DNA from: Oscillospiraceae bacterium
GTDB lineage: Bacteria; Bacillota; Clostridia; Oscillospirales; Oscillospiraceae
Assembly: GCA_017440525.1 (NCBI GenBank)
Contig: JAFSHB010000091.1
Span: 1 to 58,747, forward strand
Reading direction: 5' to 3'
DNA length: 58,747 bases
Numbering within the stretch: the stretch's first letter is position 1; each line of letters begins with the position of its first letter. The notes below the pieces were generated by a model. The model worked only from the letters and a program-made list of their open reading frames with translations. It did not search any database and was not told the origin of the DNA. The translations under genes were made by a program, and so were the position numbers. Of this stretch, positions 1 to 58,747 are shown piece after piece.

Positions 1-985
1 CGTCGGGACCGGCACCGTTCAGAGGATAGATGCCGGGTTCGACCTTCATGGGCTTCTGAGGATCGGTGTAGATGTTCTGACGCAGGCCGTACAGAGGCAG
101 AGCCTCGGCCATGGTCATGTTCTCCATCACGATGATGGAGCCGTACTTGACGGTGAACAGAGAAGCCAGAGCAGTCTGCAGGTGCAGGTCGCCCTTGGCG
201 ATCTTCTTCAGGTTGACGATGGAGGGATAACCGAAGGTACGGTCGCCGTCCTTCAGAGCAGTGCGGCGAACGATAACGGCATTGGCGAAAGTCTCCTTGG
301 CATCGGCACCGGTGACGTCGATGACCAGGTTCTTGTTGCCGGCCTTCTCCAGAGCGGCGACGGTGTCATACAGCTCTTCCACGGAAGCGCCCTTGACGCC
401 CAGAGCCACACCTGCAGCGGCAGCAACAGCGCTCATGGCCTCGAAGTTATCCTTGGTAGCACCGTTGAGGATGGCGTTCTTGCCAGCAGCTTCGATAGCA
501 GCCTTGGCATCATCCACATTGGTGGTGTCCACGATCACGCAGCGGCCGGTAGCAGCAGCCTTCTTAGCCAGATCGGCCAGCTTGGCGCCTTCGCCTTCGA
601 CCAGAACGAATTCCACATACTCACGCTCACCGATGCGCTCATAGTCGATCTTAGCCATATCAGCCAGCTTGGCATCCACAGCAGCATCGTCCATGCAGGT
701 GCAAACGGGAACAGCGAACAGGTTGTGAGAGACGAAGGTCTTCTCATGACGGAACAGAACGGTCTCGCCGCCCAGCTTGTGGTCGCCCACAGCGATAGTC
801 TTCATGGGAGGGGCAGTAGCCTCGCTCAGCAGGGCCTTTGCCTCATCAGACATATGGGGGCACTTATCGATGGAAACGGCACCCTGAGCGACCTTCATGC
901 AGAAAGCCATGCAAGTGGGGCTGCCGCACTCTTTACAGTTAGTTTTGGGGGACAGCTTAAAAATGTCCAAACCTTTGACTGCCAT
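1..985 (-). CDS. acsC: Corrinoid iron-sulfur protein large subunit (acetyl-CoA synthase complex gamma), C-terminal part cut by window edge
   Basis: Absent from the ORF track because it runs off the window. The reverse complement from ATG 985..983 reads MAVKGLDIFKLSPKTNCKECGSPTCMAFCMKVAQGAVSIDKCPH, the N-terminal Cys-cluster signature of AcsC/CdhE. An aaggaggg RBS lies just upstream, and the gene sits directly downstream of acsD. Confidence 0.85.
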   Translation of the reverse strand, partial: MAVKGLDIFKLSPKTNCKECGSPTCMAFCMKVAQGAVSIDKCPHMSDEAKALLSEATAPPMKTIAVGDHKLGGETVLFRHEKTFVSHNLFAVPVCTCMDDAAVDAKLADMAKIDYERIGEREYVEFVLVEGEGAKLADLAKKAAATGRCVIVDTTNVDDAKAAIEAAGKNAILNGATKDNFEAMSAVAAAAGVALGVKGASVEELYDTVAALEKAGNKNLVIDVTGADAKETFANAVIVRRTALKDGDRTFGYPSIVNLKKIAKGDLHLQTALASLFTVKYGSIIVMENMTMAEALPLYGLRQNIYTDPQKPMKVEPGIYPLNGAGPD

Positions 986-1006
986 AGTATGTATTCCCTC
1001 CTTATC

Positions 1007-1951
1007 TTAGATCAGTGCGTCGATCATCTTAGCGATGGCTTCGACAGCAGCGGGGTGGCGCATGATGACAGCGTCGGAGCCGCCGGCCAGACAAGCGGAA
1101 GCGGTAACGACTTCCATCTCGATGGCGCGCTCTTCCTGGCTGCCCCATTCGGGCATATCAGCCTCAGCGGCGGTAGCTTCCTTCACGCCCCAGGTGTCGG
1201 CAGACACGGGGGTGATGATGGGCATCTGCAGCTGAGCATCGCCCTGCTGCAGAGCAGCAGCCTTGATACGATCCAGAGTAGAAGCAACATACTCATAGCC
1301 ATAACCTGCAGCGGCGGAACCGGCGTTCATGACGATGGACTGAGCGTTGACGCCCAGCTGAGTCATAACAGTGTTCAGCTGCTTGGCCAGATTGATATCC
1401 ACAGCGGACTCAGCACCGACCTTCTGGTTGTAAGCCAGGCCTGCGGAAGCGCCGACAGCCTTGTAGTTCTCTTCGCGAGCGGAGAGGACCAGGATGTTCT
1501 TGCCGGCCAGAGCCTCAGCGATCTTGTTGAACAGTTCGGCATCCTTATCGACGTTCTTGCAGCCCACGATGACCAGAGGCAGATCGGTAGCGGCGGCAAC
1601 GGACTTTGCCAGCTCGACGCACTCTTCAACGGACTTGTTCTCGCCGTTGGGATCGGCGCCTTCCAGGCTCAGAGCGATGAAAGAAGCACCGGTCATGGTC
1701 TCGACACGCTTTGCCATATCGGCAACAGTGGCACAACCTTCATAGAAAGCCTTGAGGCCCTCAGTGGTGCACATAGCCATGCCGGCATCGGTGATCTCAG
1801 CCCCGATCTTGGGCTTGTTTTCGATGGGTGCATCGAAGGTGTAGAACGGCAGAACATTCTGGCCGCCAAGAACGATAGCCTTGTCACCGGTACCGAGGGT
1901 GACGGCATTGATCTTTGCGTTGAATGCCTGCTTCTTGGGTGCGAAAGACAT
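1007..1951 (-). CDS. acsD: Corrinoid iron-sulfur protein small subunit (acetyl-CoA synthase complex delta)
   Basis: 314-aa ORF. Collinear similarity by eye to Moorella AcsD (VLGG..LPF..F.., LSLEGADPNGENKSVEECVELAKSV, PLVIVGC). Adjacent to acsC and cooC. Confidence 0.85.
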   Translation of the reverse strand: MSFAPKKQAFNAKINAVTLGTGDKAIVLGGQNVLPFYTFDAPIENKPKIGAEITDAGMAMCTTEGLKAFYEGCATVADMAKRVETMTGASFIALSLEGADPNGENKSVEECVELAKSVAAATDLPLVIVGCKNVDKDAELFNKIAEALAGKNILVLSAREENYKAVGASAGLAYNQKVGAESAVDINLAKQLNTVMTQLGVNAQSIVMNAGSAAAGYGYEYVASTLDRIKAAALQQGDAQLQMPIITPVSADTWGVKEATAAEADMPEWGSQEERAIEMEVVTASACLAGGSDAVIMRHPAAVEAIAKMIDALI

Positions 1952-1975
1952 AGTAGTTATCCCCCTTAATAAAAA

Positions 1976-2743
1976 TTACAAAGTTAGCTTTTGCATGATC
2001 TGACGCAGTGCCACCTTGACAGGTGCAGAGTCCGGGACCTGAGAACTGGGCTTGCCGTCACAGTCATACTGATAGACCAGCTCGTCCTGAGGCAGGACAC
2101 CAAGCAGAGGCAGATCGTGCTTTTTTATCTCTTCCATGACACCTGCGTTCAATTCTCCGTCAGGTGCACGGTTGACGATCAGATAAAGGTTCTGAGGCTT
2201 CAGGTCCAAGTCGCGGATCATCTCTGCGATACGGGCCACAGCCTGGATGCCGCGGCGGGAGCAGTCGGAGATCAGCAGCATAGTGTCCACATGGGGCAGC
2301 GTGCCGCGGGAGACATGCTCCAGACCGGCTTCGTTGTCGATCACGACATAGCGGTAATTCTTTGCGTACTTGTCCACCTGAGACTTCAGTACGCCGTTGA
2401 CATAGCAGTAGCAGCCTTTGCCCTGCGTCCGTCCCATGACCAGCATATCGAACTCGTCCTCCTCCACGAGGGCTTCGGAGAACATCATCTCGGCGTAGTC
2501 CGCCTTGGTCATGTTTTTGGGAACGGTCCCCTTCAGCTCTGCCTGCGCCATATCCTCACGGATATCGCCCAGTGTGGTCTCGATCTCAACGCCCAGGACC
2601 TCATTGAGGTTGGAGTTGGCATCGGCATCCACAACAAGAACAGGACCGTTTTTCAGCTTGCACAGATAGTCGATCATCATGCCGCAGGTCGTGGTCTTGC
2701 CCACGCCGCCTTTACCGGCTACGGCAATAGTATGAGTCGCCAT
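1976..2743 (-). CDS. cooC: CO dehydrogenase/acetyl-CoA synthase nickel-insertion ATPase (CooC/AcsF family)
   Basis: P-loop AVAGKGGVGKTT, CxC motif GKGCYCY and MinD-like fold signature. Start chosen at MATHTIAV (ATG 2743) behind an aaggag RBS; the longest ORF extends to 2809. Confidence 0.85.
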   Translation of the reverse strand: MATHTIAVAGKGGVGKTTTCGMMIDYLCKLKNGPVLVVDADANSNLNEVLGVEIETTLGDIREDMAQAELKGTVPKNMTKADYAEMMFSEALVEEDEFDMLVMGRTQGKGCYCYVNGVLKSQVDKYAKNYRYVVIDNEAGLEHVSRGTLPHVDTMLLISDCSRRGIQAVARIAEMIRDLDLKPQNLYLIVNRAPDGELNAGVMEEIKKHDLPLLGVLPQDELVYQYDCDGKPSSQVPDSAPVKVALRQIMQKLTL

Positions 2744-2807
2744 AGAATCGCTCCTTCTTATCACGCACGAAAAATGGGCGCAGTTCTCCCACTTCCCATA
2801 CTGCTTC

Positions 2808-2836
2808 ATTCTAACATATCATTTCGACAATTACAA
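2808..2836 (-). promoter_or_regulatory. Candidate sigma-A promoter for cooC-acsDC (TTGTAA-17-TAGAAT on minus strand)
   Basis: Hexamers read on the reverse complement, 17-nt spacer, in the 155-nt gap upstream of cooC. Confidence 0.3.
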
Positions 2837-2898
2837 GGGCACAACGGTGACAAAAACCACGAAAAAAAGTAAGACTTTTTTTGCAAAATGGCAGTTTC

Positions 2899-3126
2899 CT
2901 ATATCTCGGTGAACAAAAACTTCTGGTAGAGCCCTGAAGCGTTGGCAAATACATTGATCTTGCCCGCACCGGGATAGTCCACAGTCAGCTCCGCAGACTC
3001 GTCCTTGAGGAAGCGCCTGACCCAAGCCACAGGATCGTCCGTCTCCACTTCGTCGAAAAACACATCACGCATCTGATTGTTGCCGCACAGATTGGTGATC
3101 TCTCTGACTACTTCGTATTCCTTCAT
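2899..3126 (-). CDS. Small hypothetical protein (75 aa), start codon overlaps the cooT stop
   Basis: ORF overlaps the cooT stop by 4 nt (3123..3126). I recognise no family. Confidence 0.55.
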   Translation of the reverse strand: MKEYEVVREITNLCGNNQMRDVFFDEVETDDPVAWVRRFLKDESAELTVDYPGAGKINVFANASGLYQKFLFTEI

Positions 3127-3311
3127 GCTTCGCGCACGATGGCCACACCGCCGACCAGATCCACGCTGACGAGCGTGCCGACGATCACAGTCTGACGCTC
3201 CATCAGATCGGTCAGGAGGATCTGCCCCTCCTGCACCTCGATGGCCTGCACATTGCTCATGACGATGTTGGCAGGCTCTTTCGTATTTTTATAAACGGTA
3301 GAAAGGCACAT
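3123..3311 (-). CDS. cooT: CooT-family nickel-binding protein
   Basis: 62 aa, starts MC (Cys2 is the Ni ligand in CooT). Size and beta-rich pattern (..VDLVGGVAIV..) match CooT. Lies in an acs/cooC context. Confidence 0.7.
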   Translation of the reverse strand: MCLSTVYKNTKEPANIVMSNVQAIEVQEGQILLTDLMERQTVIVGTLVSVDLVGGVAIVREA

Positions 3312-3322
3312 AACGGACCTCC

Positions 3323-3676
3323 TTACTGCATGGCCGCCAGAATGGTGGACAGACGCAGATTGCCCTTTTCAAAATCGCTGACCGCCAGCATGACCTGCTC
3401 ATAGGCAGTCTTGTCGCCCATGTCGCCCAGCTTCTTGGCCAGCTCTGCCAGTTCATTGGCGTGTGCCGTATTGTGGGCCACCATGTATTTCATCAGCGCC
3501 ATGAGCTCTTCCTTGGGCGTATGCTGACCACAGCCGCCGCAGGACGCACAAGCAGAGGGCTCACAGCCGTGGTGATGCTCGTGCCCGTGATCATGAGCGT
3601 GATGATGCTCGTGGGTGTGGGTCACACCGTCGTGGGTGTGGGTATGTTCATGGATACCTTCATGATCCAGATGCAT
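3323..3676 (-). CDS. Histidine-rich metal-binding protein (candidate Ni storage/delivery, CooJ-like role)
   Basis: The N-terminal ~50 aa are dominated by His (HEHTHTHDGVTHTHEHHHAHDHGHEHHHG), followed by CEPSACASCGGCG and a helical C-terminal domain. First gene of the cooT operon. Confidence 0.6.
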   Translation of the reverse strand: MHLDHEGIHEHTHTHDGVTHTHEHHHAHDHGHEHHHGCEPSACASCGGCGQHTPKEELMALMKYMVAHNTAHANELAELAKKLGDMGDKTAYEQVMLAVSDFEKGNLRLSTILAAMQ

Positions 3677-3710
3677 ATCGTATTCCTCCTATATAGATAA
3701 ATTTGTACTT

Positions 3711-3739
3711 ATTATACTCCATATCCACCGTTTTGTCAC
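3711..3739 (-). promoter_or_regulatory. Candidate promoter for the His-rich/cooT operon (GTGACA-17-TATAAT on minus strand)
   Basis: Hexamers read on the reverse complement, 35-60 nt upstream of ATG 3676. Confidence 0.35.
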
Positions 3740-3821
3740 CCCCCAACATAAGAATATCGCACCTTCTCCCCCGCCGTTTCTTCCCATCTTGAAAAATTTT
3801 TTCCATTTTCAAAAAAAGGAC

Positions 3822-3849
3822 TTGCTTTTTTCAAAGATCCTGCTATAAT
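3822..3849 (+). promoter_or_regulatory. Candidate promoter for tRNA-Ala (TTGCTT-16-TATAAT)
   Basis: Hexamers ~45 nt upstream of the tRNA 5' end. Confidence 0.4.
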
Positions 3850-3894
3850 AACTCTTGCTTCGCGGCACGAACAGAATATGCACAAACAGAATAT

Positions 3895-3970
<76 letters not shown>

Positions 3971-3973
<3 letters not shown>

Positions 3974-4010
3974 CCTTGAAACCACTATGGTTTCAAGGTT
4001 TTTGCTTTTT
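3971..4010 (+). terminator. Intrinsic terminator after tRNA-Ala
   Basis: Hairpin aaaccttgaaacc/ggtttcaaggttt followed by a T-rich run. Confidence 0.6.
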
Positions 4011-4072
4011 CTGCGGCAGTTTTGACAGCGCTTGAATTTTTCTCAAATTTGAAACATTCAAGAGGTATCAAA

Positions 4073-5005
4073 ATGGCAAAAATCAAACGAACAGCAGCGC
4101 TTGTATCCACCACCGAAGAGGTCTTTTCGGCGTTTTTATCTGCCGCCGCATCACGCGGAGTCAAAGATAAAACGCTGAACACCTACAAACAGCACTTTCG
4201 CTCCATTTCCAAAAGGCTCGACACATCCATTCCCATCAAAGATCTGAGCAAAAGTGATTTGGACGATATGATCTTCCAGATGCGAAACAGCGACCTCTCC
4301 CCTCAATCCATCAACAGCTACACGAGAACCTTGAAGGTCTTTCTCTCATGGTGCAACGAGGAAGGGTTCTCCACACTGAACATCAAGATCTTCAAAGCAG
4401 CTGAAGCGATCAAGGAAACTTATTCCGATGAAGAATTGCTGAAACTACTGAAGAAGCCTCTCGCCTCCTGTTCTTTCTGTGAACTTAGAAACTGGGCAAT
4501 CGTCAATTTCCTCATGAACAGTGGCTGCCGCGCCGGAACTGTGCGCAACATTCTCAATCAGGATGTGGACATCGCCAGAAGACAGATCGTATTCAGACAC
4601 AATAAAAATGGCAAAGTTCAGTTCATTCCCTTGTGCGAAGTTATGGTCAGCGTCCTCAAAGAATACATGAGCGTGCGCGGCGGCGAACCTTCTGATTTTC
4701 TGTTCTGCACCGAATTTGGCAAGCAGCTGACCGAAAGCGGACTCCATCAGGCAATCGAAACCTACAACAAAAGCCGCGATGTGGACAGAACATCCATCCA
4801 CGCATTTCGTCATTCCTTCGCGCGAAAGTATCTTGTTGACTGCGGCGGCGATGCATTCACCCTCCAGAAGCTAATGGGACATTCCACCTTGGCAATGACA
4901 AAGCATTACTGCAACATTTATAACTCAGATATCGCCAACGCGTTCGATCAGCGCTCTCCCCTCTCCCAAATGAGCAGACTCAGAGGATCTGCAATCAAGA
5001 AATAA
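4073..5005 (+). CDS. Tyrosine-type site-specific recombinase/integrase
   Basis: Catalytic signature visible: NSGCRAGTVRNI (Arg), HAFRHSFA (HxxR), GHSTLAMTKHY (His..Tyr). N-terminal SAM-like core-binding domain. Start taken at MAKIKR (ATG 4073). Confidence 0.88.
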   Translation: MAKIKRTAALVSTTEEVFSAFLSAAASRGVKDKTLNTYKQHFRSISKRLDTSIPIKDLSKSDLDDMIFQMRNSDLSPQSINSYTRTLKVFLSWCNEEGFSTLNIKIFKAAEAIKETYSDEELLKLLKKPLASCSFCELRNWAIVNFLMNSGCRAGTVRNILNQDVDIARRQIVFRHNKNGKVQFIPLCEVMVSVLKEYMSVRGGEPSDFLFCTEFGKQLTESGLHQAIETYNKSRDVDRTSIHAFRHSFARKYLVDCGGDAFTLQKLMGHSTLAMTKHYCNIYNSDIANAFDQRSPLSQMSRLRGSAIKK

Positions 5006-5019
5006 ACAACTGTTAAACA

Positions 5020-5059
5020 AAAAAGTAGTAAGAACCAATCAAGGTTCTTACTACTTTTT
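5020..5059. terminator. Bidirectional terminator between the convergent integrase and HEPN-motif genes
   Basis: Perfect 17-bp stem (aaaaagtagtaagaacc / ggttcttactacttttt) with A/T runs on both sides. Confidence 0.7.
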
Positions 5060-5091
5060 AACATCTTTTTATAGAACTAAATCAGCTTTGT

Positions 5092-6099
5092 TTAAGAGAA
5101 ATTCTCTAAAGTTTTGTATATGCGTCTCATCACTTCGAGATATATGGCTGGCAGCTCTTCGTTCACCTTTTTTTCATCAGCAAAAAATCTTTTTCTGTTC
5201 TTAAAAGTCACCAAGTGCCCTTCTTCATTAAAGTCCGGCATATAAATGGCACGCTCAGTTAATCTTCCATTTTCCTTTATGAAGAAAACCTTAGGATGCA
5301 TCTCCCAAATTGCATTGTGAATGAGTTCATTTCTTAAATTTTCAATAATTGAAAGCTGTCGATTGCTCTCAAATATTGTTCCCGTTTTATCCATTTTCAG
5401 TTTTTTTCGATCACCATATAGCAAGCCTTTTGACGCCAATTTTACATATTCACCCTCACAAAGTCTTATATTTTCAAGTTCGTAAGCGATCTTCGTAGTA
5501 ATATCAAATGCAGAATAAAGTTGAATAATAAGACTATGCAGCATGTTAAAAACCAATCGTCCTTCAGAGCTTATTTCATAATGTGTTTCATAAAACTCCA
5601 CCTTTTCTGGAAGCGTAGCCAATAACTTATAAAACCCAATAAAGCTATCATTTGCAGAAAGGATTAGCTCCTGCAGTGTTGAAATTAAACTTTGGCAGTC
5701 TGCCAAATATGCGCAGTGATACTTGACTCTATTTAAGCGCGGTGATAGAAAATTTAAAAAATTCTCCTCTGTGGGAACATCTTCAAAATAATGCTTAAAA
5801 TATTCTTTGGGAAGAGGACAATCGGAATTCAGACCAGCTTCGGTAATTCCAATAGGAAGCATATATGTAATGGCCTCGTACTCTTCCTCTCTATCTAAAA
5901 ATATTTTATGTTGAAACAAATCATAAAGATTAGCACATTGATTCTCTATAGAACGAATTATTTCATCGCCTTGATATGAATATCTCGCTGAGCGAAACTC
6001 ATCATTTAGATTCTCTCGAATGAAAAAACTTCCTTCTTGAGGCCTATCGTTTGAGGCCAACCCTTTGTCTGAATAAAATAATGTACCTTTCATTTTCAT
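5092..6099 (-). CDS. Hypothetical protein with C-terminal HEPN-like RNxxxH motif (candidate RNase effector)
   Basis: 335-aa AT-rich ORF. Its ATG directly abuts the WYL gene stop (tag|atg at 6100/6099). NLRNELIHN (residues ~254-262, nt 5317..5334 encode RNELIH) fits the HEPN Rx4-6H signature. I recognise no other family. Confidence 0.5.
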   Translation of the reverse strand: MKMKGTLFYSDKGLASNDRPQEGSFFIRENLNDEFRSARYSYQGDEIIRSIENQCANLYDLFQHKIFLDREEEYEAITYMLPIGITEAGLNSDCPLPKEYFKHYFEDVPTEENFLNFLSPRLNRVKYHCAYLADCQSLISTLQELILSANDSFIGFYKLLATLPEKVEFYETHYEISSEGRLVFNMLHSLIIQLYSAFDITTKIAYELENIRLCEGEYVKLASKGLLYGDRKKLKMDKTGTIFESNRQLSIIENLRNELIHNAIWEMHPKVFFIKENGRLTERAIYMPDFNEEGHLVTFKNRKRFFADEKKVNEELPAIYLEVMRRIYKTLENFS

Positions 6100-7281
6100 C
6101 TAATACATCTCTCTAATCTTATCCATGTAAGTTTTGAACTCGCCGATCACATCATCGGGATAGAGCAACTTTGCTTTCTTGCCGAAGCCCAAGAGCCAAC
6201 CGAAGAACTGGTCACTGATCTCCACCTTTGCGGTCACGCTGAAGTGGTTGTCATCCACTTTGCCGTACTGGACATCTTTGGTGCCGAAGCGGTCAACCAC
6301 TGCGTCCAGAAGCGGATTGATAAAGCGGATCTCCACAAGTTTCTGTTCGCCGCCGTACATGGAGAACACACGCTTGGTGTAGGTCTTCAGATCAATCTTC
6401 TCAAATACTTCCTCGCCGTCTCTCGCCTCGCCTGTGAAGCGGAGGTCCTTCATGCGATCCACGCGGTAGGTTCTCATGTCCTGTGCATAGTCATCAAAGG
6501 CCAGAAGATAGTAGTTGCCATCGTTGATGAGGAGCTGGTATGGGCTGACCGTGTATCTGGCTCCTTGGCGGCGTTCCACTTGCTTACTCATGTCCCCGAT
6601 GGTGTACTTGGTGTATTTGAAGCTGATTTTCTCAGGCGTGTGCGGTTCGCCGTCCAGATGATAGCTCATAGCATCATTGATGACAGCGATGTTGTTCATC
6701 ACGCCTCTGTTGTCGGTCTTGACTCGATCCGTCAGGAATGCGTTGTGCCGGATCTTGCGCGCTTGTTCTTCGCTGACAAATTCACAGACCACATCCAAAA
6801 GCTGCTTGGCCTTCCCTTCAGCAATGAACTTGGCAGCATAGACGCATTCTGCCAACAGACGCATATCATTGAGTTCAAATTTACGCTGCCGCACATAGAA
6901 GCCTTTTCTGTTCTTATCGTAGAGTACTGTCTTCAGATCGTTCAGCTCTTCCTCATCGCCTGACTCTTCCGCTTCCGCAAACATCTGATCCACTTCCTCC
7001 AGATCGATGTCCTCTTGGAGCATGAGCATGATGCGGTTGATGTCTTCGATGTCTTTATAGATGGAACGGCGTTCTGCCGGAATGCCACAGCCTTCCAAAT
7101 AGCCGATAATATCATAGGAAGATTTGGGGTTGTTCTCATCGGAGTATTTCAGCAAATACTGAAGAACCATGTAGGCTTTGAGTCGCTGCTCTTTCTGCCT
7201 GCCGTGCTTGGCAACGACCTTTCCCTCCAAGCCTTTGTCGGCTTTACGAGTCATTTTCTTGTATACAATTTCGTCAGCCAT
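6100..7281 (-). CDS. WYL-domain transcriptional regulator (HTH-WYL-WCX architecture, BrxR/CapW-like)
   Basis: N-terminal wHTH region, then YQLLINDGNYYLLAFDDYAQDMRTYRVDRM (WYL core) and a C-terminal extension. 393 aa. Confidence 0.8.
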   Translation of the reverse strand: MADEIVYKKMTRKADKGLEGKVVAKHGRQKEQRLKAYMVLQYLLKYSDENNPKSSYDIIGYLEGCGIPAERRSIYKDIEDINRIMLMLQEDIDLEEVDQMFAEAEESGDEEELNDLKTVLYDKNRKGFYVRQRKFELNDMRLLAECVYAAKFIAEGKAKQLLDVVCEFVSEEQARKIRHNAFLTDRVKTDNRGVMNNIAVINDAMSYHLDGEPHTPEKISFKYTKYTIGDMSKQVERRQGARYTVSPYQLLINDGNYYLLAFDDYAQDMRTYRVDRMKDLRFTGEARDGEEVFEKIDLKTYTKRVFSMYGGEQKLVEIRFINPLLDAVVDRFGTKDVQYGKVDDNHFSVTAKVEISDQFFGWLLGFGKKAKLLYPDDVIGEFKTYMDKIREMY

Positions 7282-7296
7282 TTGCGGCAGCTCCTT

Positions 7297-7323
7297 TTTG
7301 AAAGTGCATTTTCAAATAGTATA
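7297..7323 (-). promoter_or_regulatory. Candidate WYL-operon promoter (-10 TATACT with TG extension) plus overlapping 20-bp palindrome (putative operator)
   Basis: On the reverse complement, tgtTATACT lies at 7318..7323. The palindrome TTTGAAA-N6-TTTCAAA at 7297..7316 sits between the -10 box and the RBS. Confidence 0.4.
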
Positions 7324-7381
7324 ACACATCAAATAAGAAGCGAAAAGGAATTTTTACCACATTTTTTAGAAAACGATGTAT

Positions 7382-9232
7382 TTACAACTTTTCGGTCATT
7401 TGCTTCTCTAATTCAGGCACAATCTGGAATAGATCACCCACGATGCCGTAATTTGCGATACCGAAGATCTCCGCCTTGGGATCGGAGTTGATGGCAACCA
7501 CACAGCGGGCATCGGCAACACCGGTCATGTGCATAGCAGAGCCGGAAATGCCGCAGGCAAAATAGATGGTGGGGCGCAATGTTCTGCCGTTGACACCGAT
7601 CTGATACTGGGGAGAGATCATCCGAAGTTCCACCGCACCACGGGATGCACCAATATCCGCACCAATGGCATCGGCAAAATCACAGCACAGGTCAAAGCCG
7701 TCCATATCCCGTATGCCTCTGCCCATGCCGACAACCATAGAAATCTCGTTGCCGTTCTGAAGCTGGAAACCAGGAGCGTCGGTTTGGCTCAGCACACGGA
7801 TCTTGTCAGCAATCCCGGATTTGGATACGCTGACACGGATGATCTGCGGATCACCGCCGCCCATGGCAGGTTTCAGAAACACACCCTCACGGATGGTTCC
7901 CATCTGGGGGCGCTTCTCTTTGCAGATAATGTCTGCCATCAGCTTGCCACCGTAGGCAGGACGACTCCAAATAATACCGCCCTTTTCACCGTCATAGCGA
8001 ACAGAGGTGCATTCCGCTGTCAAACCGGTATGGAAACGGGCGGCGATCCGTGCAGCCAGTTCCTTGCCGAACTCTGTGCCGCCGATCAGCAATCCCTCCG
8101 GCTGATACTGCCGGATAATACCCGCTACCGCTTCGGTATAGGAGGTGGACAGATAATTGCGTAATGTTTCATCCTGGCAGGAGATGATCTCGTCCACCGG
8201 GTATTGGGCAAGCTCTGCTTCTGCCTTGCGGTTGTCCCATCCTGCCAGGATGGCGCATACCCGCAGCTTTGCCGCTGCTCCGATCTCCAACGCAGGAGTC
8301 AGCAGTTCCAGACCAAGACTTTTGCAGGAGCCGTCTTTGTTCTGCTCCACAAAGACGCAAATGCGTCCGCTGCCGGTGTCGGTGTTTCGTGTGGTTTCTG
8401 TTTCCTGGACGGTGGTTTTTGTGCCCAGTAGTCCATCCTCTTGCAAGTGCCGAAGAAGAACACCAACCTTTTCTTTGGGTGTACCCTTATCAATGATAAC
8501 ATTATTCCGCTGAGCAGATGGCACGAAGCTGCGAACCACCTTGGTGGCAGAACCACGCAGACCGATCTCGTCTTGATTTAGCCAGGGCTCCAGATCGGCA
8601 AGGCTGAGCCGGGGGATGACGATTTCTTCCGCCTTTTCCAACCGTTCATGGATGGCGGAACGCAGAAACACATCTCCGCTGAGAGGATAAGTAACAAGCA
8701 GAGGAAAGGCGGCATCCACAAGCAGCTTTTTATCGTCAGCGGTGTACTCAATCTGACAGGAGATGCCGGTGTAATCCAATCGGGAAATGTTGGCAAAATG
8801 ATGGATGTTCAGCAGCTCCGCCAGTTCCGGGCCTACCTGCCCGGTTTCTCCGTCAATGGTGCTTTTTCCGCAGAAAATCATATCGAAGTTTTCTCCGCTG
8901 CGCTGCTGTTCATATTGGATAGCCGCCGCCAAAACGGAAGCGGTTGCAAAGGTATCGGAACCACCGAAAGCGGGATCGGTCAGCAGTATCGCCCGGTCAG
9001 CGCCCACCAAATAAGCAGAAACCAGTTCTGCTTCTGCCTGGGGTGCGCCCATGGAGATGGCCGTGACTTTTCCGCCGAACTGATCTTTCATACGCAGTGC
9101 TTTTTCCAGCACATAGTGGTCAGCGGGATTCATAATGGTGTTGATGCCGTGTCGAACCAAACGGTGAGTCTTTGGGTCAATGGTCATATGCCCGGTATTG
9201 AGAACCTGCTTGATGCAGACAAGAATATTCAT
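7382..9232 (-). CDS. Electron transfer flavoprotein, fused beta (N-terminal) and alpha (C-terminal) subunits
   Basis: The N-terminal ~260 aa (MNILVCIKQV...PADHYVLEKALRMK..) is EtfB-like. After a T/E-rich linker the C-terminal ~320 aa is EtfA-like (..YFACGISGSAMHMTG.. FAD-binding segment). It is one uninterrupted ORF. Start taken at ATG 9232 behind GGAGG. Confidence 0.8.
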   Translation of the reverse strand: MNILVCIKQVLNTGHMTIDPKTHRLVRHGINTIMNPADHYVLEKALRMKDQFGGKVTAISMGAPQAEAELVSAYLVGADRAILLTDPAFGGSDTFATASVLAAAIQYEQQRSGENFDMIFCGKSTIDGETGQVGPELAELLNIHHFANISRLDYTGISCQIEYTADDKKLLVDAAFPLLVTYPLSGDVFLRSAIHERLEKAEEIVIPRLSLADLEPWLNQDEIGLRGSATKVVRSFVPSAQRNNVIIDKGTPKEKVGVLLRHLQEDGLLGTKTTVQETETTRNTDTGSGRICVFVEQNKDGSCKSLGLELLTPALEIGAAAKLRVCAILAGWDNRKAEAELAQYPVDEIISCQDETLRNYLSTSYTEAVAGIIRQYQPEGLLIGGTEFGKELAARIAARFHTGLTAECTSVRYDGEKGGIIWSRPAYGGKLMADIICKEKRPQMGTIREGVFLKPAMGGGDPQIIRVSVSKSGIADKIRVLSQTDAPGFQLQNGNEISMVVGMGRGIRDMDGFDLCCDFADAIGADIGASRGAVELRMISPQYQIGVNGRTLRPTIYFACGISGSAMHMTGVADARCVVAINSDPKAEIFGIANYGIVGDLFQIVPELEKQMTEKL

Positions 9233-9287
9233 AAAAGCCTCCAAGCTGTATATTCTCCTTTATTTTAGCACACTCTCCCAAAGCAGA

Positions 9288-9318
9288 AAACCATACAAAA
9301 TCCCAATCTGTATGGTTT
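9288..9318. promoter_or_regulatory. 10-bp inverted repeat (aaaccataca-N11-tgtatggttt), candidate TetR operator
   Basis: Perfect inverted repeat in the divergent etf/tetR intergenic region, abutting the tetR -35 box. Confidence 0.45.
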
Positions 9319-9321
9319 GCT

Positions 9322-9350
9322 TTGACATTTTCTTTTCTCTGTGAGATAAT
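9322..9350 (+). promoter_or_regulatory. Candidate promoter of the TetR gene (TTGACA-17-GATAAT)
   Basis: Consensus -35 box, 17-nt spacer, ~18 nt before ATG 9368. Confidence 0.5.
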
Positions 9351-9367
9351 AACCGTGAGGTGATCCC

Positions 9368-9925
9368 ATGTCCTTACCAAACGGAACCAAGTGGCTCTTT
9401 GCCCAGACCCTGCGGCAGATGCTTTTGACACGGAGCTTTCGGCAAATCAAAATAACCGATCTGTGCGCTGCCTGCGGCGCAGACCGGCAGACCTTTTATT
9501 ATCATTTCAAAGATAAGTACGATCTGGTGGCCTGGGTCTATGAGCAGACCTTCCAGGGGATCCTCCGGGAATCCGGCGGTGTTTTTCGCTTTGAAGAAAT
9601 GGTGATGCTACTGAAAGCCTTGCAGGAAGACCGTGCCTTTTACAGAAAGGTCTTTGACGATCATTCTCAGAATGCGCTGCCATCCTACATCCAGCAGGTC
9701 AATCAAGCCTATGTGCGGACATTTCTGCTCCGGGAATCCCAAACTGCAACCCTGCCTGACGAAACAGAGTTTGCCATCCGTTTCTATTGCTATGCCTGGA
9801 TCGGCTGCTGGAAGGAATGGATCATGGGCGAGAGCAGTTACAGCGCAGAGGAATACGCAAGGCTTCTCTATGCCCATAGCCGTCTGTTGGGTATACCAAA
9901 CGAGCCGAGACTGCTGCATAACTAA
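9368..9925 (+). CDS. TetR/AcrR-family transcriptional regulator (DhaS-like C-terminal domain)
   Basis: HTH segment FRQIKITDLCAACGADRQTFYYHFKDKYDL, followed by the helical C-terminal domain typical of the family. Confidence 0.8.
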   Translation: MSLPNGTKWLFAQTLRQMLLTRSFRQIKITDLCAACGADRQTFYYHFKDKYDLVAWVYEQTFQGILRESGGVFRFEEMVMLLKALQEDRAFYRKVFDDHSQNALPSYIQQVNQAYVRTFLLRESQTATLPDETEFAIRFYCYAWIGCWKEWIMGESSYSAEEYARLLYAHSRLLGIPNEPRLLHN

Positions 9926-9988
9926 AATATACCGCTATTTTCAAGCGGTTTAGAGGATTTTCTAGAGCAATTCCAATTTTCTAAACGG

Positions 9989-10023
9989 AAAAAGGAGTCA
10001 CCCTTGATAGGTGACTCCTTTTT
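9989..10023. terminator. Bidirectional terminator between the TetR and serine recombinase genes
   Basis: Stem aaaaaggagtcacc / ggtgactccttttt. Confidence 0.6.
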
Positions 10024-10588
10024 AGATGTGATGTTTAGCTCTAATCAATGTGCTTTTACTGATCCCTGTCATGATGGTGATCTGGCGGTAAGTGTTGCCC
10101 TGTTCCAGAAGGGACAACGCAAGTTCGATCTGCTCCGGCGAGAACTTCTTTGGTCTGCCGTCCTTGAAATTGGGATCCTGCTTGGCAGCTGCCTTGCCTG
10201 TTTGGGTTCGCTCGACGATCATTCCCCTCTCGTATTCCGCAAAGACAAGCATGACAGTCAAAATCAAATTGCCTGTTAAAGTGTTTTCAATCAGACCCAT
10301 GTTCAAAATATGTACTCTGATACCTCTTTCAAACAACTTTTTAACAGTCTGGACACCTTCAATTGCGGTTCGGGCAAACCGATCCAATTTGCAGACCACC
10401 AAAGTGTCTCCCTCTTGGAGTTGTTCCAGAAGTCGCATGAACTTCGGTCTTTCCATGGTCTTTCCTGTGAATGCTTCTTGAACGATCTCTTGGCAGCCGT
10501 TTTTCTCCAAAGCAGCCACCTGATCTTCCAGACTGTTTCCGTCTCTGCCCTGCGTGGCAGTTGATACTCTCGCATAGCCGTAAATCAT
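10022..10588 (-). CDS. Small serine recombinase (resolvase/invertase family)
   Basis: [13 protein letters not shown] catalytic Ser motif, resolvase core and C-terminal HTH ([19 protein letters not shown]). Start at ATG 10588 behind GGAGG; the longest ORF extends to 10627. Confidence 0.88.
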
Positions 10589-10818
10589 GGCTTTTTCCTC
10601 CGTTTTTATGACACTAAGTTCTGACACCGATTCTTTGAATGATGTTCAAATCTTGCATTATTCTGTTCGCCATTTTATAATAGATACATGAGATCATTTA
10701 AGTTCTGAAAACTGCGTGAGTTCAAGTACTGCGTGAGAATGAGTTGCCCTGAAACATAGCATTCCCAAGCCTTTGAGCCTTGCGCCGCCAAGCGGCGAAA
10801 GAAGCGAAAAGGTGGGGC

Positions 10819-10869
10819 TGAATGGCATTCAAGAGGTCAGCGGTTCGATCCCGCTTATCTCCACCAAAA
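10819..10869 (+). repeat. 51-bp direct repeat, copy 2 (attR; orphan 3' half of tRNA-Ala)
   Basis: Identical to 3923..3973. No 5' half of a tRNA precedes it. Confidence 0.9.
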
Positions 10870-10914
10870 AAAGAAAGACATCCTTTGGATGTCTTTCTTT
10901 TTTTGGTGGAGATA
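10856..10914 (+). terminator. Perfect 28-bp-stem hairpin that incorporates the tRNA 3' end (probable native tRNA terminator)
   Basis: tatctccaccaaaaaaagaaagacatcc / ttt / ggatgtctttctttttttggtggagata. Confidence 0.6.
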
Positions 10915-11118
10915 GGTTTGGGTGAGAAGCATCGTTCGAAGGCAAGCATTTTGCCGGAGACAGCCGGCAGCCGCACATTTGTGCGGCGTACTTTTGCCGC
11001 AGGCAAAAGAAAATGCGCAGCCTCACGAAGCAGCGAAGCTGCGGAGTATCCCGCTCATCTCAAGCACTTTTCACTATACAAATAGACCACAGGGACCATC
11101 TTCCGTTTTCCCTGCGGT

Positions 11119-11325
11119 CTATTTTTCGTCTACATATTCAATTACATCCTCTACTCTGCACTCAAGCAGTTTGCAAAGTAAGGCAATGGTATTCGTTGAG
11201 GTACTGTTGCCACTCTTGATCGAATAGTAGGTCGCTCTGTTGAAGCCCATCTTCTGTAGTTGATAAGAGGTGATACCCTTCTTTTTCATCGTCCTGAAAA
11301 GGGGCTCATAACTCACTTTTGCCAT
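11119..11325 (-). CDS. XRE-family helix-turn-helix transcriptional regulator
   Basis: 68 aa. GITSYQLQKMGFNRATYYSIKSGNSTSTNTIALLCKLL is a classic Cro/CI-type HTH. Confidence 0.75.
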   Translation of the reverse strand: MAKVSYEPLFRTMKKKGITSYQLQKMGFNRATYYSIKSGNSTSTNTIALLCKLLECRVEDVIEYVDEK

Positions 11326-11426
11326 AAGCACCACCCATATACTTGTTTATTTAAGTATATTGTGTGGAACATCATCTTGAATATGTCTAAATATCTGAGT
11401 ATAATCGATATGGCGAGGTGGTGTTT

Positions 11427-11906
11427 ATGAGAGAATGGACCAGCTGTTTTACCGGACATAGAGATCTGCCCGTAGATGAGATACAAGAGATCGAAGCACG
11501 CACGATCCATTAGATTCGCAAGCTCATCATCGAACATGGTGTTCGTTACTTTGGTGTAGGAGGTGCGATCGGCTATGACACCCTCGCCGCAAAAGCATTG
11601 TTTCAGATCAAAGAACGCGAATTCCCTCATATCAAAATAATACTGGTCTATCCTTTTGAACAGTTTACGGCCAGGTGGTCCCCTATTCAAAAGGCTGAGT
11701 ATAAAAAACTTTTTCCAAAGTATGACAAGTGTGTCTGCATATGCAAGGAGCCGAACCGAGAGGCCTATCTGTCAAGAGATAGGCACCTCATAGATAACTC
11801 TGCCTATTGCATCGCCTACTGCGTCCGAAATTTTGGTGGCAGTGCTTACACAGTGAAGTATGCTATGCAAAAAGGAGTGCAGATTCGGAACATCGCGCAC
11901 AAATGA
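11427..11906 (+). pseudogene. DUF1273/SLOG-family protein gene interrupted by an in-frame TAG (11511..11513)
   Basis: ATG 11427 reads MREWTSCFTGHRDLPVDEIQEIEARTIH*IRKLIIEHGVRYFGVGGAIGYDTLAAKALFQIKEREFPHIKIILVYPFEQ.., all in the same frame as the 11598..11906 ORF. CFTGHR and GGAxGxD are family hallmarks. Confidence 0.7.
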
Positions 11907-12125
11907 ATCACGATCAGCTTGCGTTTTCACATGCCGTTTTGAGCATCGGTCTCTCCCCCCCCTGTTTCCTCATCACCGTGATCCATCATTTTTGCAGAAA
12001 CATACTGCATCCGGGCGAAAAGTATGTTATAATGGATGTTCAGTCACCGATCCGGCGTCTGTCGGTGCTAATATTTTGTGGCTGAGGAAAAGTGTGTTGA
12101 CCTTACACGGTCAAAGGAGGACTTT

Positions 12126-13340
12126 ATGAAAAAAACGATCTGCGAGCTCTTCGCAGGTGTGGGCGGGTTCCGCTTGGGATTTGACCGCCTTCAGACCGGC
12201 TGGGAGACCACATGGTTCTCCCAATGGGAGCCGGGCGCAAAGACCCAATGGGCTCACGACTGCTATGTACGCCATCATGGTGACTGTGCCGATCTGCAAG
12301 GCGAATACCACACCGGTGAGGATATCAGCACCATAGACAAGACTGTGATCCCCGACCACTCGGTCTTGGTGGGTGGTTTCCCCTGCCAGGACTACAGCGT
12401 GGCACATACCTTAGCTTCTTCCAAGGGCATCGAGGGCAAGAAGGGCGTGCTTTGGTGGCAGATTCGAGATACGCTCATCGCAAAGAAGGCATCCTTCTGT
12501 ATTTTTGAGAATGTGGACCGGCTCCTCAAATCCCCCGCCTCTCAGCGAGGCAGAGACTTCGGCATCATTTTGGCATGCCTTGCGGAGCTGGGCTACAGCG
12601 CCGAATGGCGAGTCGTCAACGCCGCACAGTACGGTGCGGCCCAGCGCCGCCGCAGGATCTTCATCTTTGCCTATCGCAACGATACCGCATACGCAAAAAA
12701 AATGGAACTTTGCTCCGCGAACGCTGTCATCCGTAAAGACGGCTTTATGGCCAAGGCCTTCCCTGTTTCCCAGATCGGCGATATCACCACCGCGAGCCTC
12801 GACACTGATATCGTTTCTGTGAGCGACAGCTTCCGCTTTGCCTTTGAAAATGCCGGCTATATGCAGGACGGCGAGATCTATACGGCAAAGATCGAAGAGA
12901 CGGAAGAAGCCCCCATCCCGCTGGGACAGGTCCTACAGCGTGATGTTGATGAAAAATATTATATCCCCACAGAGAAGATCGCCAAGTGGACCTACCTGAA
13001 GGGTGCGAAAAAGATTCCCAGAACTTCTGCCGATGGCCACGAGTATGTCTTCTCCGAAGGGCCGATCGCGTTCCCCGATCCGTGGGACAAGCCCAGCCGC
13101 ACCATGCTGACCAGTGAATCTACCCTCAACCGCTCTACCCATGTGGTCACAGACCCCGGTACAGGCAGGTTGCGTCTTCTGACCCCTGTGGAGGCCGAAC
13201 GGCTGCAGGGATTTGATGACCAGTGGACCAACGGCATGCCGGACAGGATGCGATATTTCTGCATGGGAAATGCCCTGGTCGTCTCCATGGTCACGAGGAT
13301 GGGAACGGTGCTCGACACCATCATCGCGAAAGAGCCGTAA
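12126..13340 (+). CDS. dcm: DNA (cytosine-5)-methyltransferase
   Basis: Motif I FAGVGG, motif IV FPCQDYS, motif VI ENV, QRRRR and C-terminal GNA. Start at MKKTICELFAGVGG. Confidence 0.9.
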   Translation: MKKTICELFAGVGGFRLGFDRLQTGWETTWFSQWEPGAKTQWAHDCYVRHHGDCADLQGEYHTGEDISTIDKTVIPDHSVLVGGFPCQDYSVAHTLASSKGIEGKKGVLWWQIRDTLIAKKASFCIFENVDRLLKSPASQRGRDFGIILACLAELGYSAEWRVVNAAQYGAAQRRRRIFIFAYRNDTAYAKKMELCSANAVIRKDGFMAKAFPVSQIGDITTASLDTDIVSVSDSFRFAFENAGYMQDGEIYTAKIEETEEAPIPLGQVLQRDVDEKYYIPTEKIAKWTYLKGAKKIPRTSADGHEYVFSEGPIAFPDPWDKPSRTMLTSESTLNRSTHVVTDPGTGRLRLLTPVEAERLQGFDDQWTNGMPDRMRYFCMGNALVVSMVTRMGTVLDTIIAKEP

Positions 13341-13341
13341 G

Positions 13342-13809
13342 ATGAAGCATCCAAAGGCCTATGACTCCACGCCCCAGACCCGAGCACGGATGTCCCGTGT
13401 TCGGCTCAAGGGCGGCAAGGCGGAACAGATCCTTGCAAAAGCCCTCTGGAAAAAGGGCTACCGCTATCGCAAAAACGACAAACGGCTGCCCGGCTCCCCC
13501 GACATCGCCATTTTGAAGCATCACATCGCCGTGTTCGTAGACGGTGAGTTTTGGCACGGGCAAAACTGGGAGTCACGGAAGTCAAAGCTACAGCGGAATC
13601 GAGAGTATTGGATCGAAAAAATCGAAGAAAACATAGCCCGTGATCGCCGCAACGATCAGCTTTTGCAGGACATGGGCTGGACCGCGATACATTTTTGGGA
13701 AAAAGAAGTCCTCAAGAGAACAGTCGACTGTGTTGCCGTGATCGAAGAGATCATCCTTACAGCGCTGATCGACCGTGCGGAAGAGCTCGTCCTGCCGCCG
13801 GAAGAATGA
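13342..13809 (+). CDS. vsr: Very-short-patch repair endonuclease
   Basis: PDIAILKHHIAVFVDGEFWHG and the downstream NxxRD segment are typical of Vsr. It starts 2 nt after the dcm stop. Confidence 0.88.
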   Translation: MKHPKAYDSTPQTRARMSRVRLKGGKAEQILAKALWKKGYRYRKNDKRLPGSPDIAILKHHIAVFVDGEFWHGQNWESRKSKLQRNREYWIEKIEENIARDRRNDQLLQDMGWTAIHFWEKEVLKRTVDCVAVIEEIILTALIDRAEELVLPPEE

Positions 13810-13885
13810 TCTTGACAGCTTGTCCCATTTATTGGACGGGCTCTATACTATACTGTCCTCAGCGTTTCGATCTGGAGGTATCTCA

Positions 13886-14422
13886 ATGAAAGAACGATAT
13901 ATCGTATTTGATGTGGAGACGCCCAATCGTGCCAATGACCGCATGAGTGCCATCGGCATCACAGTGGTGGAGGATGGGAAGATCCGCGACAGCTTTTATT
14001 CTCTGGTCGATCCCGAAGCCCGGTTCGACTATTTCAACATCCAACTGACCGGCATCTCGCCGGAGGATGTGAAGGATGCGCCTGATTTCGCCGCGCTTTG
14101 GCAGACCATCGAGCCGATCTTCTCCTCCGGCATCCTGGTGGCCCACAACGCCCCCTTTGACATGGGCGTCCTTGCCAAGTGTCTGCGGGCCTACGGTATC
14201 CGCTGGAAGGCACAGGCTTACTATGCCTGCACCTGCGCTATGGGAAAGCAGTGCTACCCGAATCTCCCCAACCACAAGCTGAACACCATGTGTGAAGCGC
14301 TGGGCATCAGCCTCGATCACCACCGGGCCGACAGCGACAGCACAGCCTGCGCCAAGCTCCTGCTGGACTATCAGGCACAGGGCTTCTCTGTCAGACCGTT
14401 CATCCGTACATACCGCTTGTGA
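13886..14422 (+). CDS. DEDDh 3'-5' exonuclease (DnaQ/PolC-exonuclease-like)
   Basis: Exo I VFDVETPN, Exo II LVAHNAPFDMGVL, Exo III HHRADSDSTA. GGAGG RBS before ATG 13886. Confidence 0.85.
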   Translation: MKERYIVFDVETPNRANDRMSAIGITVVEDGKIRDSFYSLVDPEARFDYFNIQLTGISPEDVKDAPDFAALWQTIEPIFSSGILVAHNAPFDMGVLAKCLRAYGIRWKAQAYYACTCAMGKQCYPNLPNHKLNTMCEALGISLDHHRADSDSTACAKLLLDYQAQGFSVRPFIRTYRL

Positions 14423-14433
14423 TGATACTGCGT

Positions 14434-14470
14434 ACCTCTCTGCCGACTTCGGCAGAGAGGTGCATTTTTT
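14434..14470 (+). terminator. Intrinsic terminator after the exonuclease gene
   Basis: Stem acctctctgccg / cggcagagaggt followed by gcatttttt. Confidence 0.7.
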
Positions 14471-14484
14471 AAACTGACAGTTTA

Positions 14485-14513
14485 TTGCAAAGGCTGGCAG
14501 ACAGTCGTATGAT
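14485..14513 (+). promoter_or_regulatory. Candidate promoter of the VWA-LRR-AAA operon (TTGCAA-17-TATGAT)
   Basis: Hexamers ~35 nt upstream of ATG 14549, which has an aaggagg RBS. Confidence 0.45.
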
Positions 14514-14548
14514 ATAGTGGGTATTCATTCAAAAGGAGGTGCTGTCTT

Positions 14549-15880
14549 ATGACGGAGGCACAGCAGGAACGGCTCATCGAGCTGGCCCGCGAAGCGCTGG
14601 ACAGCTCGCGGGATTCACTGATCATGAATCTGCGGTATATGGATCTGGCACTTGATCGGCTGGAGTATCATCCCATCGAAGTTTCCTCACTGCTCACAGA
14701 CGGAGATCATCTGCTCTTCCACCCGGAGCATGTCATGAAAAACTTCAGATCCGACGGATGCATCTGCACACGGGACTACCTTCATGTGGTCCTGCACTGT
14801 GTGTTCCGCCACATGTATCCGGCGCCTGCCCTTGACCGCCCCCTCTGGGATCTGGCCTGCGATATCGCGGTAGAGACGGTGATCTGTGAGATGGATATCG
14901 CTGCCGTGGAAGCGCCGCGCCAGAGTTCGCAGCTCCAGTATATCCGCGGGTTGAAGCATGATATCGGACAATTGACAGCAGAGAATATCTACCGCGCTCT
15001 GCTGAAGACTGAAGCGGACGGTCTGAAGGCCGCAGATCTGCGAGCCGCCTTCTACGCTGATGACCACGAGATCTGGTATATGACGGCAGAAGAGATCGAA
15101 CAGCGCTTCGGGCTCTCTCCAAACGGTCCCACCACCACCAGTAAGTCCGAATCCGAACAGGCGTGGCAGGAGATATCCTCCCGCATGGAGACGGAATTGG
15201 CTTCCTTCGGCAAACTCCCCGGCACCACCCCCGGCGATCTTCTCCAAAACCTCAGCGAGGTCAACCGCGAGCGGTATGATTACACCGCGTTCTTAAAAAA
15301 ATTTGCCGTCCTTGGCGAGGTCATGCAGATCAATGACGAGGAATTCGACTACATCTACTACACCTACGGCATGAAGCTCTACAAGAAGATGCCTCTGATC
15401 GAGCCTCTGGAATACAAGCAGGTCAAGCGCATCCGGGACTTCGTCATCGCCATCGACACCTCCGGCTCCACTTCCGGGGAACTGGTGCAGAAATTCGTCC
15501 AAAAGACCTACAACATCCTCAAATCTACGGAGAGTTTCTTTTCCAAGATCAATTTATACATCATCCAGTGTGACGCTGTCATCCAGGAGGCTGTGAAGAT
15601 CACCTCTCAGGAGGAGTTCGACGACTATCTCAAGCACATGCAGATCCACGGACTTGGCGGAACGGACTTCCGCCCCGTGTTCGACTATGTAGACAAGCTT
15701 CGGGCGAGCAAGGAGCTGACCGACCTGAAAGGCTTGATCTATCTCACCGACGGTTTCGGTGAGTTCCCTCGAAAGAGGCCCGACTATGAAACAGCCGTCG
15801 TCTATATCGAAGATGGCCGCAACAACCCGACCGTCCCACCTTGGGCCATCAAGCTGATCCTGCGGAGCAACGAGATCTGA
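14549..15880 (+). CDS. VWA-like domain protein with N-terminal putative metallopeptidase-like domain (DUF2201 type)
   Basis: The C-terminal segment VIAIDTSGSTSGE (MIDAS-like DxSGS) is a von Willebrand A fold. The N-terminal helical domain carries LHVVLHCVFRH. This is the typical partner of MoxR/AAA_5 ATPases. Confidence 0.7.
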   Translation: MTEAQQERLIELAREALDSSRDSLIMNLRYMDLALDRLEYHPIEVSSLLTDGDHLLFHPEHVMKNFRSDGCICTRDYLHVVLHCVFRHMYPAPALDRPLWDLACDIAVETVICEMDIAAVEAPRQSSQLQYIRGLKHDIGQLTAENIYRALLKTEADGLKAADLRAAFYADDHEIWYMTAEEIEQRFGLSPNGPTTTSKSESEQAWQEISSRMETELASFGKLPGTTPGDLLQNLSEVNRERYDYTAFLKKFAVLGEVMQINDEEFDYIYYTYGMKLYKKMPLIEPLEYKQVKRIRDFVIAIDTSGSTSGELVQKFVQKTYNILKSTESFFSKINLYIIQCDAVIQEAVKITSQEEFDDYLKHMQIHGLGGTDFRPVFDYVDKLRASKELTDLKGLIYLTDGFGEFPRKRPDYETAVVYIEDGRNNPTVPPWAIKLILRSNEI

Positions 15881-15903
15881 TTCGGAAGAAAGGAGAATGT
15901 CAT

Positions 15904-17661
15904 ATGATCAAAGATGCGCGATTTAGGATGTGCGGTTCCATCCTGCAAAAATACAGAGGCTACGAAAAAGAAGTCACGATCCCCGAAGGCGTCCGCACCA
16001 TCGATGAACTGGCCTTTTCTCAGAACGATCTTGAGAAGATCATCCTCCCCTCTACTCTGAAAAAGATCAAACGAAAGGCATTCAACTTCTGTGACCATCT
16101 GACTGAAGTCGTGTTCCCCGAAGGATTGGAGGTCATCGAAGACAGTGCCTTCTGCAATTGCAAGCGACTCAAGCGTGCACAGTTCCCCACCACGATCACA
16201 TCCTTGGGAGGGGACATCTTTTACAATTGCGAAGAATTGGAGGAGCTGATCATCCCCGACGAACTGCTCCCCAATGTCCCCGGCAGCTTGTTCTCCAGCT
16301 GCAAGAAACTGGCAGACGAGAACGGTCTCGTGATTCGAAACGGCATCCTCTTTGCCTGTAGGAGCGACGAACCGACCGTCTGTGTCCCGGACGGTGTGAC
16401 GAAGCTGGCCGACCAGCTGTTCCTTGGCAAAAAGATCACCTCTGTGACGCTGCCCGACACGCTGACCTGTATCGGCGAAGAAGCTTTTAGTCACTGCCGT
16501 GAGCTGACAGATATCCAAATACCGCCTTCTGTCCGGACCATCGGAGCCGCCGCGTTCTGCGGCTGCAACCTGAAGAAGATCGTCATCCCCGAAGGGATCA
16601 CCAAACTCCCCGACAGTATCTTCGGAGCGTGCGAAGCGTTGGTGGACATCAAACTCCCGGAAACACTGACCGACATCGGTTCCGCCGCTTTTGGCGCCTG
16701 CTCAAGACTTTATTCTCTCCACATCCCGGAAACTGTGACAACGATCGGCGCCGGTGCGTTCCGGAATTGTCACTCCCTGAAATATATCAATATCCCGTCC
16801 GGTATCAAAGAGATCCCACAACTCGCCTTTGCCGACTGTACCATGCTGGAGCGGCTGAAGCTGCCGGACAGGCTGATCTCCATCGGTGAGTATGCATTTA
16901 TCCATTGTGACTTCCTGCGAGATCTCCCCATCCCCGAGACCGTGACTGAGATCGGCATGTGTGCCTTTGTCGGCTGCGTCAAGCTCGTAGATGACCAGGG
17001 GTTCCTGACCATAGGCGATGTGCTGCATTGCGCGGTGGCCCGTGACGATGTTCTGACGATCCCCGACGGCATCACAGTCATCTGCCAAGAAGCAGTCGAC
17101 CGCAACAGCCATCTCCACACGGTCCACATCCCTGAGAGCGTGGTCTTTATCGGCAAAGAAGCATTCTCCGGATGTTCCGGTCTCAAGAAGGTATTCCTCC
17201 CCGACAGCGTCAAGGAGATCCAGGAATGTGCTTTTGATTTTTATGATACACAGTTCATCTGCTCTCCACAGATGTGGGATATCTTAGCCGAGAGCGTGCG
17301 GACGAGCGCATTGACCAAACCTGCAGCCGAAAGTTTCGCCCGGTGCTTCCTTCGCCATGTGGAACATCCCCGCAAGTGCAGGAAGGCGGTAAAATTCGTC
17401 ACCACCCACGCATCGTCCATTTTCACCTACATCCTCGAACACCATGACAGCTTGCTGCTGGAGCGTTTCCTGCGTGCTGTCCATCCCTCCCCCTCGGAGC
17501 TTGAGCGTTACCTGTCCCGCTGCGATAAGCATACGGAGCTGAAGGCCGTCCTTCTGAATTACCGGAACACCGTACTGTATGGCTGGGACGCCTTTGCCGC
17601 ACTGGACGCACAGTCCAAAAATGAACTGGACTTCAAGCTCCCCGGAGAGTTTGACTTTTAG
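15904..17661 (+). CDS. Leucine-rich repeat protein (BspA/LRR_5 type) with non-repeat C-terminal domain
   Basis: About 18 tandem ~23-aa units of the form IPxxVxxIgxxAFxxCxxLxxi. No signal peptide is evident. Confidence 0.8.
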   Translation: MIKDARFRMCGSILQKYRGYEKEVTIPEGVRTIDELAFSQNDLEKIILPSTLKKIKRKAFNFCDHLTEVVFPEGLEVIEDSAFCNCKRLKRAQFPTTITSLGGDIFYNCEELEELIIPDELLPNVPGSLFSSCKKLADENGLVIRNGILFACRSDEPTVCVPDGVTKLADQLFLGKKITSVTLPDTLTCIGEEAFSHCRELTDIQIPPSVRTIGAAAFCGCNLKKIVIPEGITKLPDSIFGACEALVDIKLPETLTDIGSAAFGACSRLYSLHIPETVTTIGAGAFRNCHSLKYINIPSGIKEIPQLAFADCTMLERLKLPDRLISIGEYAFIHCDFLRDLPIPETVTEIGMCAFVGCVKLVDDQGFLTIGDVLHCAVARDDVLTIPDGITVICQEAVDRNSHLHTVHIPESVVFIGKEAFSGCSGLKKVFLPDSVKEIQECAFDFYDTQFICSPQMWDILAESVRTSALTKPAAESFARCFLRHVEHPRKCRKAVKFVTTHASSIFTYILEHHDSLLLERFLRAVHPSPSELERYLSRCDKHTELKAVLLNYRNTVLYGWDAFAALDAQSKNELDFKLPGEFDF

Positions 17662-17676
17662 ATAAGGAGTGATCGC

Positions 17677-19194
17677 ATGAACATCAAGACCGCGAAAATG
17701 CACATCGAAAATGCCATGAAGGCATACTTTGCCAAAGACGAGTTCGGCAGATACGAGATCCCCATCGAGGAACAGCGTCCTGTGTTCCTGATCGGTCCTC
17801 CCGGCGTAGGCAAGACCGCCATCATGCAGCAGATCGCCGATAAGCTCGGCGTAGGTCTCGTCAGCTACTCTATGAACCACCACACCAGACAGTCTGCACT
17901 GGGTCTGCCCTACATCACCGAAAAGGTCTATGACGGCAAGACCTTCTCCATCACGGAGTACACCATGAGTGAGATCATCGCCTCCGTGTATGAGATGATG
18001 GAGGCCACCGGTGTGAAGGAGGGCATTTTGTTTCTCGATGAGATCAACTGTGTCTCTGAGACGCTGGCACCTGCCATGCTGCAGTTCCTGCAGTACAAGA
18101 CCTTCGGCACCCACAAAGTCCCCGATGGCTGGATCGTAGTCACCGCCGGCAATCCCCCCGAATACAACAACTCTGTGCGGGAATTCGACATCGCCACCGC
18201 CGACCGTCTGAAGCCCATGGAGGTGCAGCCCGACTACACGGCCTGGAAGGAATATGCCTGCGAAAAGAATGTCCATCCTGCCATTTTGACCTATCTGGAG
18301 ATCAAGCACGAGCATTTCTACAGCATCGAGACCACGGTGGATGGAAAACGATTCGTCACCGCCCGAGGCTGGAGCGATCTGAGCCGTATGCTCCTCTCCT
18401 GTGAGAAGCACGGTCTGCCTGTGGATACGAGTTTGATCGGGCAGTATCTGCAAAACAGAAAGATCGCCGCAGAGTTTTACAACTACTACAGCCTGTGGAT
18501 CAAATACCGGAAGGACTACAAGATCGACGCCATCCTCACCGGCAATGTCCCGCCGGAGATCCTGCATCGCGCCGCAGGCGGCAAGTTCGACGAGCGTCTG
18601 GCCCTGCTCGGCCTGATCTTCGACGCACTTTTGAAGCAGATCCACGCTGTGGCAAAGCAGGAATCTCTTCGTGAGGGCCTGCTCGTCACCCTCAAGGAGA
18701 TCATGAAGTGCTATCAGCAGCCCAATGCCGATCCCATCAAAGAGCTGAAAGCGGTGATGGACATCATCGAGGGCAAGCTGCGGGAGGAGGCAAAGTATGC
18801 CACCCGCAACAAGGAGACGGAACTGATCCGCCGCCAGATCCTCTCCATCCTGCAGCAGCACCACGCAGCCATGGTCGCCGACCCGCCCTACAGCGTCAAG
18901 GGTGCCTTCGCCATCCTGAAGCAGGACTTTGATGAACGCACCGAAGCCTTCAAGGCACAGATCCAGGAGACCATCAGCCAGATCAACAATGCCTACACCT
19001 TCTGTGAGACCGCCTTCGGCAAGGGTCGTGAGATCATGATCCTGACCACGGAGCTGACCATCGCCAAGACGGCTTCCCAGTTCCTCGCCCGCTACGGCAA
19101 AGACAGCAGATACTTCACCTACAACTCCGACCTGCTCGTTCATGGCCGCCGCAGTGAGATCCTCCACCAGCTGGAAGAGCTGGATGTGCTCTAA
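17677..19194 (+). CDS. MoxR-like AAA+ ATPase (AAA_5 type) with ~250-aa C-terminal extension
   Basis: Walker A GPPGVGKT, Walker B ILFLDEINC, TAGNPPEYN sensor region. Starts 16 nt after the LRR gene. Confidence 0.8.
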   Translation: MNIKTAKMHIENAMKAYFAKDEFGRYEIPIEEQRPVFLIGPPGVGKTAIMQQIADKLGVGLVSYSMNHHTRQSALGLPYITEKVYDGKTFSITEYTMSEIIASVYEMMEATGVKEGILFLDEINCVSETLAPAMLQFLQYKTFGTHKVPDGWIVVTAGNPPEYNNSVREFDIATADRLKPMEVQPDYTAWKEYACEKNVHPAILTYLEIKHEHFYSIETTVDGKRFVTARGWSDLSRMLLSCEKHGLPVDTSLIGQYLQNRKIAAEFYNYYSLWIKYRKDYKIDAILTGNVPPEILHRAAGGKFDERLALLGLIFDALLKQIHAVAKQESLREGLLVTLKEIMKCYQQPNADPIKELKAVMDIIEGKLREEAKYATRNKETELIRRQILSILQQHHAAMVADPPYSVKGAFAILKQDFDERTEAFKAQIQETISQINNAYTFCETAFGKGREIMILTTELTIAKTASQFLARYGKDSRYFTYNSDLLVHGRRSEILHQLEELDVL

Positions 19195-19494
19195 ACATAA
19201 AGACGCGCAGCAGGCCAAGGCCTGCTGCGCGTTACCATTATTGAGATCGGAAGCGGTGGCGGAGATCGGGATCAGGATCTCGTCGATCGTGACATGCAAG
19301 ATCATGCCCAATGCGTACAGATTATCGACACACGGCAGGCTCTCACCGCGCTGCCACTTGTAGATCGCCTGCGGCTCCGCAAAGCCAAAATAGCGCTGCA
19401 GGTCCTTGACGCTCAGGCCGCACTGCTTACGCAGGCGCAAGATGTTGCGTCCGGTCGCCACAGGGTCGATCGCGGGAATTACATAGTTTTGCAT
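19195..19494 (-). CDS. XRE-family HTH regulator; 3' end undefined (no stop codon before the ORF enters the convergent AAA gene)
   Basis: MQNYVIPAIDPVATGRNILRLRKQCGLSVKDLQRYFGFAEPQAIYKWQRGESLPCVDNLYALGMIL is HTH_3-like. ATG 19494 follows GGAGG. The ORF formally continues to 17284, antisense to the AAA gene. Confidence 0.55.
19205..19230. terminator. GC-rich 12-bp-stem hairpin between convergent genes
   Basis: gcgcagcaggcc aa ggcctgctgcgc, directly after the AAA stop codon. Confidence 0.5.
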
Positions 19495-19668
19495 CACATT
19501 CGCCTCCATTAGATAATTTTATAGGTAGATTTTTAATTATATCCCATTTTCTGACGATCGTCAACTACTTTTTCGTACATAAAAAAGATGGGAGCCGCCA
19601 AAAAACTCTTTCAGGCCTAAGAAATGATGGGATGGACCGATAAAAAAGCCAAAATATCACAAAAACTG

Positions 19669-19697
19669 TTGACTGCGCACAGTTTCTTCAATATAAT
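19669..19697 (+). promoter_or_regulatory. Promoter (TTGACT-17-TATAAT) driving the lysine riboswitch leader
   Basis: Near-consensus hexamers with a 17-nt spacer, ~15 nt before the riboswitch core. Confidence 0.65.
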
Positions 19698-19707
19698 GTA
19701 CATGTTA

Positions 19708-19932
19708 TCATGATAGAGGTGCGGAACGCATCAGTAGCACATCCCATAAGGACGGGTCCCGGGAGCGTGCGAAAGGGAGTTCCGCCGAGGTCCTGCCGTT
19801 TTGTCCCGTCAGACGCAGGGCCGGGCTGCAGGAGAACATCCTGCAGACTGTCATTCCGCAAGGGATGGAGCGCTGTCGTGGTCCTGCGCGAAAAGTGTGT
19901 GCGGAGCCATGGACTGCCATGGCTCCGTTTTT
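19708..19932 (+). promoter_or_regulatory. Lysine riboswitch (L-box) with terminator expression platform
   Basis: Conserved core elements appear in order: ATAGAGGTGCG, CAGTAG, GAAAGGGAG, GCCGAGG, CCGGGCTGCA...TGCAGACTGTCA. They align by eye with the B. subtilis lysC leader. Terminator ggagccatgg/ccatggctcc + gttttt lies at 19903..19932. Confidence 0.82.
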
Positions 19933-19955
19933 GCGTAAAAAAGAAAGGAGAAACC

Positions 19956-21578
19956 ATGAGTAACAAAAAGCTTTCCTCTGTCGTGTCTCTGCTCGTGGCG
20001 GCTGCCGTGATCATCATGGCTGTCATCGTCACCTGCTCCGGCATCGACACCTATGCCTCTTTCTGGGCATTGGTCCCCCCCATCGTGGCCATCGGCTTGG
20101 CCCTCATCACCAAGGAGGTCTACTCCTCCCTGTTCCTCGGCATCGTCGTCGGCGGCATCTTGGGCTGCGGCGGCAACGCCACCACCGCTGTTGACCATGT
20201 TGTCAGCACCGGTATCATCGCCGCTATCGAAGGCACCGCAGGCATCTTCCTGTTCCTGGTGATCCTGGGCATCATCGTGGCTCTGATCAACCGTGCAGGC
20301 GGCAGCGCCGCCTTCGGCCGCTGGGCTGAGACCCACATCAAGAGCCGCGTGGGCGCACAGCTGGCCACCTTCGTGCTGGGCGTGCTGATCTTCATCGACG
20401 ACTATTTCAACTGCCTGACCGTGGGCTCCGTCATGCTCCCTGTGACTGACAGCCACAAGATCTCCCGCGCCAAGCTGAGCTATCTGATCGATGCTACCGC
20501 AGCTCCCATCTGCATGATCGCTCCCGTGTCCTCCTGGGCCGCCGCTGTCTCCAGCTACGCCGAGGGCACCGGTCTTTCCGGCATCGAGCTGTTCATCCGC
20601 GCCATCCCCTACAACTTCTACTCCCTGCTGACGCTGGTGTTCGTCGTGGCCATCGTCATCATGAAGGCCGACTTCGGCCCCATGGCCAAGCATGAGCGCA
20701 ACGCCATCGAGAAGGGCGACCTGTTCTCCTCCGAGGAGCGCGTTTCCGACGAAGACACCTTCGCCAATCCCAGAGGCCGCGTGATCGACCTGATCCTGCC
20801 CGTCGTCGTCCTCGTCATCATCTCCATCGTTGGCCTGCTGTACATCGGCGGCTTCTTCGGCGTGGATGCTTGGGGCGGCACCGAGTGCGCCGGCAGTCTG
20901 ATCGCTGCCTTCGGCAACACCGATGCTACTGTTGGTCTGCCTTGGGGCTCTCTGATCGCACTGATCGCGATCATCGCCTATCTGATGGTCCGCAAGCTGG
21001 TCAGCTTCACCGAAGCTATGGAATGCATGCCCAAGGGCTTCGTTGCCATGGTCCCCGCCATCACCATCCTGACTCTGGCTACCGCTCTGAAGAATGTCTC
21101 CAATGACCTGCTGGGTTCTGCTTCCTATGTGGAGATGCTCATGCAGAGCGAGGCTGCTCAGAGCCTGCAGAACTTCCTGCCCGCAGTCATCTTCATCGTG
21201 GCTTGCCTGCTGGCCTTCGCCACCGGCACCTCCTGGGGCACCTTCGGCATCCTGATTCCCATCGTGTCCAATATGTTCGATGCTTCCAACCCCCTGCTGT
21301 TCATCGGCATGTCCGCTTGCCTGGCCGGTGCTGTGTGCGGTGACCACTGCTCCCCCATCTCCGACACCACCATCATGTCCTCCGCAGGCGCTCGCTGCGT
21401 CCATGTGCTGCATGTGTCCACGCAGATCCCCTATGCGGTCTCCGTGGCTGCCATCAGCTTTATCTGCTTCGTGGTCGCCGGCTTCGTTCCCAATGCCATC
21501 ATCACGCTGGCTCTGGGCGTTGTCCTGACCATCGGCTTCCTGTTCATCATGAAGAAGGTCACCGCGAAGAAGGCTTAA
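19956..21578 (+). CDS. Na+/H+ antiporter NhaC-family transporter (lysine-riboswitch regulated)
   Basis: 540-aa polytopic membrane protein with NhaC-family sequence character. Start at MSNKK behind aaaggag; the longer ORF-track start lies inside the riboswitch. Confidence 0.8.
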   Translation: MSNKKLSSVVSLLVAAAVIIMAVIVTCSGIDTYASFWALVPPIVAIGLALITKEVYSSLFLGIVVGGILGCGGNATTAVDHVVSTGIIAAIEGTAGIFLFLVILGIIVALINRAGGSAAFGRWAETHIKSRVGAQLATFVLGVLIFIDDYFNCLTVGSVMLPVTDSHKISRAKLSYLIDATAAPICMIAPVSSWAAAVSSYAEGTGLSGIELFIRAIPYNFYSLLTLVFVVAIVIMKADFGPMAKHERNAIEKGDLFSSEERVSDEDTFANPRGRVIDLILPVVVLVIISIVGLLYIGGFFGVDAWGGTECAGSLIAAFGNTDATVGLPWGSLIALIAIIAYLMVRKLVSFTEAMECMPKGFVAMVPAITILTLATALKNVSNDLLGSASYVEMLMQSEAAQSLQNFLPAVIFIVACLLAFATGTSWGTFGILIPIVSNMFDASNPLLFIGMSACLAGAVCGDHCSPISDTTIMSSAGARCVHVLHVSTQIPYAVSVAAISFICFVVAGFVPNAIITLALGVVLTIGFLFIMKKVTAKKA

Positions 21579-21590
21579 GTTCTATAAAAG

Positions 21591-21630
21591 AAATGGGTGG
21601 AAGGTACGCCTTCCACCCATTTTATTTTGC
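21591..21630 (+). terminator. Intrinsic terminator after the nhaC-family gene
   Basis: aaatgggtggaagg tacg ccttccacccattt followed by tattttg. Confidence 0.7.
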
Positions 21631-21666
21631 ATAAGAAGGGATCTCCGAGCGGAGAGCCCTTCTCTT

Positions 21667-22272
21667 TTATCGCTTGCACATCAGCGGGATGGGGGAAGAG
21701 CCTTCCGGTCTGTCGTACAGCTCACAGCCGCAGTCATCCAGATGCTTGACCTTGAAGCCGTTGGCCTTGTACGCTTCATAATCGAAGGCATTGAGCTCAT
21801 CGATGGCGATCTGGTGGAACTTATCGAAATCGGGCCACCATTCCCAGCCGCTGCCGAAATCGTTATACAGGAAGGCATCAGCGCACTGCTTGCCAAGCTC
21901 GGGGGTCACATAGAAGGCACCCAACGCCAGCACATTGACACCGTTGCCGGTGATGGCACGGAATGCGGCAGGAACAGACTCCACCACACCTGCGTGGACT
22001 CCGGGGCACTTGCTTGCCGCGATGTGGATGCCCATGCCGGTGCCGCAGAAGATCATGGCACGCTCAAATTCCTTCTCGGAGATCATGGCGCCCACACGCA
22101 GACCGATGCGATGGAACATGAGCTCGGTATCGTTGGGGTCGGAGTCGGCCTTCACGCCCACATCGGTGATCGTCCAGCCCTTCTTCTCCAGATATTCCTT
22201 GATGGCTTCCTTCAGGGGGTAGCCGGCAAAATCGGCACCCATGAGCAGCTGCTTGTCTTTTACCATTTTCAT
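21667..22272 (-). CDS. RpiB/LacA/LacB-family sugar-phosphate isomerase with C-terminal extension
   Basis: GADFAGYPLKEAIKEYL..., IFCGTGMGIHIAASK, NVLALGA are typical of the family. Confidence 0.75.
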   Translation of the reverse strand: MKMVKDKQLLMGADFAGYPLKEAIKEYLEKKGWTITDVGVKADSDPNDTELMFHRIGLRVGAMISEKEFERAMIFCGTGMGIHIAASKCPGVHAGVVESVPAAFRAITGNGVNVLALGAFYVTPELGKQCADAFLYNDFGSGWEWWPDFDKFHQIAIDELNAFDYEAYKANGFKVKHLDDCGCELYDRPEGSSPIPLMCKR

Positions 22273-22298
22273 ATCGATACCCTCCAAATACTTAATAT

Positions 22299-23249
22299 TT
22301 ATTTCAGTTTTGCAGTAACTTCTTCATAGGTGGGGATGGAAGAGATGCCGCCGGGGCGGGTGGTGGAAAGGCCTGCCGCAGTGCAGGCAAAGGTCACAAC
22401 CTCACGAAGCTCCGCCTCTGTCAGCGTTTCGGGAGCTTTCCCCAGCTGCAGCAGCTTCCACACGGCACTGCCGCCGAAGATATCGCCTGCACCGGTGGTA
22501 TCGACCACCTTCACATCGGAAAGGGCAGGCACTTTTCCGCATGCTACGGCATTTTTGAAATAACAGCCGTCCGCACCGCAGGTGACGAACACCAGCTTGA
22601 CCGGGTAATTTTTCAGGATATGCGCCGCGCCCTCTTCCACGCCGAGACCGAAGAGGAACTCCACTTCCTCATCGCTGATCTTGACCACATCTGCCTTGGT
22701 CAAGCCCCACAGGAGCTGTTCTCTGGCTGTCTCCATGTCCTTCCACAGAGGCTTTCTCAGATTGGGGTCGTAGGTGATCAGCTTACCGCAGTTTTTTGCG
22801 TGCTCCACCGCTTTGCAGGTGGCAGTACGGGTAGGCTCGTCCGTGAGGGAGAGCGTACCGAAGTGGAACATCTTGCTCTCCCCGATCAGGGAAAGGTCGA
22901 TCTCCTCAAAGGTCAGGCAGGTATCCGCACCGGGCTTTCTGCCGAAGGCAAATTCCCGGTCGCCGTTCTCATCCAAAGTGACGAAGGCCAGCGTGGTGAA
23001 CACATCATCAGATGCGATCAGTCCCTTCGTGCAGATCCCCTTCTCCTCCAGAGTGGCCCTCAGAGCCTTACCGAAGGTATCATTGCCCACCTTGCCGATC
23101 ATACCGGCTTTGGCACCAAAGGCGGCCAGCGCCGCAAGGAAATTGGCAGGTGCGCCGCCGGGATGGGCTGCCATGGTGGGATACCCCTCGGCATCTGTGG
23201 AAACGCAGGTAAAATCAATGAGCAGTTCGCCCAGTGCTACAACATCCAT
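22299..23249 (-). CDS. PfkB-family carbohydrate kinase (fructokinase-like)
   Basis: VVALGELLIDF, GGAPANF and C-terminal DTTGAGDIFGG motifs. Confidence 0.82.
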   Translation of the reverse strand: MDVVALGELLIDFTCVSTDAEGYPTMAAHPGGAPANFLAALAAFGAKAGMIGKVGNDTFGKALRATLEEKGICTKGLIASDDVFTTLAFVTLDENGDREFAFGRKPGADTCLTFEEIDLSLIGESKMFHFGTLSLTDEPTRTATCKAVEHAKNCGKLITYDPNLRKPLWKDMETAREQLLWGLTKADVVKISDEEVEFLFGLGVEEGAAHILKNYPVKLVFVTCGADGCYFKNAVACGKVPALSDVKVVDTTGAGDIFGGSAVWKLLQLGKAPETLTEAELREVVTFACTAAGLSTTRPGGISSIPTYEEVTAKLK

Positions 23250-23258
23250 ATGTCCTCC

Positions 23259-23945
23259 TTACTTTGCCGCAGGGTACTCGTTGCACAGCAGACGGTAGGG
23301 TGCTTCATCCTCCTCGATGGTGGGGAAACGACCCACAGGCGGCTCAAAGCGGTTATCGTTGCTGTCGTCATTGCACTGGCTGACCTCACCGAGGAGCACA
23401 TTGCCGGTACCCTCTTCCACAGAAAAATCGTGGTACAGATACTGCTGGATATGGATGCTCTCGCCGGGCGTCAGACGGATCTGGGTACCGGCCGGCACGG
23501 TGTAGGTGCGGCCATCGGTATGGACCGTCACATCAGACACATAGTCGATCGACTCATCGGGCAGAGAGTTGTACACGCGGATCAGCACATTGCCGCCGCC
23601 GCGGTTGATGATGTCCTCCGTCTTATACCAATGGAAATGGTTGGGCGCATACTGCCCTTCCTTCAGATACAGGAGCTTTTCCGCATAGACCTTGGGGTAT
23701 TTATCCGCCATATTGCGGTTGCCGTTTCGGATGGTGATAAGAGAGAATCCGAATCTCTCAAAGTTCCCAAGCCCGTAGTCGGTGATATCCCAGCCAAGGC
23801 AGCAGTCGCGGACCTCGTCATATTCATGCCCGATCTGCTGCCACTGGTCGGGGGTGAAATGACAGAAAGGAGGCAGGAAGCAGCTGTATTTCTGACAGGC
23901 GGCCTCCAGTTCTTTCAAAGCCTTGTTGATCTCAGAGCGTTTCAT
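23259..23945 (-). CDS. D-lyxose/D-mannose-family cupin sugar isomerase
   Basis: NHFHWYKTEDIINRGGGNV is the hallmark segment of the family. Start at MKRSEIN. Confidence 0.75.
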   Translation of the reverse strand: MKRSEINKALKELEAACQKYSCFLPPFCHFTPDQWQQIGHEYDEVRDCCLGWDITDYGLGNFERFGFSLITIRNGNRNMADKYPKVYAEKLLYLKEGQYAPNHFHWYKTEDIINRGGGNVLIRVYNSLPDESIDYVSDVTVHTDGRTYTVPAGTQIRLTPGESIHIQQYLYHDFSVEEGTGNVLLGEVSQCNDDSNDNRFEPPVGRFPTIEEDEAPYRLLCNEYPAAK

Positions 23946-24600
23946 GTTGTGTTTCCTCCTTTTCAGTTTCCTGTTTTCTATTCCCATACTCCAAGAAGAT
24001 CGGAGCGAAGCGGCACGCCATAAAATAGGCGATCACACCGGGATACAGCAGCAGCCACAGACCGGATGAGAACAAGAACACCTCCGGCAGAGCCAGGAAC
24101 AGCAACACTGGGACCGCTGCGAGGATGGCTGCGGGGATCGACTGCTTCCGGTTTTTGACGGCCACGAAGAGGGCATTCCGCAGGGTCTTTTTCACCGTAT
24201 TGTCGAAGTAGGCCACCAGCGGGAACACACACACCAGCACGAGCCACAAGAGCAGATACACCGCACAGGTGCATCCGATCGCCAGCACGGCAAGCATCTG
24301 ACTGCCAAGCGCCGCGGCAAGCTGCGGGATGCAGTAAGCCAGCAGGAAGCACAGGGCCAGAATGACCCAGACTGCCGTTCCCACCTTCAGATCGGATACG
24401 AATGCCTTGAAAAATGCACGGAAAAGTCCATCCTTATCCTCCCGAAGGTCGAAGCAGCAGCGCAGCAGCGCCGCCGTAGACGCGCCCACCGTGATCACAG
24501 GCAGGCAGCACACCAGCCAGCACAGGCTCAGTAAGATCAGGCTGCCGACTTTGGACAAAAACCGAAACACGGGAGAATCGAGACGAAACAGTTTTTTCAT
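23932..24600 (-). CDS. YesL-family (DUF624) membrane protein
   Basis: N-terminal FRFLSKVGSLILLSLCWLVCCLPVITVGASTAAL plus multiple TM helices. Commonly found with sugar ABC loci. Confidence 0.7.
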   Translation of the reverse strand: MKKLFRLDSPVFRFLSKVGSLILLSLCWLVCCLPVITVGASTAALLRCCFDLREDKDGLFRAFFKAFVSDLKVGTAVWVILALCFLLAYCIPQLAAALGSQMLAVLAIGCTCAVYLLLWLVLVCVFPLVAYFDNTVKKTLRNALFVAVKNRKQSIPAAILAAVPVLLFLALPEVFLFSSGLWLLLYPGVIAYFMACRFAPIFLEYGNRKQETEKEETQHETL

Positions 24601-24619
24601 ATTGTCACCCCTTTTCCCT

Positions 24620-24648
24620 ATTATACAAAAACACGACCTCATCCGCAA
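24620..24648 (-). promoter_or_regulatory. Candidate internal promoter (TTGCGG-17-TATAAT on minus strand) for yesL and downstream genes
   Basis: Hexamers on the reverse complement, preceded by a terminator-like hairpin at ~24740..24775. Confidence 0.4.
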
Positions 24649-24784
24649 GATGATAACCGTGTTTATTTATGTGCTTTCGTGCCGAGAATCGCAGCAGCGC
24701 CCCTGTGAGACCGGAACGATCTGAGATGGTCTAAAAACAAGGACCGGCCGCATGCTCTCATGCAGCCGATCAGTCGTTATCGCA

Positions 24785-25279
24785 TCATTCGCCTATTATC
24801 ATGACCTGCACCGTTCTGGTGCGGCCGCGGGTCTGATCCCAGTCGATGAAGTGGATGCGGCCGAACTCGCCCAGATCCATCTCGCCGTCCACGGTAACGA
24901 TGGTCACATTGCGGCCGATGACGGAGGAACGCAGATGGGCATCGGTGTTGTGGCAGCCAAAGTTATCCTCGCCGTGTTCCTCGGCAAAGACCAGCGCCTT
25001 GGGGCCCGGATGGAGGTACTGGCCCTCATAGCGGCAGGTGGGCATCCATTCCTCGAAGGCATTGACCAGATCCTGCTGCAGGGTCTCCAGGCCGGTCATG
25101 GACATATCGAAGGCGCACTCCTGGGTGATGACAGAGCAGGTGGTGTGATGGGAATAGACCACGACGATGCCGTCCTTCAGACCGGAACGCTTGGCGATCT
25201 CCTTGACGGTGTCGGTGATATCATGGAAAGACACAGCACGATGGCGGCTCTCCAGCTTAAAGCTCTCTTTGTAGACCAT
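24785..25279 (-). CDS. YjbQ/UPF0047-family protein (secondary thiamine-phosphate synthase-like)
   Basis: ITDTVKE..GIVVVYSHHTTCSV.. and HLRSSVIG are typical of the family. Confidence 0.7.
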   Translation of the reverse strand: MVYKESFKLESRHRAVSFHDITDTVKEIAKRSGLKDGIVVVYSHHTTCSVITQECAFDMSMTGLETLQQDLVNAFEEWMPTCRYEGQYLHPGPKALVFAEEHGEDNFGCHNTDAHLRSSVIGRNVTIVTVDGEMDLGEFGRIHFIDWDQTRGRTRTVQVMIIGE

Positions 25280-25307
25280 GATGTATTCTCCTTTAATTTT
25301 TTATGAT

Positions 25308-25365
25308 GGTGCCTGCAGCACCTCTCCGTCACGGCTTTGCCGTGACACCTCCCCTCAAGGGGAGG
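25308..25365 (-). terminator. Cluster of three consecutive stem-loops downstream of the TIM-like gene
   Basis: ggtgc/gcacc, gtcacgg/ccgtgac and cctcccc/ggggagg hairpins, followed (minus strand) by an A/T-rich run. Confidence 0.55.
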
Positions 25366-25375
25366 CTTATTTTAA

Positions 25376-26083
25376 TTAGCCGTTCTGCTTCTTCAGATCG
25401 TCGGCGGCGCGGCGGGTGGCTGCGATCATCTCATCGATCATAGCCAGAGGATCTTCCGCGTTCATGATGCCGGAGGCAGCGCCTGCGGCCTCGGAGCCTG
25501 CCATGATGAAGTCATAGACCTCCTGCCCGCAAGTGATACCTGCCGCCTGCTCCACCATGATGGTGGGATCGATCTCCTTGATGACCTTGATGGAATCCTT
25601 GACATATGCCATGGGGCTCGAGCCCTTACCGCCGCCGATGATCTCGGAGGGTTCGGGATTGATGATATCGGGATGGAGCTGGGCGATGGCTTTGGCTTCA
25701 TCCAAAGTATCCGCGCAGGCAAATACCAGGAAGTCCAGTTCTCTGGCTCGTTCGATGGTCTTTTTCATCTGCGGCAGGCTCATGGGCTTTTCGCAGTGGT
25801 TGATCATCACGCCGACCGCACCGGCCGCTTTCAGGCCCTCAGGCAGGATATCCGCGCAGCCTCTGCCGGGATACAGCGTATCCATGTAGGTCGCCAGCAC
25901 AAACAGGTGCTTCGTATTCTCAGCCACACGGCGGACCTCCAGTGCGGGGCAGATAAACAGAACATCGATGTCATACTTCTCCGCAGCCTTGTCAGCAGCG
26001 ATCGCGTACTCCAGCAGCTTGTCGCCGTAGACATAGTTCTTGGTGCCGACCTCAAAATAAGGGACTCTGATCTTGGGTTTCAT
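25376..26083 (-). CDS. Triose-phosphate-isomerase-family (TIM-barrel) protein, short archaeal-like type
   Basis: 235 aa. FEVGTKNY, GVMINHCE(K) and the C-terminal GGG..S segments resemble TpiA-like proteins. Confidence 0.6.
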   Translation of the reverse strand: MKPKIRVPYFEVGTKNYVYGDKLLEYAIAADKAAEKYDIDVLFICPALEVRRVAENTKHLFVLATYMDTLYPGRGCADILPEGLKAAGAVGVMINHCEKPMSLPQMKKTIERARELDFLVFACADTLDEAKAIAQLHPDIINPEPSEIIGGGKGSSPMAYVKDSIKVIKEIDPTIMVEQAAGITCGQEVYDFIMAGSEAAGAASGIMNAEDPLAMIDEMIAATRRAADDLKKQNG

Positions 26084-26116
26084 CTTTGTAGTTACCTCTC
26101 TTTATGATTATTCTTT

Positions 26117-26893
26117 TTATTCTTCTTCCACACACACGATCTGCGCCTTATGGCCCTGCAGCCGTTCCAGTGTGGCGGAAGCGATATGACAGTCTGTGAT
26201 CACGGTATGGATCTCATCGATGGATGCATACGCCACATGGGATGAGTTGCTGAATTTGGAGCTGTCCGCCAGCATGAAGGTCTTTTCCGAATTTCGCATG
26301 GCGATCTGATTCATCCGCGCCGTGTCGAAATCCGTAGTGGTGAACTGACCCTCCCCTACACAGCCGTCGGCACCCACGAAGCTCTTGGTGAAGTGCAGGC
26401 CCTGCAGCGCCTGTTCCGTCAGATAGCCGCACAGATCCTTGCGGTAAGCGCGGTACTCACCGCCCACCAGATCGACCTGCATATACGGTGCCAGCAGCTC
26501 CAGATTGGCAAGGGAATTGGTATAGAGCTTGATCTTCAGCTTGCCGTCCCGCACACGGGAGACCAGCTCGGCACACATACACCGGATGGTCGTGCCGGAA
26601 TCGCAGAATACCACATCCCCATCTTCCAGATACTCCACCGCCTTGCGGGCGATGGCAGTCTTATTTTCGATATTCGTCCGCGCGCCGTATTCAAAAGAGT
26701 AACCGGTCATCGCACCTACCACGGACTGCACGCCGCCGTGGGTGCGGATCGCCACGCCCTCCTGCTCCAGTTTTGCGAACATACGGCGGGCCGTGGACTC
26801 GGAAACATTCAGCAGCTCCATGGCTTCGGCCAGCGTCAGCTTCTGCACCACGGAAAGCCTGGCCATGAGCAGTTGTTCACGGTCTTGCTTCAA
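26117..26893 (-). CDS. DeoR/GlpR-family transcriptional regulator
   Basis: N-terminal HTH (LTLAEAMELLNVSESTARRMFAKLEQEG) plus a DeoR C-terminal sensor domain. Confidence 0.85.
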   Translation of the reverse strand: MKQDREQLLMARLSVVQKLTLAEAMELLNVSESTARRMFAKLEQEGVAIRTHGGVQSVVGAMTGYSFEYGARTNIENKTAIARKAVEYLEDGDVVFCDSGTTIRCMCAELVSRVRDGKLKIKLYTNSLANLELLAPYMQVDLVGGEYRAYRKDLCGYLTEQALQGLHFTKSFVGADGCVGEGQFTTTDFDTARMNQIAMRNSEKTFMLADSSKFSNSSHVAYASIDEIHTVITDCHIASATLERLQGHKAQIVCVEEE

Positions 26894-26920
26894 AGTTCGC
26901 CCTCCTTCTCTTTGCCGGTC

Positions 26921-27931
26921 TTATATGTTTTTCAGGAACTCGCGGATCTCCCGGAGGCCGTCAAGGATGCCGATCTCCAGATGGTTCTCCACGCTGGAAT
27001 AGGCAGGCAGGATCGCGGCCTTATCCTCCGCGATGGCCTGACCGCGGCTGATGCCCCAGGTGTTGCAGGGCTCGAGACCCAGCACATAGTCGTGGGACTT
27101 CATGCTCTTCCACTCCAGGAGCCTCGGCAGATTCTCGGTATCATAGGCCACATAGGCACCCAGCTCCAGACGCTCATTATAGATCACACCGTATGCCTTA
27201 TCGCCTTCGTTGAGATGGAAGAACAGCTCCTCCACCTTGCCGTCGATGGGAGCGGACATATTGATGGGATCGTCGGCATTGGGGGTGAACTTGATGGTCT
27301 CGCCCTTGGAGAAGGCTGCCACAGAGTCCGCCTGCAGGATGGGATAGCCGAAATTCACATGGTACAAAAGCAGATAGGGCTCATCCTCCGCCTCATGGTT
27401 GGTGATGATATCGTGAATCTTCAGATGCCTATCGTTGAGCCCTGTCTCGATGGTGCGCTCGATGGACAGGTGACGGCCGAAGAGCTTGCCCTGATGGACC
27501 TCGCCGTTGGCACGCAGGATATAATTATTGCCCTCCCAATGGGCCCTCGTGCCGAAGCGCTTGCAGGGCATATGGGAGATCCTGCCATGGGTGGGGAACT
27601 CACCGCCCTCATGGCAGTGGCCGCCCACATTGTCCAGACCGCAGGTGACCATCATGCCGGCAGGCCACTGCTCGGCAAATTCGCCGTCAGTGGGGATATA
27701 GCTCTGCGGTGCCAAGATCCCATTCTTGCTCTGGAAAGAGAAGTTGATGCCCTTATAGGACAGATCGTACAGATCCATGCAGCGGTCGGGCATGACGGTG
27801 AAGCGCAGCCCTGCGGCATTGTAGAACTCCGCGATGTGCATCTGCTCACCGCGGCCGCGGAGCAGCTGGCTCTCCCGGATACCGGCGACCTGATCGATAT
27901 TGCCGAGGTATTTCAATAACTCAATGTTCAT
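26921..27931 (-). CDS. Aldose-1-epimerase-like protein (DUF4432 type)
   Basis: Size and motifs (GLDNVGG, FPTHGRIS, LLYHVNFGYP) fit the galactose-mutarotase-like superfamily. Confidence 0.6.
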   Translation of the reverse strand: MNIELLKYLGNIDQVAGIRESQLLRGRGEQMHIAEFYNAAGLRFTVMPDRCMDLYDLSYKGINFSFQSKNGILAPQSYIPTDGEFAEQWPAGMMVTCGLDNVGGHCHEGGEFPTHGRISHMPCKRFGTRAHWEGNNYILRANGEVHQGKLFGRHLSIERTIETGLNDRHLKIHDIITNHEAEDEPYLLLYHVNFGYPILQADSVAAFSKGETIKFTPNADDPINMSAPIDGKVEELFFHLNEGDKAYGVIYNERLELGAYVAYDTENLPRLLEWKSMKSHDYVLGLEPCNTWGISRGQAIAEDKAAILPAYSSVENHLEIGILDGLREIREFLKNI

Positions 27932-27962
27932 AATCTCCTCCTAAAACACAGTCTTACAGGCG

Positions 27963-28021
27963 CGGTCAGAGGTCTGACCACCCTACAGGCACCTCCGTAG
28001 GGCGGCCGGACTCTCGGCCGC
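27963..28021. repeat. Three tandem GC-rich stem-loops (REP-like / terminator) after the isomerase gene
   Basis: ggtcaga/tctgacc, ccctac/gtaggg and ggcggccg/cggccgcc. Confidence 0.45.
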
Positions 28022-28040
28022 CGTATGCAAATATCTGCTT

Positions 28041-29438
28041 TTATTCGATCACGACCACATCGAAGCCCATCATCTCGCCAAAGGCCTTGAGTTCTTCGAC
28101 AGGCACATCATAGACCATGGCGGAGTGGTGGGTGCCGCCGGCCACGGAATATTCCTTCAGGAACTGAGGCAGGGGCTTGCCGGGCTTGAACCAGCCCTGT
28201 GTAGAGGATGCGTAAGCACCGCGCTCCAGACCCACATCCAGCATCTTGCCGGGGCACAGGATCAGGGTGAACGAGTCGTTCATGGGGGCAAGGTTCACGA
28301 TGGTGGCATCGCCCGCTCTGCCGCAGGAATACATACCCACAGTATTGCCGCAGGAGTTATAGGCAAAGTTGCAGTTGCGGATATAGGGCTTCCACTGTGC
28401 CAGATCGGGATTGCTCTCGCCCATGTGGCTCATAAGGATCACATCCTGCTCCCAGTCGGGGCAGAACATCTCGGTGAAGGTGGTCTTGGGATAGGCACTG
28501 AACAAAGCGCCCACAAGACCGGCCGTCAGTACATCGCCTTCGCCTGCATAGCCCTGACCGCGCTCGAGGACCTTACAGCACTCAGGGAAGGGCATCTTGG
28601 GGAGACCGCAGATATCAAGGGTCAGGAAGTTGACGGTGACAGAGCCAAGGCCCTTCTCCTGCATCCACTTGCGGATGGCAAGACCGGACTTGGTGGCGAG
28701 CTTATACTCGTCCATATAGGTGACTTCCACATTGTACTTTGTCTTGTCCTGCGCCATCTCGGCCGCCACCTCTTCATCGGTGACCTTGGCAAGATACTCC
28801 TTGACCACCTCGGGGGTCATATAGGTCACTTCCGCGCCGATGTCGGCCTTATAGCGCTCGTCGGAGACAAGGAAATCGCCCATGCCGGTGAAGCTGCCGC
28901 CCACAGAGCCCACCTTCATGGTGCTGTAGGCCTTCTTCACCTTGGCGGCGCGGCACATACCGGCCAGCTCCGCGATGACCTCGCTGTGCAGGGCATGGCC
29001 CGCGCAGATAAAATAGGGCTTGCCATTGCGCTTTAAGAGATTGCACATATCCTGCACACCGTGGATGCCGTGGTTGGGACCGATGCGGCCCTCATAGCCG
29101 GCAGCCTTGATGAGCTGATAGTCGGGGGTGGAATCGAACACGATGATGGGCGCATCCAGCTTCATCAGGGCCTCGATGGACTCCAGAGACGGAGAATAGG
29201 CCAGATGGAAGGTGATGACGGCATCCACATCGGCGGCATTGAATTTCTCCGCAGCCGCCTCAAATTCCGGCTTGATGCGGCAGACCTGATCAGCCGGCAG
29301 CACCTCGATGCCCTCATTCTCCAGCATCCTGATCGCCATATCCATATACTTTTCCATGGGCGCACGATAGCTTGGACCGGAGGAATCATCATAGAGCTTG
29401 ATATACAAAGGAAGGAAACCAACTTTGATCTTTTTCAT
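28041..29438 (-). CDS. L-fucose/L-arabinose-isomerase-family protein
   Basis: 465 aa. N-terminal KVGFLPLYIKLYD pattern and a C-terminal domain with GEGD..., HMGE, GGTHH segments typical of the FucI/AraA-like superfamily. Confidence 0.6.
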   Translation of the reverse strand: MKKIKVGFLPLYIKLYDDSSGPSYRAPMEKYMDMAIRMLENEGIEVLPADQVCRIKPEFEAAAEKFNAADVDAVITFHLAYSPSLESIEALMKLDAPIIVFDSTPDYQLIKAAGYEGRIGPNHGIHGVQDMCNLLKRNGKPYFICAGHALHSEVIAELAGMCRAAKVKKAYSTMKVGSVGGSFTGMGDFLVSDERYKADIGAEVTYMTPEVVKEYLAKVTDEEVAAEMAQDKTKYNVEVTYMDEYKLATKSGLAIRKWMQEKGLGSVTVNFLTLDICGLPKMPFPECCKVLERGQGYAGEGDVLTAGLVGALFSAYPKTTFTEMFCPDWEQDVILMSHMGESNPDLAQWKPYIRNCNFAYNSCGNTVGMYSCGRAGDATIVNLAPMNDSFTLILCPGKMLDVGLERGAYASSTQGWFKPGKPLPQFLKEYSVAGGTHHSAMVYDVPVEELKAFGEMMGFDVVVIE

Positions 29439-29456
29439 AGGGTCGCTCCTTTCAAA

Positions 29457-30503
29457 TTATTTCACATCGAAGATTCTCGCGCTGTTGGACCAGAAGATCT
29501 TTTCCACATCGGCTTTGCCGAGGCCAAGGCGTTCACAGGCCATGCGGCAGGCATTGATCTCCTCATAGATGAAGAAGGTGATCTTCTCCGCCTCGGGGAA
29601 GGCGATCTCGCGCATATGCTTATCCGACTCGATCGCACTGCGGGGGAACTCGCCCTCGGGGACTTCGTTGATGTAGAAGCCGTTTTCCACAGTGCGTCTT
29701 GCTTTCATGCGGAAGATGGGGAAATCGGTACCGTAGATGAAGCGGTCGGAGCCGAAGCGCTCCAGCACCTTCTCCATAACATAGTCGTTGGTGTTGGCGG
29801 TGAAGTCCCAGACGGTCTTTTCCGTGTGCTTGAGGTATTCCAGCGCATCGCCAAGATCCTCATTGGCGTAGGCTCTGCCTAAGTGCGCCACCAGCAGCTG
29901 CAGGTCGGGATACTTCTGCTCGATCTCCAGAAGCTGGATGTAGTTGACGGGATCTGCCAGCCGCTTCGGTCTTGCGATATGCAGCTGCACCACCCATTTA
30001 TGCTTATTGGCAAGGGCCAGATGCTCATGAGTCAGGAAGTCATAGATCCGGATCTCATCGGCAGGGATATAGGACGGCGCGAACTGCAGATAGACCTTGA
30101 GGCCCTTGAATACAGGGTTCGCCAGCATGATTCTCTCCAGTTCCTCCGCGCTCTGCTTTGGGTGGGCCAGATAGAGGGCCGGGACGCCGTTTTTGATGGC
30201 GCTTTGCGCCACATACGCATTGCTCTTGGTCAGGTCGATAGAGGCGATCGCATCACTATAGGGCACAGAGATGACTTCATTTTCCGGGAACAGCAGGCGG
30301 TTGGTCTCGTTGAGGTCCTCGATGGAGTTCTCATCCGCCACCATTCTGGGCCAGAGCTGACTGCCCTCGCGCATACCGCTCTCATTGTGAAACTCTTTCA
30401 ACCAGATATGGGCGTGGCAGTCGATAAACTTTTTGGGCAGAAACGGCTTTAAGACCGTCTCATAATACCATCTGTCATAAGGCTTGACATCCAAAAGTGC
30501 CAT
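29457..30503 (-). CDS. Amidohydrolase_2-family metal-dependent hydrolase (paralog 1)
   Basis: HxH motif (DCHAHIW), later HLGR and GTDFP segments. Start at MALLDVK. Confidence 0.7.
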   Translation of the reverse strand: MALLDVKPYDRWYYETVLKPFLPKKFIDCHAHIWLKEFHNESGMREGSQLWPRMVADENSIEDLNETNRLLFPENEVISVPYSDAIASIDLTKSNAYVAQSAIKNGVPALYLAHPKQSAEELERIMLANPVFKGLKVYLQFAPSYIPADEIRIYDFLTHEHLALANKHKWVVQLHIARPKRLADPVNYIQLLEIEQKYPDLQLLVAHLGRAYANEDLGDALEYLKHTEKTVWDFTANTNDYVMEKVLERFGSDRFIYGTDFPIFRMKARRTVENGFYINEVPEGEFPRSAIESDKHMREIAFPEAEKITFFIYEEINACRMACERLGLGKADVEKIFWSNSARIFDVK

Positions 30504-30514
30504 ATTCGCTCTCC

Positions 30515-31579
30515 TTATCCGTAGATGGACTTGCGTGCGCCTTCGACCAGGCCCATGATGTTGTTGCACATGATGTCTTCCACATCCTCTCTGGTCAGGC
30601 CCAGCGCCTTGGCGGCGCGCTTGAAGGCCAGCAGCTCTTCGTAGGCAAAGAAGGTGATGGTCTTGGCCTCTTCCTCGCTGACTTCACGCAGATGGGGATC
30701 GCCGTAGGGATCGGGGTACAGTCCGGGCGGGACCAGGTTTACATAAGTTCCATTCTCCACGATGCGATGGGTACGCATCCTGAGGATGGGCATATCCGTG
30801 CCGAACATGACATGCTTGGGACCGGCGTGCTTGATGACCTCGGTGATGGCATACTCACAGCAGTTGGCGCAGAAGTCATACATCAAGGTGGGATACTTGT
30901 CCAGCATCTCAAAGGCATTGCCCACATCTTCCTCGGTATAGGCTCTGCCCACATGGGCAACGATCAGGCGGATATTGGGGAATTCCTCCTTGATCTCGCA
31001 GATCTGGTGCAGGTTGACGGGATCCTTCAGGCGGCCGTTTCTGGGGATATGGAGCATGACGATGGCGCCCATCTCATCCAGACGCTTGAGCTGATGCTTG
31101 GGGAAGAAATCGAAGATGCGGATCTCGCCCACAGGCAGATACTTGGGTGAAAGGTCCAGATAGGACTTGACACCAAGGAAGCCGCCCTCACGGATAGCCT
31201 TCTCTACCTCGTCGGCAGACTGGGTGGGATGGGAGTAATACAGGGCAGGCCAGCCGGTCTCACGGGAGACACGCGCTACATAGTCGTTGTTGGGCTTGAG
31301 GTCCAGACCGCCGCCGCCAATGAACATCATGGCGCTGACATCCTTACCGGGGAACATCAGTTCATAGGTCTCCTTCAGATCCTCGATGGGGTTATCCTTT
31401 GCAACAGTTCTGGTCCAGGTGACGGTGCGCTTGGGTGCATTGGGGTCCTCAGGAGGATACACCGTCAGATCCTCACGATAGACATGGGTGTGGCAGTCCA
31501 CGAATTTGTCGGGCAGGAAGTCCTTGAGTTCCTCCTCCCACACTTTCTTATCATAGTCAGTCACAGGAAACAGTGCCAT
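30515..31579 (-). CDS. Amidohydrolase_2-family metal-dependent hydrolase (paralog 2)
   Basis: DCHTHVY, AHVGRAY, FGTDMP. About two-thirds identical by eye to paralog 3. Confidence 0.7.
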   Translation of the reverse strand: MALFPVTDYDKKVWEEELKDFLPDKFVDCHTHVYREDLTVYPPEDPNAPKRTVTWTRTVAKDNPIEDLKETYELMFPGKDVSAMMFIGGGGLDLKPNNDYVARVSRETGWPALYYSHPTQSADEVEKAIREGGFLGVKSYLDLSPKYLPVGEIRIFDFFPKHQLKRLDEMGAIVMLHIPRNGRLKDPVNLHQICEIKEEFPNIRLIVAHVGRAYTEEDVGNAFEMLDKYPTLMYDFCANCCEYAITEVIKHAGPKHVMFGTDMPILRMRTHRIVENGTYVNLVPPGLYPDPYGDPHLREVSEEEAKTITFFAYEELLAFKRAAKALGLTREDVEDIMCNNIMGLVEGARKSIYG

Positions 31580-31595
31580 TTTTCTTTTCTCCTTT

Positions 31596-32588
31596 TTATT
31601 TCATGATGAGCTCCGCAGGCATACCGCACAACGCAGTCACTAATGTAAACATGATCGGTAAGGTGGCAACAGACAGTACCGTGGACACCAGCACCATACT
31701 GGCACCGGGTCGGCAGTCTTCACCGTAAGCCGCAGGGAAAACCACAGAATTCATCCCGGCAGGGCAAGCTGTATAGAGCACAAAGAGCATACACACCATG
31801 GCAGAAAGCCCCAGCATGGGCTGCAGCAGCCAAGACAGCAGCATGAAAATGCCGGGAATCACGATCAGGCGCAGCAGAGAAAACAGGTAGATCTTGGCAT
31901 TGCCGATCAGCTCCAATACAGGGTAATCCGCAATGGTGAAGCCTGCCAGCAGCAGCGCCACAGGAACATAGCCGTCACCCAGATCGCCGATGGTAGTCAG
32001 AATGATCTTAGGGATCCAATTTTTCGCACCAAGCAATCCAAGCGCAACACCGAGTACCAGCGTTATGGAGTTTAAGTTCAAGATCCTCTTCAAATAGAAT
32101 TTTAAATCGTGCCGACCTTCCGCAGGCTGCAGCTGCATGATGCCCCAGGTATAGGTGGTGATGCTCTGGGCAAAGGCGAAGGTCTGCCCTAAGAACACGC
32201 CCTGCGTACCGCCGCACAGGGCGATCAGCAACGGTGTTGCGCCCGCTCCTGTATTGGGCATGGCAAAGGTATAGCGATAAACACCCTTGATATAGTCATG
32301 ACCGCCTGCAAAGCGAGGCGCAAACAAATAGGCAAAAACAACGCTGAGTCCGGTGTAAAACATACCGTAAAGAACCAGAGGGCCATAGGCAATGAGATTT
32401 TTAAAATCACATTCCACAATATAGGCGTTGAGCACCAAGCAGGGCAAAAACAGCATCGTAGTAAATTTAGACAACACCGCTTCTGCCGTTTTTGGGATCA
32501 GATGGAGCTTATTAAACATGAAGCCCAAAGACAGCAGGAAAATAATGCGGACCATCTGCTCAAAGACGGTCAAAAATGTGGTAAGCAT
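31596..32588 (-). CDS. AEC-family (auxin efflux carrier) transporter
   Basis: 330-aa polytopic membrane protein with typical AEC N- and C-terminal repeats. Confidence 0.7.
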   Translation of the reverse strand: MLTTFLTVFEQMVRIIFLLSLGFMFNKLHLIPKTAEAVLSKFTTMLFLPCLVLNAYIVECDFKNLIAYGPLVLYGMFYTGLSVVFAYLFAPRFAGGHDYIKGVYRYTFAMPNTGAGATPLLIALCGGTQGVFLGQTFAFAQSITTYTWGIMQLQPAEGRHDLKFYLKRILNLNSITLVLGVALGLLGAKNWIPKIILTTIGDLGDGYVPVALLLAGFTIADYPVLELIGNAKIYLFSLLRLIVIPGIFMLLSWLLQPMLGLSAMVCMLFVLYTACPAGMNSVVFPAAYGEDCRPGASMVLVSTVLSVATLPIMFTLVTALCGMPAELIMK

Positions 32589-32591
32589 GGG

Positions 32592-33857
32592 TCATACCTT
32601 CGTTTCTCTCAATTTTCTTTCTTCGTGTGCAGCCGAGATCACAAACTGCATCACCACCGCCACCACCGCCATCAAGCCGCAAAGGACCAGCATCGCCGGG
32701 GTGTAAGTGCCGAGCACATCATAAACAACATTCATCACAGGCACGCCCACGGCATAGCCCAAGGTGTTGAATGATACCATCAGTCCCATGATAAAGGCGA
32801 AGGACTTTCTGCCAAAGCATTCCGACGCGATCAGGGGCAGCATGATGGTCTCCAGCGGCAGGGCGAAGCTGGTCAAAGCCATCGCCGCATACGCCATAGC
32901 CGCATTGGATACGAAAGCAAGGGTAGAAATGGACACGATGGCGCAGACGCTGCAAAAGAGCATGGTCACACGCAAGCCGAACTTATCAAAGCTGATGCCT
33001 GTCAGCATCTTCGCTGCTGTCAGACACAAAGAGCCGATGCTTGCAGCAGTCGCCACCACCCCGGCCTCCATGCCGCAGTCCATCAAATGGGCAGTACCCA
33101 CACCGTCTACTGCCTGCAGGAGCATCCCTGTCAGAAACACGCACAGGGCGCAGGCGTAGAAGTAGGGCTTGCGGAAGGCTTCTTCCACCGTGATACCCGA
33201 CCAGTCGCGGCCCCGCTGCTTTTGCGCTTTGACACCTTCGCCCAAAGGCTTCAGGCCCTTTTCCTTGGGATCTGCGCGCAGAAAGAAGCACACCAGCAAT
33301 GCGACAGCCAGCATGATCGCCGTCACGATCCAGTAGCACCTGCGCCAGCCGTCGGGGGAAGCATAGATGATCGGTGTCACGATCTGGGCAGCCAATGCGC
33401 CGAAGACACCGTTGGCTGCCAGGATAAAGCCCATGATCGTACCCTTCCTGCCGGTGAACCACCGTTCGACCACATAGCCCACCATGGTGGTGGTCGTCCA
33501 GCTGAGGCCCAGCCCCAACAGGATGCCGCCCAGATAGAACATGGCAAGGCTCTTTGCCAACGCATTGACCAAACAGGACAGGGCCAAAGCCAAAAAGCCG
33601 ATGACTGCCAGCTTTCTGGCGCCCACTTTTACGATGATCCTGCCGAAAAACAGGTTGACCGCTGCTGTCGTCACATAGCGGAAGCTGTTGGAGATGGAAA
33701 ACAGTCCTCTGGGGATATCCAGATCCTTTGTGATAGCGGCAAGGTACAGGCTTTTATTGGAACTGCAAAATCCCAGTGCCGTGCCCACCATCAAAAAGCA
33801 GACTGCGAAGATGACCCACGCATAGTGAAACTTCGGTGAAGCTTCTTTACCCTCCAC
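32592..33857 (-). CDS. MFS transporter
   Basis: 421 aa, ~12 predicted TM helices, GRIIVKVGARK loop 2-3 motif. Confidence 0.8.
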   Translation of the reverse strand: MEGKEASPKFHYAWVIFAVCFLMVGTALGFCSSNKSLYLAAITKDLDIPRGLFSISNSFRYVTTAAVNLFFGRIIVKVGARKLAVIGFLALALSCLVNALAKSLAMFYLGGILLGLGLSWTTTTMVGYVVERWFTGRKGTIMGFILAANGVFGALAAQIVTPIIYASPDGWRRCYWIVTAIMLAVALLVCFFLRADPKEKGLKPLGEGVKAQKQRGRDWSGITVEEAFRKPYFYACALCVFLTGMLLQAVDGVGTAHLMDCGMEAGVVATAASIGSLCLTAAKMLTGISFDKFGLRVTMLFCSVCAIVSISTLAFVSNAAMAYAAMALTSFALPLETIMLPLIASECFGRKSFAFIMGLMVSFNTLGYAVGVPVMNVVYDVLGTYTPAMLVLCGLMAVVAVVMQFVISAAHEERKLRETKV

Positions 33858-33874
33858 GAAAAACGCCTTCTTTC

Positions 33875-34930
33875 TTATGCGCCGTAGATGGACTTTCTGG
33901 CACCCTCGATCAGTTCCATGGCGTTGTTATACATGATATCTTCGATATCCTGCTTGGAGAGATTCAAAGTCTTGGCGGCACGCTTGAAGGCCAGCAGCTC
34001 CTCATAGGCAAAGAAGGTGATCTTTTCCGCTTCCTCGGCAGAGACCTCGCGCATATGAGGATCGCCGCTGACATCGCCGTACAGTCCGGGAGGAACGAGG
34101 TTTACATAAGTATTGTTCTCCTCGATGCGATGGGTACGCATACGCAGGATGGGCATATCTGTGCCGAACATGACCTTCTTGGGACCGGCATGCTTGATGA
34201 CCTCGGTGATGGCATACTCACAGCAGTTGGCGCAGAAGTCATACATGAGGTCCAGCTTATCGAGGGTATCAAAGGCATCGCCCACATCATAGGCCGTGTA
34301 AGCACGGCCGATATGCGCAATGATCAATCGCACATTGGGGAATTCCTGCTTCAGCTCCGTGATCTGCGCCAAGTTCACAGGGTCCTTCAGACGGCCATGG
34401 CGAGGGATATGGAGCATGGCGATAGCGCCCATGCGGTCGAGGACCGCCAGCTGATTCTTGGGGAAGAAGTCAAAGACACGGATCTCCGCTTCAGGCAGAT
34501 ACTTGGGTGTGCGGTTCAGATAAGACTTGACACCAAGGAAACCGCCGTTGCGGATATTGGCCTCCAGCTGCTCAGGGCTCTCGGCAGGATCCGCGTAGTA
34601 CAGAGCGGGCCAGCCGGACTTCTTGGAGCTTTCAGACACATAGGCGTTGTTCTCATCCCATGCGCCCTTGCTGGTGAACATCAGAGCTTTGACATCCTTG
34701 CCGGGGAACATAAGTCGATAGGTCTCCTGCAGGTCCTCAAGGGAGTTGTCGGGTGCCACCAGATTGGGCCAATTGACGGTCCTGCCGTCCCTCTTTTTCA
34801 GCCAATCGGGATCGAGGAACTTGTTTAGCCACACATGGGTATGGACATCCAAAATTTTATCGGGCAGGAAGTCCTTGAGCTCTTCCTCCCAGATCTTTTT
34901 GTCGTACGCAGTTACTTCAAACAGTGCCAT
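33875..34930 (-). CDS. Amidohydrolase_2-family metal-dependent hydrolase (paralog 3)
   Basis: DVHTHVW, AHIGRAY, FGTDMP. Start at MALFEVTAYDKK (ATG 34930). Confidence 0.7.
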   Translation of the reverse strand: MALFEVTAYDKKIWEEELKDFLPDKILDVHTHVWLNKFLDPDWLKKRDGRTVNWPNLVAPDNSLEDLQETYRLMFPGKDVKALMFTSKGAWDENNAYVSESSKKSGWPALYYADPAESPEQLEANIRNGGFLGVKSYLNRTPKYLPEAEIRVFDFFPKNQLAVLDRMGAIAMLHIPRHGRLKDPVNLAQITELKQEFPNVRLIIAHIGRAYTAYDVGDAFDTLDKLDLMYDFCANCCEYAITEVIKHAGPKKVMFGTDMPILRMRTHRIEENNTYVNLVPPGLYGDVSGDPHMREVSAEEAEKITFFAYEELLAFKRAAKTLNLSKQDIEDIMYNNAMELIEGARKSIYGA

Positions 34931-34971
34931 GATCTTTATCTCCTTTTGCTTATGGCGATTATTCTCAAATA

Positions 34972-35805
34972 TCAACCCTTCACAGCACCTGCGGCGATAC
35001 CCTTGATAAAGTATTTCTGCAGGCACAGGAACAGGATGACCATGGGGATGGATACCAGCAAAATGCCGGTAAAGGCATAGCCCAATTCGGAGCCGCGTGC
35101 CCCGAAGAAGCTGTTGATGCCCACCATCAAGGTGGGGTTTTTGTTCTCATTGAGGAGCGTCCTCGTGACCAGATAGTCGTTCCAGATGCCGACGCCCTGC
35201 CGGATGCAGCAGGTGGCGGTCACAGGGGCCAGCAGCGGCAGGAAGATCCGGGAATAGACACCGAAGGTGCTGCAGCCGTCGATATAGGCCGCCTCCTCCA
35301 GCTCCCGCGGAAGATCTCCCATAAAGCCTGCATACAGGAACACGGAGAACGGCATGTTCCACGCGGCCTGGATCAGGATGCAGCCCCAGATATTGTTGTA
35401 GAGCCCCAGCTTGGAGGAAAGGGTCGTCAGCGGGAGCAGACAGCCGATAAAGGGGATGACCATCAGCGTGACCAGCAGCTTGTAGTAGCCGGAGAAGATG
35501 CGGCTGCGGATACGCGCGATGGCAAAACCTGCCAAAGAGGCACAGATGATCACGATCACGAGCGCCATGACCGTGATGAACATGGTGTTGCCCAGCGCCT
35601 TCCAGTAATCCATCTTTTTGATGACATAGGGGAAGTTCTCCAGCGTAAAGATATCAGCATTGATGGTCAGGGGGAACTTGACGATATCCGTGCGTTTTTT
35701 GAACGCACCGATGACCAGATAATAGATGGGGATCATCATGATGACGGTGCAAAGTGCAAGGATCGCTTCTTCGATCACCGTTCTGAGCTTTCTTTTCGCT
35801 TTCAT
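34972..35805 (-). CDS. Carbohydrate ABC transporter permease (MalG-like)
   Basis: EAAxxDG motif (EEAAYIDGCSTFGVYSRIFLP) and 6 TM helices. Confidence 0.85.
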   Translation of the reverse strand: MKAKRKLRTVIEEAILALCTVIMMIPIYYLVIGAFKKRTDIVKFPLTINADIFTLENFPYVIKKMDYWKALGNTMFITVMALVIVIICASLAGFAIARIRSRIFSGYYKLLVTLMVIPFIGCLLPLTTLSSKLGLYNNIWGCILIQAAWNMPFSVFLYAGFMGDLPRELEEAAYIDGCSTFGVYSRIFLPLLAPVTATCCIRQGVGIWNDYLVTRTLLNENKNPTLMVGINSFFGARGSELGYAFTGILLVSIPMVILFLCLQKYFIKGIAAGAVKG

Positions 35806-36725
35806 CAGTAGATATCCTCCCTTCTGCGCAGGTAGACCAGCTGGATGAGAGAGATCAGGGCGATGATGACCAGCAGCATGACAGACAGGGCGGAACCAAG
35901 GCCGTAATCATAGTCCTGGAAGCCAAAGAAGAAGATGCGCTGGGTCATCAGCATGGTGGACTTGCCGGGCAGGCCCTGCGAGATGTTGTAGGGCAGCTCA
36001 TAGGCCTTGAAGCCGGCAATGGTAGTCGTAATAACATTGATGGTGATGGAGGAGGCCATCATGGGGAAGGTGATATGCCACAGCTGCTGCCGTGGCTTCG
36101 CACCGTCCAGTGCGGCCGCTTCATACAGATCCTGAGAGATGCTCTGCAGGCCCGCCATAAAGACGATCACACAGAAGCCGATCTGCACCCAGGTAGCACC
36201 AATGATAACTGCAATGTTGGTGACAACGCGGGTCTCCAGCCAATTGACGGCTTCGCCGCCAAGGCCGGTGATGATCTTATTGATCACACCGTTGTTGTAG
36301 TTATACATGACACGCCACATGATACCGACGACGACGCCGGACAGCAGCGCAGGCAGGAACCACAAAGAGCGCATGAGCCCCCGGCTCAGACGCCCCTTGC
36401 CCTTCTTGTCCAGAGCGAGGGCTGTGATAAAGGCGATCACCACCGTTAAGATGGTGGTGCCGATGGCAAAGGTGATCGTAGCGATCATCATTTCCTTGAA
36501 GCCATCGATCTTGGCGATGTTTTGATAATTATGTAAACCTATATAGTTGTAGGTCTTGGAGATACCGTCCCAGTCGGTCAGGCTGTATCGGATGACCTCA
36601 AAGAGCGGATAGAGCATAAAGACGGCACAGAGTATCAGAGAGGGCAGGATGAAGATCAGGCCGGACCTGACTTTGTCACGCCCGAGAGCGTTTCTCTTGC
36701 CGGTGGTCTGTTTCGTATGTTTCAT
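35805..36725 (-). CDS. Carbohydrate ABC transporter permease (MalF-like)
   Basis: EAAALDGAKPRQQLWHITFP motif. Start at MKHTKQ. Confidence 0.85.
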   Translation of the reverse strand: MKHTKQTTGKRNALGRDKVRSGLIFILPSLILCAVFMLYPLFEVIRYSLTDWDGISKTYNYIGLHNYQNIAKIDGFKEMMIATITFAIGTTILTVVIAFITALALDKKGKGRLSRGLMRSLWFLPALLSGVVVGIMWRVMYNYNNGVINKIITGLGGEAVNWLETRVVTNIAVIIGATWVQIGFCVIVFMAGLQSISQDLYEAAALDGAKPRQQLWHITFPMMASSITINVITTTIAGFKAYELPYNISQGLPGKSTMLMTQRIFFFGFQDYDYGLGSALSVMLLVIIALISLIQLVYLRRREDIY

Positions 36726-36840
36726 AGGATCCCTCGTTTCGCTGACGGTTTGTTCAACAGAGCCCCAATGGAGGGCAGGATCCTCCATTGGGGCAGGTAT
36801 TATGTCCTAATAAGGGTATTTTCCCCTGGTTTTTTAATGT

Positions 36841-38184
36841 TTACTGGTTCTTGAAGGACAGGGGCATCATCTCGACCATCTTGTCTACCATGGCCTGTGC
36901 GGTGGCGTTGCCGGACAGCAGATCCTTGATCATGCCGTTGGCGGCATCGGAGAACTCAGCAGCCCACAGGTTGAAGCCCATGAGGACAGCAGGCGCCGCA
37001 TTCATGGCGGGAACGACGGGCAGCATGCACTCGGGCAGGGCGATCAGATCGTCTGTCATGCTGGAGATGACAGGCACGGTGCCGCGGGCATTCTGGATGT
37101 ACTTGAAGTTCTCGCCTTCGAACAGCCAGTTGAAGAAGGTCTCGACCGCAGCCTGCTCAGCCTCGGTGCGGGTCTCATCCACGGTGACGCAGAAGGCATC
37201 CTCGGGAGAGTTGGAGATCCAGGTGGTCTCGCCGTCACCGAAGGGAGGCAGCGTGGCAACGACCTTGGAGGCATCGCCGGTGGCAGTGGTGATGGCATCG
37301 GCCAGCATACCGCCGTTCCAGTTGCCGGCCAGGCACATAGCAGCCAGACCGTCGGTCATGTAGGCAGCGGCATCCTCTTCCAGTGCGGCTGCAGAGCCTT
37401 CCAGGAAGTAAGGAGCGATCTGATCCATCCGCTCCACCAGACCGGGAACACCGGCCCAGTCGAAGGTGCCGTTCTTAAAGTCTTCCTGATAGGCCTTGAC
37501 AGCGTCGGCATCGTTGAGCAGGTTGGCAAGGACCAGCTCCAGGATCATCCAGGAGGTGGTGGTCTTACCGGCAGCGGTGACCAGAGGAGCGGCATCGGTC
37601 TTTGCTTCGATATCGGCGCAGCACTGCATCAGCTCATCCCAGCTTGCGGGAGGCTCGGTCCAGCCGGCCTCCTCGAGGATGGCCATGTTGTAGAACATGC
37701 AGGAGAAGGCAGCGCCCTGGCACATACCGACCAGCTTGCCGTCCTTGGTGTAGGCATCCTTGTAGGTGTCAGCCATAAGGGCTGCACATTCCCAATCGGT
37801 CAGATCCACCAGCATATCACCGGCGACCATGGCATCCATATTGGGGGTGTTGTTGCTCTGGATCACATCGGGCAGGTCGTTGGCAGCGATACGGGAGGCC
37901 AGGAAGGTGTTATCCTCGCCAAGGCCAACATGCTCGACTTCGATCCAGGGATGTTCTTCTTCAAATTTTTCTTCCAGCGCATCCCATGCGTCAGCCCAGT
38001 CTACCTGTGCGATCCAGACTTCGATGGTGGCTTCTTCGTGCTCTTCAGGAGTTTCTTCAACGGTGGTCTCGGTGGTCTCGGTGTCAGGGGTAGTCGTCTC
38101 GGTCGTTTCTTCCGCAGCGCCGCAGGCGATCAGGCTGAAGGCCATCACCAGAGCAAGCAACAGGGCGATCCACTTTTTCATCAT
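36841..38184 (-). CDS. ABC transporter extracellular solute-binding lipoprotein
   Basis: Signal peptide with lipobox LIAC, T/E-rich linker, SBP_bac_1-like body. GGAGG RBS. Confidence 0.82.
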   Translation of the reverse strand: MMKKWIALLLALVMAFSLIACGAAEETTETTTPDTETTETTVEETPEEHEEATIEVWIAQVDWADAWDALEEKFEEEHPWIEVEHVGLGEDNTFLASRIAANDLPDVIQSNNTPNMDAMVAGDMLVDLTDWECAALMADTYKDAYTKDGKLVGMCQGAAFSCMFYNMAILEEAGWTEPPASWDELMQCCADIEAKTDAAPLVTAAGKTTTSWMILELVLANLLNDADAVKAYQEDFKNGTFDWAGVPGLVERMDQIAPYFLEGSAAALEEDAAAYMTDGLAAMCLAGNWNGGMLADAITTATGDASKVVATLPPFGDGETTWISNSPEDAFCVTVDETRTEAEQAAVETFFNWLFEGENFKYIQNARGTVPVISSMTDDLIALPECMLPVVPAMNAAPAVLMGFNLWAAEFSDAANGMIKDLLSGNATAQAMVDKMVEMMPLSFKNQ

Positions 38185-38220
38185 TTGATATTCCTCCTTA
38201 AAATTATGTTTCACGGTTTT

Positions 38221-39705
38221 TTACAGGCCGTAAACTGTTCCCAGCTGACGGGCATGGGCCTTATATTCCTCAAACAGAGCCGCGTATTCCTTCGCACGCT
38301 CCGGATCGGGCATCAGCACACGCTCCCGCACAGCCAGCCGTTCATATCCTTCCTCGGCATCCCGATAGATCCCGCATCCCGTACCTGCCAGAACAGCAGC
38401 GCCCACACAGGCCAGATCCGCCACTTCGGGGATCCGCACAGGTAAGTTCGCGATGTCCGCCACCATCTGGCACCAGAGGGTGCTCTTGGATGCGCCTCCT
38501 GCAAGCTTCAGGCCTTCCCTGGAGGGCTTCGTCTTGAACGAGGCCATCTTCCAGACTACCTGGAACGCAACACCTTCCATAATGGCACGGGCAATATCAA
38601 AACGGTCGTGGGAAAGATCCAGACCGATGAAGGACGCTTTTTCAAAGCGCACAGTCTCTGAGCTCTGGCCTGCAAAGGGATAGAAGAACAGGCCATGGTC
38701 CGCCGCCCGGCGCTTGGCGACTTCTTCGTTGATCACATCAAAGCCCAGCTGCTCTCCATTGGGGCCAACAGCCAGATTCCTTCTCAGCCACTCCAAACAC
38801 ACACCGCCGGAGGACAGGGACCACAAAGAGCCCCATTTGCCGGGCACAGCCGCGATGGACTGGGCAAGGCCGGATTCGAAATCGGACTCATCACCGATGG
38901 CGGTGACGACCCAGCAGGTGCCGGAGCCGATCAGGATATCACCGGCATTGCAGGCACCGGCGCCAAGGGCCACAGCGTACTGATCGTGGGCGCCTGCCAC
39001 CAGGACACAGTCGGTGGAAAGACCCAGCTCCTCCGCAGCGGCCTCTGTCAAATTGCCGATCACCTCACCGGAGCGGACCAGCTTGGGCAGCTTCTCCTCC
39101 GTGATACCGGCAAATGCCAGCAGCTTTTCATCATACCTGCCTGTTTTGATGTCGATCAGCTGGTTGATACCGGCATCGGACAGATCCACAGCGGCGATCC
39201 CCGTCATCTTCAAAGACACATAGTCGGGAACAGACAGGAACTGCGCCGTTTTTTCAAAGTTCTCCGGCTCGTTGTTCTTCATCCAGCGGATCTCATTGGC
39301 AAGCAGTGCGTTGCCCAGCCGCCAGCCGGTGGTCTCATACATATAGTCCGCAGGACCGACTTCCTTCAGGAACTCTTCTTTTTCCTGTGTGCAGCGGGCA
39401 TCGTTCCACACCATGGCGGGACGGACAGGCTTGCCCTGCGCATCCACAGCCGCCAGCGTGCCGCCCTGCAAGGACAGGGAGATCGCCGCCACATTCCTGC
39501 CGATCTCGGGATCGGAACAGACCTCACGGACCGTCTCGACCACGGCACGCCACCAATCCTCAGGGTCCTGCTCGCTCCAGCCTACCTGCGGGGTTGACAG
39601 GCCGTAGGGACGGTAGGCATGGCCCAACAGCACACCATCCTCACAGAACAGCAAAGTCTTGGTGCCGGTGGTGCCGACATCGATGCCCAATAGATAACGC
39701 TTCAT
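38221..39705 (-). CDS. FGGY-family carbohydrate kinase
   Basis: LGIDVGTTGTKT N-terminal motif and the C-terminal GGASKS segment. Confidence 0.85.
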   Translation of the reverse strand: MKRYLLGIDVGTTGTKTLLFCEDGVLLGHAYRPYGLSTPQVGWSEQDPEDWWRAVVETVREVCSDPEIGRNVAAISLSLQGGTLAAVDAQGKPVRPAMVWNDARCTQEKEEFLKEVGPADYMYETTGWRLGNALLANEIRWMKNNEPENFEKTAQFLSVPDYVSLKMTGIAAVDLSDAGINQLIDIKTGRYDEKLLAFAGITEEKLPKLVRSGEVIGNLTEAAAEELGLSTDCVLVAGAHDQYAVALGAGACNAGDILIGSGTCWVVTAIGDESDFESGLAQSIAAVPGKWGSLWSLSSGGVCLEWLRRNLAVGPNGEQLGFDVINEEVAKRRAADHGLFFYPFAGQSSETVRFEKASFIGLDLSHDRFDIARAIMEGVAFQVVWKMASFKTKPSREGLKLAGGASKSTLWCQMVADIANLPVRIPEVADLACVGAAVLAGTGCGIYRDAEEGYERLAVRERVLMPDPERAKEYAALFEEYKAHARQLGTVYGL

Positions 39706-39870
39706 AGATACGCCTCCGGGAATTTGATAACTTATAGGCTTATTTTAATCGTTTTGGCCTTCCTTGTCAACGCATTTTGACCGTTTCGTTCAATATCTGT
39801 GTGTTCTCACAAAAATCCCATTCCTATTTTGGAAGATGCTATAAGGCACTCTTTTCGATCTGCAAAACAG

Positions 39871-39901
39871 GACAAAAAGCTCCCTCTTCGAGGGAGCTTT
39901 T
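39871..39901 (-). terminator. Intrinsic terminator after the FadR-type regulator gene
   Basis: aaaagctccct cttcg agggagctttt, with a T-run on the minus strand. Confidence 0.7.
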
Positions 39902-39909
39902 ACAGCAGT

Positions 39910-40602
39910 TCATTCTTCCGTATCACAAAGATAAGCGGCGTAGTCTTTTTTCAGATGCTCTTTCATGAGCCTCTTTGCTTCGGCGGCATCGCCCTTTGCC
40001 ACAGCCTCCGCAATGGCGCGGTGCTCTTCCACGCCCTGCCGGTAGATCTCCTCCGTCAGGCTCTCCAGCACGCGCATACTGCGCAGCTGCCCCGCCGCAG
40101 ACTGGTAAAAGCCCTCCAGCACCACATTGTGAGACATCCGGGCCAGCTCCATATGGAACGCGTGTCCCGCTGTCATCAGACTGAAACGGTCCTTCTTCTC
40201 CGCCATGCGATCGACCAGAAAGCGCAGATGGAGCTTTTCATCCTCCGATGCCTGCCCTGCAGCCAGCGCCGCCATCTGCGGCTCCAGGATATATCTGGCC
40301 TGCACCAGATCCTGCAGATGCTCCCGGTCGCCCATGATCGCGGCCAGAGCTCTCGTCTGCAAAATAGTCGGGGCATTCTGCGTCACATAGGTCCCGGAGC
40401 CTGCCTTGGTGCGGAGCAGTCCCGCCAGCTGCAGGCTTCGGACAGCCTCCCGCACCGTGGAGCGGCTGACATCGAACTCCTTTGCCAGCTCCGCCTCCGG
40501 CGGCAGCCGTTCCCCCGCTCTCCACTGCTCAGCACGGATGCGCTCCGTCACACGGTCCGCTACATCCTCATAGAGCTTGACACGGAAAATGGGATCGCTC
40601 AT
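39910..40602 (-). CDS. GntR/FadR-family transcriptional regulator (FCD domain)
   Basis: GERLPPEAELAKEFDVSRSTVREAVRSL wHTH plus a helical FCD domain. ATGA overlap with the upstream OCD-family gene. Confidence 0.85.
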   Translation of the reverse strand: MSDPIFRVKLYEDVADRVTERIRAEQWRAGERLPPEAELAKEFDVSRSTVREAVRSLQLAGLLRTKAGSGTYVTQNAPTILQTRALAAIMGDREHLQDLVQARYILEPQMAALAAGQASEDEKLHLRFLVDRMAEKKDRFSLMTAGHAFHMELARMSHNVVLEGFYQSAAGQLRSMRVLESLTEEIYRQGVEEHRAIAEAVAKGDAAEAKRLMKEHLKKDYAAYLCDTEE

Positions 40603-41588
40603 TTCGTCATATCCACACGGGTGACATCCACACCGGCCTTTTCGATCTTCTCCAGCACCAGACCGGCCAGCGCCACATCCAGCATGCCGGTACCGATGAT
40701 CTGGGCATAGATGCGGTCATCGGGATCCGTCCTTGCGGGCATCTTGCCTGCCAGCACCTCGGAGATGCGGATATCGAAGGAATTTTCATCGATCTCGCCC
40801 ATCTCGGCCAGCTCCTTGACATTGCCTCTGTGCAGGCTCTGACCCACCTGATCGACGGCGATCTTGTCGGCCTTGCGGACAACATCGAAGGAGGTCTCAC
40901 GGAAGGAGCCCATAGTCATGACCAGAGAGCCCTTCTTCAGCCAGGGCTCTTCCACCAGATCGGCATTGGCATTGGTGATGGTGATGATGACATCGGCGCC
41001 GCGGCAGCCTTCCTCGTTGGTCTTGCACTTGACGAACCTGAAGGGAGCATCGGGGAAGCGGGCGATGAAGCGGTCCATGGCTTCCTCAGAGATATCGCAA
41101 AGTCTGATCTCCTTCATATCCAGCACCTTGCTCATGCACAGCAGGCTGTAGTACGCCATAAGGCCCGTACCGATCAGAGTGATGACCTCGGTGGAGGAGG
41201 CCAGCAGCTTTGTCATGATCGCAGGCTGAGCACCGGTGCGGGCATCATTGATGAAATCGCCGGAGACCAGCGCACGCAGGATACCGGTCCTGGGATCGGT
41301 GACCAGCAGGTTGGCCTTGATATAGGGCAGGCCCAGGGCACGGTTGCCGTCGTAGCCGCCCACGACCTTGATACCGGCCACATCCATGGGGCCGATGTAG
41401 GCAGGCATGGAGTTGAACCAGCCGGCCACGCCCAGCTCGGACATATCGGTGGTGATCTTGTTGGGCATGACCACATTGCCCTCGCCGTACCATCTCCAGG
41501 TCTTTTCGACACAGTCGATGACATCTTCGATGCTGAGATACTTCTTGACAGTTTCTTCGCCAATGATCATGGCTCTCTGTTCGATCAT
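40599..41588 (-). CDS. Ornithine cyclodeaminase/mu-crystallin-family NAD-dependent enzyme
   Basis: 329 aa with Rossmann segment LIGTGLMA and family-typical N-terminal domain. Confidence 0.75.
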   Translation of the reverse strand: MIEQRAMIIGEETVKKYLSIEDVIDCVEKTWRWYGEGNVVMPNKITTDMSELGVAGWFNSMPAYIGPMDVAGIKVVGGYDGNRALGLPYIKANLLVTDPRTGILRALVSGDFINDARTGAQPAIMTKLLASSTEVITLIGTGLMAYYSLLCMSKVLDMKEIRLCDISEEAMDRFIARFPDAPFRFVKCKTNEEGCRGADVIITITNANADLVEEPWLKKGSLVMTMGSFRETSFDVVRKADKIAVDQVGQSLHRGNVKELAEMGEIDENSFDIRISEVLAGKMPARTDPDDRIYAQIIGTGMLDVALAGLVLEKIEKAGVDVTRVDMTK

Positions 41589-41653
41589 ATGTAACGCTCC
41601 TTAAGTGAACATATTTTTGGATGATACCATTATCAAAGAAGTTTCTGTCAAAG

Positions 41654-42967
41654 TCAAGTGGCAAAGCTGTCTGTTTTGCAGTCAGCTTGGATCTGACGGC
41701 GTAAATACAGCAGGGCTGCCAGATTCGGCAGGCACATGAGCCCGATGCACACATCCGCCGCAGCCCACACATAGGAAAGCTCCATGGTCGCACCCAGAAC
41801 GGCAAAAAACGCATAGCAAACGCTGTAGCCTCCGGCCCCGGACGGCCCCCATAAATATTCTGCACAGCGGCAGCCGTACATCTGCCAGCCGATCAGGGTC
41901 GCCAATGCCAGAGAGGCGCAGATCAGGGCGCAGATCGTCGGTGCCCATGGACCAAAAACAGTCGAAAGCGCCTCTGCCGCCAGCTCGACCCCGGCCGCGC
42001 TCCCATAGGGGATCGGCACACCGCTGAGCAGTACGGCGAAGGCCGTCAGCGAGCATAGGACGATCGTATCGAAAAACACCTCGAAGATCCCGAGCAGCCC
42101 CTGCGCATGGGCTCCAAGGGCAGATCCCGCATGGGCGATCGGCGCAGAGCCCATACCGGCTTCATTGGAGAACACACCACGGGAGATGCCCCACCGCACA
42201 GCCTGCCGCAGACCGATGCCCGCGCCGCCCCCAAGGACGGCCCGGGGAGAGAACGCACCAACAAGGATGTCCGTCAGGACCTGTCCCAGACCGTGCCGCC
42301 GGAGCACGATCACCGCCAGCATGGAAACGATATAGAGCCCCGCCATGAGCGGCACCAGCTTTTCTGTGATCCGCCCGATGCATTTGATCCCGCCCACCGT
42401 CACGAGCCCCACCAGCACTGCGGACCCGATCCCTGCGGCCAGCGCGACCGAGCGAGGCTCCGCCATGGGCATGGCGGCGATGAGCGAAGCTGCGATCGTA
42501 TGGGTCTGGGTCATGTTCCCCATACAGACAGATGCCAAAACAGCAAAGAACGCGAACACAGACGCCAGCCACCTGTACTGCTCCCCCATGCCAAGGCGGA
42601 TGTAGTACATAGGCCCGCCTTTTCCATCCCGTGTACAATATCGCTTCGCCAGCACCACCTCGGCATATTTCGTCGCCATACCCAAAAAGGCCGCCGCCCA
42701 CATCCAGAACACCGCGCCCGGTCCTCCCAGCGCGATCGCACCCAGAACACCTGCGATATTCCCTGTTCCGACCGTAGCCGCCAGCGCTGTGCAGACGGCG
42801 CGGAAGCCGGAGCGGTCGCCGCTCCGGAGGCTCTCCCCCATCTGTCCGACCGCCGCCGGGAGCTTTCGCACCTGTACGAAGCGAGTCCTCACCGTCATCA
42901 CGACGCCCACCGTCAGCAGCAGCACCATCATAGGCACGCCCCAGAATAGCTCCGCCAGCTTCTCCAT
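41654..42967 (-). CDS. Alanine/glycine:cation symporter (AGCS family)
   Basis: ALAATVGTGNIAGV and GGPGAVFWMW are hallmark segments. Confidence 0.85.
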   Translation of the reverse strand: MEKLAELFWGVPMMVLLLTVGVVMTVRTRFVQVRKLPAAVGQMGESLRSGDRSGFRAVCTALAATVGTGNIAGVLGAIALGGPGAVFWMWAAAFLGMATKYAEVVLAKRYCTRDGKGGPMYYIRLGMGEQYRWLASVFAFFAVLASVCMGNMTQTHTIAASLIAAMPMAEPRSVALAAGIGSAVLVGLVTVGGIKCIGRITEKLVPLMAGLYIVSMLAVIVLRRHGLGQVLTDILVGAFSPRAVLGGGAGIGLRQAVRWGISRGVFSNEAGMGSAPIAHAGSALGAHAQGLLGIFEVFFDTIVLCSLTAFAVLLSGVPIPYGSAAGVELAAEALSTVFGPWAPTICALICASLALATLIGWQMYGCRCAEYLWGPSGAGGYSVCYAFFAVLGATMELSYVWAAADVCIGLMCLPNLAALLYLRRQIQADCKTDSFAT

Positions 42968-43015
42968 CTCATCACCTCACAGACAGTGTATGTCTGTGCG
43001 TACTCAAAAAGAAAC

Positions 43016-43059
43016 CTCTCTCTGAGATCGTTCGACCTGAGAGAGAGGTGATAAGGTTT
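43016..43059 (-). terminator. Intrinsic terminator after the 98-aa membrane protein gene
   Basis: 10-bp stem acctctctct/agagagaggt, followed on the minus strand by ttcttttt. Confidence 0.6.
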
Positions 43060-43062
43060 ATG

Positions 43063-43359
43063 TCACGCGGTCAGCTCACGCAGGAGCTCCACCAGCTCTT
43101 CCAATAAGTTTGCGCCGATCACGGTGTGGAAGATCTGCGCGCAGATCATAGACACAGCAAAGAATACCAGACACAGGATAAGCCCCACGACAGAGCATGT
43201 CCTGCCCGCTTTTGCCGTAGCAAGTCTTTCTTCGCTTTTCTCCTTCGCGCTCAAAATGATGCCGATCACACCAAGGACTGCACCGGCCAAACGCAGACCG
43301 AGCCCAAACACGCCGCAAACGATGGAGATGATGCCCAATACCAAAGATGCAGCTGCCAT
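43063..43359 (-). CDS. Small membrane protein (2 TM helices)
   Basis: 98-aa ORF, two hydrophobic helices, 4 nt downstream of the TM2-domain gene. Confidence 0.6.
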   Translation of the reverse strand: MAAASLVLGIISIVCGVFGLGLRLAGAVLGVIGIILSAKEKSEERLATAKAGRTCSVVGLILCLVFFAVSMICAQIFHTVIGANLLEELVELLRELTA

Positions 43360-43362
43360 ACA

Positions 43363-43770
43363 CTACCTCACATAATAGGGGTTGGGCTTGAACAGCAAGA
43401 CCAGACAGTCGATGAACCAGCCGATACCAAACAGTCCAAATGTGATCAGATACACGATACCCAAGCCAACACGGCCCTCGTAGAACTTGTGGACACCCAA
43501 ATAACCAAGGAACAGACACAGGAAAAAGGCGACCCATTTGTTCTTCGTCCGCACGCCCAGTGCCGCAGCATTGATGGTATTTGTGTTGGTATTCGTATTG
43601 GTGTTCGCGTTGTTGATCACGATGCTGGGCTGCTCAGCTTTTTTTATCTCCTCCACCTGACAGCCGCACTGCGGGCAGATCACAGCGGCTTCCGCGATCT
43701 TCGCGCCGCAATGCTTGCAGAATTTCGTTTTCTGCTGCACTTCGGGCGTTGCAGTTGTTGTGTTGTCCAT
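43363..43770 (-). CDS. Zinc-ribbon plus TM2-domain membrane protein
   Basis: CKHCG...CPQCG zinc ribbon, an N/T low-complexity linker, and the LGYLGVHKFYEG TM2 signature. Confidence 0.75.
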   Translation of the reverse strand: MDNTTTATPEVQQKTKFCKHCGAKIAEAAVICPQCGCQVEEIKKAEQPSIVINNANTNTNTNTNTINAAALGVRTKNKWVAFFLCLFLGYLGVHKFYEGRVGLGIVYLITFGLFGIGWFIDCLVLLFKPNPYYVR

Positions 43771-43871
43771 GTCTATCTCTCCTTAACTATAATTATGTAG
43801 TCTAAATAAGACTATATAATTATAATATACTAAAACCATTTCTGTCAAGTTAAACTATACCTATAAATGAG

Positions 43872-44081
43872 GTGATAATATTGGCAGATGAGATCAAGAT
43901 CACAAAAAAGAATCCTCGCAAGGGTGACGATGGCTATAAGATCGTCTCTGTTCGCATGAAGGATGAACTGATCGCACGGCTCGACAAGCTGTCCGAAGAA
44001 TCCAACCGCTCCCGAAATGAACTGATCAACCTTTTGCTCACAGCCGCCGTAGACATCGTAAAGGTCGAAGAGAACGAATAA
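43872..44081 (+). CDS. Small ribbon-helix-helix (CopG-like) protein
   Basis: KIVSVRMKDELIARLDKLSEESNRSRNELINLLL fits the RHH beta-alpha-alpha pattern. Non-ATG start: GTG 43872 or TTG 43881. Confidence 0.5.
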   Translation: MIILADEIKITKKNPRKGDDGYKIVSVRMKDELIARLDKLSEESNRSRNELINLLLTAAVDIVKVEENE

Positions 44082-44161
44082 AAGAGATGCACCGGGTGCA
44101 TCTCTTTTATCCATATATATGGGGCAGCCGCGCTGTTCATCCAAACAGCGCGGCCTGTATT

Positions 44162-44710
44162 TTATCTTCTGTTCACGCCATCGGGTTCGTGTTCGAGGAG
44201 GGGTGCAAGGTATCCCTGCGCCTGCAGGGCTTCCTCGATGGCATCCAAGGTCGCTTCATCCCCGGCTGTGACGGTATGGTAGTGATATTCATCGGTGATG
44301 AGCATCAAAGGCGCAGAGCTGCTCTCTGCCAGACGCTTCAGGAATGCCGCCACATCCCGGCGGGAGCTGAGCCCCAGTTGTCCGCGCACCTCCCCATAGA
44401 CGCTGTGGCAGACGAACACATCCTCCACTCTGCCGCCTAGATCTACGATCTGCTGCAGCTCGTCCTGCGTCCGCTCCGTGCCGTGGCGGACCTTGAACAC
44501 CCGTCGGCAGGGCGTTTCTTTCTTCAAAAGCACATAGCCCTGATAGGTCGAGACGATCTCGAAGTCCGTTCCGGCCCGCAGCAGCGCCATATCCTGCACC
44601 ACGATCTGACGGCTGACACCAAGGAGCCCGGCCAAGGCTGACCCGGACAGAGGCTCCTCATGCTCCTGCAGGAGCCTCAAGATCTTCGCTCTTCTTTCTT
44701 CTGCTTTCAT
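44162..44710 (-). CDS. niaR: Transcription repressor NiaR (NadR, 3H domain)
   Basis: N-terminal HTH (RRAKILRLLQEHEEPLSGSALAGLLGVSRQIVVQDMALL) plus a C-terminal His-containing 3H domain. Confidence 0.8.
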   Translation of the reverse strand: MKAEERRAKILRLLQEHEEPLSGSALAGLLGVSRQIVVQDMALLRAGTDFEIVSTYQGYVLLKKETPCRRVFKVRHGTERTQDELQQIVDLGGRVEDVFVCHSVYGEVRGQLGLSSRRDVAAFLKRLAESSSAPLMLITDEYHYHTVTAGDEATLDAIEEALQAQGYLAPLLEHEPDGVNRR

Positions 44711-44821
44711 CCTGCCACCTCACTTTACACTTGTATATCTATCATACTCCATTTGTAAAAAAATTGCAATATCTCTCCAAACATGGTATGATCGTTTTAT
44801 CACACAGGAAAGGTGTTTGCT

Positions 44822-45574
44822 ATGAAAACTGCCATCATCACCGGCGCATCCTCCGGTCTGGGCGAAGCGTTCGTCCGCCAGATCGGGTCGCTGTTCCCCG
44901 AGATCGAAGAATACTGGCTGATCGCACGACGGGCGGAAAAATTGGGAGCCCTGACAGTAGACGGCGTGAAGCTGCGCGTCCTGCCGCTGGATCTGACATC
45001 CGAAGACTATCTTCCCGCCCTACAGGAACATCTGGCAAGATCCGCGCCCGCAGTCAGTCTCCTGATCAACTGTGCGGGCTGCGGATATTTAGGCAACTTC
45101 CATGAGAGCGAGCTTTCGGAGCAGTTCAGGATGCTGGATCTGAACATCCGAGCCCTGAGCGCTGTGACCCATGCGGTGCTCCCCTTCATGCCGGACGGCG
45201 GGAAGATCATCAATATCTCCTCGATCGCATCCTTCGTCCCCAATGTGCGTATGACGGTCTACAGCGCCACCAAGGCCTATGTGTCCTTCTTCTCCAGAGG
45301 ACTGCATGAGGAGCTGAAGCCCAGAAGGATCTCCGTCACCGCAGTCTGTCCCGGCCCCATGGCTACGGAATTCATCCAGAAAGGCCGCATCAAGGGCCAC
45401 TCCAGGACCTTCGATGTGCTCCCCTACTGTGACCCCGAAAAGGTGGTCAAGGGCGCACTGCGGGCGGCAAAGAAAGGCAGAGCCGTCTACACGCCCCATC
45501 CTTTTTATAAGTTCTACCGCGTGATATCCAAACTGATACCGCAAGCGATCTTGCTTCATGCGGCGAAAACTTGA
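44822..45574 (+). CDS. SDR-family oxidoreductase
   Basis: TGASSGLG cofactor motif and YSATK catalytic motif. Confidence 0.85.
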   Translation: MKTAIITGASSGLGEAFVRQIGSLFPEIEEYWLIARRAEKLGALTVDGVKLRVLPLDLTSEDYLPALQEHLARSAPAVSLLINCAGCGYLGNFHESELSEQFRMLDLNIRALSAVTHAVLPFMPDGGKIINISSIASFVPNVRMTVYSATKAYVSFFSRGLHEELKPRRISVTAVCPGPMATEFIQKGRIKGHSRTFDVLPYCDPEKVVKGALRAAKKGRAVYTPHPFYKFYRVISKLIPQAILLHAAKT

Positions 45575-45580
45575 GCCGAC

Positions 45581-45615
45581 AAAGCCTCCCTTTCCCCAAG
45601 GGAGGCTTTCTGTCT
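45581..45615 (+). terminator. Intrinsic terminator after the SDR gene
   Basis: aaagcctccc / gggaggcttt stem followed by a T-rich run. Confidence 0.65.
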
Positions 45616-45623
45616 GTTGCAAA

Positions 45624-45717
45624 AGTTCAATTTTCTGTTGCAAGTTTTTCTTTTTTTCTGTATAATGCAGATAAGTTCAATTTTCATTGAGGTAGCTTTA
45701 TGGAAAGTTCAATTTTC
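45624..45717 (+). promoter_or_regulatory. Promoter TTGCAA-17-TATAAT (45638..45666) flanked by three copies of the 12-mer AGTTCAATTTTC
   Basis: 12-mer copies at 45624..45635, 45674..45685 and 45706..45717. The last copy lies inside the first codons of the HTH-aminotransferase gene. Confidence 0.55.
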
Positions 45718-47175
45718 ACTAAAAGATTCAATTCTCTTTTGAAAGCTAAGAACATGAAGCAGGTGGATCTGCTCCGTCTGGCAGAAGCCCGGGGCGTCAA
45801 GCTGGGCAAGAGCCAGCTTTCCCAGTATCTCTCCGGCAAGACCCTGCCGCGGAAAGATATGCTCCGCTTTCTGGCATCAGCGCTGGAAACAGACATAGAC
45901 TTTCTTCTGGGCAAGGATATGCCCATCTGTGAAACTCCTCCGAAAGGTGATGATACCATGAGAACATTCAACAAATCCTCCAAGCTGGAGAATGTCCTTT
46001 ACGATGTACGAGGCCCTGTTGTGGACGAAGCCGCCCGCATGGAAGAGGCCGGTGCGCAGGTCCTGAAGCTGAACATCGGCAACCCCGCCCCCTTCGGCTT
46101 CCGCGCCCCCGATGAAGTCATCTTCGATATGCGCCGCCAGCTGACAGAGTGCGAGGGCTATTCCCCCTCCAAGGGCCTGTTCGCCGCCAGAAAGGCGATC
46201 ATGCAGTATGCCCAGCTGAAAAACATCCCCAATGTGACCATGGAGGATATCTACACCGGCAATGGCGCCAGCGATCTGATCAATCTGGCGCTGCTGGCAC
46301 TTTTGGATTCCTGAGATGAAGTCCTCATACCTTCCCCCGACTATCCTCTGTGGACGGCATGCGTGACTCTTGCAGGCGGCAGGCCTGTGCATTATATCTG
46401 CGACGAAGCCTCTGAGTGGTATCCTGATATCGAGGATATGCGGAAAAAGATCACCGCAAAGACTAAGGCGATCGTCATCATCAACCCCAATAACCCCACC
46501 GGTGCACTGTATCCCAAGGAGGTCCTGCAGCAGATCGTGGACTTGGCAAGAGAGCATCAGCTTATGATCTTCTCCGATGAGATCTACGACCGCCTCGTCA
46601 TGGACGGTCTGGAGCATATCTCCATCGCGTCTCTTGCTCCCGACCTGTTCTGCATCACCCTCAGCGGTCTTTCCAAATCCCACATGGTGGCAGGCTTCCG
46701 CGTGGGCTGGATGATCCTCAGCGGCAATAAAAAGCTGGCAAAGGACTACATCGACGGTCTGAATATGCTGGCCAATATGCGCCTTTGCTCCAATGTGCCT
46801 GCCCAGTCCATCGTGCAGACCGCCCTTGGCGGCTACCAGAGCGTCAAAAACTATCTGGTGCCCGGCGGCAGACTGTACGAACAGCGTGAGTTCGTCTACA
46901 AGGCCCTCAATGACATCCCCGGCATCACCGCCGTGAAGCCCAAGGCGGCGTTCTACATTTTCCCCAAGATCGATACCAAGCGCTTCAACATCACTGACGA
47001 TGTGCAGTTCGCGCTGGACTTCCTGCGGGAGAAGCATGTGCTTCTGATCAACGGACGCGGCTTTAACTGGCATGAGCCGGATCACTTCCGCGTGGTGTAT
47101 CTGCCCCGTGTGGAGGTCCTGACCGATGCCATGGGCAAGCTGAAGGATTTCCTGTCCACCTACCGCCAAGGCTGA
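45700..47175 (+). pseudogene. alaA: XRE-HTH::class-I aminotransferase (AlaA-like) fusion, interrupted by an in-frame TGA at 46312..46314
   Basis: ORFs 45700..46314 and 46363..47175 share one frame. Read-through gives ..LINLALLALLDS*DEVLIPSPDYPLWTA.., collinear with E. coli AlaA ..ALLNSGDEMLVPAPDYPLWTA.. (quoted from memory), with the stop at the conserved Gly. SGLSKSHMVAGFR contains the PLP lysine. Confidence 0.8.
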
Positions 47176-47180
47176 TAACA

Positions 47181-47225
47181 GATGATAAGACCGCGAGCCC
47201 TTGCAGGGCTCGCGGTCTTATCATC
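47181..47225. terminator. Bidirectional terminator (perfect 20-bp stem) between the aminotransferase and phosphatase genes
   Basis: gatgataagaccgcgagccc ttgca gggctcgcggtcttatcatc. Confidence 0.7.
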
Positions 47226-47242
47226 TCAGCGGTGGAGACCTA

Positions 47243-47806
47243 TCATCCACCGCGGCTCTTGCGGATGGCAGCGGAGAGCGCTTCATCGGAGAGCCTTCTC
47301 AGGCGTGCCAGTTCTTCCGTGGAGATGTCCATGCCGAAGGCTGCCAGCTGCCGCCTGTAGACCACAGTGTTTGGATGGTAGCGGGGATCTTCCCAGATAA
47401 AAAGATCGTCGCCGCCAAAGTACCGCACGATGGCAGCCGCCATGGCGGTGCTCCTCGACTGTCCGCTGTCACAGGACACACAGATCCGCCCGGCATTTTT
47501 GTTCCTTTGCAGGAACGCCAGCACCTGTCTGCCATGTTCCTCGGTGAACACCTTTGGGTCGCGCGCGTTCAGGGTATCATGGACATCCAATATCAAAGTA
47601 TCGTCCAAGTACGCCCACTCCTCACAGCCCTCCGCGTTGGCTGTCAGAAAAATGCCTGTCGTCTCACAGGTCGGCACCTCCTGCCGCAGGAGCATCTGCA
47701 ATCTCTTATACGGATAGATCAAGATCTCAGGGATCAAACTGCCACCTCCGATCCATATCGCCTTTCTGGATATATCAACTATACTTGAGGCCAGCCCTAT
47801 TTTCAA
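47243..47806 (-). CDS. Cys-based protein phosphatase-like protein (CX5R motif)
   Basis: ICVSCDSGQSRSTAMAAAIV contains C-x5-R-S/T. The start is uncertain: TTG at 47737 follows GGAGGTGG and is a plausible alternative. Confidence 0.55.
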   Translation of the reverse strand: MKIGLASSIVDISRKAIWIGGGSLIPEILIYPYKRLQMLLRQEVPTCETTGIFLTANAEGCEEWAYLDDTLILDVHDTLNARDPKVFTEEHGRQVLAFLQRNKNAGRICVSCDSGQSRSTAMAAAIVRYFGGDDLFIWEDPRYHPNTVVYRRQLAAFGMDISTEELARLRRLSDEALSAAIRKSRGG

Positions 47807-47905
47807 CCTCTTTTTCCGTTATTGGTCTGTCGGGCCGACAAATCTGCAGTATATACCGTGCCGCACCAATGACCGTGGCCGAGATATCCCTCAAGGCTCT
47901 CTGGA

Positions 47906-48640
47906 TCAAGATTCCCGCAGGCACCATTTTTGAAACGCCTTTGGAACATGGACATCCACCAACGACGGACAGCCCCAGAAAGAACATCGGGATATCTCCA
48001 CGAGCCCATCGGAGAGCCGAAGCTTCATAAGCTTCTCACAATTGCCGAATGCGAATGTTCCCACCTTCGTCACAGAGTCTGCCATGTACACTTCCGCCAG
48101 CTTGGGGCAATCCATAAACGCCTCGACTTCGATGGACCTGACACCCTCCGGCACATGGAGTTTTTTTATGCCGCTGTTTGCAAATGCCTGTGTATCGATG
48201 ACAGTCGGTGCAGGCTCCGGCAGCAGTTCTGCCAATTCGATACAATCCGCAAAAGCACGCCTTCCGATCTTGAAGAGCTCCTGAGGGAATGTAACTTCGC
48301 GCAATTCCAAGCAGGAAAAGCACAGGCCCGGTGCCACTTCTGTCAGCTTGGGAGGAAGCGTCAACGATCGAATACCGGTCTCGGCAAAGGCATAGTCACC
48401 AAGTCTCTCGATGCTGTCAGCCAAGACCACGGATGTCAGTTCACGCCTTCCCACGAAAGCATAGGACGCGACCGAGGTACATCCCTCTTCGATCACTACT
48501 TCATGAAACTTGAGTGCCGCCCAGGGGAAGGGCTTTTCCTCCCACATATCGCCCATCCCGGTGACGATCAGTCTGCCCTCCGGTGTACAGGTCCAGAACA
48601 GTGCGTCTCCGCACCGGCCTGTAAGTGCCGTTTTATCCAT
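47906..48640 (-). CDS. Leucine-rich repeat protein (BspA/LRR_5 type), 244 aa
   Basis: Repeats of the form I..gvtsIgxxAFxxCxxLxxv, same class as the 15904..17661 product. Confidence 0.75.
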   Translation of the reverse strand: MDKTALTGRCGDALFWTCTPEGRLIVTGMGDMWEEKPFPWAALKFHEVVIEEGCTSVASYAFVGRRELTSVVLADSIERLGDYAFAETGIRSLTLPPKLTEVAPGLCFSCLELREVTFPQELFKIGRRAFADCIELAELLPEPAPTVIDTQAFANSGIKKLHVPEGVRSIEVEAFMDCPKLAEVYMADSVTKVGTFAFGNCEKLMKLRLSDGLVEISRCSFWGCPSLVDVHVPKAFQKWCLRES

Positions 48641-48740
48641 ACAGACCCTCCTTTCCGTCGTTTTATCGTATATCCCAAGTTTACCATGCGACCCCTATTG
48701 GGGGGAGGGAAGCAACTTAGAACCGTCTTTTTTATCCTGC

Positions 48741-48770
48741 AAATAAAACAGGGCCGTCTATTGACGGCCC
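48741..48770 (-). terminator. Intrinsic terminator closing the seven-gene operon
   Basis: gggccgtc aata gacggccc, followed on the minus strand by tgttttatttg. Confidence 0.65.
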
Positions 48771-48794
48771 CAGGGGGTGCTATGAGGTCAGGGA

Positions 48795-49838
48795 TCAGGC
48801 GTACACGACACCCTCTTCCTCCTCGCAGACAGCCTCTTCTTCGTAGTTTTCTTCGAGGTCAGATGTTTCTTCCTCTTCGCAAGCTTCCACAGTCTCAGCG
48901 GGAGCCTTCAGTCCCAGCTTCACCAGCAGGTCGTTCACCATGCGCACACACTTCACCAGAAGTGCACGGGCGGCGCGGCCGGCCTCTGCCGCCTTCATCT
49001 TGATCGTGACGCCCAGACGGGTCTCATCGAGACCTGCAGGCAGCATAGCATCGATGGTCTCGACCACCAGGATCATGGCGCTGATCGCACCCAGGATCAA
49101 GAGACCGGATGTGACGGTGAGACCGGCGGCAGGCGCAAGGATCAACAGAACAAAGCCACCCAGACAGATACGGCCAAGGGCATTGATCGCCGCTTCTTGA
49201 TCGAATTTGAAGGCAGCCTTCTGGGAGCAGTAGTGATCCACCTCAGAGGCGAAGCACACCATGGCAGTCAACTGCTCATCCGTCATCTCGCCCCACTCTT
49301 CGGGCAGCTTGTCTGTAGCCTTCAGGTTCAGGACCGCGGCGGCCGCCAGAGTCTGACGCAGGGGCAGCTCGGACTCAGACACTTCATAGATGTCGGCGTT
49401 GCCTTCGCTGCGGACCTTTGCGAACTGGGTCAGGACACAGTGTGCCACGACACGACTCAGGCCATGGACATCCAGTGCAGTACCTGCCAGCTCCAGATCC
49501 TCAGCTTCTTCTTCGGGCAGCTGCGCCTTCAGTTCCTCGCCCAGAGCTGCCAGCAGCTGGGTCGCCCAGCTGTGCATGGTCTGTTCATCGAGCTCCAGAC
49601 GGTCGACCTCAGCTTCCAGTTCCTCGGGGGTCATAGCCTTGTAGGCCTCGGCCTGTTCGCGGGTCTGCTCGGTCAGTGCCTTCACGCGGGCCACTTCGAC
49701 CGCGATCTCTTCCTGGGTCATCTCACGGTCCTGAGACACCAGTCTTGCCAGCGCCTCATCAAAGGTCGCTCTGCTCATGTCACCAAGGCCAAGCTTCACA
49801 CGCTGGGCGATCACAGCAGTCATCTTTTCGTTCTTCAT
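48795..49838 (-). CDS. Hypothetical membrane protein with highly acidic C-terminal tail (operon gene 7)
   Basis: AGGAGG RBS before ATG 49838. Coiled-coil-like N-terminal half, TM segment(s) LGGFVLLILAPAAGLTVTSGLLILGAISAMILVV, tail EEEETSDLEENYEEEAVCEEEEG. I recognise no family. Confidence 0.7.
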   Translation of the reverse strand: MKNEKMTAVIAQRVKLGLGDMSRATFDEALARLVSQDREMTQEEIAVEVARVKALTEQTREQAEAYKAMTPEELEAEVDRLELDEQTMHSWATQLLAALGEELKAQLPEEEAEDLELAGTALDVHGLSRVVAHCVLTQFAKVRSEGNADIYEVSESELPLRQTLAAAAVLNLKATDKLPEEWGEMTDEQLTAMVCFASEVDHYCSQKAAFKFDQEAAINALGRICLGGFVLLILAPAAGLTVTSGLLILGAISAMILVVETIDAMLPAGLDETRLGVTIKMKAAEAGRAARALLVKCVRMVNDLLVKLGLKAPAETVEACEEEETSDLEENYEEEAVCEEEEGVVYA

Positions 49839-49968
49839 TGTTTTGTCCTCCTTTTGTGTCGTTGGTGGTTTGCTTTCCATGGCTCCATCTTACACCATCG
49901 ATCCATATTTTTCGAGGTAAGCGATCTGGAGATCCGGCCTTTTTGAAATATTTTCAAAAAGCTGTACA

Positions 49969-51738
49969 TCACAGTTCTCTGGACAGCTCCCGATCCATGT
50001 ACATGCCGATCCAATGGAACAGTCTCTCGTCATACTTATGGGTGAACTGATTCGGTTTTTTCAGGCACAGAGGATCCATTTTCTTTTCCTTCGCATGATC
50101 GTAGGGCTCCATATTTTTCTTCACGACTGCGCCCGCACAGAACCGATCTTTGGATATCACACCGCCACCGTTTGCCGCGATATGCTGCTTCTCCATGACC
50201 GTGCAGTAGCCCTGTGCCGCCAAACGCAGGGTCTTGGGCACGCGGGCATCCACACTGGTACCATAACGATTCACAACATCTTCCATCTTTGCCTTGGCTT
50301 CCTGCTGATCGACTGTAGTCCGCACGCCCGGGAGACCGCCCATCTCGATGGCAAGATTTTTGGCAAGGTGGTTGATGTCCGAGCCGGTCATAAAGCGCGG
50401 CAGTTCTTCACTGCCCATGCAGATCTCCACCATCTCGCCGGCGAGCTTATCATCTACGCCGATGAAATGCCGCTCAAGATGGTGCTTCATGATATCCCTG
50501 CACTCCAGATAGCAGGGCAGCATCATGGTAAAGATCGCATCGATCCTGCCAAATCTGGTAAATTCGGGCGGGAGCTTGCTGATGTCATTGGCAGTCGCAA
50601 CGATGAACACCGTCTTCTTCATCTCCTGCATGAACTCCAGCAGTTTGCCGAACAATCTCTGCGTCACACCGGAATCCCCGCTTTTGCCGTCGGCACCGCT
50701 GAAGGCCTTTTCGACCTCGTCGATCCAGAGGACACAGGGCGCACCGGCGATCTGCAGATCCTCCATGACCTCATCCATGCCCTTTTCACTTTCGCCCACC
50801 AGACTGCCAAGGACACGGCTCATCTCCAGCTTCACCAGCGGCAGCTCCAGTACCCGCGCAACGGTCTTGGCCGTCAAAGACTTGCCCGTACCGGGAAGGC
50901 CCAGAAGCACCATGCCCTTGGTCAGGTCATCCGGCTTGGCATCGTCTGTCCTCAGGATATTCTTCTTCTGTACTTTCATCCAGTTCTCTACAGAGGCCAC
51001 ACCGTTCGTCGGGCTCTGAGGCACCTCCAGGCACTGCAGCTTGCCGTGACGCTCCAGGCGTTTCTGCTTCTCTCTGACGATGAACTTTTCCGCCGTCTCC
51101 CGCATCTTCAGCTTATCATATCTATTCTGTTTTTCGCCATACGCGATCTGTGCCAGCACAGCGCGCACATCCCGCTCTGTAAAACCGGCAAAACGGTTTT
51201 GATACCATCGTACCGTATCGTCATCCCATTTTTCCCCCGGGCACTGCTCGCTCAGGAGGGCACGAAAGTCCTTCGTTTCCAATGCAGGGAGCTTCACATA
51301 CTGTGTATATGGCTCCAGCATGGCAGGGAGCTTCAGGCGGCTCCCAAAGACCACCGCACAGTGCTTGGGCGCAAAGCTGCCGTTGAACAGATACTGCTGC
51401 AGCATCCGTTCCGCATAGTCCAGCAGATAGGCCGTCTGTTTCTCACTCAAAGAGCCCTTCGTATCTGCCCCCAGATATAACACGGTCTTTTTTTCAGGAG
51501 AAAGAAGCTCATCCCATGCGGCTTTCTTTCCATCCCAGATCTGCAGATCGACGAACCGTTCACTGTAGAGATTCGATTCGCCGCTCGACGCGCTGTCCTC
51601 TGCGACCTTGAGAAAAGCGTTCATCATCACGCATGCCATCTGTTCGTAGTCATCCGTTGCCAGATGGATGATCGGCCTATACCGAAGCAGCGCCAGCGCC
51701 CTTGCTACATCGGGGATCATATGTTTATATACGCTCAT
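49969..51738 (-). CDS. Classical-clade AAA+ ATPase with ~300-aa unknown N-terminal domain (operon gene 6)
   Basis: Walker A GLPGTGKS, Walker B VLWIDEVEKAF, sensor-1/SRH VATANDISKLPPEFTRFGRIDAIF. AGGAGG RBS before ATG 51738. Confidence 0.82.
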   Translation of the reverse strand: MSVYKHMIPDVARALALLRYRPIIHLATDDYEQMACVMMNAFLKVAEDSASSGESNLYSERFVDLQIWDGKKAAWDELLSPEKKTVLYLGADTKGSLSEKQTAYLLDYAERMLQQYLFNGSFAPKHCAVVFGSRLKLPAMLEPYTQYVKLPALETKDFRALLSEQCPGEKWDDDTVRWYQNRFAGFTERDVRAVLAQIAYGEKQNRYDKLKMRETAEKFIVREKQKRLERHGKLQCLEVPQSPTNGVASVENWMKVQKKNILRTDDAKPDDLTKGMVLLGLPGTGKSLTAKTVARVLELPLVKLEMSRVLGSLVGESEKGMDEVMEDLQIAGAPCVLWIDEVEKAFSGADGKSGDSGVTQRLFGKLLEFMQEMKKTVFIVATANDISKLPPEFTRFGRIDAIFTMMLPCYLECRDIMKHHLERHFIGVDDKLAGEMVEICMGSEELPRFMTGSDINHLAKNLAIEMGGLPGVRTTVDQQEAKAKMEDVVNRYGTSVDARVPKTLRLAAQGYCTVMEKQHIAANGGGVISKDRFCAGAVVKKNMEPYDHAKEKKMDPLCLKKPNQFTHKYDERLFHWIGMYMDRELSREL

Positions 51739-51749
51739 CGTTCCCCTCC

Positions 51750-53723
51750 TTAGAAGCCTGCATATACGGAGCGGCCGATCGACAGTGCCAGCGCCTCCAG
51801 ATATGCCTTGGGAACACCGAAGGCATCTTCTATCCACCGATCGTGCAGTTTCTTCTTCAGCTCTTCATATGTCTGATCTTCGATATCTTTGCGAGCATTA
51901 GCCTTTTTCAGTTCTTTTACGATTCGATTTCTTCTACCCTGCCCGAGCTCAAGATCCAGAGAATCCTTGGTATCGATGTCAAAGATCGTCGCAATAATAG
52001 CCCACACAAGAACCAACGGCCAAATGATCATGATCACCCAGTCACTGATATTCCCGCAAAGACTCGACACGACCTTCTTCACAGTGCCCGTCAATGTATC
52101 CACCGGGAACTGGACATCGGGGAGCTCCCACCGGGCACGATTCGCATCTGTATGATACAGTTCGTTCATCACTTCCGAGATGATCTTCTGGAAGTCCGCC
52201 TTCTTTGCAGCAGCCGCCGCTGCTGCTGCAGACTTTCCTTTTTCATCAAGGGTATCTTTATGCTCCTGCTGTTCCATTATGGGCATCACCATCCCGAGCA
52301 GATCGCGGCCGGTCTTCTTGCCTTTCTCCGCAGCCCACGCCTCTGCCTTCGGCAGGAGGATCTGATTCATCAGATAGGGGTAAAGTTTCTCAGCAGCCTT
52401 TCTTGCGATCCCATCGCACAGCCCCTCCGACGCTTCTTTCAGGCGGTCTTCCAGCGCCGGAACGACCTTGAGTACCGCCAGTGCCTTTGCGTAATACTGC
52501 AGCATACCACAGGGAACAGCTTCATCGATCAGCTTGTCATTGATCTCATCGGGATACACCTTTTCCGCCCCCCAGACTTCCCGGGCATAGGCTCTGATCG
52601 CATCCGCCGCAGGCGTCATTCTGGCTGCGCCGCCGGTGATCAGCACGCAATCCACATTCCCGATCTTTAGTTCCGCACCGGCATCTGCCAGAAACTTCTT
52701 CAGATGCTCCGTATAGGATGCCGTATGGCTCTGGTTGCTGTCGATCGTATCGGTCTCAAACACCTGCGCAGCCACTGCGCGGTTGAGATCGCCGGGCTTG
52801 ATCGAGCAGCTCATCTCTTTGACATAGATCTCCTGCTCCTTTGTGCCCTCGGGCCAGAACTTTTCCTTGATCGCACGGATATCAAAGAGCAGGCTCTTGG
52901 GATCCACATTGGTGCCGGAGCTTGCTGCCGCGATCTTCGCCAGAAGGAGATCCACCTGACCGCCGCCCAGGCGAACGGACGCATCCCGATGGGCAGCACC
53001 GGACTGCAAGACAGTCTTATCGATGTATGTGATATCCGCAGAATAGGCACCCAGATCGATGATCGCGATCTTCTCCATCCTGCCGATGTCATGCCACAGA
53101 TTCAGGGCATAGACGATCGCCGCGTTGGATTCGCTCATAGTCAGAACATCGCCGACACCGGTGGCTTCTTTGACGATCGCCTCAAGATTGGTGCGAGCCT
53201 CCTTTGCCTTCCAGTCTGCTGAATCCGGATGGCCTACCAGCACCAGAACATCAGAGCTATTGTAGCCTTTCAGCACCTCATTCTGCCCCCAGATATTCTT
53301 ATACAGGGCACGGATGTAGTCCACGAGCAATTCCTTTCTGGAGCGATAGCTCTCACTGCCCGCATCGTTTTCCGCACGAATCGCCGTCTTCAGATTTTGA
53401 TCGGTGGGCACACACTTATAATTGGAGTATCGGCGCTGGCACATCTGTGCCGCCTTACCGATCTTGATCATCCCATCCGTATCATAGCCGATCACCGACC
53501 AGCAGGAATAAGGGTCGCCGCCACGGAGCTTGTTGACCCGCAGAAGCTGCGTCTCACCCATGCCGCCGTCATCCACGACCGCCCATGCCGCACTACAGTT
53601 GCCGCCACCCACATCCAGCGCGATCACGGCTTTATAGCTGCCGGAAAGTCTCAGTGCCTCCGCAAAGGTGATCTCGTTCTCCTCAAACAGATACCGGGCG
53701 ATCTGATCTCTTACTTTATGCAT
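51750..53723 (-). CDS. Divergent Hsp70/actin-fold (ASKHA) ATPase with helical C-terminal region and C-terminal TM helix (operon gene 5)
   Basis: Phosphate-1 IALDVGGGNCSAAW, connect SESNAAIVYAL, phosphate-2 IAIIDLGAYSADITY, LGGGQVD, adenosine VLITGGAARMTP. Poly-Ala tract; TM helix WVIMIIWPLVLVWAIIATIF. Confidence 0.72.
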   Translation of the reverse strand: MHKVRDQIARYLFEENEITFAEALRLSGSYKAVIALDVGGGNCSAAWAVVDDGGMGETQLLRVNKLRGGDPYSCWSVIGYDTDGMIKIGKAAQMCQRRYSNYKCVPTDQNLKTAIRAENDAGSESYRSRKELLVDYIRALYKNIWGQNEVLKGYNSSDVLVLVGHPDSADWKAKEARTNLEAIVKEATGVGDVLTMSESNAAIVYALNLWHDIGRMEKIAIIDLGAYSADITYIDKTVLQSGAAHRDASVRLGGGQVDLLLAKIAAASSGTNVDPKSLLFDIRAIKEKFWPEGTKEQEIYVKEMSCSIKPGDLNRAVAAQVFETDTIDSNQSHTASYTEHLKKFLADAGAELKIGNVDCVLITGGAARMTPAADAIRAYAREVWGAEKVYPDEINDKLIDEAVPCGMLQYYAKALAVLKVVPALEDRLKEASEGLCDGIARKAAEKLYPYLMNQILLPKAEAWAAEKGKKTGRDLLGMVMPIMEQQEHKDTLDEKGKSAAAAAAAAKKADFQKIISEVMNELYHTDANRARWELPDVQFPVDTLTGTVKKVVSSLCGNISDWVIMIIWPLVLVWAIIATIFDIDTKDSLDLELGQGRRNRIVKELKKANARKDIEDQTYEELKKKLHDRWIEDAFGVPKAYLEALALSIGRSVYAGF

Positions 53724-53798
53724 TCTGTTTCCTCCTTTGTTTTTATCGAAAAGCACAGTCGCTTTACAGCCTCAGTCTAGCAAAAAGCCAACTGACTG

Positions 53799-54791
53799 TC
53801 ACGGTAAGCGATCTGGAATATCTGTCCCCGGAGCCGGGACCTCCACATCTTCTGCAGCTCCCGGAAGCTCCGCCTCTGCCTGAGGCACCCGCGCTTCTTC
53901 CCACAACCGGGGATACTCCTGCTCCAGATCCTGACACAGATCATCCGACAGGGTTTTCAGCTCCGATCGCAGCAGCCCCCGCACCTGTCCGGCCCATGCC
54001 CGCAGATCGCAGCGGCTCATACCGCGCAGGTCTCGCAGTGCCCGGAACAGTGCCTCATATGGTGTCTGCTCCAGAGGCATTTGCAGAGTGATAAAGCGGG
54101 ATCTCAGCGCATCCAGAGAGCAGTCTGTCTGCGGAGTGCTCTGTGTGGGGACAGCATTGCTCTGTTCATACAGTTCCTCCAGCTCTTCCATCGTCTGCGA
54201 AAAATATCCGCTGTAAACATCCAGTTTCCCGTCATTTCCCACATCGGCATTTTCCAGCATGATGCACAGTAAGGCCAGCAGACCGGTCTCAGAGAGCATT
54301 TTTTTATTCAGGTCATGGATCCATCGAGCTTTTGCTTCACGCCGCTGCAATTCCTTGCCGGTCCTTATCCGGCATTCCTCCAGGATCTTCTGCAGCCGCT
54401 CCATGCGAATTATAAGCTCCTGCCTCATCCTCTTTTCATCGTATGGCATCCCCTCGGGCATGCGGCATTCCCGAACTCGCGCAAGACCGTCAACAATAGT
54501 CTCTTTGCCGTTCAGTTTGTTCGTCCGCTTCTTTGCAGGGACAAAGGTATGATACTTTTCCAAAAGCAGCAGGGTCTGCCGATATTCCTCCCGTGTCATC
54601 ACAGGGGCTGCCGCGGGCTTCTTTGCGTAGTCTGACCGACCGTTTCCGCGAATGCCGGTCGGCTTTCCGGCTTCTCTTTTCTCCTCATTCTCCCAATTCT
54701 GTGGGCGAATGAACTGTTCTTTGACCTTTTGGAATAAAGAAGTCTCCTTCTCTTCTCCCACATTTTTCTGCTTCCGATCTCCGTAGCTCAC
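53799..54791 (-). CDS. Hypothetical protein, charged/coiled-coil rich (operon gene 4)
   Basis: GTG start 54791 behind AGGAGG, 330 aa. I recognise no family. Confidence 0.65.
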   Translation of the reverse strand: MSYGDRKQKNVGEEKETSLFQKVKEQFIRPQNWENEEKREAGKPTGIRGNGRSDYAKKPAAAPVMTREEYRQTLLLLEKYHTFVPAKKRTNKLNGKETIVDGLARVRECRMPEGMPYDEKRMRQELIIRMERLQKILEECRIRTGKELQRREAKARWIHDLNKKMLSETGLLALLCIMLENADVGNDGKLDVYSGYFSQTMEELEELYEQSNAVPTQSTPQTDCSLDALRSRFITLQMPLEQTPYEALFRALRDLRGMSRCDLRAWAGQVRGLLRSELKTLSDDLCQDLEQEYPRLWEEARVPQAEAELPGAAEDVEVPAPGTDIPDRLP

Positions 54792-54805
54792 GGATGATTC
54801 CTCCT

Positions 54806-55984
54806 TTACGCACCGGAAAACCTGCCGGCCGGCGTGATCGAATAAGTGTGACCACTGCGCTCGATTCGCTCTGCCGCATCTCCATCATCCTCGGGGAAGC
54901 CAGCCAGCATACAGCGGATCACATCCTCTTTACTGTATGTCCCTTCATCGGATGCAAGCACCTTGCCGCTGCGATCCAGCAGAAGGATCACATCTTTCTC
55001 CGTTTTCGCGGCAGCACAGATGTCCTCCGCCTTGGCCAATCCCAGCAGATTGGAGGTCACAGTCCCATTCTTATGTACTGCGGCATATGCACCTTGCATC
55101 GTATAGATGCCCACGACATCCTGCACAGTCAGATAGTCATCACCATCGCGTACCCGTGCTTCTCCACCCCGGACACGGCAGAGATATCCTTTGTCCTGCA
55201 CGGCAAAGTCCTGCACACCCGACATATTGTTTTCCGCACTCTCTTTTTTGTTGCTGCCGTCCACACGGCAGTAGACGAACTTATCCCCCTGCGCAGCCGC
55301 GACCCAATCACCGTTGGAGCGAAGGCCGCCTCTGATACAGGTCGCCGTTCCCCCAATGGCCCACGCGGTGAGCTGCCCACCGGCAGGTATCTTGACGGTA
55401 CCGATCGCGATGCCATCCTCAGTCTCTTTGAGTTCCACAGTCTTTGCCACATCTGTATGATTGCAATATACCTGCACCCTCATATCGCCCGCAGACAGAT
55501 CGTGCTGCCGAAAGTACAAGATATCAGGGATCTTACCGCCAATGTCCACATCGGTTTTCCATCTGGAGCGCATGGCCTTTTGCAGCCGATTCGGAAAGTC
55601 AGCGAAACGCTTTGCACAAACTGCACACAGCATCACGATGCAGCAGAACGCCTTATCCCGATCCTCTGTTTCGAAGCCCTTGACAAGCGCTTCTGTATCA
55701 TTTTCGATGGCATTCAGCAGACCCTCATCCCAATAGTCCGTACCTCTGTCATAAAATGTGTCAAGAAGGTCTTTTACTGTTTCGCGCTTTCCCGCAAATA
55801 CCTTTTCCGCACGAGGGCTCGATCCTTGCAGGCCGAAGCCTTCCAAGAACCAGGTGAGCAGTGCCTTCCCCTCGTCCTCCTTTGAAAAATACTTTTCGTC
55901 TAATCCCTCAGCATCGTTCTTCAGAGCGTCCCATGTTGGCACCTCGTATGCCTGACCTTGTGCATCCTTTGTCCAGATCTCCAT
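54806..55984 (-). CDS. Hypothetical protein (operon gene 3)
   Basis: 392 aa, gaggag RBS, beta-rich Gly-rich C-terminal half. I recognise no family. Confidence 0.7.
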   Translation of the reverse strand: MEIWTKDAQGQAYEVPTWDALKNDAEGLDEKYFSKEDEGKALLTWFLEGFGLQGSSPRAEKVFAGKRETVKDLLDTFYDRGTDYWDEGLLNAIENDTEALVKGFETEDRDKAFCCIVMLCAVCAKRFADFPNRLQKAMRSRWKTDVDIGGKIPDILYFRQHDLSAGDMRVQVYCNHTDVAKTVELKETEDGIAIGTVKIPAGGQLTAWAIGGTATCIRGGLRSNGDWVAAAQGDKFVYCRVDGSNKKESAENNMSGVQDFAVQDKGYLCRVRGGEARVRDGDDYLTVQDVVGIYTMQGAYAAVHKNGTVTSNLLGLAKAEDICAAAKTEKDVILLLDRSGKVLASDEGTYSKEDVIRCMLAGFPEDDGDAAERIERSGHTYSITPAGRFSGA

Positions 55985-55999
55985 ATCATTCTCTCCTCT

Positions 56000-56926
56000 T
56001 TATTGATATTCTGTTGCCTGCTCCTGTTCCTCAAGGACAGTCTCAACGCCCTCTTCCTGTTCGGTCATCTGCACATCCTGCGCCTGCATCTCCCGAGACA
56101 GCGCCTCAGACCAGAGTTCCACCGCCCCGACATCAGCCAGCTGCGATCCGCATCTTTGCCGATCCAACTCCAAAGGCTCCTTCAGATGCTCCAGCACATC
56201 CTCTGCCATGTACGACAGCTCTATGAGCGATGCCGCACATCCGCATAGCACCGGAAATGCCGTCACATGCATATAGGCACAGGCCAATACGCTGCTGACG
56301 ACCGCAGCGGCCGCACCAAAGCCAAAGCATATGGTCTGTGCAAGGCCTCTGCTCCAAAAGCACACGGCATCAAACGAAAGATCCGGCGCGATATAAGGCG
56401 GCCGTTCCCGCTTCACCAGTGTGTAGATGCCCATAGCCAAAAGGCCCGACAAGGGCAGTACCAGAAGTTTCGCATCCTTTGACGCGGCATACCTCCGTGG
56501 GAACGCCCCATCCATCGGTGTCTTCTCCACCAGCTTCAAAAGTGCCAGATCTTCCTCCGGCCTATGGGGGCCCAACGCCTCCCGCCGTTCCAGCTTGGCA
56601 GCGATCTCTTCTTTCCGCAGGGCATCGCCATGCATGGAAGCCGCCAAGTGGCACATGCCATTGACCGTCAGGCTCGCCTCGGTCCCAAGGTCCTCCACCA
56701 GTGCCTTATACCACGCATCCTTTGACTGCACATAGCGTTCCAGCTGCGCTTCAAATTCCTGATCGATCTCCAGCAGGCGCCGCGCAAATACCGGTGCGAT
56801 ATCCTCCATTTTGACCGCGTCGGAAAATCCCCGTTCATAGATCTGCTCCAGCACCTGCGGCAGCTTCTTCTCATCTTTCGCCGCCTCGATCAATTCCGGC
56901 GTAAAGAGCTCTTCTATCCTGCTCAT
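56000..56926 (-). CDS. Hypothetical membrane protein with acidic C-terminus (operon gene 2)
   Basis: ATGA overlap with gene 1. TM segments LLVLPLSGLLAMGIYTLV and ICFGFGAAAAVVSSVLACAYMHVTAFPVLCGCAASLI. Confidence 0.7.
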   Translation of the reverse strand: MSRIEELFTPELIEAAKDEKKLPQVLEQIYERGFSDAVKMEDIAPVFARRLLEIDQEFEAQLERYVQSKDAWYKALVEDLGTEASLTVNGMCHLAASMHGDALRKEEIAAKLERREALGPHRPEEDLALLKLVEKTPMDGAFPRRYAASKDAKLLVLPLSGLLAMGIYTLVKRERPPYIAPDLSFDAVCFWSRGLAQTICFGFGAAAAVVSSVLACAYMHVTAFPVLCGCAASLIELSYMAEDVLEHLKEPLELDRQRCGSQLADVGAVELWSEALSREMQAQDVQMTEQEEGVETVLEEQEQATEYQ

Positions 56927-57996
56927 AACTCTATCATCCTTCCGTTTTCATCCGGTATGGCATCTCGTATATCAAGAAGTTCTGTATTTCTATCATCTAT
57001 GAGCAGACCGTGCAGCTTGATCAGCGCTTTCATCGGGATGATGATATCCTTATCAGATTCATACTTCTCATCATAATGAAAAAGATATTTCTTCAAGCTG
57101 CCGATCTTCTCGCACTGCACATCGTAATACAAAAGGAATGCTTTTAAATGTTCCCAATACGAATGGAGCCCATCTTCTTCCGAATGCTGCTGTATCTTGA
57201 ATACACCCACCAATGTGTCATGGTTCTTCGCGCAGATCTCGATCACACCGTCCACCGCACCATGGACGAGAGGATGAAAGCCAAACCGATGGTACAGCGC
57301 TTCACACTTGCTTCTGTCTCCCTCCGAAAGCGCGATCGCAAAGCGTGACGCCGCCTTCATGCTCATTTCTTTTTTTCTGATATTTTTGACTGTGCTCTCA
57401 CTCAATCCCAGGCAGTATGCCACATTCTGCAAATTGCACTTGGGATACTTTTCCATATACGCGCTTACAGGACTGGGAGCATCCTCAGGCACCGGCTTTC
57501 CGATGCCATAAAAGCCAAAGCCCTGCTCCAGTTCCTCTATGGAGATCTCCGGACCTTTATTTTTGTTAGGTAAGAAAGGAACTTCCAATCGTTGGACGAC
57601 CGTACGGCTGGGTCTTCTCCTCACATCGAAGAGCGTGTTTTCAAAGGTCTTTCTCGACACCTCTGTTTTATTTGCCAAATGCTCCCATTTCTTTCCGTAT
57701 GCGGATTCTTTTTTCTCCTTCTTGCCGTCAGCTTCTTTTTTCTCCAGTTCCTTCATGATCTGCGTATTTTCGATCAGCTTCAAAAACCATTGGCGCCGAC
57801 TGTCTCTGAGCTCCCTTTTTTGAGCATCGATCTCGATCGTGAGCAGATCCATGTAGTGCTTCTCGATATCGTCCTGCCAACAGCACACCAGTCCTGTCGG
57901 TGCAGAGACAGCCAGCTCCGGCTTTGTTCCCGTTCTCATACTGCCGGCGTTGTTTATATTCTCTTGTGTGATAAGTGCCTGGTCTCGAGGTAGCAT
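56923..57996 (-). CDS. Hypothetical protein with possible internal HTH (operon gene 1)
   Basis: 357 aa. The segment CNLQNVAYCLGLSESTVKNIRKK looks HTH-like. The start is uncertain. Confidence 0.6.
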   Translation of the reverse strand: MLPRDQALITQENINNAGSMRTGTKPELAVSAPTGLVCCWQDDIEKHYMDLLTIEIDAQKRELRDSRRQWFLKLIENTQIMKELEKKEADGKKEKKESAYGKKWEHLANKTEVSRKTFENTLFDVRRRPSRTVVQRLEVPFLPNKNKGPEISIEELEQGFGFYGIGKPVPEDAPSPVSAYMEKYPKCNLQNVAYCLGLSESTVKNIRKKEMSMKAASRFAIALSEGDRSKCEALYHRFGFHPLVHGAVDGVIEICAKNHDTLVGVFKIQQHSEEDGLHSYWEHLKAFLLYYDVQCEKIGSLKKYLFHYDEKYESDKDIIIPMKALIKLHGLLIDDRNTELLDIRDAIPDENGRMIEL

Positions 57997-58192
57997 ATCC
58001 GTACATCCCTTTCTGTTCCGTACAGCCTCATTATAAAACTGTTTTTTTCCAAAATCACGATAAGTGATCTAGAACGATTCTTCTGGCTGTCATCTCTTAC
58101 TTTTCCTGTATAACATTTTAAACGAATATAGTGAAAAAGCAAGAAGAATCTGATTTCGACCGTTCCCCCTCTAATACGCCCTTGCATCTGTC

Positions 58193-58230
58193 CAAAATAA
58201 AACAGGCAGTGCCCAAGCACTGCCTGTTTT
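58193..58230 (-). terminator. Intrinsic terminator after the amino-acid dehydrogenase gene
   Basis: aacaggcagtgc ccaa gcactgcctgtt, followed on the minus strand by ttattttgg. Confidence 0.7.
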
Positions 58231-58239
58231 TATGCATTT

Positions 58240-58747
58240 TTAGCCGTAGATCAGCTTCTCAGCGAAGCGGGTCGCGATAACGCCTTCGGGCTCGCCGGTC
58301 TGCTTGGACTCGGTGAGGATCTGCTCGATGGTGTTGTAGATGTTATCGACCTTGGCCAGAACAGCTTCCTTGTTGTAGGGGCCGTCGACCTCAGCTGCCG
58401 CATTGATGACGCCGCCGCCGTTGATGACGAAGTCGGGAGCATAGAAGATGCCGCGAGCCTTCAGTGCCAGACCGGAAGCCTCGTCCAGGATCTGGTTGTT
58501 GGCGCCGCCTGCGACAGCCTTGCAGCGCAGCTGGGGGATGGTGGTGGGGTTCAGGATCGCGCCCATGGCGTTGGGGGAGAAGATGTCGCATTCCTGAGAG
58601 AAGATCTCCTCGGTGGGAACGATGACAGCGCCGAACTCGTCGGCGGCCTTCTCAGCCATAGCCTTGTTGCTGCGGTTTGCAACGATCAGCTTGGCGCCGG
58701 AGTTATGCAGATGACGGCACAGATCGTAGCCGACCTTGCCCAGGCCC
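58240..58747 (-). CDS. Glu/Leu/Phe/Val dehydrogenase-family enzyme (leucine-dehydrogenase-like), N-terminal part outside the window
   Basis: The frame stays open to the window edge: ..GLGKVGYDLCRHLHNSGAKLIVANRSNKAMAEKAADEFGA..AGGANNQ..APDFVINGGGVI.., typical of the NAD-binding domain of this family. Confidence 0.78.
   Translation of the reverse strand, partial: GLGKVGYDLCRHLHNSGAKLIVANRSNKAMAEKAADEFGAVIVPTEEIFSQECDIFSPNAMGAILNPTTIPQLRCKAVAGGANNQILDEASGLALKARGIFYAPDFVINGGGVINAAAEVDGPYNKEAVLAKVDNIYNTIEQILTESKQTGEPEGVIATRFAEKLIYG

Follow-up and report, generated by a model that had tools for sequence, protein, structure and literature searches.

A stand-alone predicted HEPN ribonuclease in a candidate WYL-anchored cargo hotspot of small tRNA-integrating gut-Clostridia islands

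WYL-domain repressors of defence systems, and their sensing of single-stranded DNA (ssDNA), are established (PMC9122601, PMC11662680), and BrxR and CapW are the members closest in kind to the regulator described here (PMC9122601, PMC9122589, PMC9122588, PMC11662680). Among HEPN nucleases, PD-T7-3, or DARNA, is a single-protein abortive-infection tRNase that is activated by ssDNA (bioRxiv 10.64898/2026.02.22.705581). The Cthe_2314-like HEPN family, in turn, was defined computationally in the 2013 survey by Anantharaman, Makarova, Burroughs, Koonin and Aravind, which gives its gene context as ‘None detected’ (PMC3710099). Short defence genes are also known from hotspots on integrative elements, such as the P2/P4 hotspots (Rousset et al., bioRxiv 10.1101/2021.01.21.427644). 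Two further proteins matter for what follows: DUF4238, which protects against T7, and DUF6414, a component of the Dodola system.

The locus considered here lies in a 58,747-nucleotide stretch of DNA from an Oscillospiraceae bacterium, hereafter the window. The explanation that we moderately favour is that small tRNA-integrating islands of gut Clostridia carry a cargo hotspot anchored by a WYL gene, and that one of its slots (slot B) holds, in this island, a gene for a predicted stand-alone HEPN ribonuclease (RNase). The concept falls within known frameworks, namely WYL-repressed defence genes, HEPN abortive infection and mobile-element hotspots.

An integrative island with two variable slots

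The integrase-bearing island is 6.9 kb long and bounded by perfect 51-nt repeats of the 3′ end of a tRNA-Ala gene. Its features, in window positions, are the following.

3895–3970, plus strand: tRNA-Ala (anticodon GGC), the integration target (ARAGORN; Rfam tRNA, 61 bits)
3923–3973, plus strand: attL, a 51-nt direct repeat formed by the 3′ half of the tRNA gene, 100% identical to 10819–10869
4022–5005, plus strand: tyrosine integrase, a backbone gene convergent with the WYL operon (Pfam Phage_integrase, 1.8e-25)
5020–5059: bidirectional terminator hairpin with a 17-bp stem, between the convergent integrase and 335-aa genes (terminator scan)
5092–6099, minus strand: 335-aa Cthe_2314-like HEPN protein (predicted RNase), the slot B cargo
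6100–7281, minus strand: 393-aa WYL-WCX protein with a presumed N-terminal wHTH, a backbone gene and putative repressor
7297–7316: palindrome TTTGAAA-N6-TTTCAAA, candidate WYL operator, between the -10 box and the ribosome-binding site
7318–7326, minus strand: extended -10 promoter element TGTTATACT of the WYL operon, read from the sequence
7382–9244, minus strand: fused EtfB-EtfA flavoprotein in slot A (Pfam ETF and ETF_alpha)
9368–9925, plus strand: TetR regulator in slot A, which overall spans 7382–9925
10022–10627, minus strand: serine recombinase (resolvase), a backbone gene (Pfam Resolvase and HTH_7 in the identical locus L022)
10819–10869, plus strand: attR, the second copy of the 51-nt repeat

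The 25-nt att core occurs only twice in the window, with no occurrence expected by chance, and a tandem arrangement of islands was rejected for lack of a third att copy in the window. Rfam reports the tRNA and no other known RNA element. Much of the layout had been recognized correctly in an earlier, sequence-only reading of this DNA: a tRNA island with an integrase, a strong terminator between convergent genes, two abutted minus-strand reading frames of 393 and 335 codons, and an AT-rich composition (34.7% GC in the 335-codon gene, compared with 49.4% in the WYL gene and 54% in the whole window).

Comparison with sister islands separates a backbone from its cargo. The serine recombinase, the WYL gene with its promoter, the terminator and the tyrosine integrase constitute the backbone, at about 65–92% DNA identity (64–70% for the integrase; about 80% for the serine recombinase relative to L028, L036 and L040). 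Slot A, upstream of the WYL gene, and slot B, which spans exactly the interval from the WYL stop codon to the terminator, are both variable. Inter-island blastn homology runs from 7330/7316 to 6101/6094 and resumes at 5069–5078; that is, it ends exactly at the WYL stop codon and restarts at the conserved terminator. Slot B thus extends from the stop codon (after ...REMY) to the AAAAGATGTTAAAAAG hairpin, the cargo sitting between that stop and the conserved ATAAAAAGATGTTAAAAAG-hairpin. The right border of the slot is conserved and consists of the hairpin plus the ATAAAAAGATGTT that precedes it, up to about 5073. In L026, L036 and L040 the same terminator sequence comes after the cargo; in L029, whose slot is empty (as is that of L039), it comes immediately after the WYL stop codon.

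Behind WYL genes that are 72–97% identical, slot B contains PD-T7-3/DARNA (2e-107; L026 and L046–49), DUF6414 (L040–45), DUF4238 (L033), an unknown 286-aa protein, or nothing. These cargos are co-directional with the WYL gene, begin 0–124 bp past its stop codon and lie ahead of the shared terminator. Slot A is occupied by restriction-modification (R-M) genes of types I, IIG and II in L025, L040 and L036. Since it holds a metabolic Etf/TetR pair in the window, not all island cargo is defence. Because a metagenome scan with a single WYL protein gave only 9 loci, slot contents were compared across a small sample of about 10 distinct island variants.

This arrangement resembles the P2/P4 hotspots in its conserved backbone flanks, its sharply bounded variable slot and its short, mostly single-gene defence systems, DUF4238 among them. 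It differs from them in element type and host, being a 7–10 kb island of Clostridia that combines tyrosine integrase, resolvase and WYL genes, and in that slot B is apparently transcriptionally fused to the WYL regulator.

The WYL regulator and its promoter

The 393-aa protein had been described as an HTH-WYL-WCX regulator. Its WYL domain (residues 240–281; 1.3e-12, 48 bits against a cut-off of 21.8) and WCX domain (residues 316–383; 6.6e-6, 26.8 bits against 23.9) score above the Pfam thresholds, whereas no HTH family was detected by Pfam, NCBIfam or PADLOC and this part of the description is presumptive. PADLOC matches the protein to ‘WYL, cas-associated signalling’ (2.4e-26). Residues 42–82 are strongly conserved and appear wHTH-like by eye.

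The protein has 2603 homologues, the best 120 of which are at least 72% identical to it; viral contigs yielded no relatives. A phmmer search of all PDB chains returned nothing at E<=0.01, and a profile of 20 homologues gave only weak PDB matches (DriD, 2.8e-3; PafBC, about 0.08). Sequence-level membership in the BrxR/CapW group, for which Picton et al. set BLASTP E<1e-5 as the criterion of BrxR homology, was rejected on these grounds. Like BrxR and CapW, the window protein combines WYL and WCX domains, has a candidate palindrome in its own promoter, and is encoded by a type of WYL gene that is immediately followed, in the same direction, by varied defence genes. Unlike them, it bears no sequence-level relation to the solved BrxR or CapW structures, is longer (393 aa) with an acidic insert, and belongs to the fixed backbone of an integrative island instead of to one defence system. 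It is also clostridial, whereas 97% of BrxR homologues are from proteobacteria.

A TGnTA-A-T promoter pattern is conserved at the left edge of the inter-island homology, and the WYL gene has a GGAG ribosome-binding site at 7294–7291. The palindrome between them is unique in the window, with none expected by chance. Five of nine aligned islands keep both arms intact around a variable spacer, a sixth (L027) has a G-to-A change in the left arm, and the palindrome is absent from the other three. No promoter or terminator is apparent between the WYL and HEPN genes in the sequence anatomy. At their junction the DNA reads ATG TAT TAG and then ATG AAA ATG AAA, so that the TAG (6102–6100) directly abuts the ATG (6099–6097) without a gap. 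Exact abutment hinges on the start chosen, as another ATG follows in the same frame 6 nt later (6093) and the public copy of the protein (P0001, 333 aa) is called from there. With either start, there is zero intergenic space and the HEPN gene lacks a separate Shine-Dalgarno sequence; the PD-T7-3 and DUF6414 cargos bring their own. The HEPN gene is probably co-transcribed with the WYL gene and repressed by the WYL protein through the conserved palindrome.

The WYL protein could instead be a regulator of the island life cycle that ties integrase- or resolvase-dependent excision or transfer to DNA damage. In that case the HEPN gene would be a passenger and its co-transcription incidental. This explanation, which partly overlaps with the favoured one, accommodates a WYL gene that stays constant with or without a downstream cargo (L029 and L039 being empty) and is always beside the integrase, as well as the non-defence cargo in slot A here. 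Furthermore, the WYL regulators DriD and PafBC govern DNA-damage responses and not only defence genes. However, four different cargos are placed co-directionally within 0–124 bp of the WYL stop codon and before a shared terminator, a placement that points to selection for expression driven by the WYL promoter. Because the palindrome is part of that promoter, any autoregulation would necessarily govern the cargo too. On balance, a purely life-cycle role seems unlikely.

The HEPN protein and its family

Many proteins would contain an Rx4H motif simply by chance. The sequence NLRNELIHN (residues 254–262 of the 335-aa protein), previously proposed as a HEPN RNxxxH signature, stands up better than that: R256, H261 and N262, together with D199 and K203, are invariant in 42 homologues with identities down to 26%. 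Residue 257 is N, rarely H, across the same set, which provides the polar residue expected directly after R. D199-x3-K203 falls inside the predicted helix 178–209 and corresponds to the helix-2 motif, with D in place of E. HEPN nucleases are characterized by Rx4-6H with N, D or H directly after R, and by an acidic residue in helix 2, typically as Ex3[KR] (PMC3710099). The predicted layout of the protein is as follows.

Residues 1–118: N-terminal alpha/beta domain
Residues 120–161, 178–209 (with D199 and K203) and 247–262 (with R256, N257, H261 and N262): HEPN helices
Residues 271–310 and 312–334: C-terminal part, a beta insert and a helix

The initial impression that the protein matches no family was right for Pfam, NCBIfam and PADLOC, which gave zero matches (none to PF18730 at E<=1), but not beyond them. 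The protein matches phrog_31026, of unknown function, at 1.7e-28, and its homologues lead to PF18730 (HEPN_Cthe2314; gathering threshold 27.1 bits), which is matched by 8 of the 42 at E<0.1 while no other family recurs. For instance, P0096, 34% identical to the window protein (7e-36), reaches 32.0 bits over residues 165–265, above the gathering score, and UniRef labels P0082 and P0083 ‘Cthe-2314-like HEPN domain-containing’. Because the protein's own score misses the threshold and its homologues match, membership rests on transitivity, and these sequence comparisons make the protein a divergent member of the Cthe_2314-like HEPN family. The suggestion of a possibly undescribed effector is thereby superseded, the family having already been named (PMC3710099). 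A profile search of PDB sequences with the 335-aa family found nothing, and single-sequence PDB matches were discarded as noise (e.g., a norovirus capsid at E of about 0.05).

As in the described family, the window protein keeps Rx4-6H, is bacterial and stands alone. In contrast, neither it nor most of its close relatives reach the Pfam threshold, which marks them as a divergent branch, and the family is encountered here both next to R-M genes and in the WYL-anchored hotspot of an island. The distribution is patchy, with 371 clusters at 50% identity among 1.84 billion representatives. Homologues are stand-alone everywhere and conserved over their full length; their genes are AT-rich, on mobile elements, and always lower in GC than their flanks.

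AlphaFold models of the protein are confident (pLDDT 92.5 and 93.8) and contain long helices at 120–161, 178–209, 247–262 and 312–334, with an insert at 210–246. Rx4H lies at the C-terminal end of helix 247–262 and Dx3K in helix 178–209, exactly the helix positions that the Rx4-6H and Ex3[KR] motifs occupy in HEPN domains (PMC3710099). The predicted topology fits HEPN and puts R256, H261, D199 and K203 at the positions of HEPN catalytic residues. Foldseek, however, returned no match at E<=0.001 for the full model against PDB and BFVD or for the C-terminal domain against PDB. The top match of the C-terminal domain, Csm6 (5yjc_A, E=0.77, TM 0.23), is only suggestive. Given the invariant Rx4H at the end of predicted helix 3, Dx3K in helix 2 and the PF18730 homologues, the protein is very probably a HEPN-type RNase.

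It is improbable that this is a helical protein without catalytic relevance or without a part in defence (one of RNA processing or nucleotide binding, for instance) whose Rx4H is coincidental. Such a protein need not resemble any solved HEPN structure significantly or match PADLOC and Pfam itself, and some homologues do neighbour genes for ribosomal protein S2, EF-Ts and Pth. It would hardly be expected to keep R, H, N and D/K invariant at canonical positions and to be linked to PF18730, or to be patchily distributed in AT-rich genes on mobile elements. Nor would it be expected in a slot that sister islands fill with a proven HEPN defence protein.

That protein, PD-T7-3/DARNA, is one of the nearest known parallels. 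It sits in the same slot B behind 82–84%-identical WYL genes (L026, L046–49) and likewise unites an Rx4H HEPN and a non-catalytic domain in one polypeptide without an antitoxin. Its HEPN domain, however, is N-terminal and that of the window protein C-terminal; DARNA has 453 residues and the window protein 335, and DARNA cargos carry their own GGAG ribosome-binding site, which the window gene lacks. Homology between the two was rejected (hhalign probability 0.3), and PADLOC gave no PD-T7-3 match.

Gene pairing and proposed mode of action

The sequence-only reading had cast the two genes as a two-gene defence module. Searches with phmmer and tblastn detected no WYL gene at 21 HEPN-homologue loci, nor did the gene tables of 4 further loci list one, and no partner of any kind recurs among these approximately 25. 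Conversely, no HEPN homologue lies beside any non-identical WYL homologue, and the pairing occurs only in copies of this one island (L022–L023). The HEPN homologues are therefore unlinked to WYL genes, a conserved WYL-HEPN module was rejected and, judged by gene context, the pair is not a dedicated two-gene system. The analogy drawn earlier with Cas13d and WYL1 adds nothing testable for this pair. A small partner upstream of the HEPN homologues was also considered and dismissed, the 126–163 aa reading frames at several loci being unrelated in all-against-all BLAST. Neighbours of the homologues include type I R-M and methyltransferase genes (L021), a KAP NTPase (L051) and N6_Mtase/PRTase-CE/ORC-CDC6-like genes (L019, L050). 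Roughly one neighbour in two is a housekeeping gene or is unannotated.

A toxin-antitoxin or addiction pair serving mainly island stabilisation, with HEPN as toxin and WYL as AbiE-like antitoxin and autorepressor, is very unlikely: the tight coupling with the regulator first, and the frequency of HEPN toxins in such systems (PMC3710099), are set against some 25 HEPN-homologue loci with neither a WYL gene nor a conserved neighbour, WYL genes that accompany unrelated cargos or none, and the lack of relevant RNA-antitoxin-like tandem repeats in 3900–11000. Type III systems with AbiF-like HEPN toxins differ further, as there is no upstream intergenic space here for an RNA antitoxin array.

Under the favoured explanation of a WYL-anchored slot with a stand-alone HEPN RNase, the extended -10 promoter (7326–7318) would, going by sequence anatomy, give rise to one WYL-HEPN mRNA ending at the 5059–5020 hairpin. 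By analogy with BrxR and CapW, a WYL dimer bound to the palindrome (7316–7297), just downstream of the -10 box and presumably around the transcription start, would keep the operon low. A phage or DNA-damage cue, most likely ssDNA acting on the WYL domain as suggested by CapW and DriD, would release the repressor. Since the HEPN gene has no Shine-Dalgarno sequence of its own, its translation would rely on termination at the TAG and reinitiation at the abutting ATG, and such coupling would hold a toxic HEPN protein scarce. As in other members of the superfamily, a HEPN dimer using R256, N257 and H261 with D199 and K203 could then cleave tRNA or mRNA independently of metal and arrest the infected cell, resulting in abortive infection. 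More speculatively, the N-terminal 118-residue domain may serve as a built-in sensor or autoinhibitor, like the non-catalytic domain of DARNA, given that the homologues stand alone everywhere and are conserved over their full length.

As sister islands hold validated defence genes in the same slot, it is plausible that the predicted HEPN cargo is a new defence gene of a familiar kind. A broader proposal, which we put forward tentatively and rate at slightly under even, is that Cthe_2314-like HEPN proteins are self-contained abortive-infection RNases with an N-terminal alpha/beta phage sensor and, in addition, that the interval from WYL stop codon to terminator is a minable defence hotspot. If confirmed, a family that has lacked both context and function since 2013 would receive its first functional assignment, as a single-gene anti-phage defence, and would constitute a second autonomously regulated HEPN effector, one that is unrelated to DARNA and brings a new candidate sensor domain. 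Abundant gut Clostridia (2,603 WYL homologues) would also be credited with a sharply bounded WYL-anchored hotspot that could be mined for short defence genes in a phylum with few validated systems. Further slot candidates are the unknown 286-aa and 128-aa proteins and the solo DUF6414.

A gene pair on an integrative element

In this Oscillospiraceae contig, a WYL regulator gene and a gene for a 335-aa protein with a HEPN-type motif lie end to end on a 6.9-kb integrative element, delimited by 51-nt repeats of the tRNA-Ala 3′ half. Variable cargo segments lie upstream of WYL (slot A) and between the WYL stop and the terminator (slot B).

Features of the island
3895-3970: tRNA-Ala(GGC)
3923-3973 (attL) and 10819-10869 (attR): identical 51-nt copies of the tRNA 3′ half, in direct orientation
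4022-5005: tyrosine integrase, convergent to the 335-aa gene
5020-5059: hairpin with 17-bp stem, between the convergent integrase and the 335-aa gene
6099..5092, minus strand: HEPN ORF, 335 aa
7281..6100, minus strand: WYL-WCX protein ORF, 393 aa
7294-7291: GGAG ribosome-binding site of WYL
7316-7297: palindrome TTTGAAA-N6-TTTCAAA, between the -10 element and the ribosome-binding site
7326-7318: extended -10 element TGTTATACT, start of the conserved module
7382-9925: slot A, 620-aa fused EtfB-EtfA electron-transfer flavoprotein and divergent TetR regulator

The junction reads ...ATG TAT TAG ATG AAA ATG..., with the WYL stop (TAG, 6102-6100) abutting the ATG at 6099. A second in-frame ATG lies 6 nt downstream of the first and is the start used in the public database entry (P0001, 333 aa); whichever is taken, intergenic space is absent and the HEPN gene has no separate Shine-Dalgarno. 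Its GC content, 34.7%, is lower than that of WYL (49.4%) or of the window (54%). A sequence-only reading had described an AT-rich ORF directly abutted by a WYL gene, on a tRNA island beside an integrase and facing a strong convergent terminator; each of these features is confirmed, contiguity running from the first ATG, and the 51-nt repeats mark the ends of the island.

Besides the integrase and the gene pair, the element carries the fused EtfB-EtfA gene, the TetR gene and a serine recombinase. The Etf/TetR pair is an odd, apparently metabolic cargo; sister islands hold restriction-modification systems at the same slot. A hairpin directly after attR (~10858-10912) is probably the displaced tRNA terminator. 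The region just beyond attR (10870-19200) is also rich in conflict-type genes, encoding an HTH_26 protein, a truncated YpsA-SLOG fragment, a C5 DNA methylase overlapping a Vsr endonuclease with a REase_MTES_1575-like tail, an RNase_T exonuclease, a DUF2201 VWA/metallopeptidase with an AAA_5 MoxR-type ATPase, and a BspA-type LRR protein. This region may be the remnant of an older island; the window holds no third att copy. Genes of the acetyl-CoA synthase/CO-dehydrogenase pathway lie in the host flank (1-3700); their products (CdhD-like, CooC/CbiA ATPase, CooT and a His-rich DUF8180 protein) suggest an acetogenic Clostridial host.

A WYL-anchored cargo slot with defined borders

WYL regulators beside varied defence systems are already established, as are defence hotspots on integrative elements. 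What is new is a WYL-anchored cargo slot with precise bounds in a widespread family of Clostridial islands. The 393-aa protein matches Pfam WYL (1.3e-12), WCX (6.6e-6) and the PADLOC WYL model (2.4e-26), while an HTH is detected by none of the libraries searched (Pfam, NCBIfam, PADLOC). The architecture first proposed, HTH-WYL-WCX, thus stands for its last two domains, the HTH being presumptive. With 2,603 homologues at E<=1e-10, the best 120 at least 72% identical, the WYL gene is much commoner and better conserved than the HEPN gene.

Where WYL homologues are 73-100% identical, gene tables reveal a recurrent backbone: a resolvase (or short integrase), segment A, WYL, segment B in the same orientation as WYL, and, convergent with these, an integrase of ~309 aa. 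HTH_26, a 92-aa ORF, a SprT-like gene and DUF6809 precede it in several islands. By blastn, the window and these sister islands are homologous between the -10 box (7330/7316) and the WYL stop (6101/6094), and again from 5069-5078, across the terminator and the 3′ end of the integrase gene; their resolvases are ~80% identical. WYL genes at all junctions end ...REMY-stop. At one sister locus, L029, slot B is empty, and 5 nt past the WYL stop come ATAAAAAGATGTTAAAAAG and the hairpin. At L026, L036 and L040, as in the window, that border comes after the cargo gene; slot B of the window is therefore bounded by the WYL stop and this conserved border, running from 6099 down to ~5074 (the HEPN ORF plus 18 nt).

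Cargo of sister islands (L numbers denote loci; distances are from the WYL stop)
Slot B, L026 and L046-49: PD-T7-3 (PADLOC 2e-107, 3e-106), 12 nt
Slot B, L040-45: DUF6414 protein, 12 nt
Slot B, L033 (WYL 51% identical): DUF4238 + SEC-C protein, 97 nt
Slot B, L036 and L038: unknown 286-aa protein, 124 nt
Slot B, L025: antisense 128-aa ORF
Slot B, L029 and L039: empty
Slot A, L025: type I restriction-modification
Slot A, L040: MmeI-like type IIG enzyme
Slot A, L036: type II REase and C5 methylase

The literature supports a defence role for three slot B cargos. PD-T7-3, now DARNA, is a tRNase of abortive infection, a single HEPN protein that ssDNA activates (bioRxiv 10.64898/2026.02.22.705581), one of the already established effectors of this kind. 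A DUF4238 protein is protective against T7 (bioRxiv 10.1101/2021.01.21.427644), and DUF6414 is one component of the Dodola system. PD-T7-3 and the window HEPN protein share no homology (hhalign probability 0.3) and are analogues, not relatives. The PD-T7-3 and DUF6414 cargos have a GGAG directly 3′ of the WYL stop, whereas the window HEPN gene has none, which makes it probable that HEPN translation is tied to WYL termination at TAG-ATG and stays low.

Some slot contents are unfamiliar, and a few are new cargos worth testing. The DUF6414 protein (L040:6201-7082, also L041-L045), of the Dodola DolA family, is the sole gene of slot B and lacks the ClpB-like partner usual in Dodola. The 286-aa protein (L036:6307-7167, L038:3065-3925) has only a weak SH3_3 match; neither it nor the 128-aa antisense ORF (L025:6608-6994) matched a family, and by position both are candidate unrecognised defence genes. 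Slot A of L026 (1-4843) encodes a 900-aa protein (RNA_pol_A_CTD + Sigma70_r4), a 402-aa unknown and a SNF2/ResIII helicase, an unannotated set that looks like a defence system.

The palindrome upstream of WYL occurs once in the window (0 expected by chance). Its arms are intact around a variable spacer in five of nine aligned islands, and a sixth (L027) has one arm change, a sequence pattern that would be expected of a dimeric repressor's operator over the transcription start. Between WYL and HEPN, promoter and terminator searches gave only weak consensus matches at chance frequency. Defence systems are repressed by the WYL proteins BrxR and CapW, and ssDNA releases or activates CapW and DriD (PMC9122601, PMC9122588, PMC11662680, PMC10853764), work that supports, purely by analogy, a model of WYL as repressor. 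Compared with solved structures, the window WYL protein has no phmmer match; by profile, DriD (2.8e-3) and PafBC are the only ones reached. Unlikely, though in partial overlap with the main model, is that WYL mainly regulates the island's life cycle, the cargo being only a passenger.

The 335-aa protein and its probable HEPN family

Searched alone, the 335-aa protein has no match in Pfam, NCBIfam, PADLOC or PDB sequences; its only direct hit is phrog_31026, an entry with no assigned function (1.7e-28). A search of 5.8 billion proteins yields 100 homologues, the closest non-self one at only 62% identity. Two distant homologues are labelled 'Cthe-2314-like HEPN domain-containing' in UniRef, and one homologue carries PF18730. 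That family, HEPN_Cthe2314, is matched by 8 of 42 members scanned singly, with no second recurring family; P0096, a homologue matching the window protein at 7e-36, exceeds its gathering cut-off over residues 165-265 (32.0 against 27.1 bits). The protein, first taken to match no nameable family, has a name through its homologues. Its family is small, with only 371 clusters retrieved by profile from 1.84 billion representatives; almost all have 310-360 aa and match end to end, making the N-terminal domain integral.

R256, H261, N262, D199 and K203 are invariant in an alignment with pairwise identity down to 26%. Confident AlphaFold2 models (pLDDT 92.5 full length, 93.8 for residues 118-335) predict an alpha/beta domain at the N-terminus (1-118), then long helices (120-161, 178-209), an insert, a helix (247-262), a beta insert and a last helix (312-334). 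In the survey of HEPN proteins by Anantharaman et al. (PMC3710099), the Rx4-6H motif lies 'at the end of helix-3', a polar residue follows its R, and helix-2 has another acidic residue that is conserved, usually within an Ex3[KR] motif. The protein fits all three, with R256-N257...H261 ending helix 247-262 and D199x3K203 inside helix 178-209, which bears out the Rx4-6H signature first noticed by eye. Foldseek against PDB and BFVD finds nothing significant; the top rank for the C-terminal domain is the Csm6 HEPN RNase 5yjc, at E=0.77 and TM 0.23. The proposed fold check gives a mixed result: motif placement fits HEPN, and no structural match reaches significance. On this evidence the protein is very probably a divergent representative of the Cthe_2314-like HEPN family, structure search being the weak spot. 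The failed fold searches would suit a non-catalytic or non-defence helical protein, an improbable reading, since the catalytic-type residues are invariant and gene context speaks against it. The 2013 survey lists this uncharacterised family with its motif conserved and gene context 'None detected' (PMC3710099); a defence assignment by context is new.

HEPN genes without WYL and a proposed mechanism

No WYL gene lies within 6 kb of HEPN homologues at 18 genome/viral and 3 metagenomic loci (phmmer, tblastn with the window WYL), nor in the gene tables of four additional loci. All-against-all BLAST of neighbours reveals no recurrent partner, and Pfam and PADLOC on 90 neighbours find no family in more than three loci. 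Homologue genes come with upstream regions and ribosome-binding sites of their own. On these loci, a conserved WYL-HEPN module, envisaged as a possibly undescribed two-gene system, is rejected; a stress-derepressed HEPN effector on a tRNA island stays a reasonable working model. The independence of the two genes at other loci also contradicts a toxin-antitoxin module, which is very unlikely.

In the working model, a bicistronic operon under WYL repression would hold a potentially toxic stand-alone HEPN RNase scarce until DNA damage, ssDNA or a phage cue lifts the repression. As a presumed dimer, the HEPN domain would then cut cellular or phage RNA via R256/H261 with N257, D199 and K203, halting the infected cell. 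Because homologues stand without a partner, the enzyme would need built-in control, most plausibly in the conserved N-terminal domain. Sequence anatomy, conservation, the link to the family, the make-up of the hotspot and the defence genes in sister slots are observed directly, whereas RNase activity, a defence phenotype, repression, the inducing signal and translational coupling are inferred.

The neighbourhoods of HEPN homologues vary, and in every locus examined the HEPN gene has a GC content below its flanks. At L021 it lies directly 3′ of a type I restriction-modification operon and 5′ of an N6/N4 methyltransferase, and at L051 near a KAP NTPase; some homologues are on viral contigs and some beside housekeeping genes. 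At L019 and L050, which hold the two closest relatives (60-62% identity), it precedes N6_Mtase, PRTase-CE and ORC-CDC6-like genes, which with two unknown genes form the same string (L019:1621-7044, L050:1599-5140). This string may be a distinct multi-gene conflict system that the HEPN gene travels beside.

Follow-up and report, generated by a model that had tools for sequence, protein, structure and literature searches.

Results

A seven-gene cassette conserved as a unit

What is encoded by a run of seven genes in which an Hsp70-type protein with a membrane segment is the neighbor of a classical AAA+ protein and the other five products resemble nothing familiar? This question was raised by a contig from an Oscillospiraceae bacterium (JAFSHB010000091.1, referred to as the window, i.e., the whole stretch of 58,747 nt that was analyzed). 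A sequence-only reading had described seven co-directional open reading frames (ORFs) at 48795-57996, with defined gaps, strong ribosome-binding sites, and a closing terminator. All seven ORFs are present at these coordinates, and the other elements of this description held as well, the ribosome-binding sites having been verified for g3–g7 (Table 1).

Table 1. Features of the cassette and domain layout of g5 (domain positions in residues)
Feature	Position	Strand	Description
g1	56923-57996	minus	357 aa ORF, first in operon
g2	56000-56926	minus	308 aa ORF
g3	54806-55984	minus	392 aa ORF
g4	53799-54791	minus	330 aa ORF
g5	51750-53723	minus	657 aa ORF
g6	49969-51738	minus	589 aa ORF
g7	48795-49838	minus	347 aa ORF
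Intrinsic terminator closing the operon	48749-48772	minus	10-bp stem with 7 G-C pairs, then T-run; TTTTATTT
Upstream intergenic region	57997-58230	minus	Presumed promoter location; no promoter demonstrated
Bidirectional terminator	58199-58230		14-bp stem; bounds the intergenic region, after the upstream dehydrogenase gene
g5 head	~30-395		Hsp70-type nucleotide-binding domain
g5 stalk	396-523		Long helices
g5 hydrophobic segment	555-573		Central Pro
g5 C-terminal end	past 555-573		Charged helix, then conserved C-terminal motif

From g1 to g7, the intergenic spacing is −4, 15, 14, 75, 11, and 130 nt, with the start of g2 overlapping the stop of g1 (ATGA) and the start of g6 lying 11 nt past the end of g5. 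Such tight spacing might reflect translational coupling, an inference made from sequence alone. AGGAGG-type ribosome-binding sites precede g3–g7 at the starts originally chosen. Direct reading of the sequence also reveals a TATAAT hexamer ~30 nt upstream of the g1 start, and there is a weak promoter-like match at 53802-53774.

The gene order of the cassette recurs at eight further loci from metagenomes, where the orthologs share 22-45% identity and the genomic context differs each time. Since neutral DNA would have decayed, the presence of low-identity orthologs in a conserved order shows that the ORFs are not spurious. The seven genes form a real operon, which is conserved as a unit. Two outcomes that would have refuted the sequence-only reading can be dismissed: g1–g4 and g7 are not spurious, all being conserved protein-coding genes, and synteny of the seven genes extends to many other genomes.

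g5 combines a predicted Hsp70-type head with a helical, membrane-segment half

The ASKHA motifs and membrane segment originally assigned to g5 were both confirmed. In an AlphaFold2 model (pLDDT 77), residues 396-657 are all-helical apart from the hydrophobic segment. When this model was compared to the PDB using Foldseek, the best 50 matches were nucleotide-binding domains (NBDs) of Hsp70/DnaK save for one MreB, with E~1e-10 and target TM-scores of ~0.6. Profile alignment by hhalign to the DnaK NBD (98.3% probability, E=1.9e-14) pairs the phosphate-1 (DxGxxN), catalytic Glu, phosphate-2 (DxGxxxxD), and adenosine (GGxxR) motifs with D8, E171, D194, and GGQTRMP of DnaK, respectively. Among 50 diverse family members, D37, G39, K103, E198, D223, G225, and G364-365 are invariant; K103 might be the counterpart of DnaK K70, although this is uncertain. 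These findings show that the g5 head has, as predicted by the model, an Hsp70 NBD fold with conserved catalytic motifs; its ATPase activity is inferred.

While g5 shares with Hsp70/DnaK the fold and these four motifs, its C-terminal half consists of a helical stalk and a membrane segment, and neither the AlphaFold2 model nor Pfam shows an interdomain linker, a beta-sandwich substrate-binding domain, or a lid. There is no match to Pfam HSP70, and with NCBIfam DnaK g5 scores 16 bits, the cut-off being 648. We therefore rejected the possibility that g5 is a canonical Hsp70 chaperone, since it has no substrate-binding domain and falls below both thresholds. Neither a DnaJ/J-protein nor a GrpE partner is encoded in the operon. 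The hydrophobic segment at 555-573 is present in nine of nine orthologs, and 93 of the 144 best matches to a g5 profile have one near residue 550-610. This membrane insert is probably hairpin-like, a topology inferred only from hydropathy and the positive-inside rule.

g6 is a classical-clade AAA+ protein with a novel N-domain

The sequence-only reading of g6 as a classical AAA+ behind a novel N-domain held, and the motifs on which it relied (GLPGTGKS, DEVEK, and TRFGRID) are all present. The protein matches PF00004 in Pfam (E=3.5e-26) through a single AAA module at ~270-440, preceded by an N-domain of ~270 aa that is conserved within the family but for which neither Pfam nor the PDB offers a detectable relative. 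Its best PDB relatives are the D2 domains of p97/Cdc48 (E=2e-45). The Walker A K286, Walker B D340/E341, sensor-1 N384, and SRH R395/R398 are invariant among orthologs. g6 is thus a classical-clade AAA+ with intact ATPase motifs; its activity is inferred.

In the pore loop, the residue before VG/LG varies (L, I, Y, R, V, or H), and this lack of a conserved aromatic argues against a processive threading unfoldase. Although g6 resembles p97/Cdc48/VAT in its D2-like module with Walker A/B, sensor-1, and SRH arginines, p97 has both D1 and D2 where g6 has one module, the g6 N-domain shows no detectable similarity to that of p97, and the pore-loop aromatic is variable in g6. Membership of the Cdc48/p97 family proper was rejected in view of the single module, the unmatched N-domain, and the variable pore loop; for NCBIfam CDC48, g6 scores 70.7, where 802 is required.

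g3 is likely to be propeller-like, and g7 carries hydrophobic segments and an acidic tail

The AlphaFold2 model of g3 (mean pLDDT 85.7) shows a helical domain at ~1-142 and a propeller-like domain at ~150-392, with ~20 strands within the C-terminal 240 residues. Foldseek returned only beta-propellers (BLIP-II, RCC1-like, BamB, and WD40), with E values of 1e-5 to 1e-3 and low TM-scores of 0.2-0.37. In hhalign, g3 aligned with propeller families of sister and wide systems (c32, 98%; c9, 96.5%; c7, 82.7%). The C-terminal domain of g3 is therefore likely to be beta-propeller-like, as predicted by the model, its blade number and ring closure being unchecked.

The N-terminal region of g7 is helical; the protein also has one or two hydrophobic membrane segments, an acidic tail, and a conserved motif P-x-G-x-x-E-T-x-x-G (PAGLDETRLG in the window). 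It has no PDB match. By hhalign, g7 is linked to c2 (96.3%), which is the accessory family with the widest distribution and is in turn linked to c53 from a sister system (96%). Both the g3 and the g7 families are conserved across clades.

g1, g2, and g4 are specific to the clade

The product of g1 is a soluble protein with two helix-turn-helix (HTH)-like stretches, and orthologs at 22-29% identity are found in seven of the eight cassette loci. It has no match in Pfam, NCBIfam, PADLOC, or the PDB. The proposed HTH is not confirmed by any profile, the sole hint being a weak PHROG repressor match over residues 104-136 (E=0.018), and g1 may be a regulator. The N-terminal half of g2 is helical, and the protein also has moderately hydrophobic segments and an acidic tail. 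There is only weak support for the original description of g2 as multi-TM, since the window copy has two segments (153-171 and 199-217) that are weaker in orthologs, most of which fall below threshold. The claim of acidic tails in g2 and g7 held in part, such tails being common but not universal among orthologs. Conservation of g4 is limited to the C-terminal ~170 residues, which end in a conserved ...YP motif. Neither g2 nor g4 has a PDB match or a family match in Pfam, NCBIfam, PADLOC, or PHROG.

The cassette belongs to a large and patchily distributed family

Searches with a g5 profile gathered 596 protein clusters, canonical DnaK not being among them, and identified 415 loci in genomes of species representatives. 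An AAA+ gene adjoins the g5 relative in 36 of 45 Bacillota and Bacteroidota loci. There is a conserved four-gene core consisting of g3, g5, g6, and g7, while g1, g2, and g4 are clade-specific; accessory subunits diverge fast or are replaced between clades. The cassette in the window represents one rare clade of this much larger family, with no close relatives in 185,579 species representatives. The family occurs in two phyla sharing the gut habitat and is common in gut Clostridia and Bacteroidales. Some genomes contain two divergent systems (L025/L027 and L016/L080). No phage or plasmid relatives were found, save for a distant cyanobacterial form.

The neighborhoods are mixed. Some loci lie next to a type I-C CRISPR-Cas system with a DUF4011 helicase, integrases, a transposase, a methyltransferase, SNF2+MoxR+VWA, or HTH-M78 genes. 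Nearby genes repeatedly encode hydrolases of varying type (ADP-ribosylglycohydrolase, HD_4, HD-AAA_33, and metallophosphoesterase). Ordinary metabolic genes flank many loci, including that in the window, and several loci have housekeeping flanks (YidC/RNase P, amylase, and aminotransferase). BspA-type leucine-rich repeat (LRR) proteins also recur, in the window (47906-48640) and at six other loci; the protein in the window has no signal peptide.

No described system matches the cassette

In Pfam, NCBIfam, PADLOC, and the PDB, the only domain recognized among the seven proteins is AAA, and in PADLOC no window protein was matched apart from generic AAA matches. No described system matching the cassette was found in the databases and literature searched. 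The system is undescribed within that scope, which disposes of the remaining outcome that would have refuted the initial claim, namely that a profile or structure search would place the set in a known system; its function is inferred, not shown. Beyond that claim, our analysis adds the propeller-like g3, the g3/g5/g6/g7 core, the large superfamily, and a partial resemblance to Leo proteins.

This last resemblance concerns Eleos (LeoA/LeoBC) and other bacterial dynamin-like proteins, to which the modeled layout of g5 is comparable, with an NTPase head, long helices, a hydrophobic insert, and returning helices. The C-terminal helical/membrane half of 11 of 50 family members matched PADLOC LeoBC (best E=7.6e-9), and among these 50, two members matched LeoA and two LeoB. 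At several loci, g5 paralogs are found in tandem, comparable to the paired occurrence of bacterial dynamins. However, the head is a dynamin GTPase in Eleos and an Hsp70-type ATPase in g5, and Eleos has no AAA+, propeller, or g7-like partner. Since g5 from the window matched none of the PADLOC Leo models and a PDB profile search with its C-terminal half did not find BDLP or LeoA, the resemblance may be compositional (helical plus hydrophobic). A dynamin GTPase was rejected for g5, which has an Hsp70-type head, and Pfam and NCBIfam identify no GTPase in the operon.

The cassette is reminiscent of DnaK-ClpB (Hsp70-Hsp104) in that an Hsp70-type NBD is paired with a hexameric AAA+ remodeler, here as neighboring genes. 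In contrast to that pair, g6 has no ClpB M-domain or second AAA ring, g5 has no substrate-binding domain, and the partners would be membrane-bound, with four or five extra subunits. As for defense systems, the only matches of g6 in PADLOC and NCBIfam are IetA/IteA of Gao_Iet (E 2.7e-17 and 3.5e-16). Gao_Iet was rejected because g6 reaches 59 of the 510 bits required by NCBIfam IteA and aligns through the generic AAA module only; Pfam detects no protease domain in any of the seven proteins that could correspond to the subtilisin-like IetS. Divergent Hsp70-like proteins outside classical proteostasis are also found in two types of multigene prokaryotic systems, CoCoNuT CnuD systems, where an Hsp70 homolog accompanies McrB-type GTPases and McrC (DUF2357) (PMC11090510), and GTPase-centric conflict systems, where TRAFAC GTPases occur with tubulin/HSP70 (PMC7159879). 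Their Hsp70 homologs retain the substrate-binding domain, whereas g5 does not. The former were rejected because Pfam and PADLOC reveal no McrB-type GTPase or McrC (DUF2357) domain, and the latter because there is no GTPase or tubulin domain in the operon or related loci.

Discussion

A putative membrane-associated machine

Our preferred reading is that the cassette encodes an undescribed ATP-driven, membrane-associated machine, possibly involved in conflict or defense. We hold it tentatively, with a probability of ~0.4, and its function is inferred. It builds on what is shown, namely the operon with its synteny, the modeled or profile-supported folds of g5 and g6, the likely propeller fold of g3, the preservation of the ATPase motifs, and how large and widely distributed the family is. 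The seven proteins would form one self-contained machine at the cytoplasmic face of the membrane. In it, g5 would consist of a catalytically active Hsp70-type ATPase head carried by a long helical stalk ending in a probably hairpin-like membrane insert, from which the chain would return to the conserved C-terminal motif. g6 would be a hexameric Cdc48/p97-type AAA+ remodeler partnering g5, g3 a helical-plus-propeller protein and probable adaptor or sensor, and g7 a helical, acidic-tailed protein with a membrane hairpin. Upon binding and hydrolysis of ATP in the g5 head, the stalk and insert would change their conformation or oligomeric state, an action comparable to that of dynamin-like proteins with GTP. 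The g6 ring, tethered by g5 and/or g3, would unfold, extract, or disassemble a membrane-bound partner (g7, g5 itself, or a client), which would switch on or recycle the assembly. g1 (a possible HTH regulator), g2, and g4 may adjust how the machine is regulated or which targets it selects. Inference alone underlies the membrane topology, the physical partnership, and the direction of action.

The biological role is likewise inferred. Membrane-level conflict, anti-phage defense, or a stress response would be likelier than housekeeping, an accessory character being suggested by the patchy distribution, fast subunit turnover, occurrence of two systems per genome, and defense, mobile, and hydrolase neighbors. 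The absence of any recognizable effector domain (nuclease, protease, NADase, or pore-former of a known type) counts against this reading. Also to be set against it are the absence of PADLOC matches other than generic AAA ones, the failure of g5 from the window to match the Leo models, the metabolic flanks, the lack of phage or plasmid relatives, the variable pore loop, and a topology resting on hydropathy and the positive-inside rule only.

Alternative explanations

None of the functions originally envisaged (remodeling machine, conflict system, or export apparatus) is excluded. A bi-chaperone for membrane-protein quality control or extraction remains possible. Here g5, tethered at the membrane, would capture or mark a client and pass it on to g6, which would unfold or extract it by analogy to disaggregation by DnaK-ClpB or extraction by Cdc48/Msp1, with g3 as adaptor and g7/g2 as membrane receptors or clients. 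In its favor are the conserved proximity of an Hsp70-type NBD and a p97-like AAA+ (36/45 Bacillota/Bacteroidota loci), the presence of a DnaK NBD bound to ClpB among the g5 Foldseek matches (rank 21), the housekeeping surroundings of several loci (YidC/RNase P, amylase, and aminotransferase), and the acidic, probably disordered tails of g2/g7, which could serve as unfoldase entry tags. However, g5 has no substrate-binding domain, J-protein, or GrpE partner, g6 has neither a ClpB-type M-domain nor a conserved pore-loop aromatic, and a housekeeping chaperone would not be expected to be rare, patchy, and fast-evolving, with subunits replaced between clades. Less convincing is an export, secretion, or surface-assembly apparatus, in which membrane-anchored g5 would dock hexameric g6 onto a g7/g2 platform. 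In type II secretion, GspL docks GspE, and an actin-fold domain with a membrane segment encoded beside a hexameric ATPase gene resembles that pair; there are also membrane segments in at least two subunits, and BspA-type LRR proteins recur nearby. We consider it unlikely, since no polytopic channel, secretin, signal-peptide-bearing substrate, or PilT/VirB11-type ATPase was found, the hydrophobic segments resemble hairpins whose flanks are both inferred to be cytoplasmic, the core is common to monoderm Clostridia and diderm Bacteroidales without envelope-specific parts, and the LRR neighbor in the window has no signal peptide.

Still weaker is the case for a membrane-attached cytoskeleton or positioning system, where g5 would polymerize like actin, ParM, MreB, or FtsA and g6 would dismantle the filaments. 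The ASKHA fold of g5, weak sub-threshold matches of wide-family members to MreB_Mbl and Alp7A, a PHROG partition-protein match (E=0.007), and MreB3 in the g5 Foldseek list (rank 22) speak for it. Nevertheless, structure and profile comparisons place the g5 head nearest to Hsp70 rather than actin/MreB, a centromere-binding adaptor is missing, as is any plasmid or phage context, and to our knowledge no partition or elongation cassette resembles 7-10 genes with propeller and membrane-hairpin proteins, which makes this reading very improbable. Chance juxtaposition or spurious ORFs can be all but discounted. Nothing was found to support it, although the gaps of 75 and 130 nt could hold internal promoters, and it is refuted by the synteny data, order and orthology being kept in eight loci with differing flanks and the core being conserved across phyla.

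Returning to the membrane-associated machine, a bolder version is conceivable. The cassette might define a new class of nucleotide-driven membrane machines, where an Hsp70-type head replaces the dynamin GTPase on a stalk-and-paddle scaffold and cooperates with a Cdc48-like ring, a membrane-hairpin protein, and a propeller sensor in immunity or repair at the membrane. If true, such a system would be widespread in human-gut Bacteroidales and Clostridia.

The seven genes form a compact operon

The sequence-only reading had proposed seven minus-strand ORFs, here named g1 (first transcribed) to g7 (last transcribed), and we found all of them exactly where it had placed them. Its account of the spacing, with short gaps or an overlap between most genes and larger gaps before g5 and g7, also held (measured values of -4, 15, 14, 75, 11, and 130 nt), as did its terminator, which ends the operon. 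The ribosome-binding sites it had claimed for most genes were confirmed for g3 to g7, with AGGAGG-type Shine–Dalgarno sequences upstream of the start codons it had chosen, while the longer alternative starts called by an ORF finder have no ribosome-binding site.

The flanks encode ordinary metabolism, including a split HTH–aminotransferase, a Na:Ala symporter, NiaR, and an ornithine cyclodeaminase. The split gene, whose first ORF includes the N-terminal part of the aminotransferase, most likely reflects a frameshift, a pseudogene, or an assembly error. Two window segments distant from the operon, where GC falls to 0.405 (4001-6000) and 0.455 (10001-12000) against a background of ~0.55, might be foreign or AT-rich.

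Coordinates of the operon genes and of features in the window and at related loci (L numbers)
Feature	Location	Strand	Details
g1	window 56923-57996	-	
g2	window 56000-56926	-	
g3	window 54806-55984	-	beta-rich domain resembling propellers
g4	window 53799-54791	-	
g5	window 51750-53723	-	Hsp70-like ATPase
g6	window 49969-51738	-	AAA+ ATPase
g7	window 48795-49838	-	predicted membrane protein
Operon terminator	window 48772-48749	-	10-bp stem, 7 G-C pairs, T-run
Bidirectional terminator	window 58199-58230		14-bp stem, between operon and upstream Glu/Leu/Phe/Val-dehydrogenase gene
BspA-type LRR_5 protein	window 47906-48640	-	244 aa, no signal peptide, directly past operon terminator, same strand
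HTH_3 + class I/II aminotransferase fusion	window 45700-46314, 46363-47175	+	broken into two ORFs
Second module	L003 154-4831; L007 157-4830; L008 579-2420 and 14441-15436		adjoins cassette
Hydrolase/accessory set	L030 17480-21695; L069 15194-20589; L072 1-4235; L047 16623-19239; L008 16256-18668; L014 2696-3115		
Calothrix plasmid copy (L095)	AP018209.1 10821-12743		flanked by phage-type integrases
Distant branch, Nostocales/other cyanobacteria	L056, L058, L060-L063, L065-L068, L070-L071, L074-L077, L079, L081-L093		
Distant branch, further loci	L095 (Calothrix plasmid); L050, L055 (Methanothrix)		

Gene order is conserved in distant relatives

A word-indexed set of 5.8 billion proteins yielded only nine relatives of g5, with 32–35% identity, and we compared the contigs of the eight non-identical ones. 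Gene order is identical in all eight, with proteins of ~350, ~320, ~400, and ~250 aa followed by a ~720-aa Hsp70-like protein, a ~610-aa AAA+ protein, and a ~455-aa protein. By BLASTP, each window protein is orthologous to the gene at the same position (22% to 45% identity), the only missing member being g7 in one locus, L009. The flanks differ at every locus and include, for example, an amylase with a peptidase M20, YidC/RNase P, a second AAA+ with a YbjN-like protein, or SNF2+MoxR+VWA. Since the order is constant while the flanks differ, this seven-gene cassette is a self-contained module found in varied chromosomal settings. One cassette orthologue is annotated from an Oscillospiraceae MAG.

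In three loci, a second module adjoins the cassette in varying arrangements. It consists of a 397-aa AAA ATPase, a YbjN-like protein, and proteins of ~317 and ~501 aa, and might be either a functional partner or a separate small system.

The operon encodes two different ATPases

Sequence matches for g5 are weak, the best being the NCBIfam DnaK model (E = 0.0025, subthreshold) and Hsc70 in the PDB (E = 0.025), together with a weak, subthreshold match to one PHROG family of unknown function. The AlphaFold2 model, based on a nine-sequence alignment (pLDDT 77), resembles Hsp70/DnaK nucleotide-binding domains (NBDs) with E ~ 1e-10. When a 50-member profile of the g5 family was compared by hhalign to the E. 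coli DnaK NBD, the match had a probability of 98.3%, with the DnaK motifs D8, E171, D194, and GGxxRMP in register. Residues D37, G39, K103, E198, D223, G225, D230, and G364-365 are invariant across these 50 members, so the ATPase is likely to be active.

Beyond residue 395, the g5 model is helical throughout, with one helix of 70 residues, and has no beta-sandwich substrate-binding domain. All nine orthologues have a hydrophobic stretch of ~25–28 residues with a central Pro, followed by a Lys/Arg/Glu-rich segment and an invariant F-G-[IV]-P...Y...L...I...V motif (consensus GFGIP). The ATPase head has to lie in the cytoplasm, and the residues past the hydrophobic stretch are strongly basic. From sequence alone, we therefore infer that the membrane part is a monotopic hairpin whose ends are both cytoplasmic.

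Bacterial dynamin-like proteins have an NTPase head, outbound helices, a hydrophobic insert, and returning helices, an order that the g5 model echoes. The PADLOC models for the Leo proteins, the dynamin-like components of the Eleos defence system, do not match the window g5, and a PDB profile search with its C-terminal half found neither BDLP nor LeoA. More distant members of the family show partial similarity of this kind, which is only a tentative lead: residues 418-654 of a clostridial wide-type protein, corresponding to the C-terminal helical/membrane half, match LeoBC in PADLOC with E = 2.2e-10, and among 50 diverse members, LeoBC is matched by 11 and LeoA and LeoB by two each. These members are full-length homologs of the window g5, as single-stretch matches extend across the whole g5 profile.

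The second ATPase, g6, is a single-module classical AAA+ protein whose ATPase domain is nearest to p97/Cdc48 D2 (E = 2e-45). Its catalytic residues are all intact, and the aromatic pore-loop position is variable. The N-domain of ~270 residues is kept within the family and has no match in Pfam or the PDB. Generic AAA-type matches were also found to IetA (PADLOC) and to phage AAA+ families (PHROGs), and matches of g6 in phages are confined to the generic AAA+ region. The match to phrog_8638, a 568-position profile of unknown function, covers residues 184-424 (E = 1.3e-56) and extends beyond the AAA module on its upstream side, which means that phage and standalone ATPases share part of the N-domain. 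Searches with g6 returned three tiers, namely ~15 clusters that hold the cassette orthologues, a 680–730-aa sister family, and a very large group of ~500-aa AAA+ proteins from Firmicutes and phages, in which the Firmicute members have the AAA+/AAA_lid_3 architecture.

Apart from this AAA module and the generic g6 and weak g5 matches, Pfam, NCBIfam, PHROGs, and PADLOC returned nothing for any of the seven proteins. PDB sequence-profile searches with g1, g2, g3, g4, g5, and g7 gave only noise, and comparing every member of the g1 and g3 alignments with Pfam gave no consistent match. In the g3 model (pLDDT 85.7), a helical N-terminal domain is followed by a beta-rich C-terminal one, whose sole structural neighbors are propellers (BLIP-II, RCC1-like, BamB, and WD40), with modest scores. 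In the g7 family, the N-terminal region is helical, one or two hydrophobic segments are present, and most members have an acidic tail; the motif P-x-G-x-x-E-T-x-x-G (in the window, PAGLDETRLG) is invariant. Paralogy between g2 and g7 was considered and is not supported by hhalign.

A four-protein core is widespread in Bacillota and Bacteroidota

Pattern scans of genome, viral, and metagenome collections based on the narrow g5 alignment found no relatives because these patterns are too clade-specific; a pattern from a wider-clade alignment recovered 415 relatives in 185,579 species-representative genomes. Exhaustive HMMER searching of 1.84 billion cluster representatives with the g5 profile gave 596 clusters at E ≤ 1e-3 and 273 at E ≤ 1e-10, far fewer than expected for canonical DnaK. 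None of the sampled matches reaches Pfam HSP70, and Pfam has no model for this family. Matches are 630–830 aa long, and 93 of the best 144 have a hydrophobic segment near residue 550-610. The family occurs in Bacteroidales (including Phocaeicola coprophilus An818 and Porphyromonadaceae), Lachnospiraceae, Oscillospiraceae, Clostridium sp. chh4-2 and MCC353, and Enterocloster, with distant members in Nostocales, Methanothrix, Achromatium, and Myxococcales. We found no match to g5 in phages or plasmids by tblastn and none to wide-family members in phages, and the only plasmid match of the latter is a distant Calothrix copy, which lies between integrases without an AAA+ neighbor.

In 36 of 45 Bacillota/Bacteroidota loci, a g6-type AAA+ gene (200–270 bits) is found on the same strand no more than 1.5 kb away; none of 35 cyanobacterial, archaeal, and proteobacterial loci has one. 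The distant Hsp70-like branch (~640 aa), which has no AAA+ neighbor, forms a small module with a ~300-aa protein (family c11) and sometimes a ~930-aa protein (c28).

Clustering of neighboring ORFs revealed recurrent accessory families. In three sister loci (L011-L013), which are 8–9-gene operons, g3, g5, and g6 were recovered by HMM and profile–profile comparison and a g7-like protein via c2, the most widespread accessory family. Profile–profile comparisons show that g3 is homologous to c7, c9, and c32 (82.7–98%; c7–c9, 99.3%) and g7 to c2 (96.3%), which itself matches the sister family c53 (96%). Since homologs of g3 and g7 span clades, the conserved core consists of the propeller-like, Hsp70-like, AAA+, and putative membrane-hairpin proteins. 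All four families are present in at least 31 of 48 loci by crude BLAST clustering, some misses being due to truncated contigs or ORF-calling artefacts. The remaining genes are clade-specific: outside the cassette, we detected no relatives of g1, g2, or g4, nor did hhalign show homology between them and accessory families of the sister and wide systems, and other clades have instead c3, c4, c5, c6, c8, and c10, none of which is in Pfam. Two genomes each encode two divergent systems (L025/L027 and L016/L080).

A putative membrane-remodelling machine

These findings show that the cassette is a real, conserved multisubunit system. It relies on two ATPases of different kinds, both apparently active, and at least two of its subunits have membrane segments. 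In the best-supported reading, which we hold only tentatively (confidence 0.4), the proteins form an ATP-driven switch or remodelling machine associated with the membrane. In g5, the Hsp70-type head would power a stalk and membrane insert, and the g6 ring would remodel or recycle a membrane-bound partner. The part of g3 would be that of an adaptor or sensor, and g7 would be either a membrane partner or an effector. Several features would fit a role in conflict, defence, or membrane stress: the spread across two phyla is patchy, divergence is fast, accessory subunits can be replaced, there is partial similarity to Leo proteins, and some of the genomic neighborhoods agree with it.

Alternatively, the two ATPases might form a bi-chaperone for membrane-protein quality control, which remains possible; g5 does not meet the defining features of a canonical Hsp70, nor g6 those of Cdc48/p97 proper. 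That the membrane subunits serve an export or assembly apparatus is unlikely, and that the Hsp70-type fold of g5 reflects a cytoskeletal system is more doubtful still. A chance juxtaposition of unrelated genes is all but excluded, being refuted by synteny.

The proposed remodelling machine also differs from known systems. Eleos and dynamins have a GTPase, which the seven-gene system lacks; Gao_Iet has a protease, absent here, and the ATPase score is subthreshold; the McrB/McrC of CoCoNuT are missing; and the defining features of GTPase/tubulin/HSP70 systems are not met. From published descriptions, we rejected CoCoNuT CnuD, GTPase/tubulin/HSP70 systems, and baeRF/Vms1-Cdc48 as its identity. 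Since full-text literature searches, whose coverage was incomplete, found no description, we consider it new as a system though made from known ATPase folds; the orphan subunits might yet connect to known families. Except for one AAA module, its subunits are not covered by Pfam, NCBIfam, or PADLOC and are unmentioned in the literature searched.

If the main reading is correct, a conserved ATP-driven membrane system of 7–10 genes is present in hundreds of genomes of gut bacteria, among them isolates of Phocaeicola coprophilus and several Clostridium species. This would represent a third use of the Hsp70 ATPase fold, beyond chaperoning and cytoskeletal polymerisation, and would combine Hsp70-type and AAA+ engines at the membrane in a new way. 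Should the conflict reading prove true, the microbiome would hold an anti-phage or stress system of a new type. The four-protein core is testable, with concrete catalytic residues for mutation.

Neighborhoods of related systems

Some loci adjoin genes other than housekeeping ones: a type I-C CRISPR-Cas system and a DUF4011 helicase beside L011; an integrase, a transposase, and a methyltransferase beside L012; SNF2+MoxR+VWA beside L009; and HTH-M78 beside L013. Other family loci lie amid housekeeping genes. Recurrent but variable neighbors include EcsC (seven loci), HD_4 (six), ADP-ribosylglycohydrolase (five), HD-AAA_33 (four), metallophosphoesterase (three), and DUF1810. This variable hydrolase and accessory set, which also has calcineurin-like phosphoesterase and CpsB-type PHP phosphatase, recurs beside systems of different clades and suggests a link to nucleotide or ADP-ribose chemistry.

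BspA-type LRR_5 proteins, such as that in the window, recur beside related systems at six further loci (cluster c18: L005, L008, L017, L045, L049, and L052), which might reflect either a link to the system or the mere commonness of such genes in these taxa. In L013, which also has two tandem Hsp70-like paralogues, a HypF-like carbamoyltransferase (12076-14724; acylphosphatase, zf-HYPF, Sua5/YrdC, and HypF_C domains) begins at the stop codon of the sister AAA+ gene.
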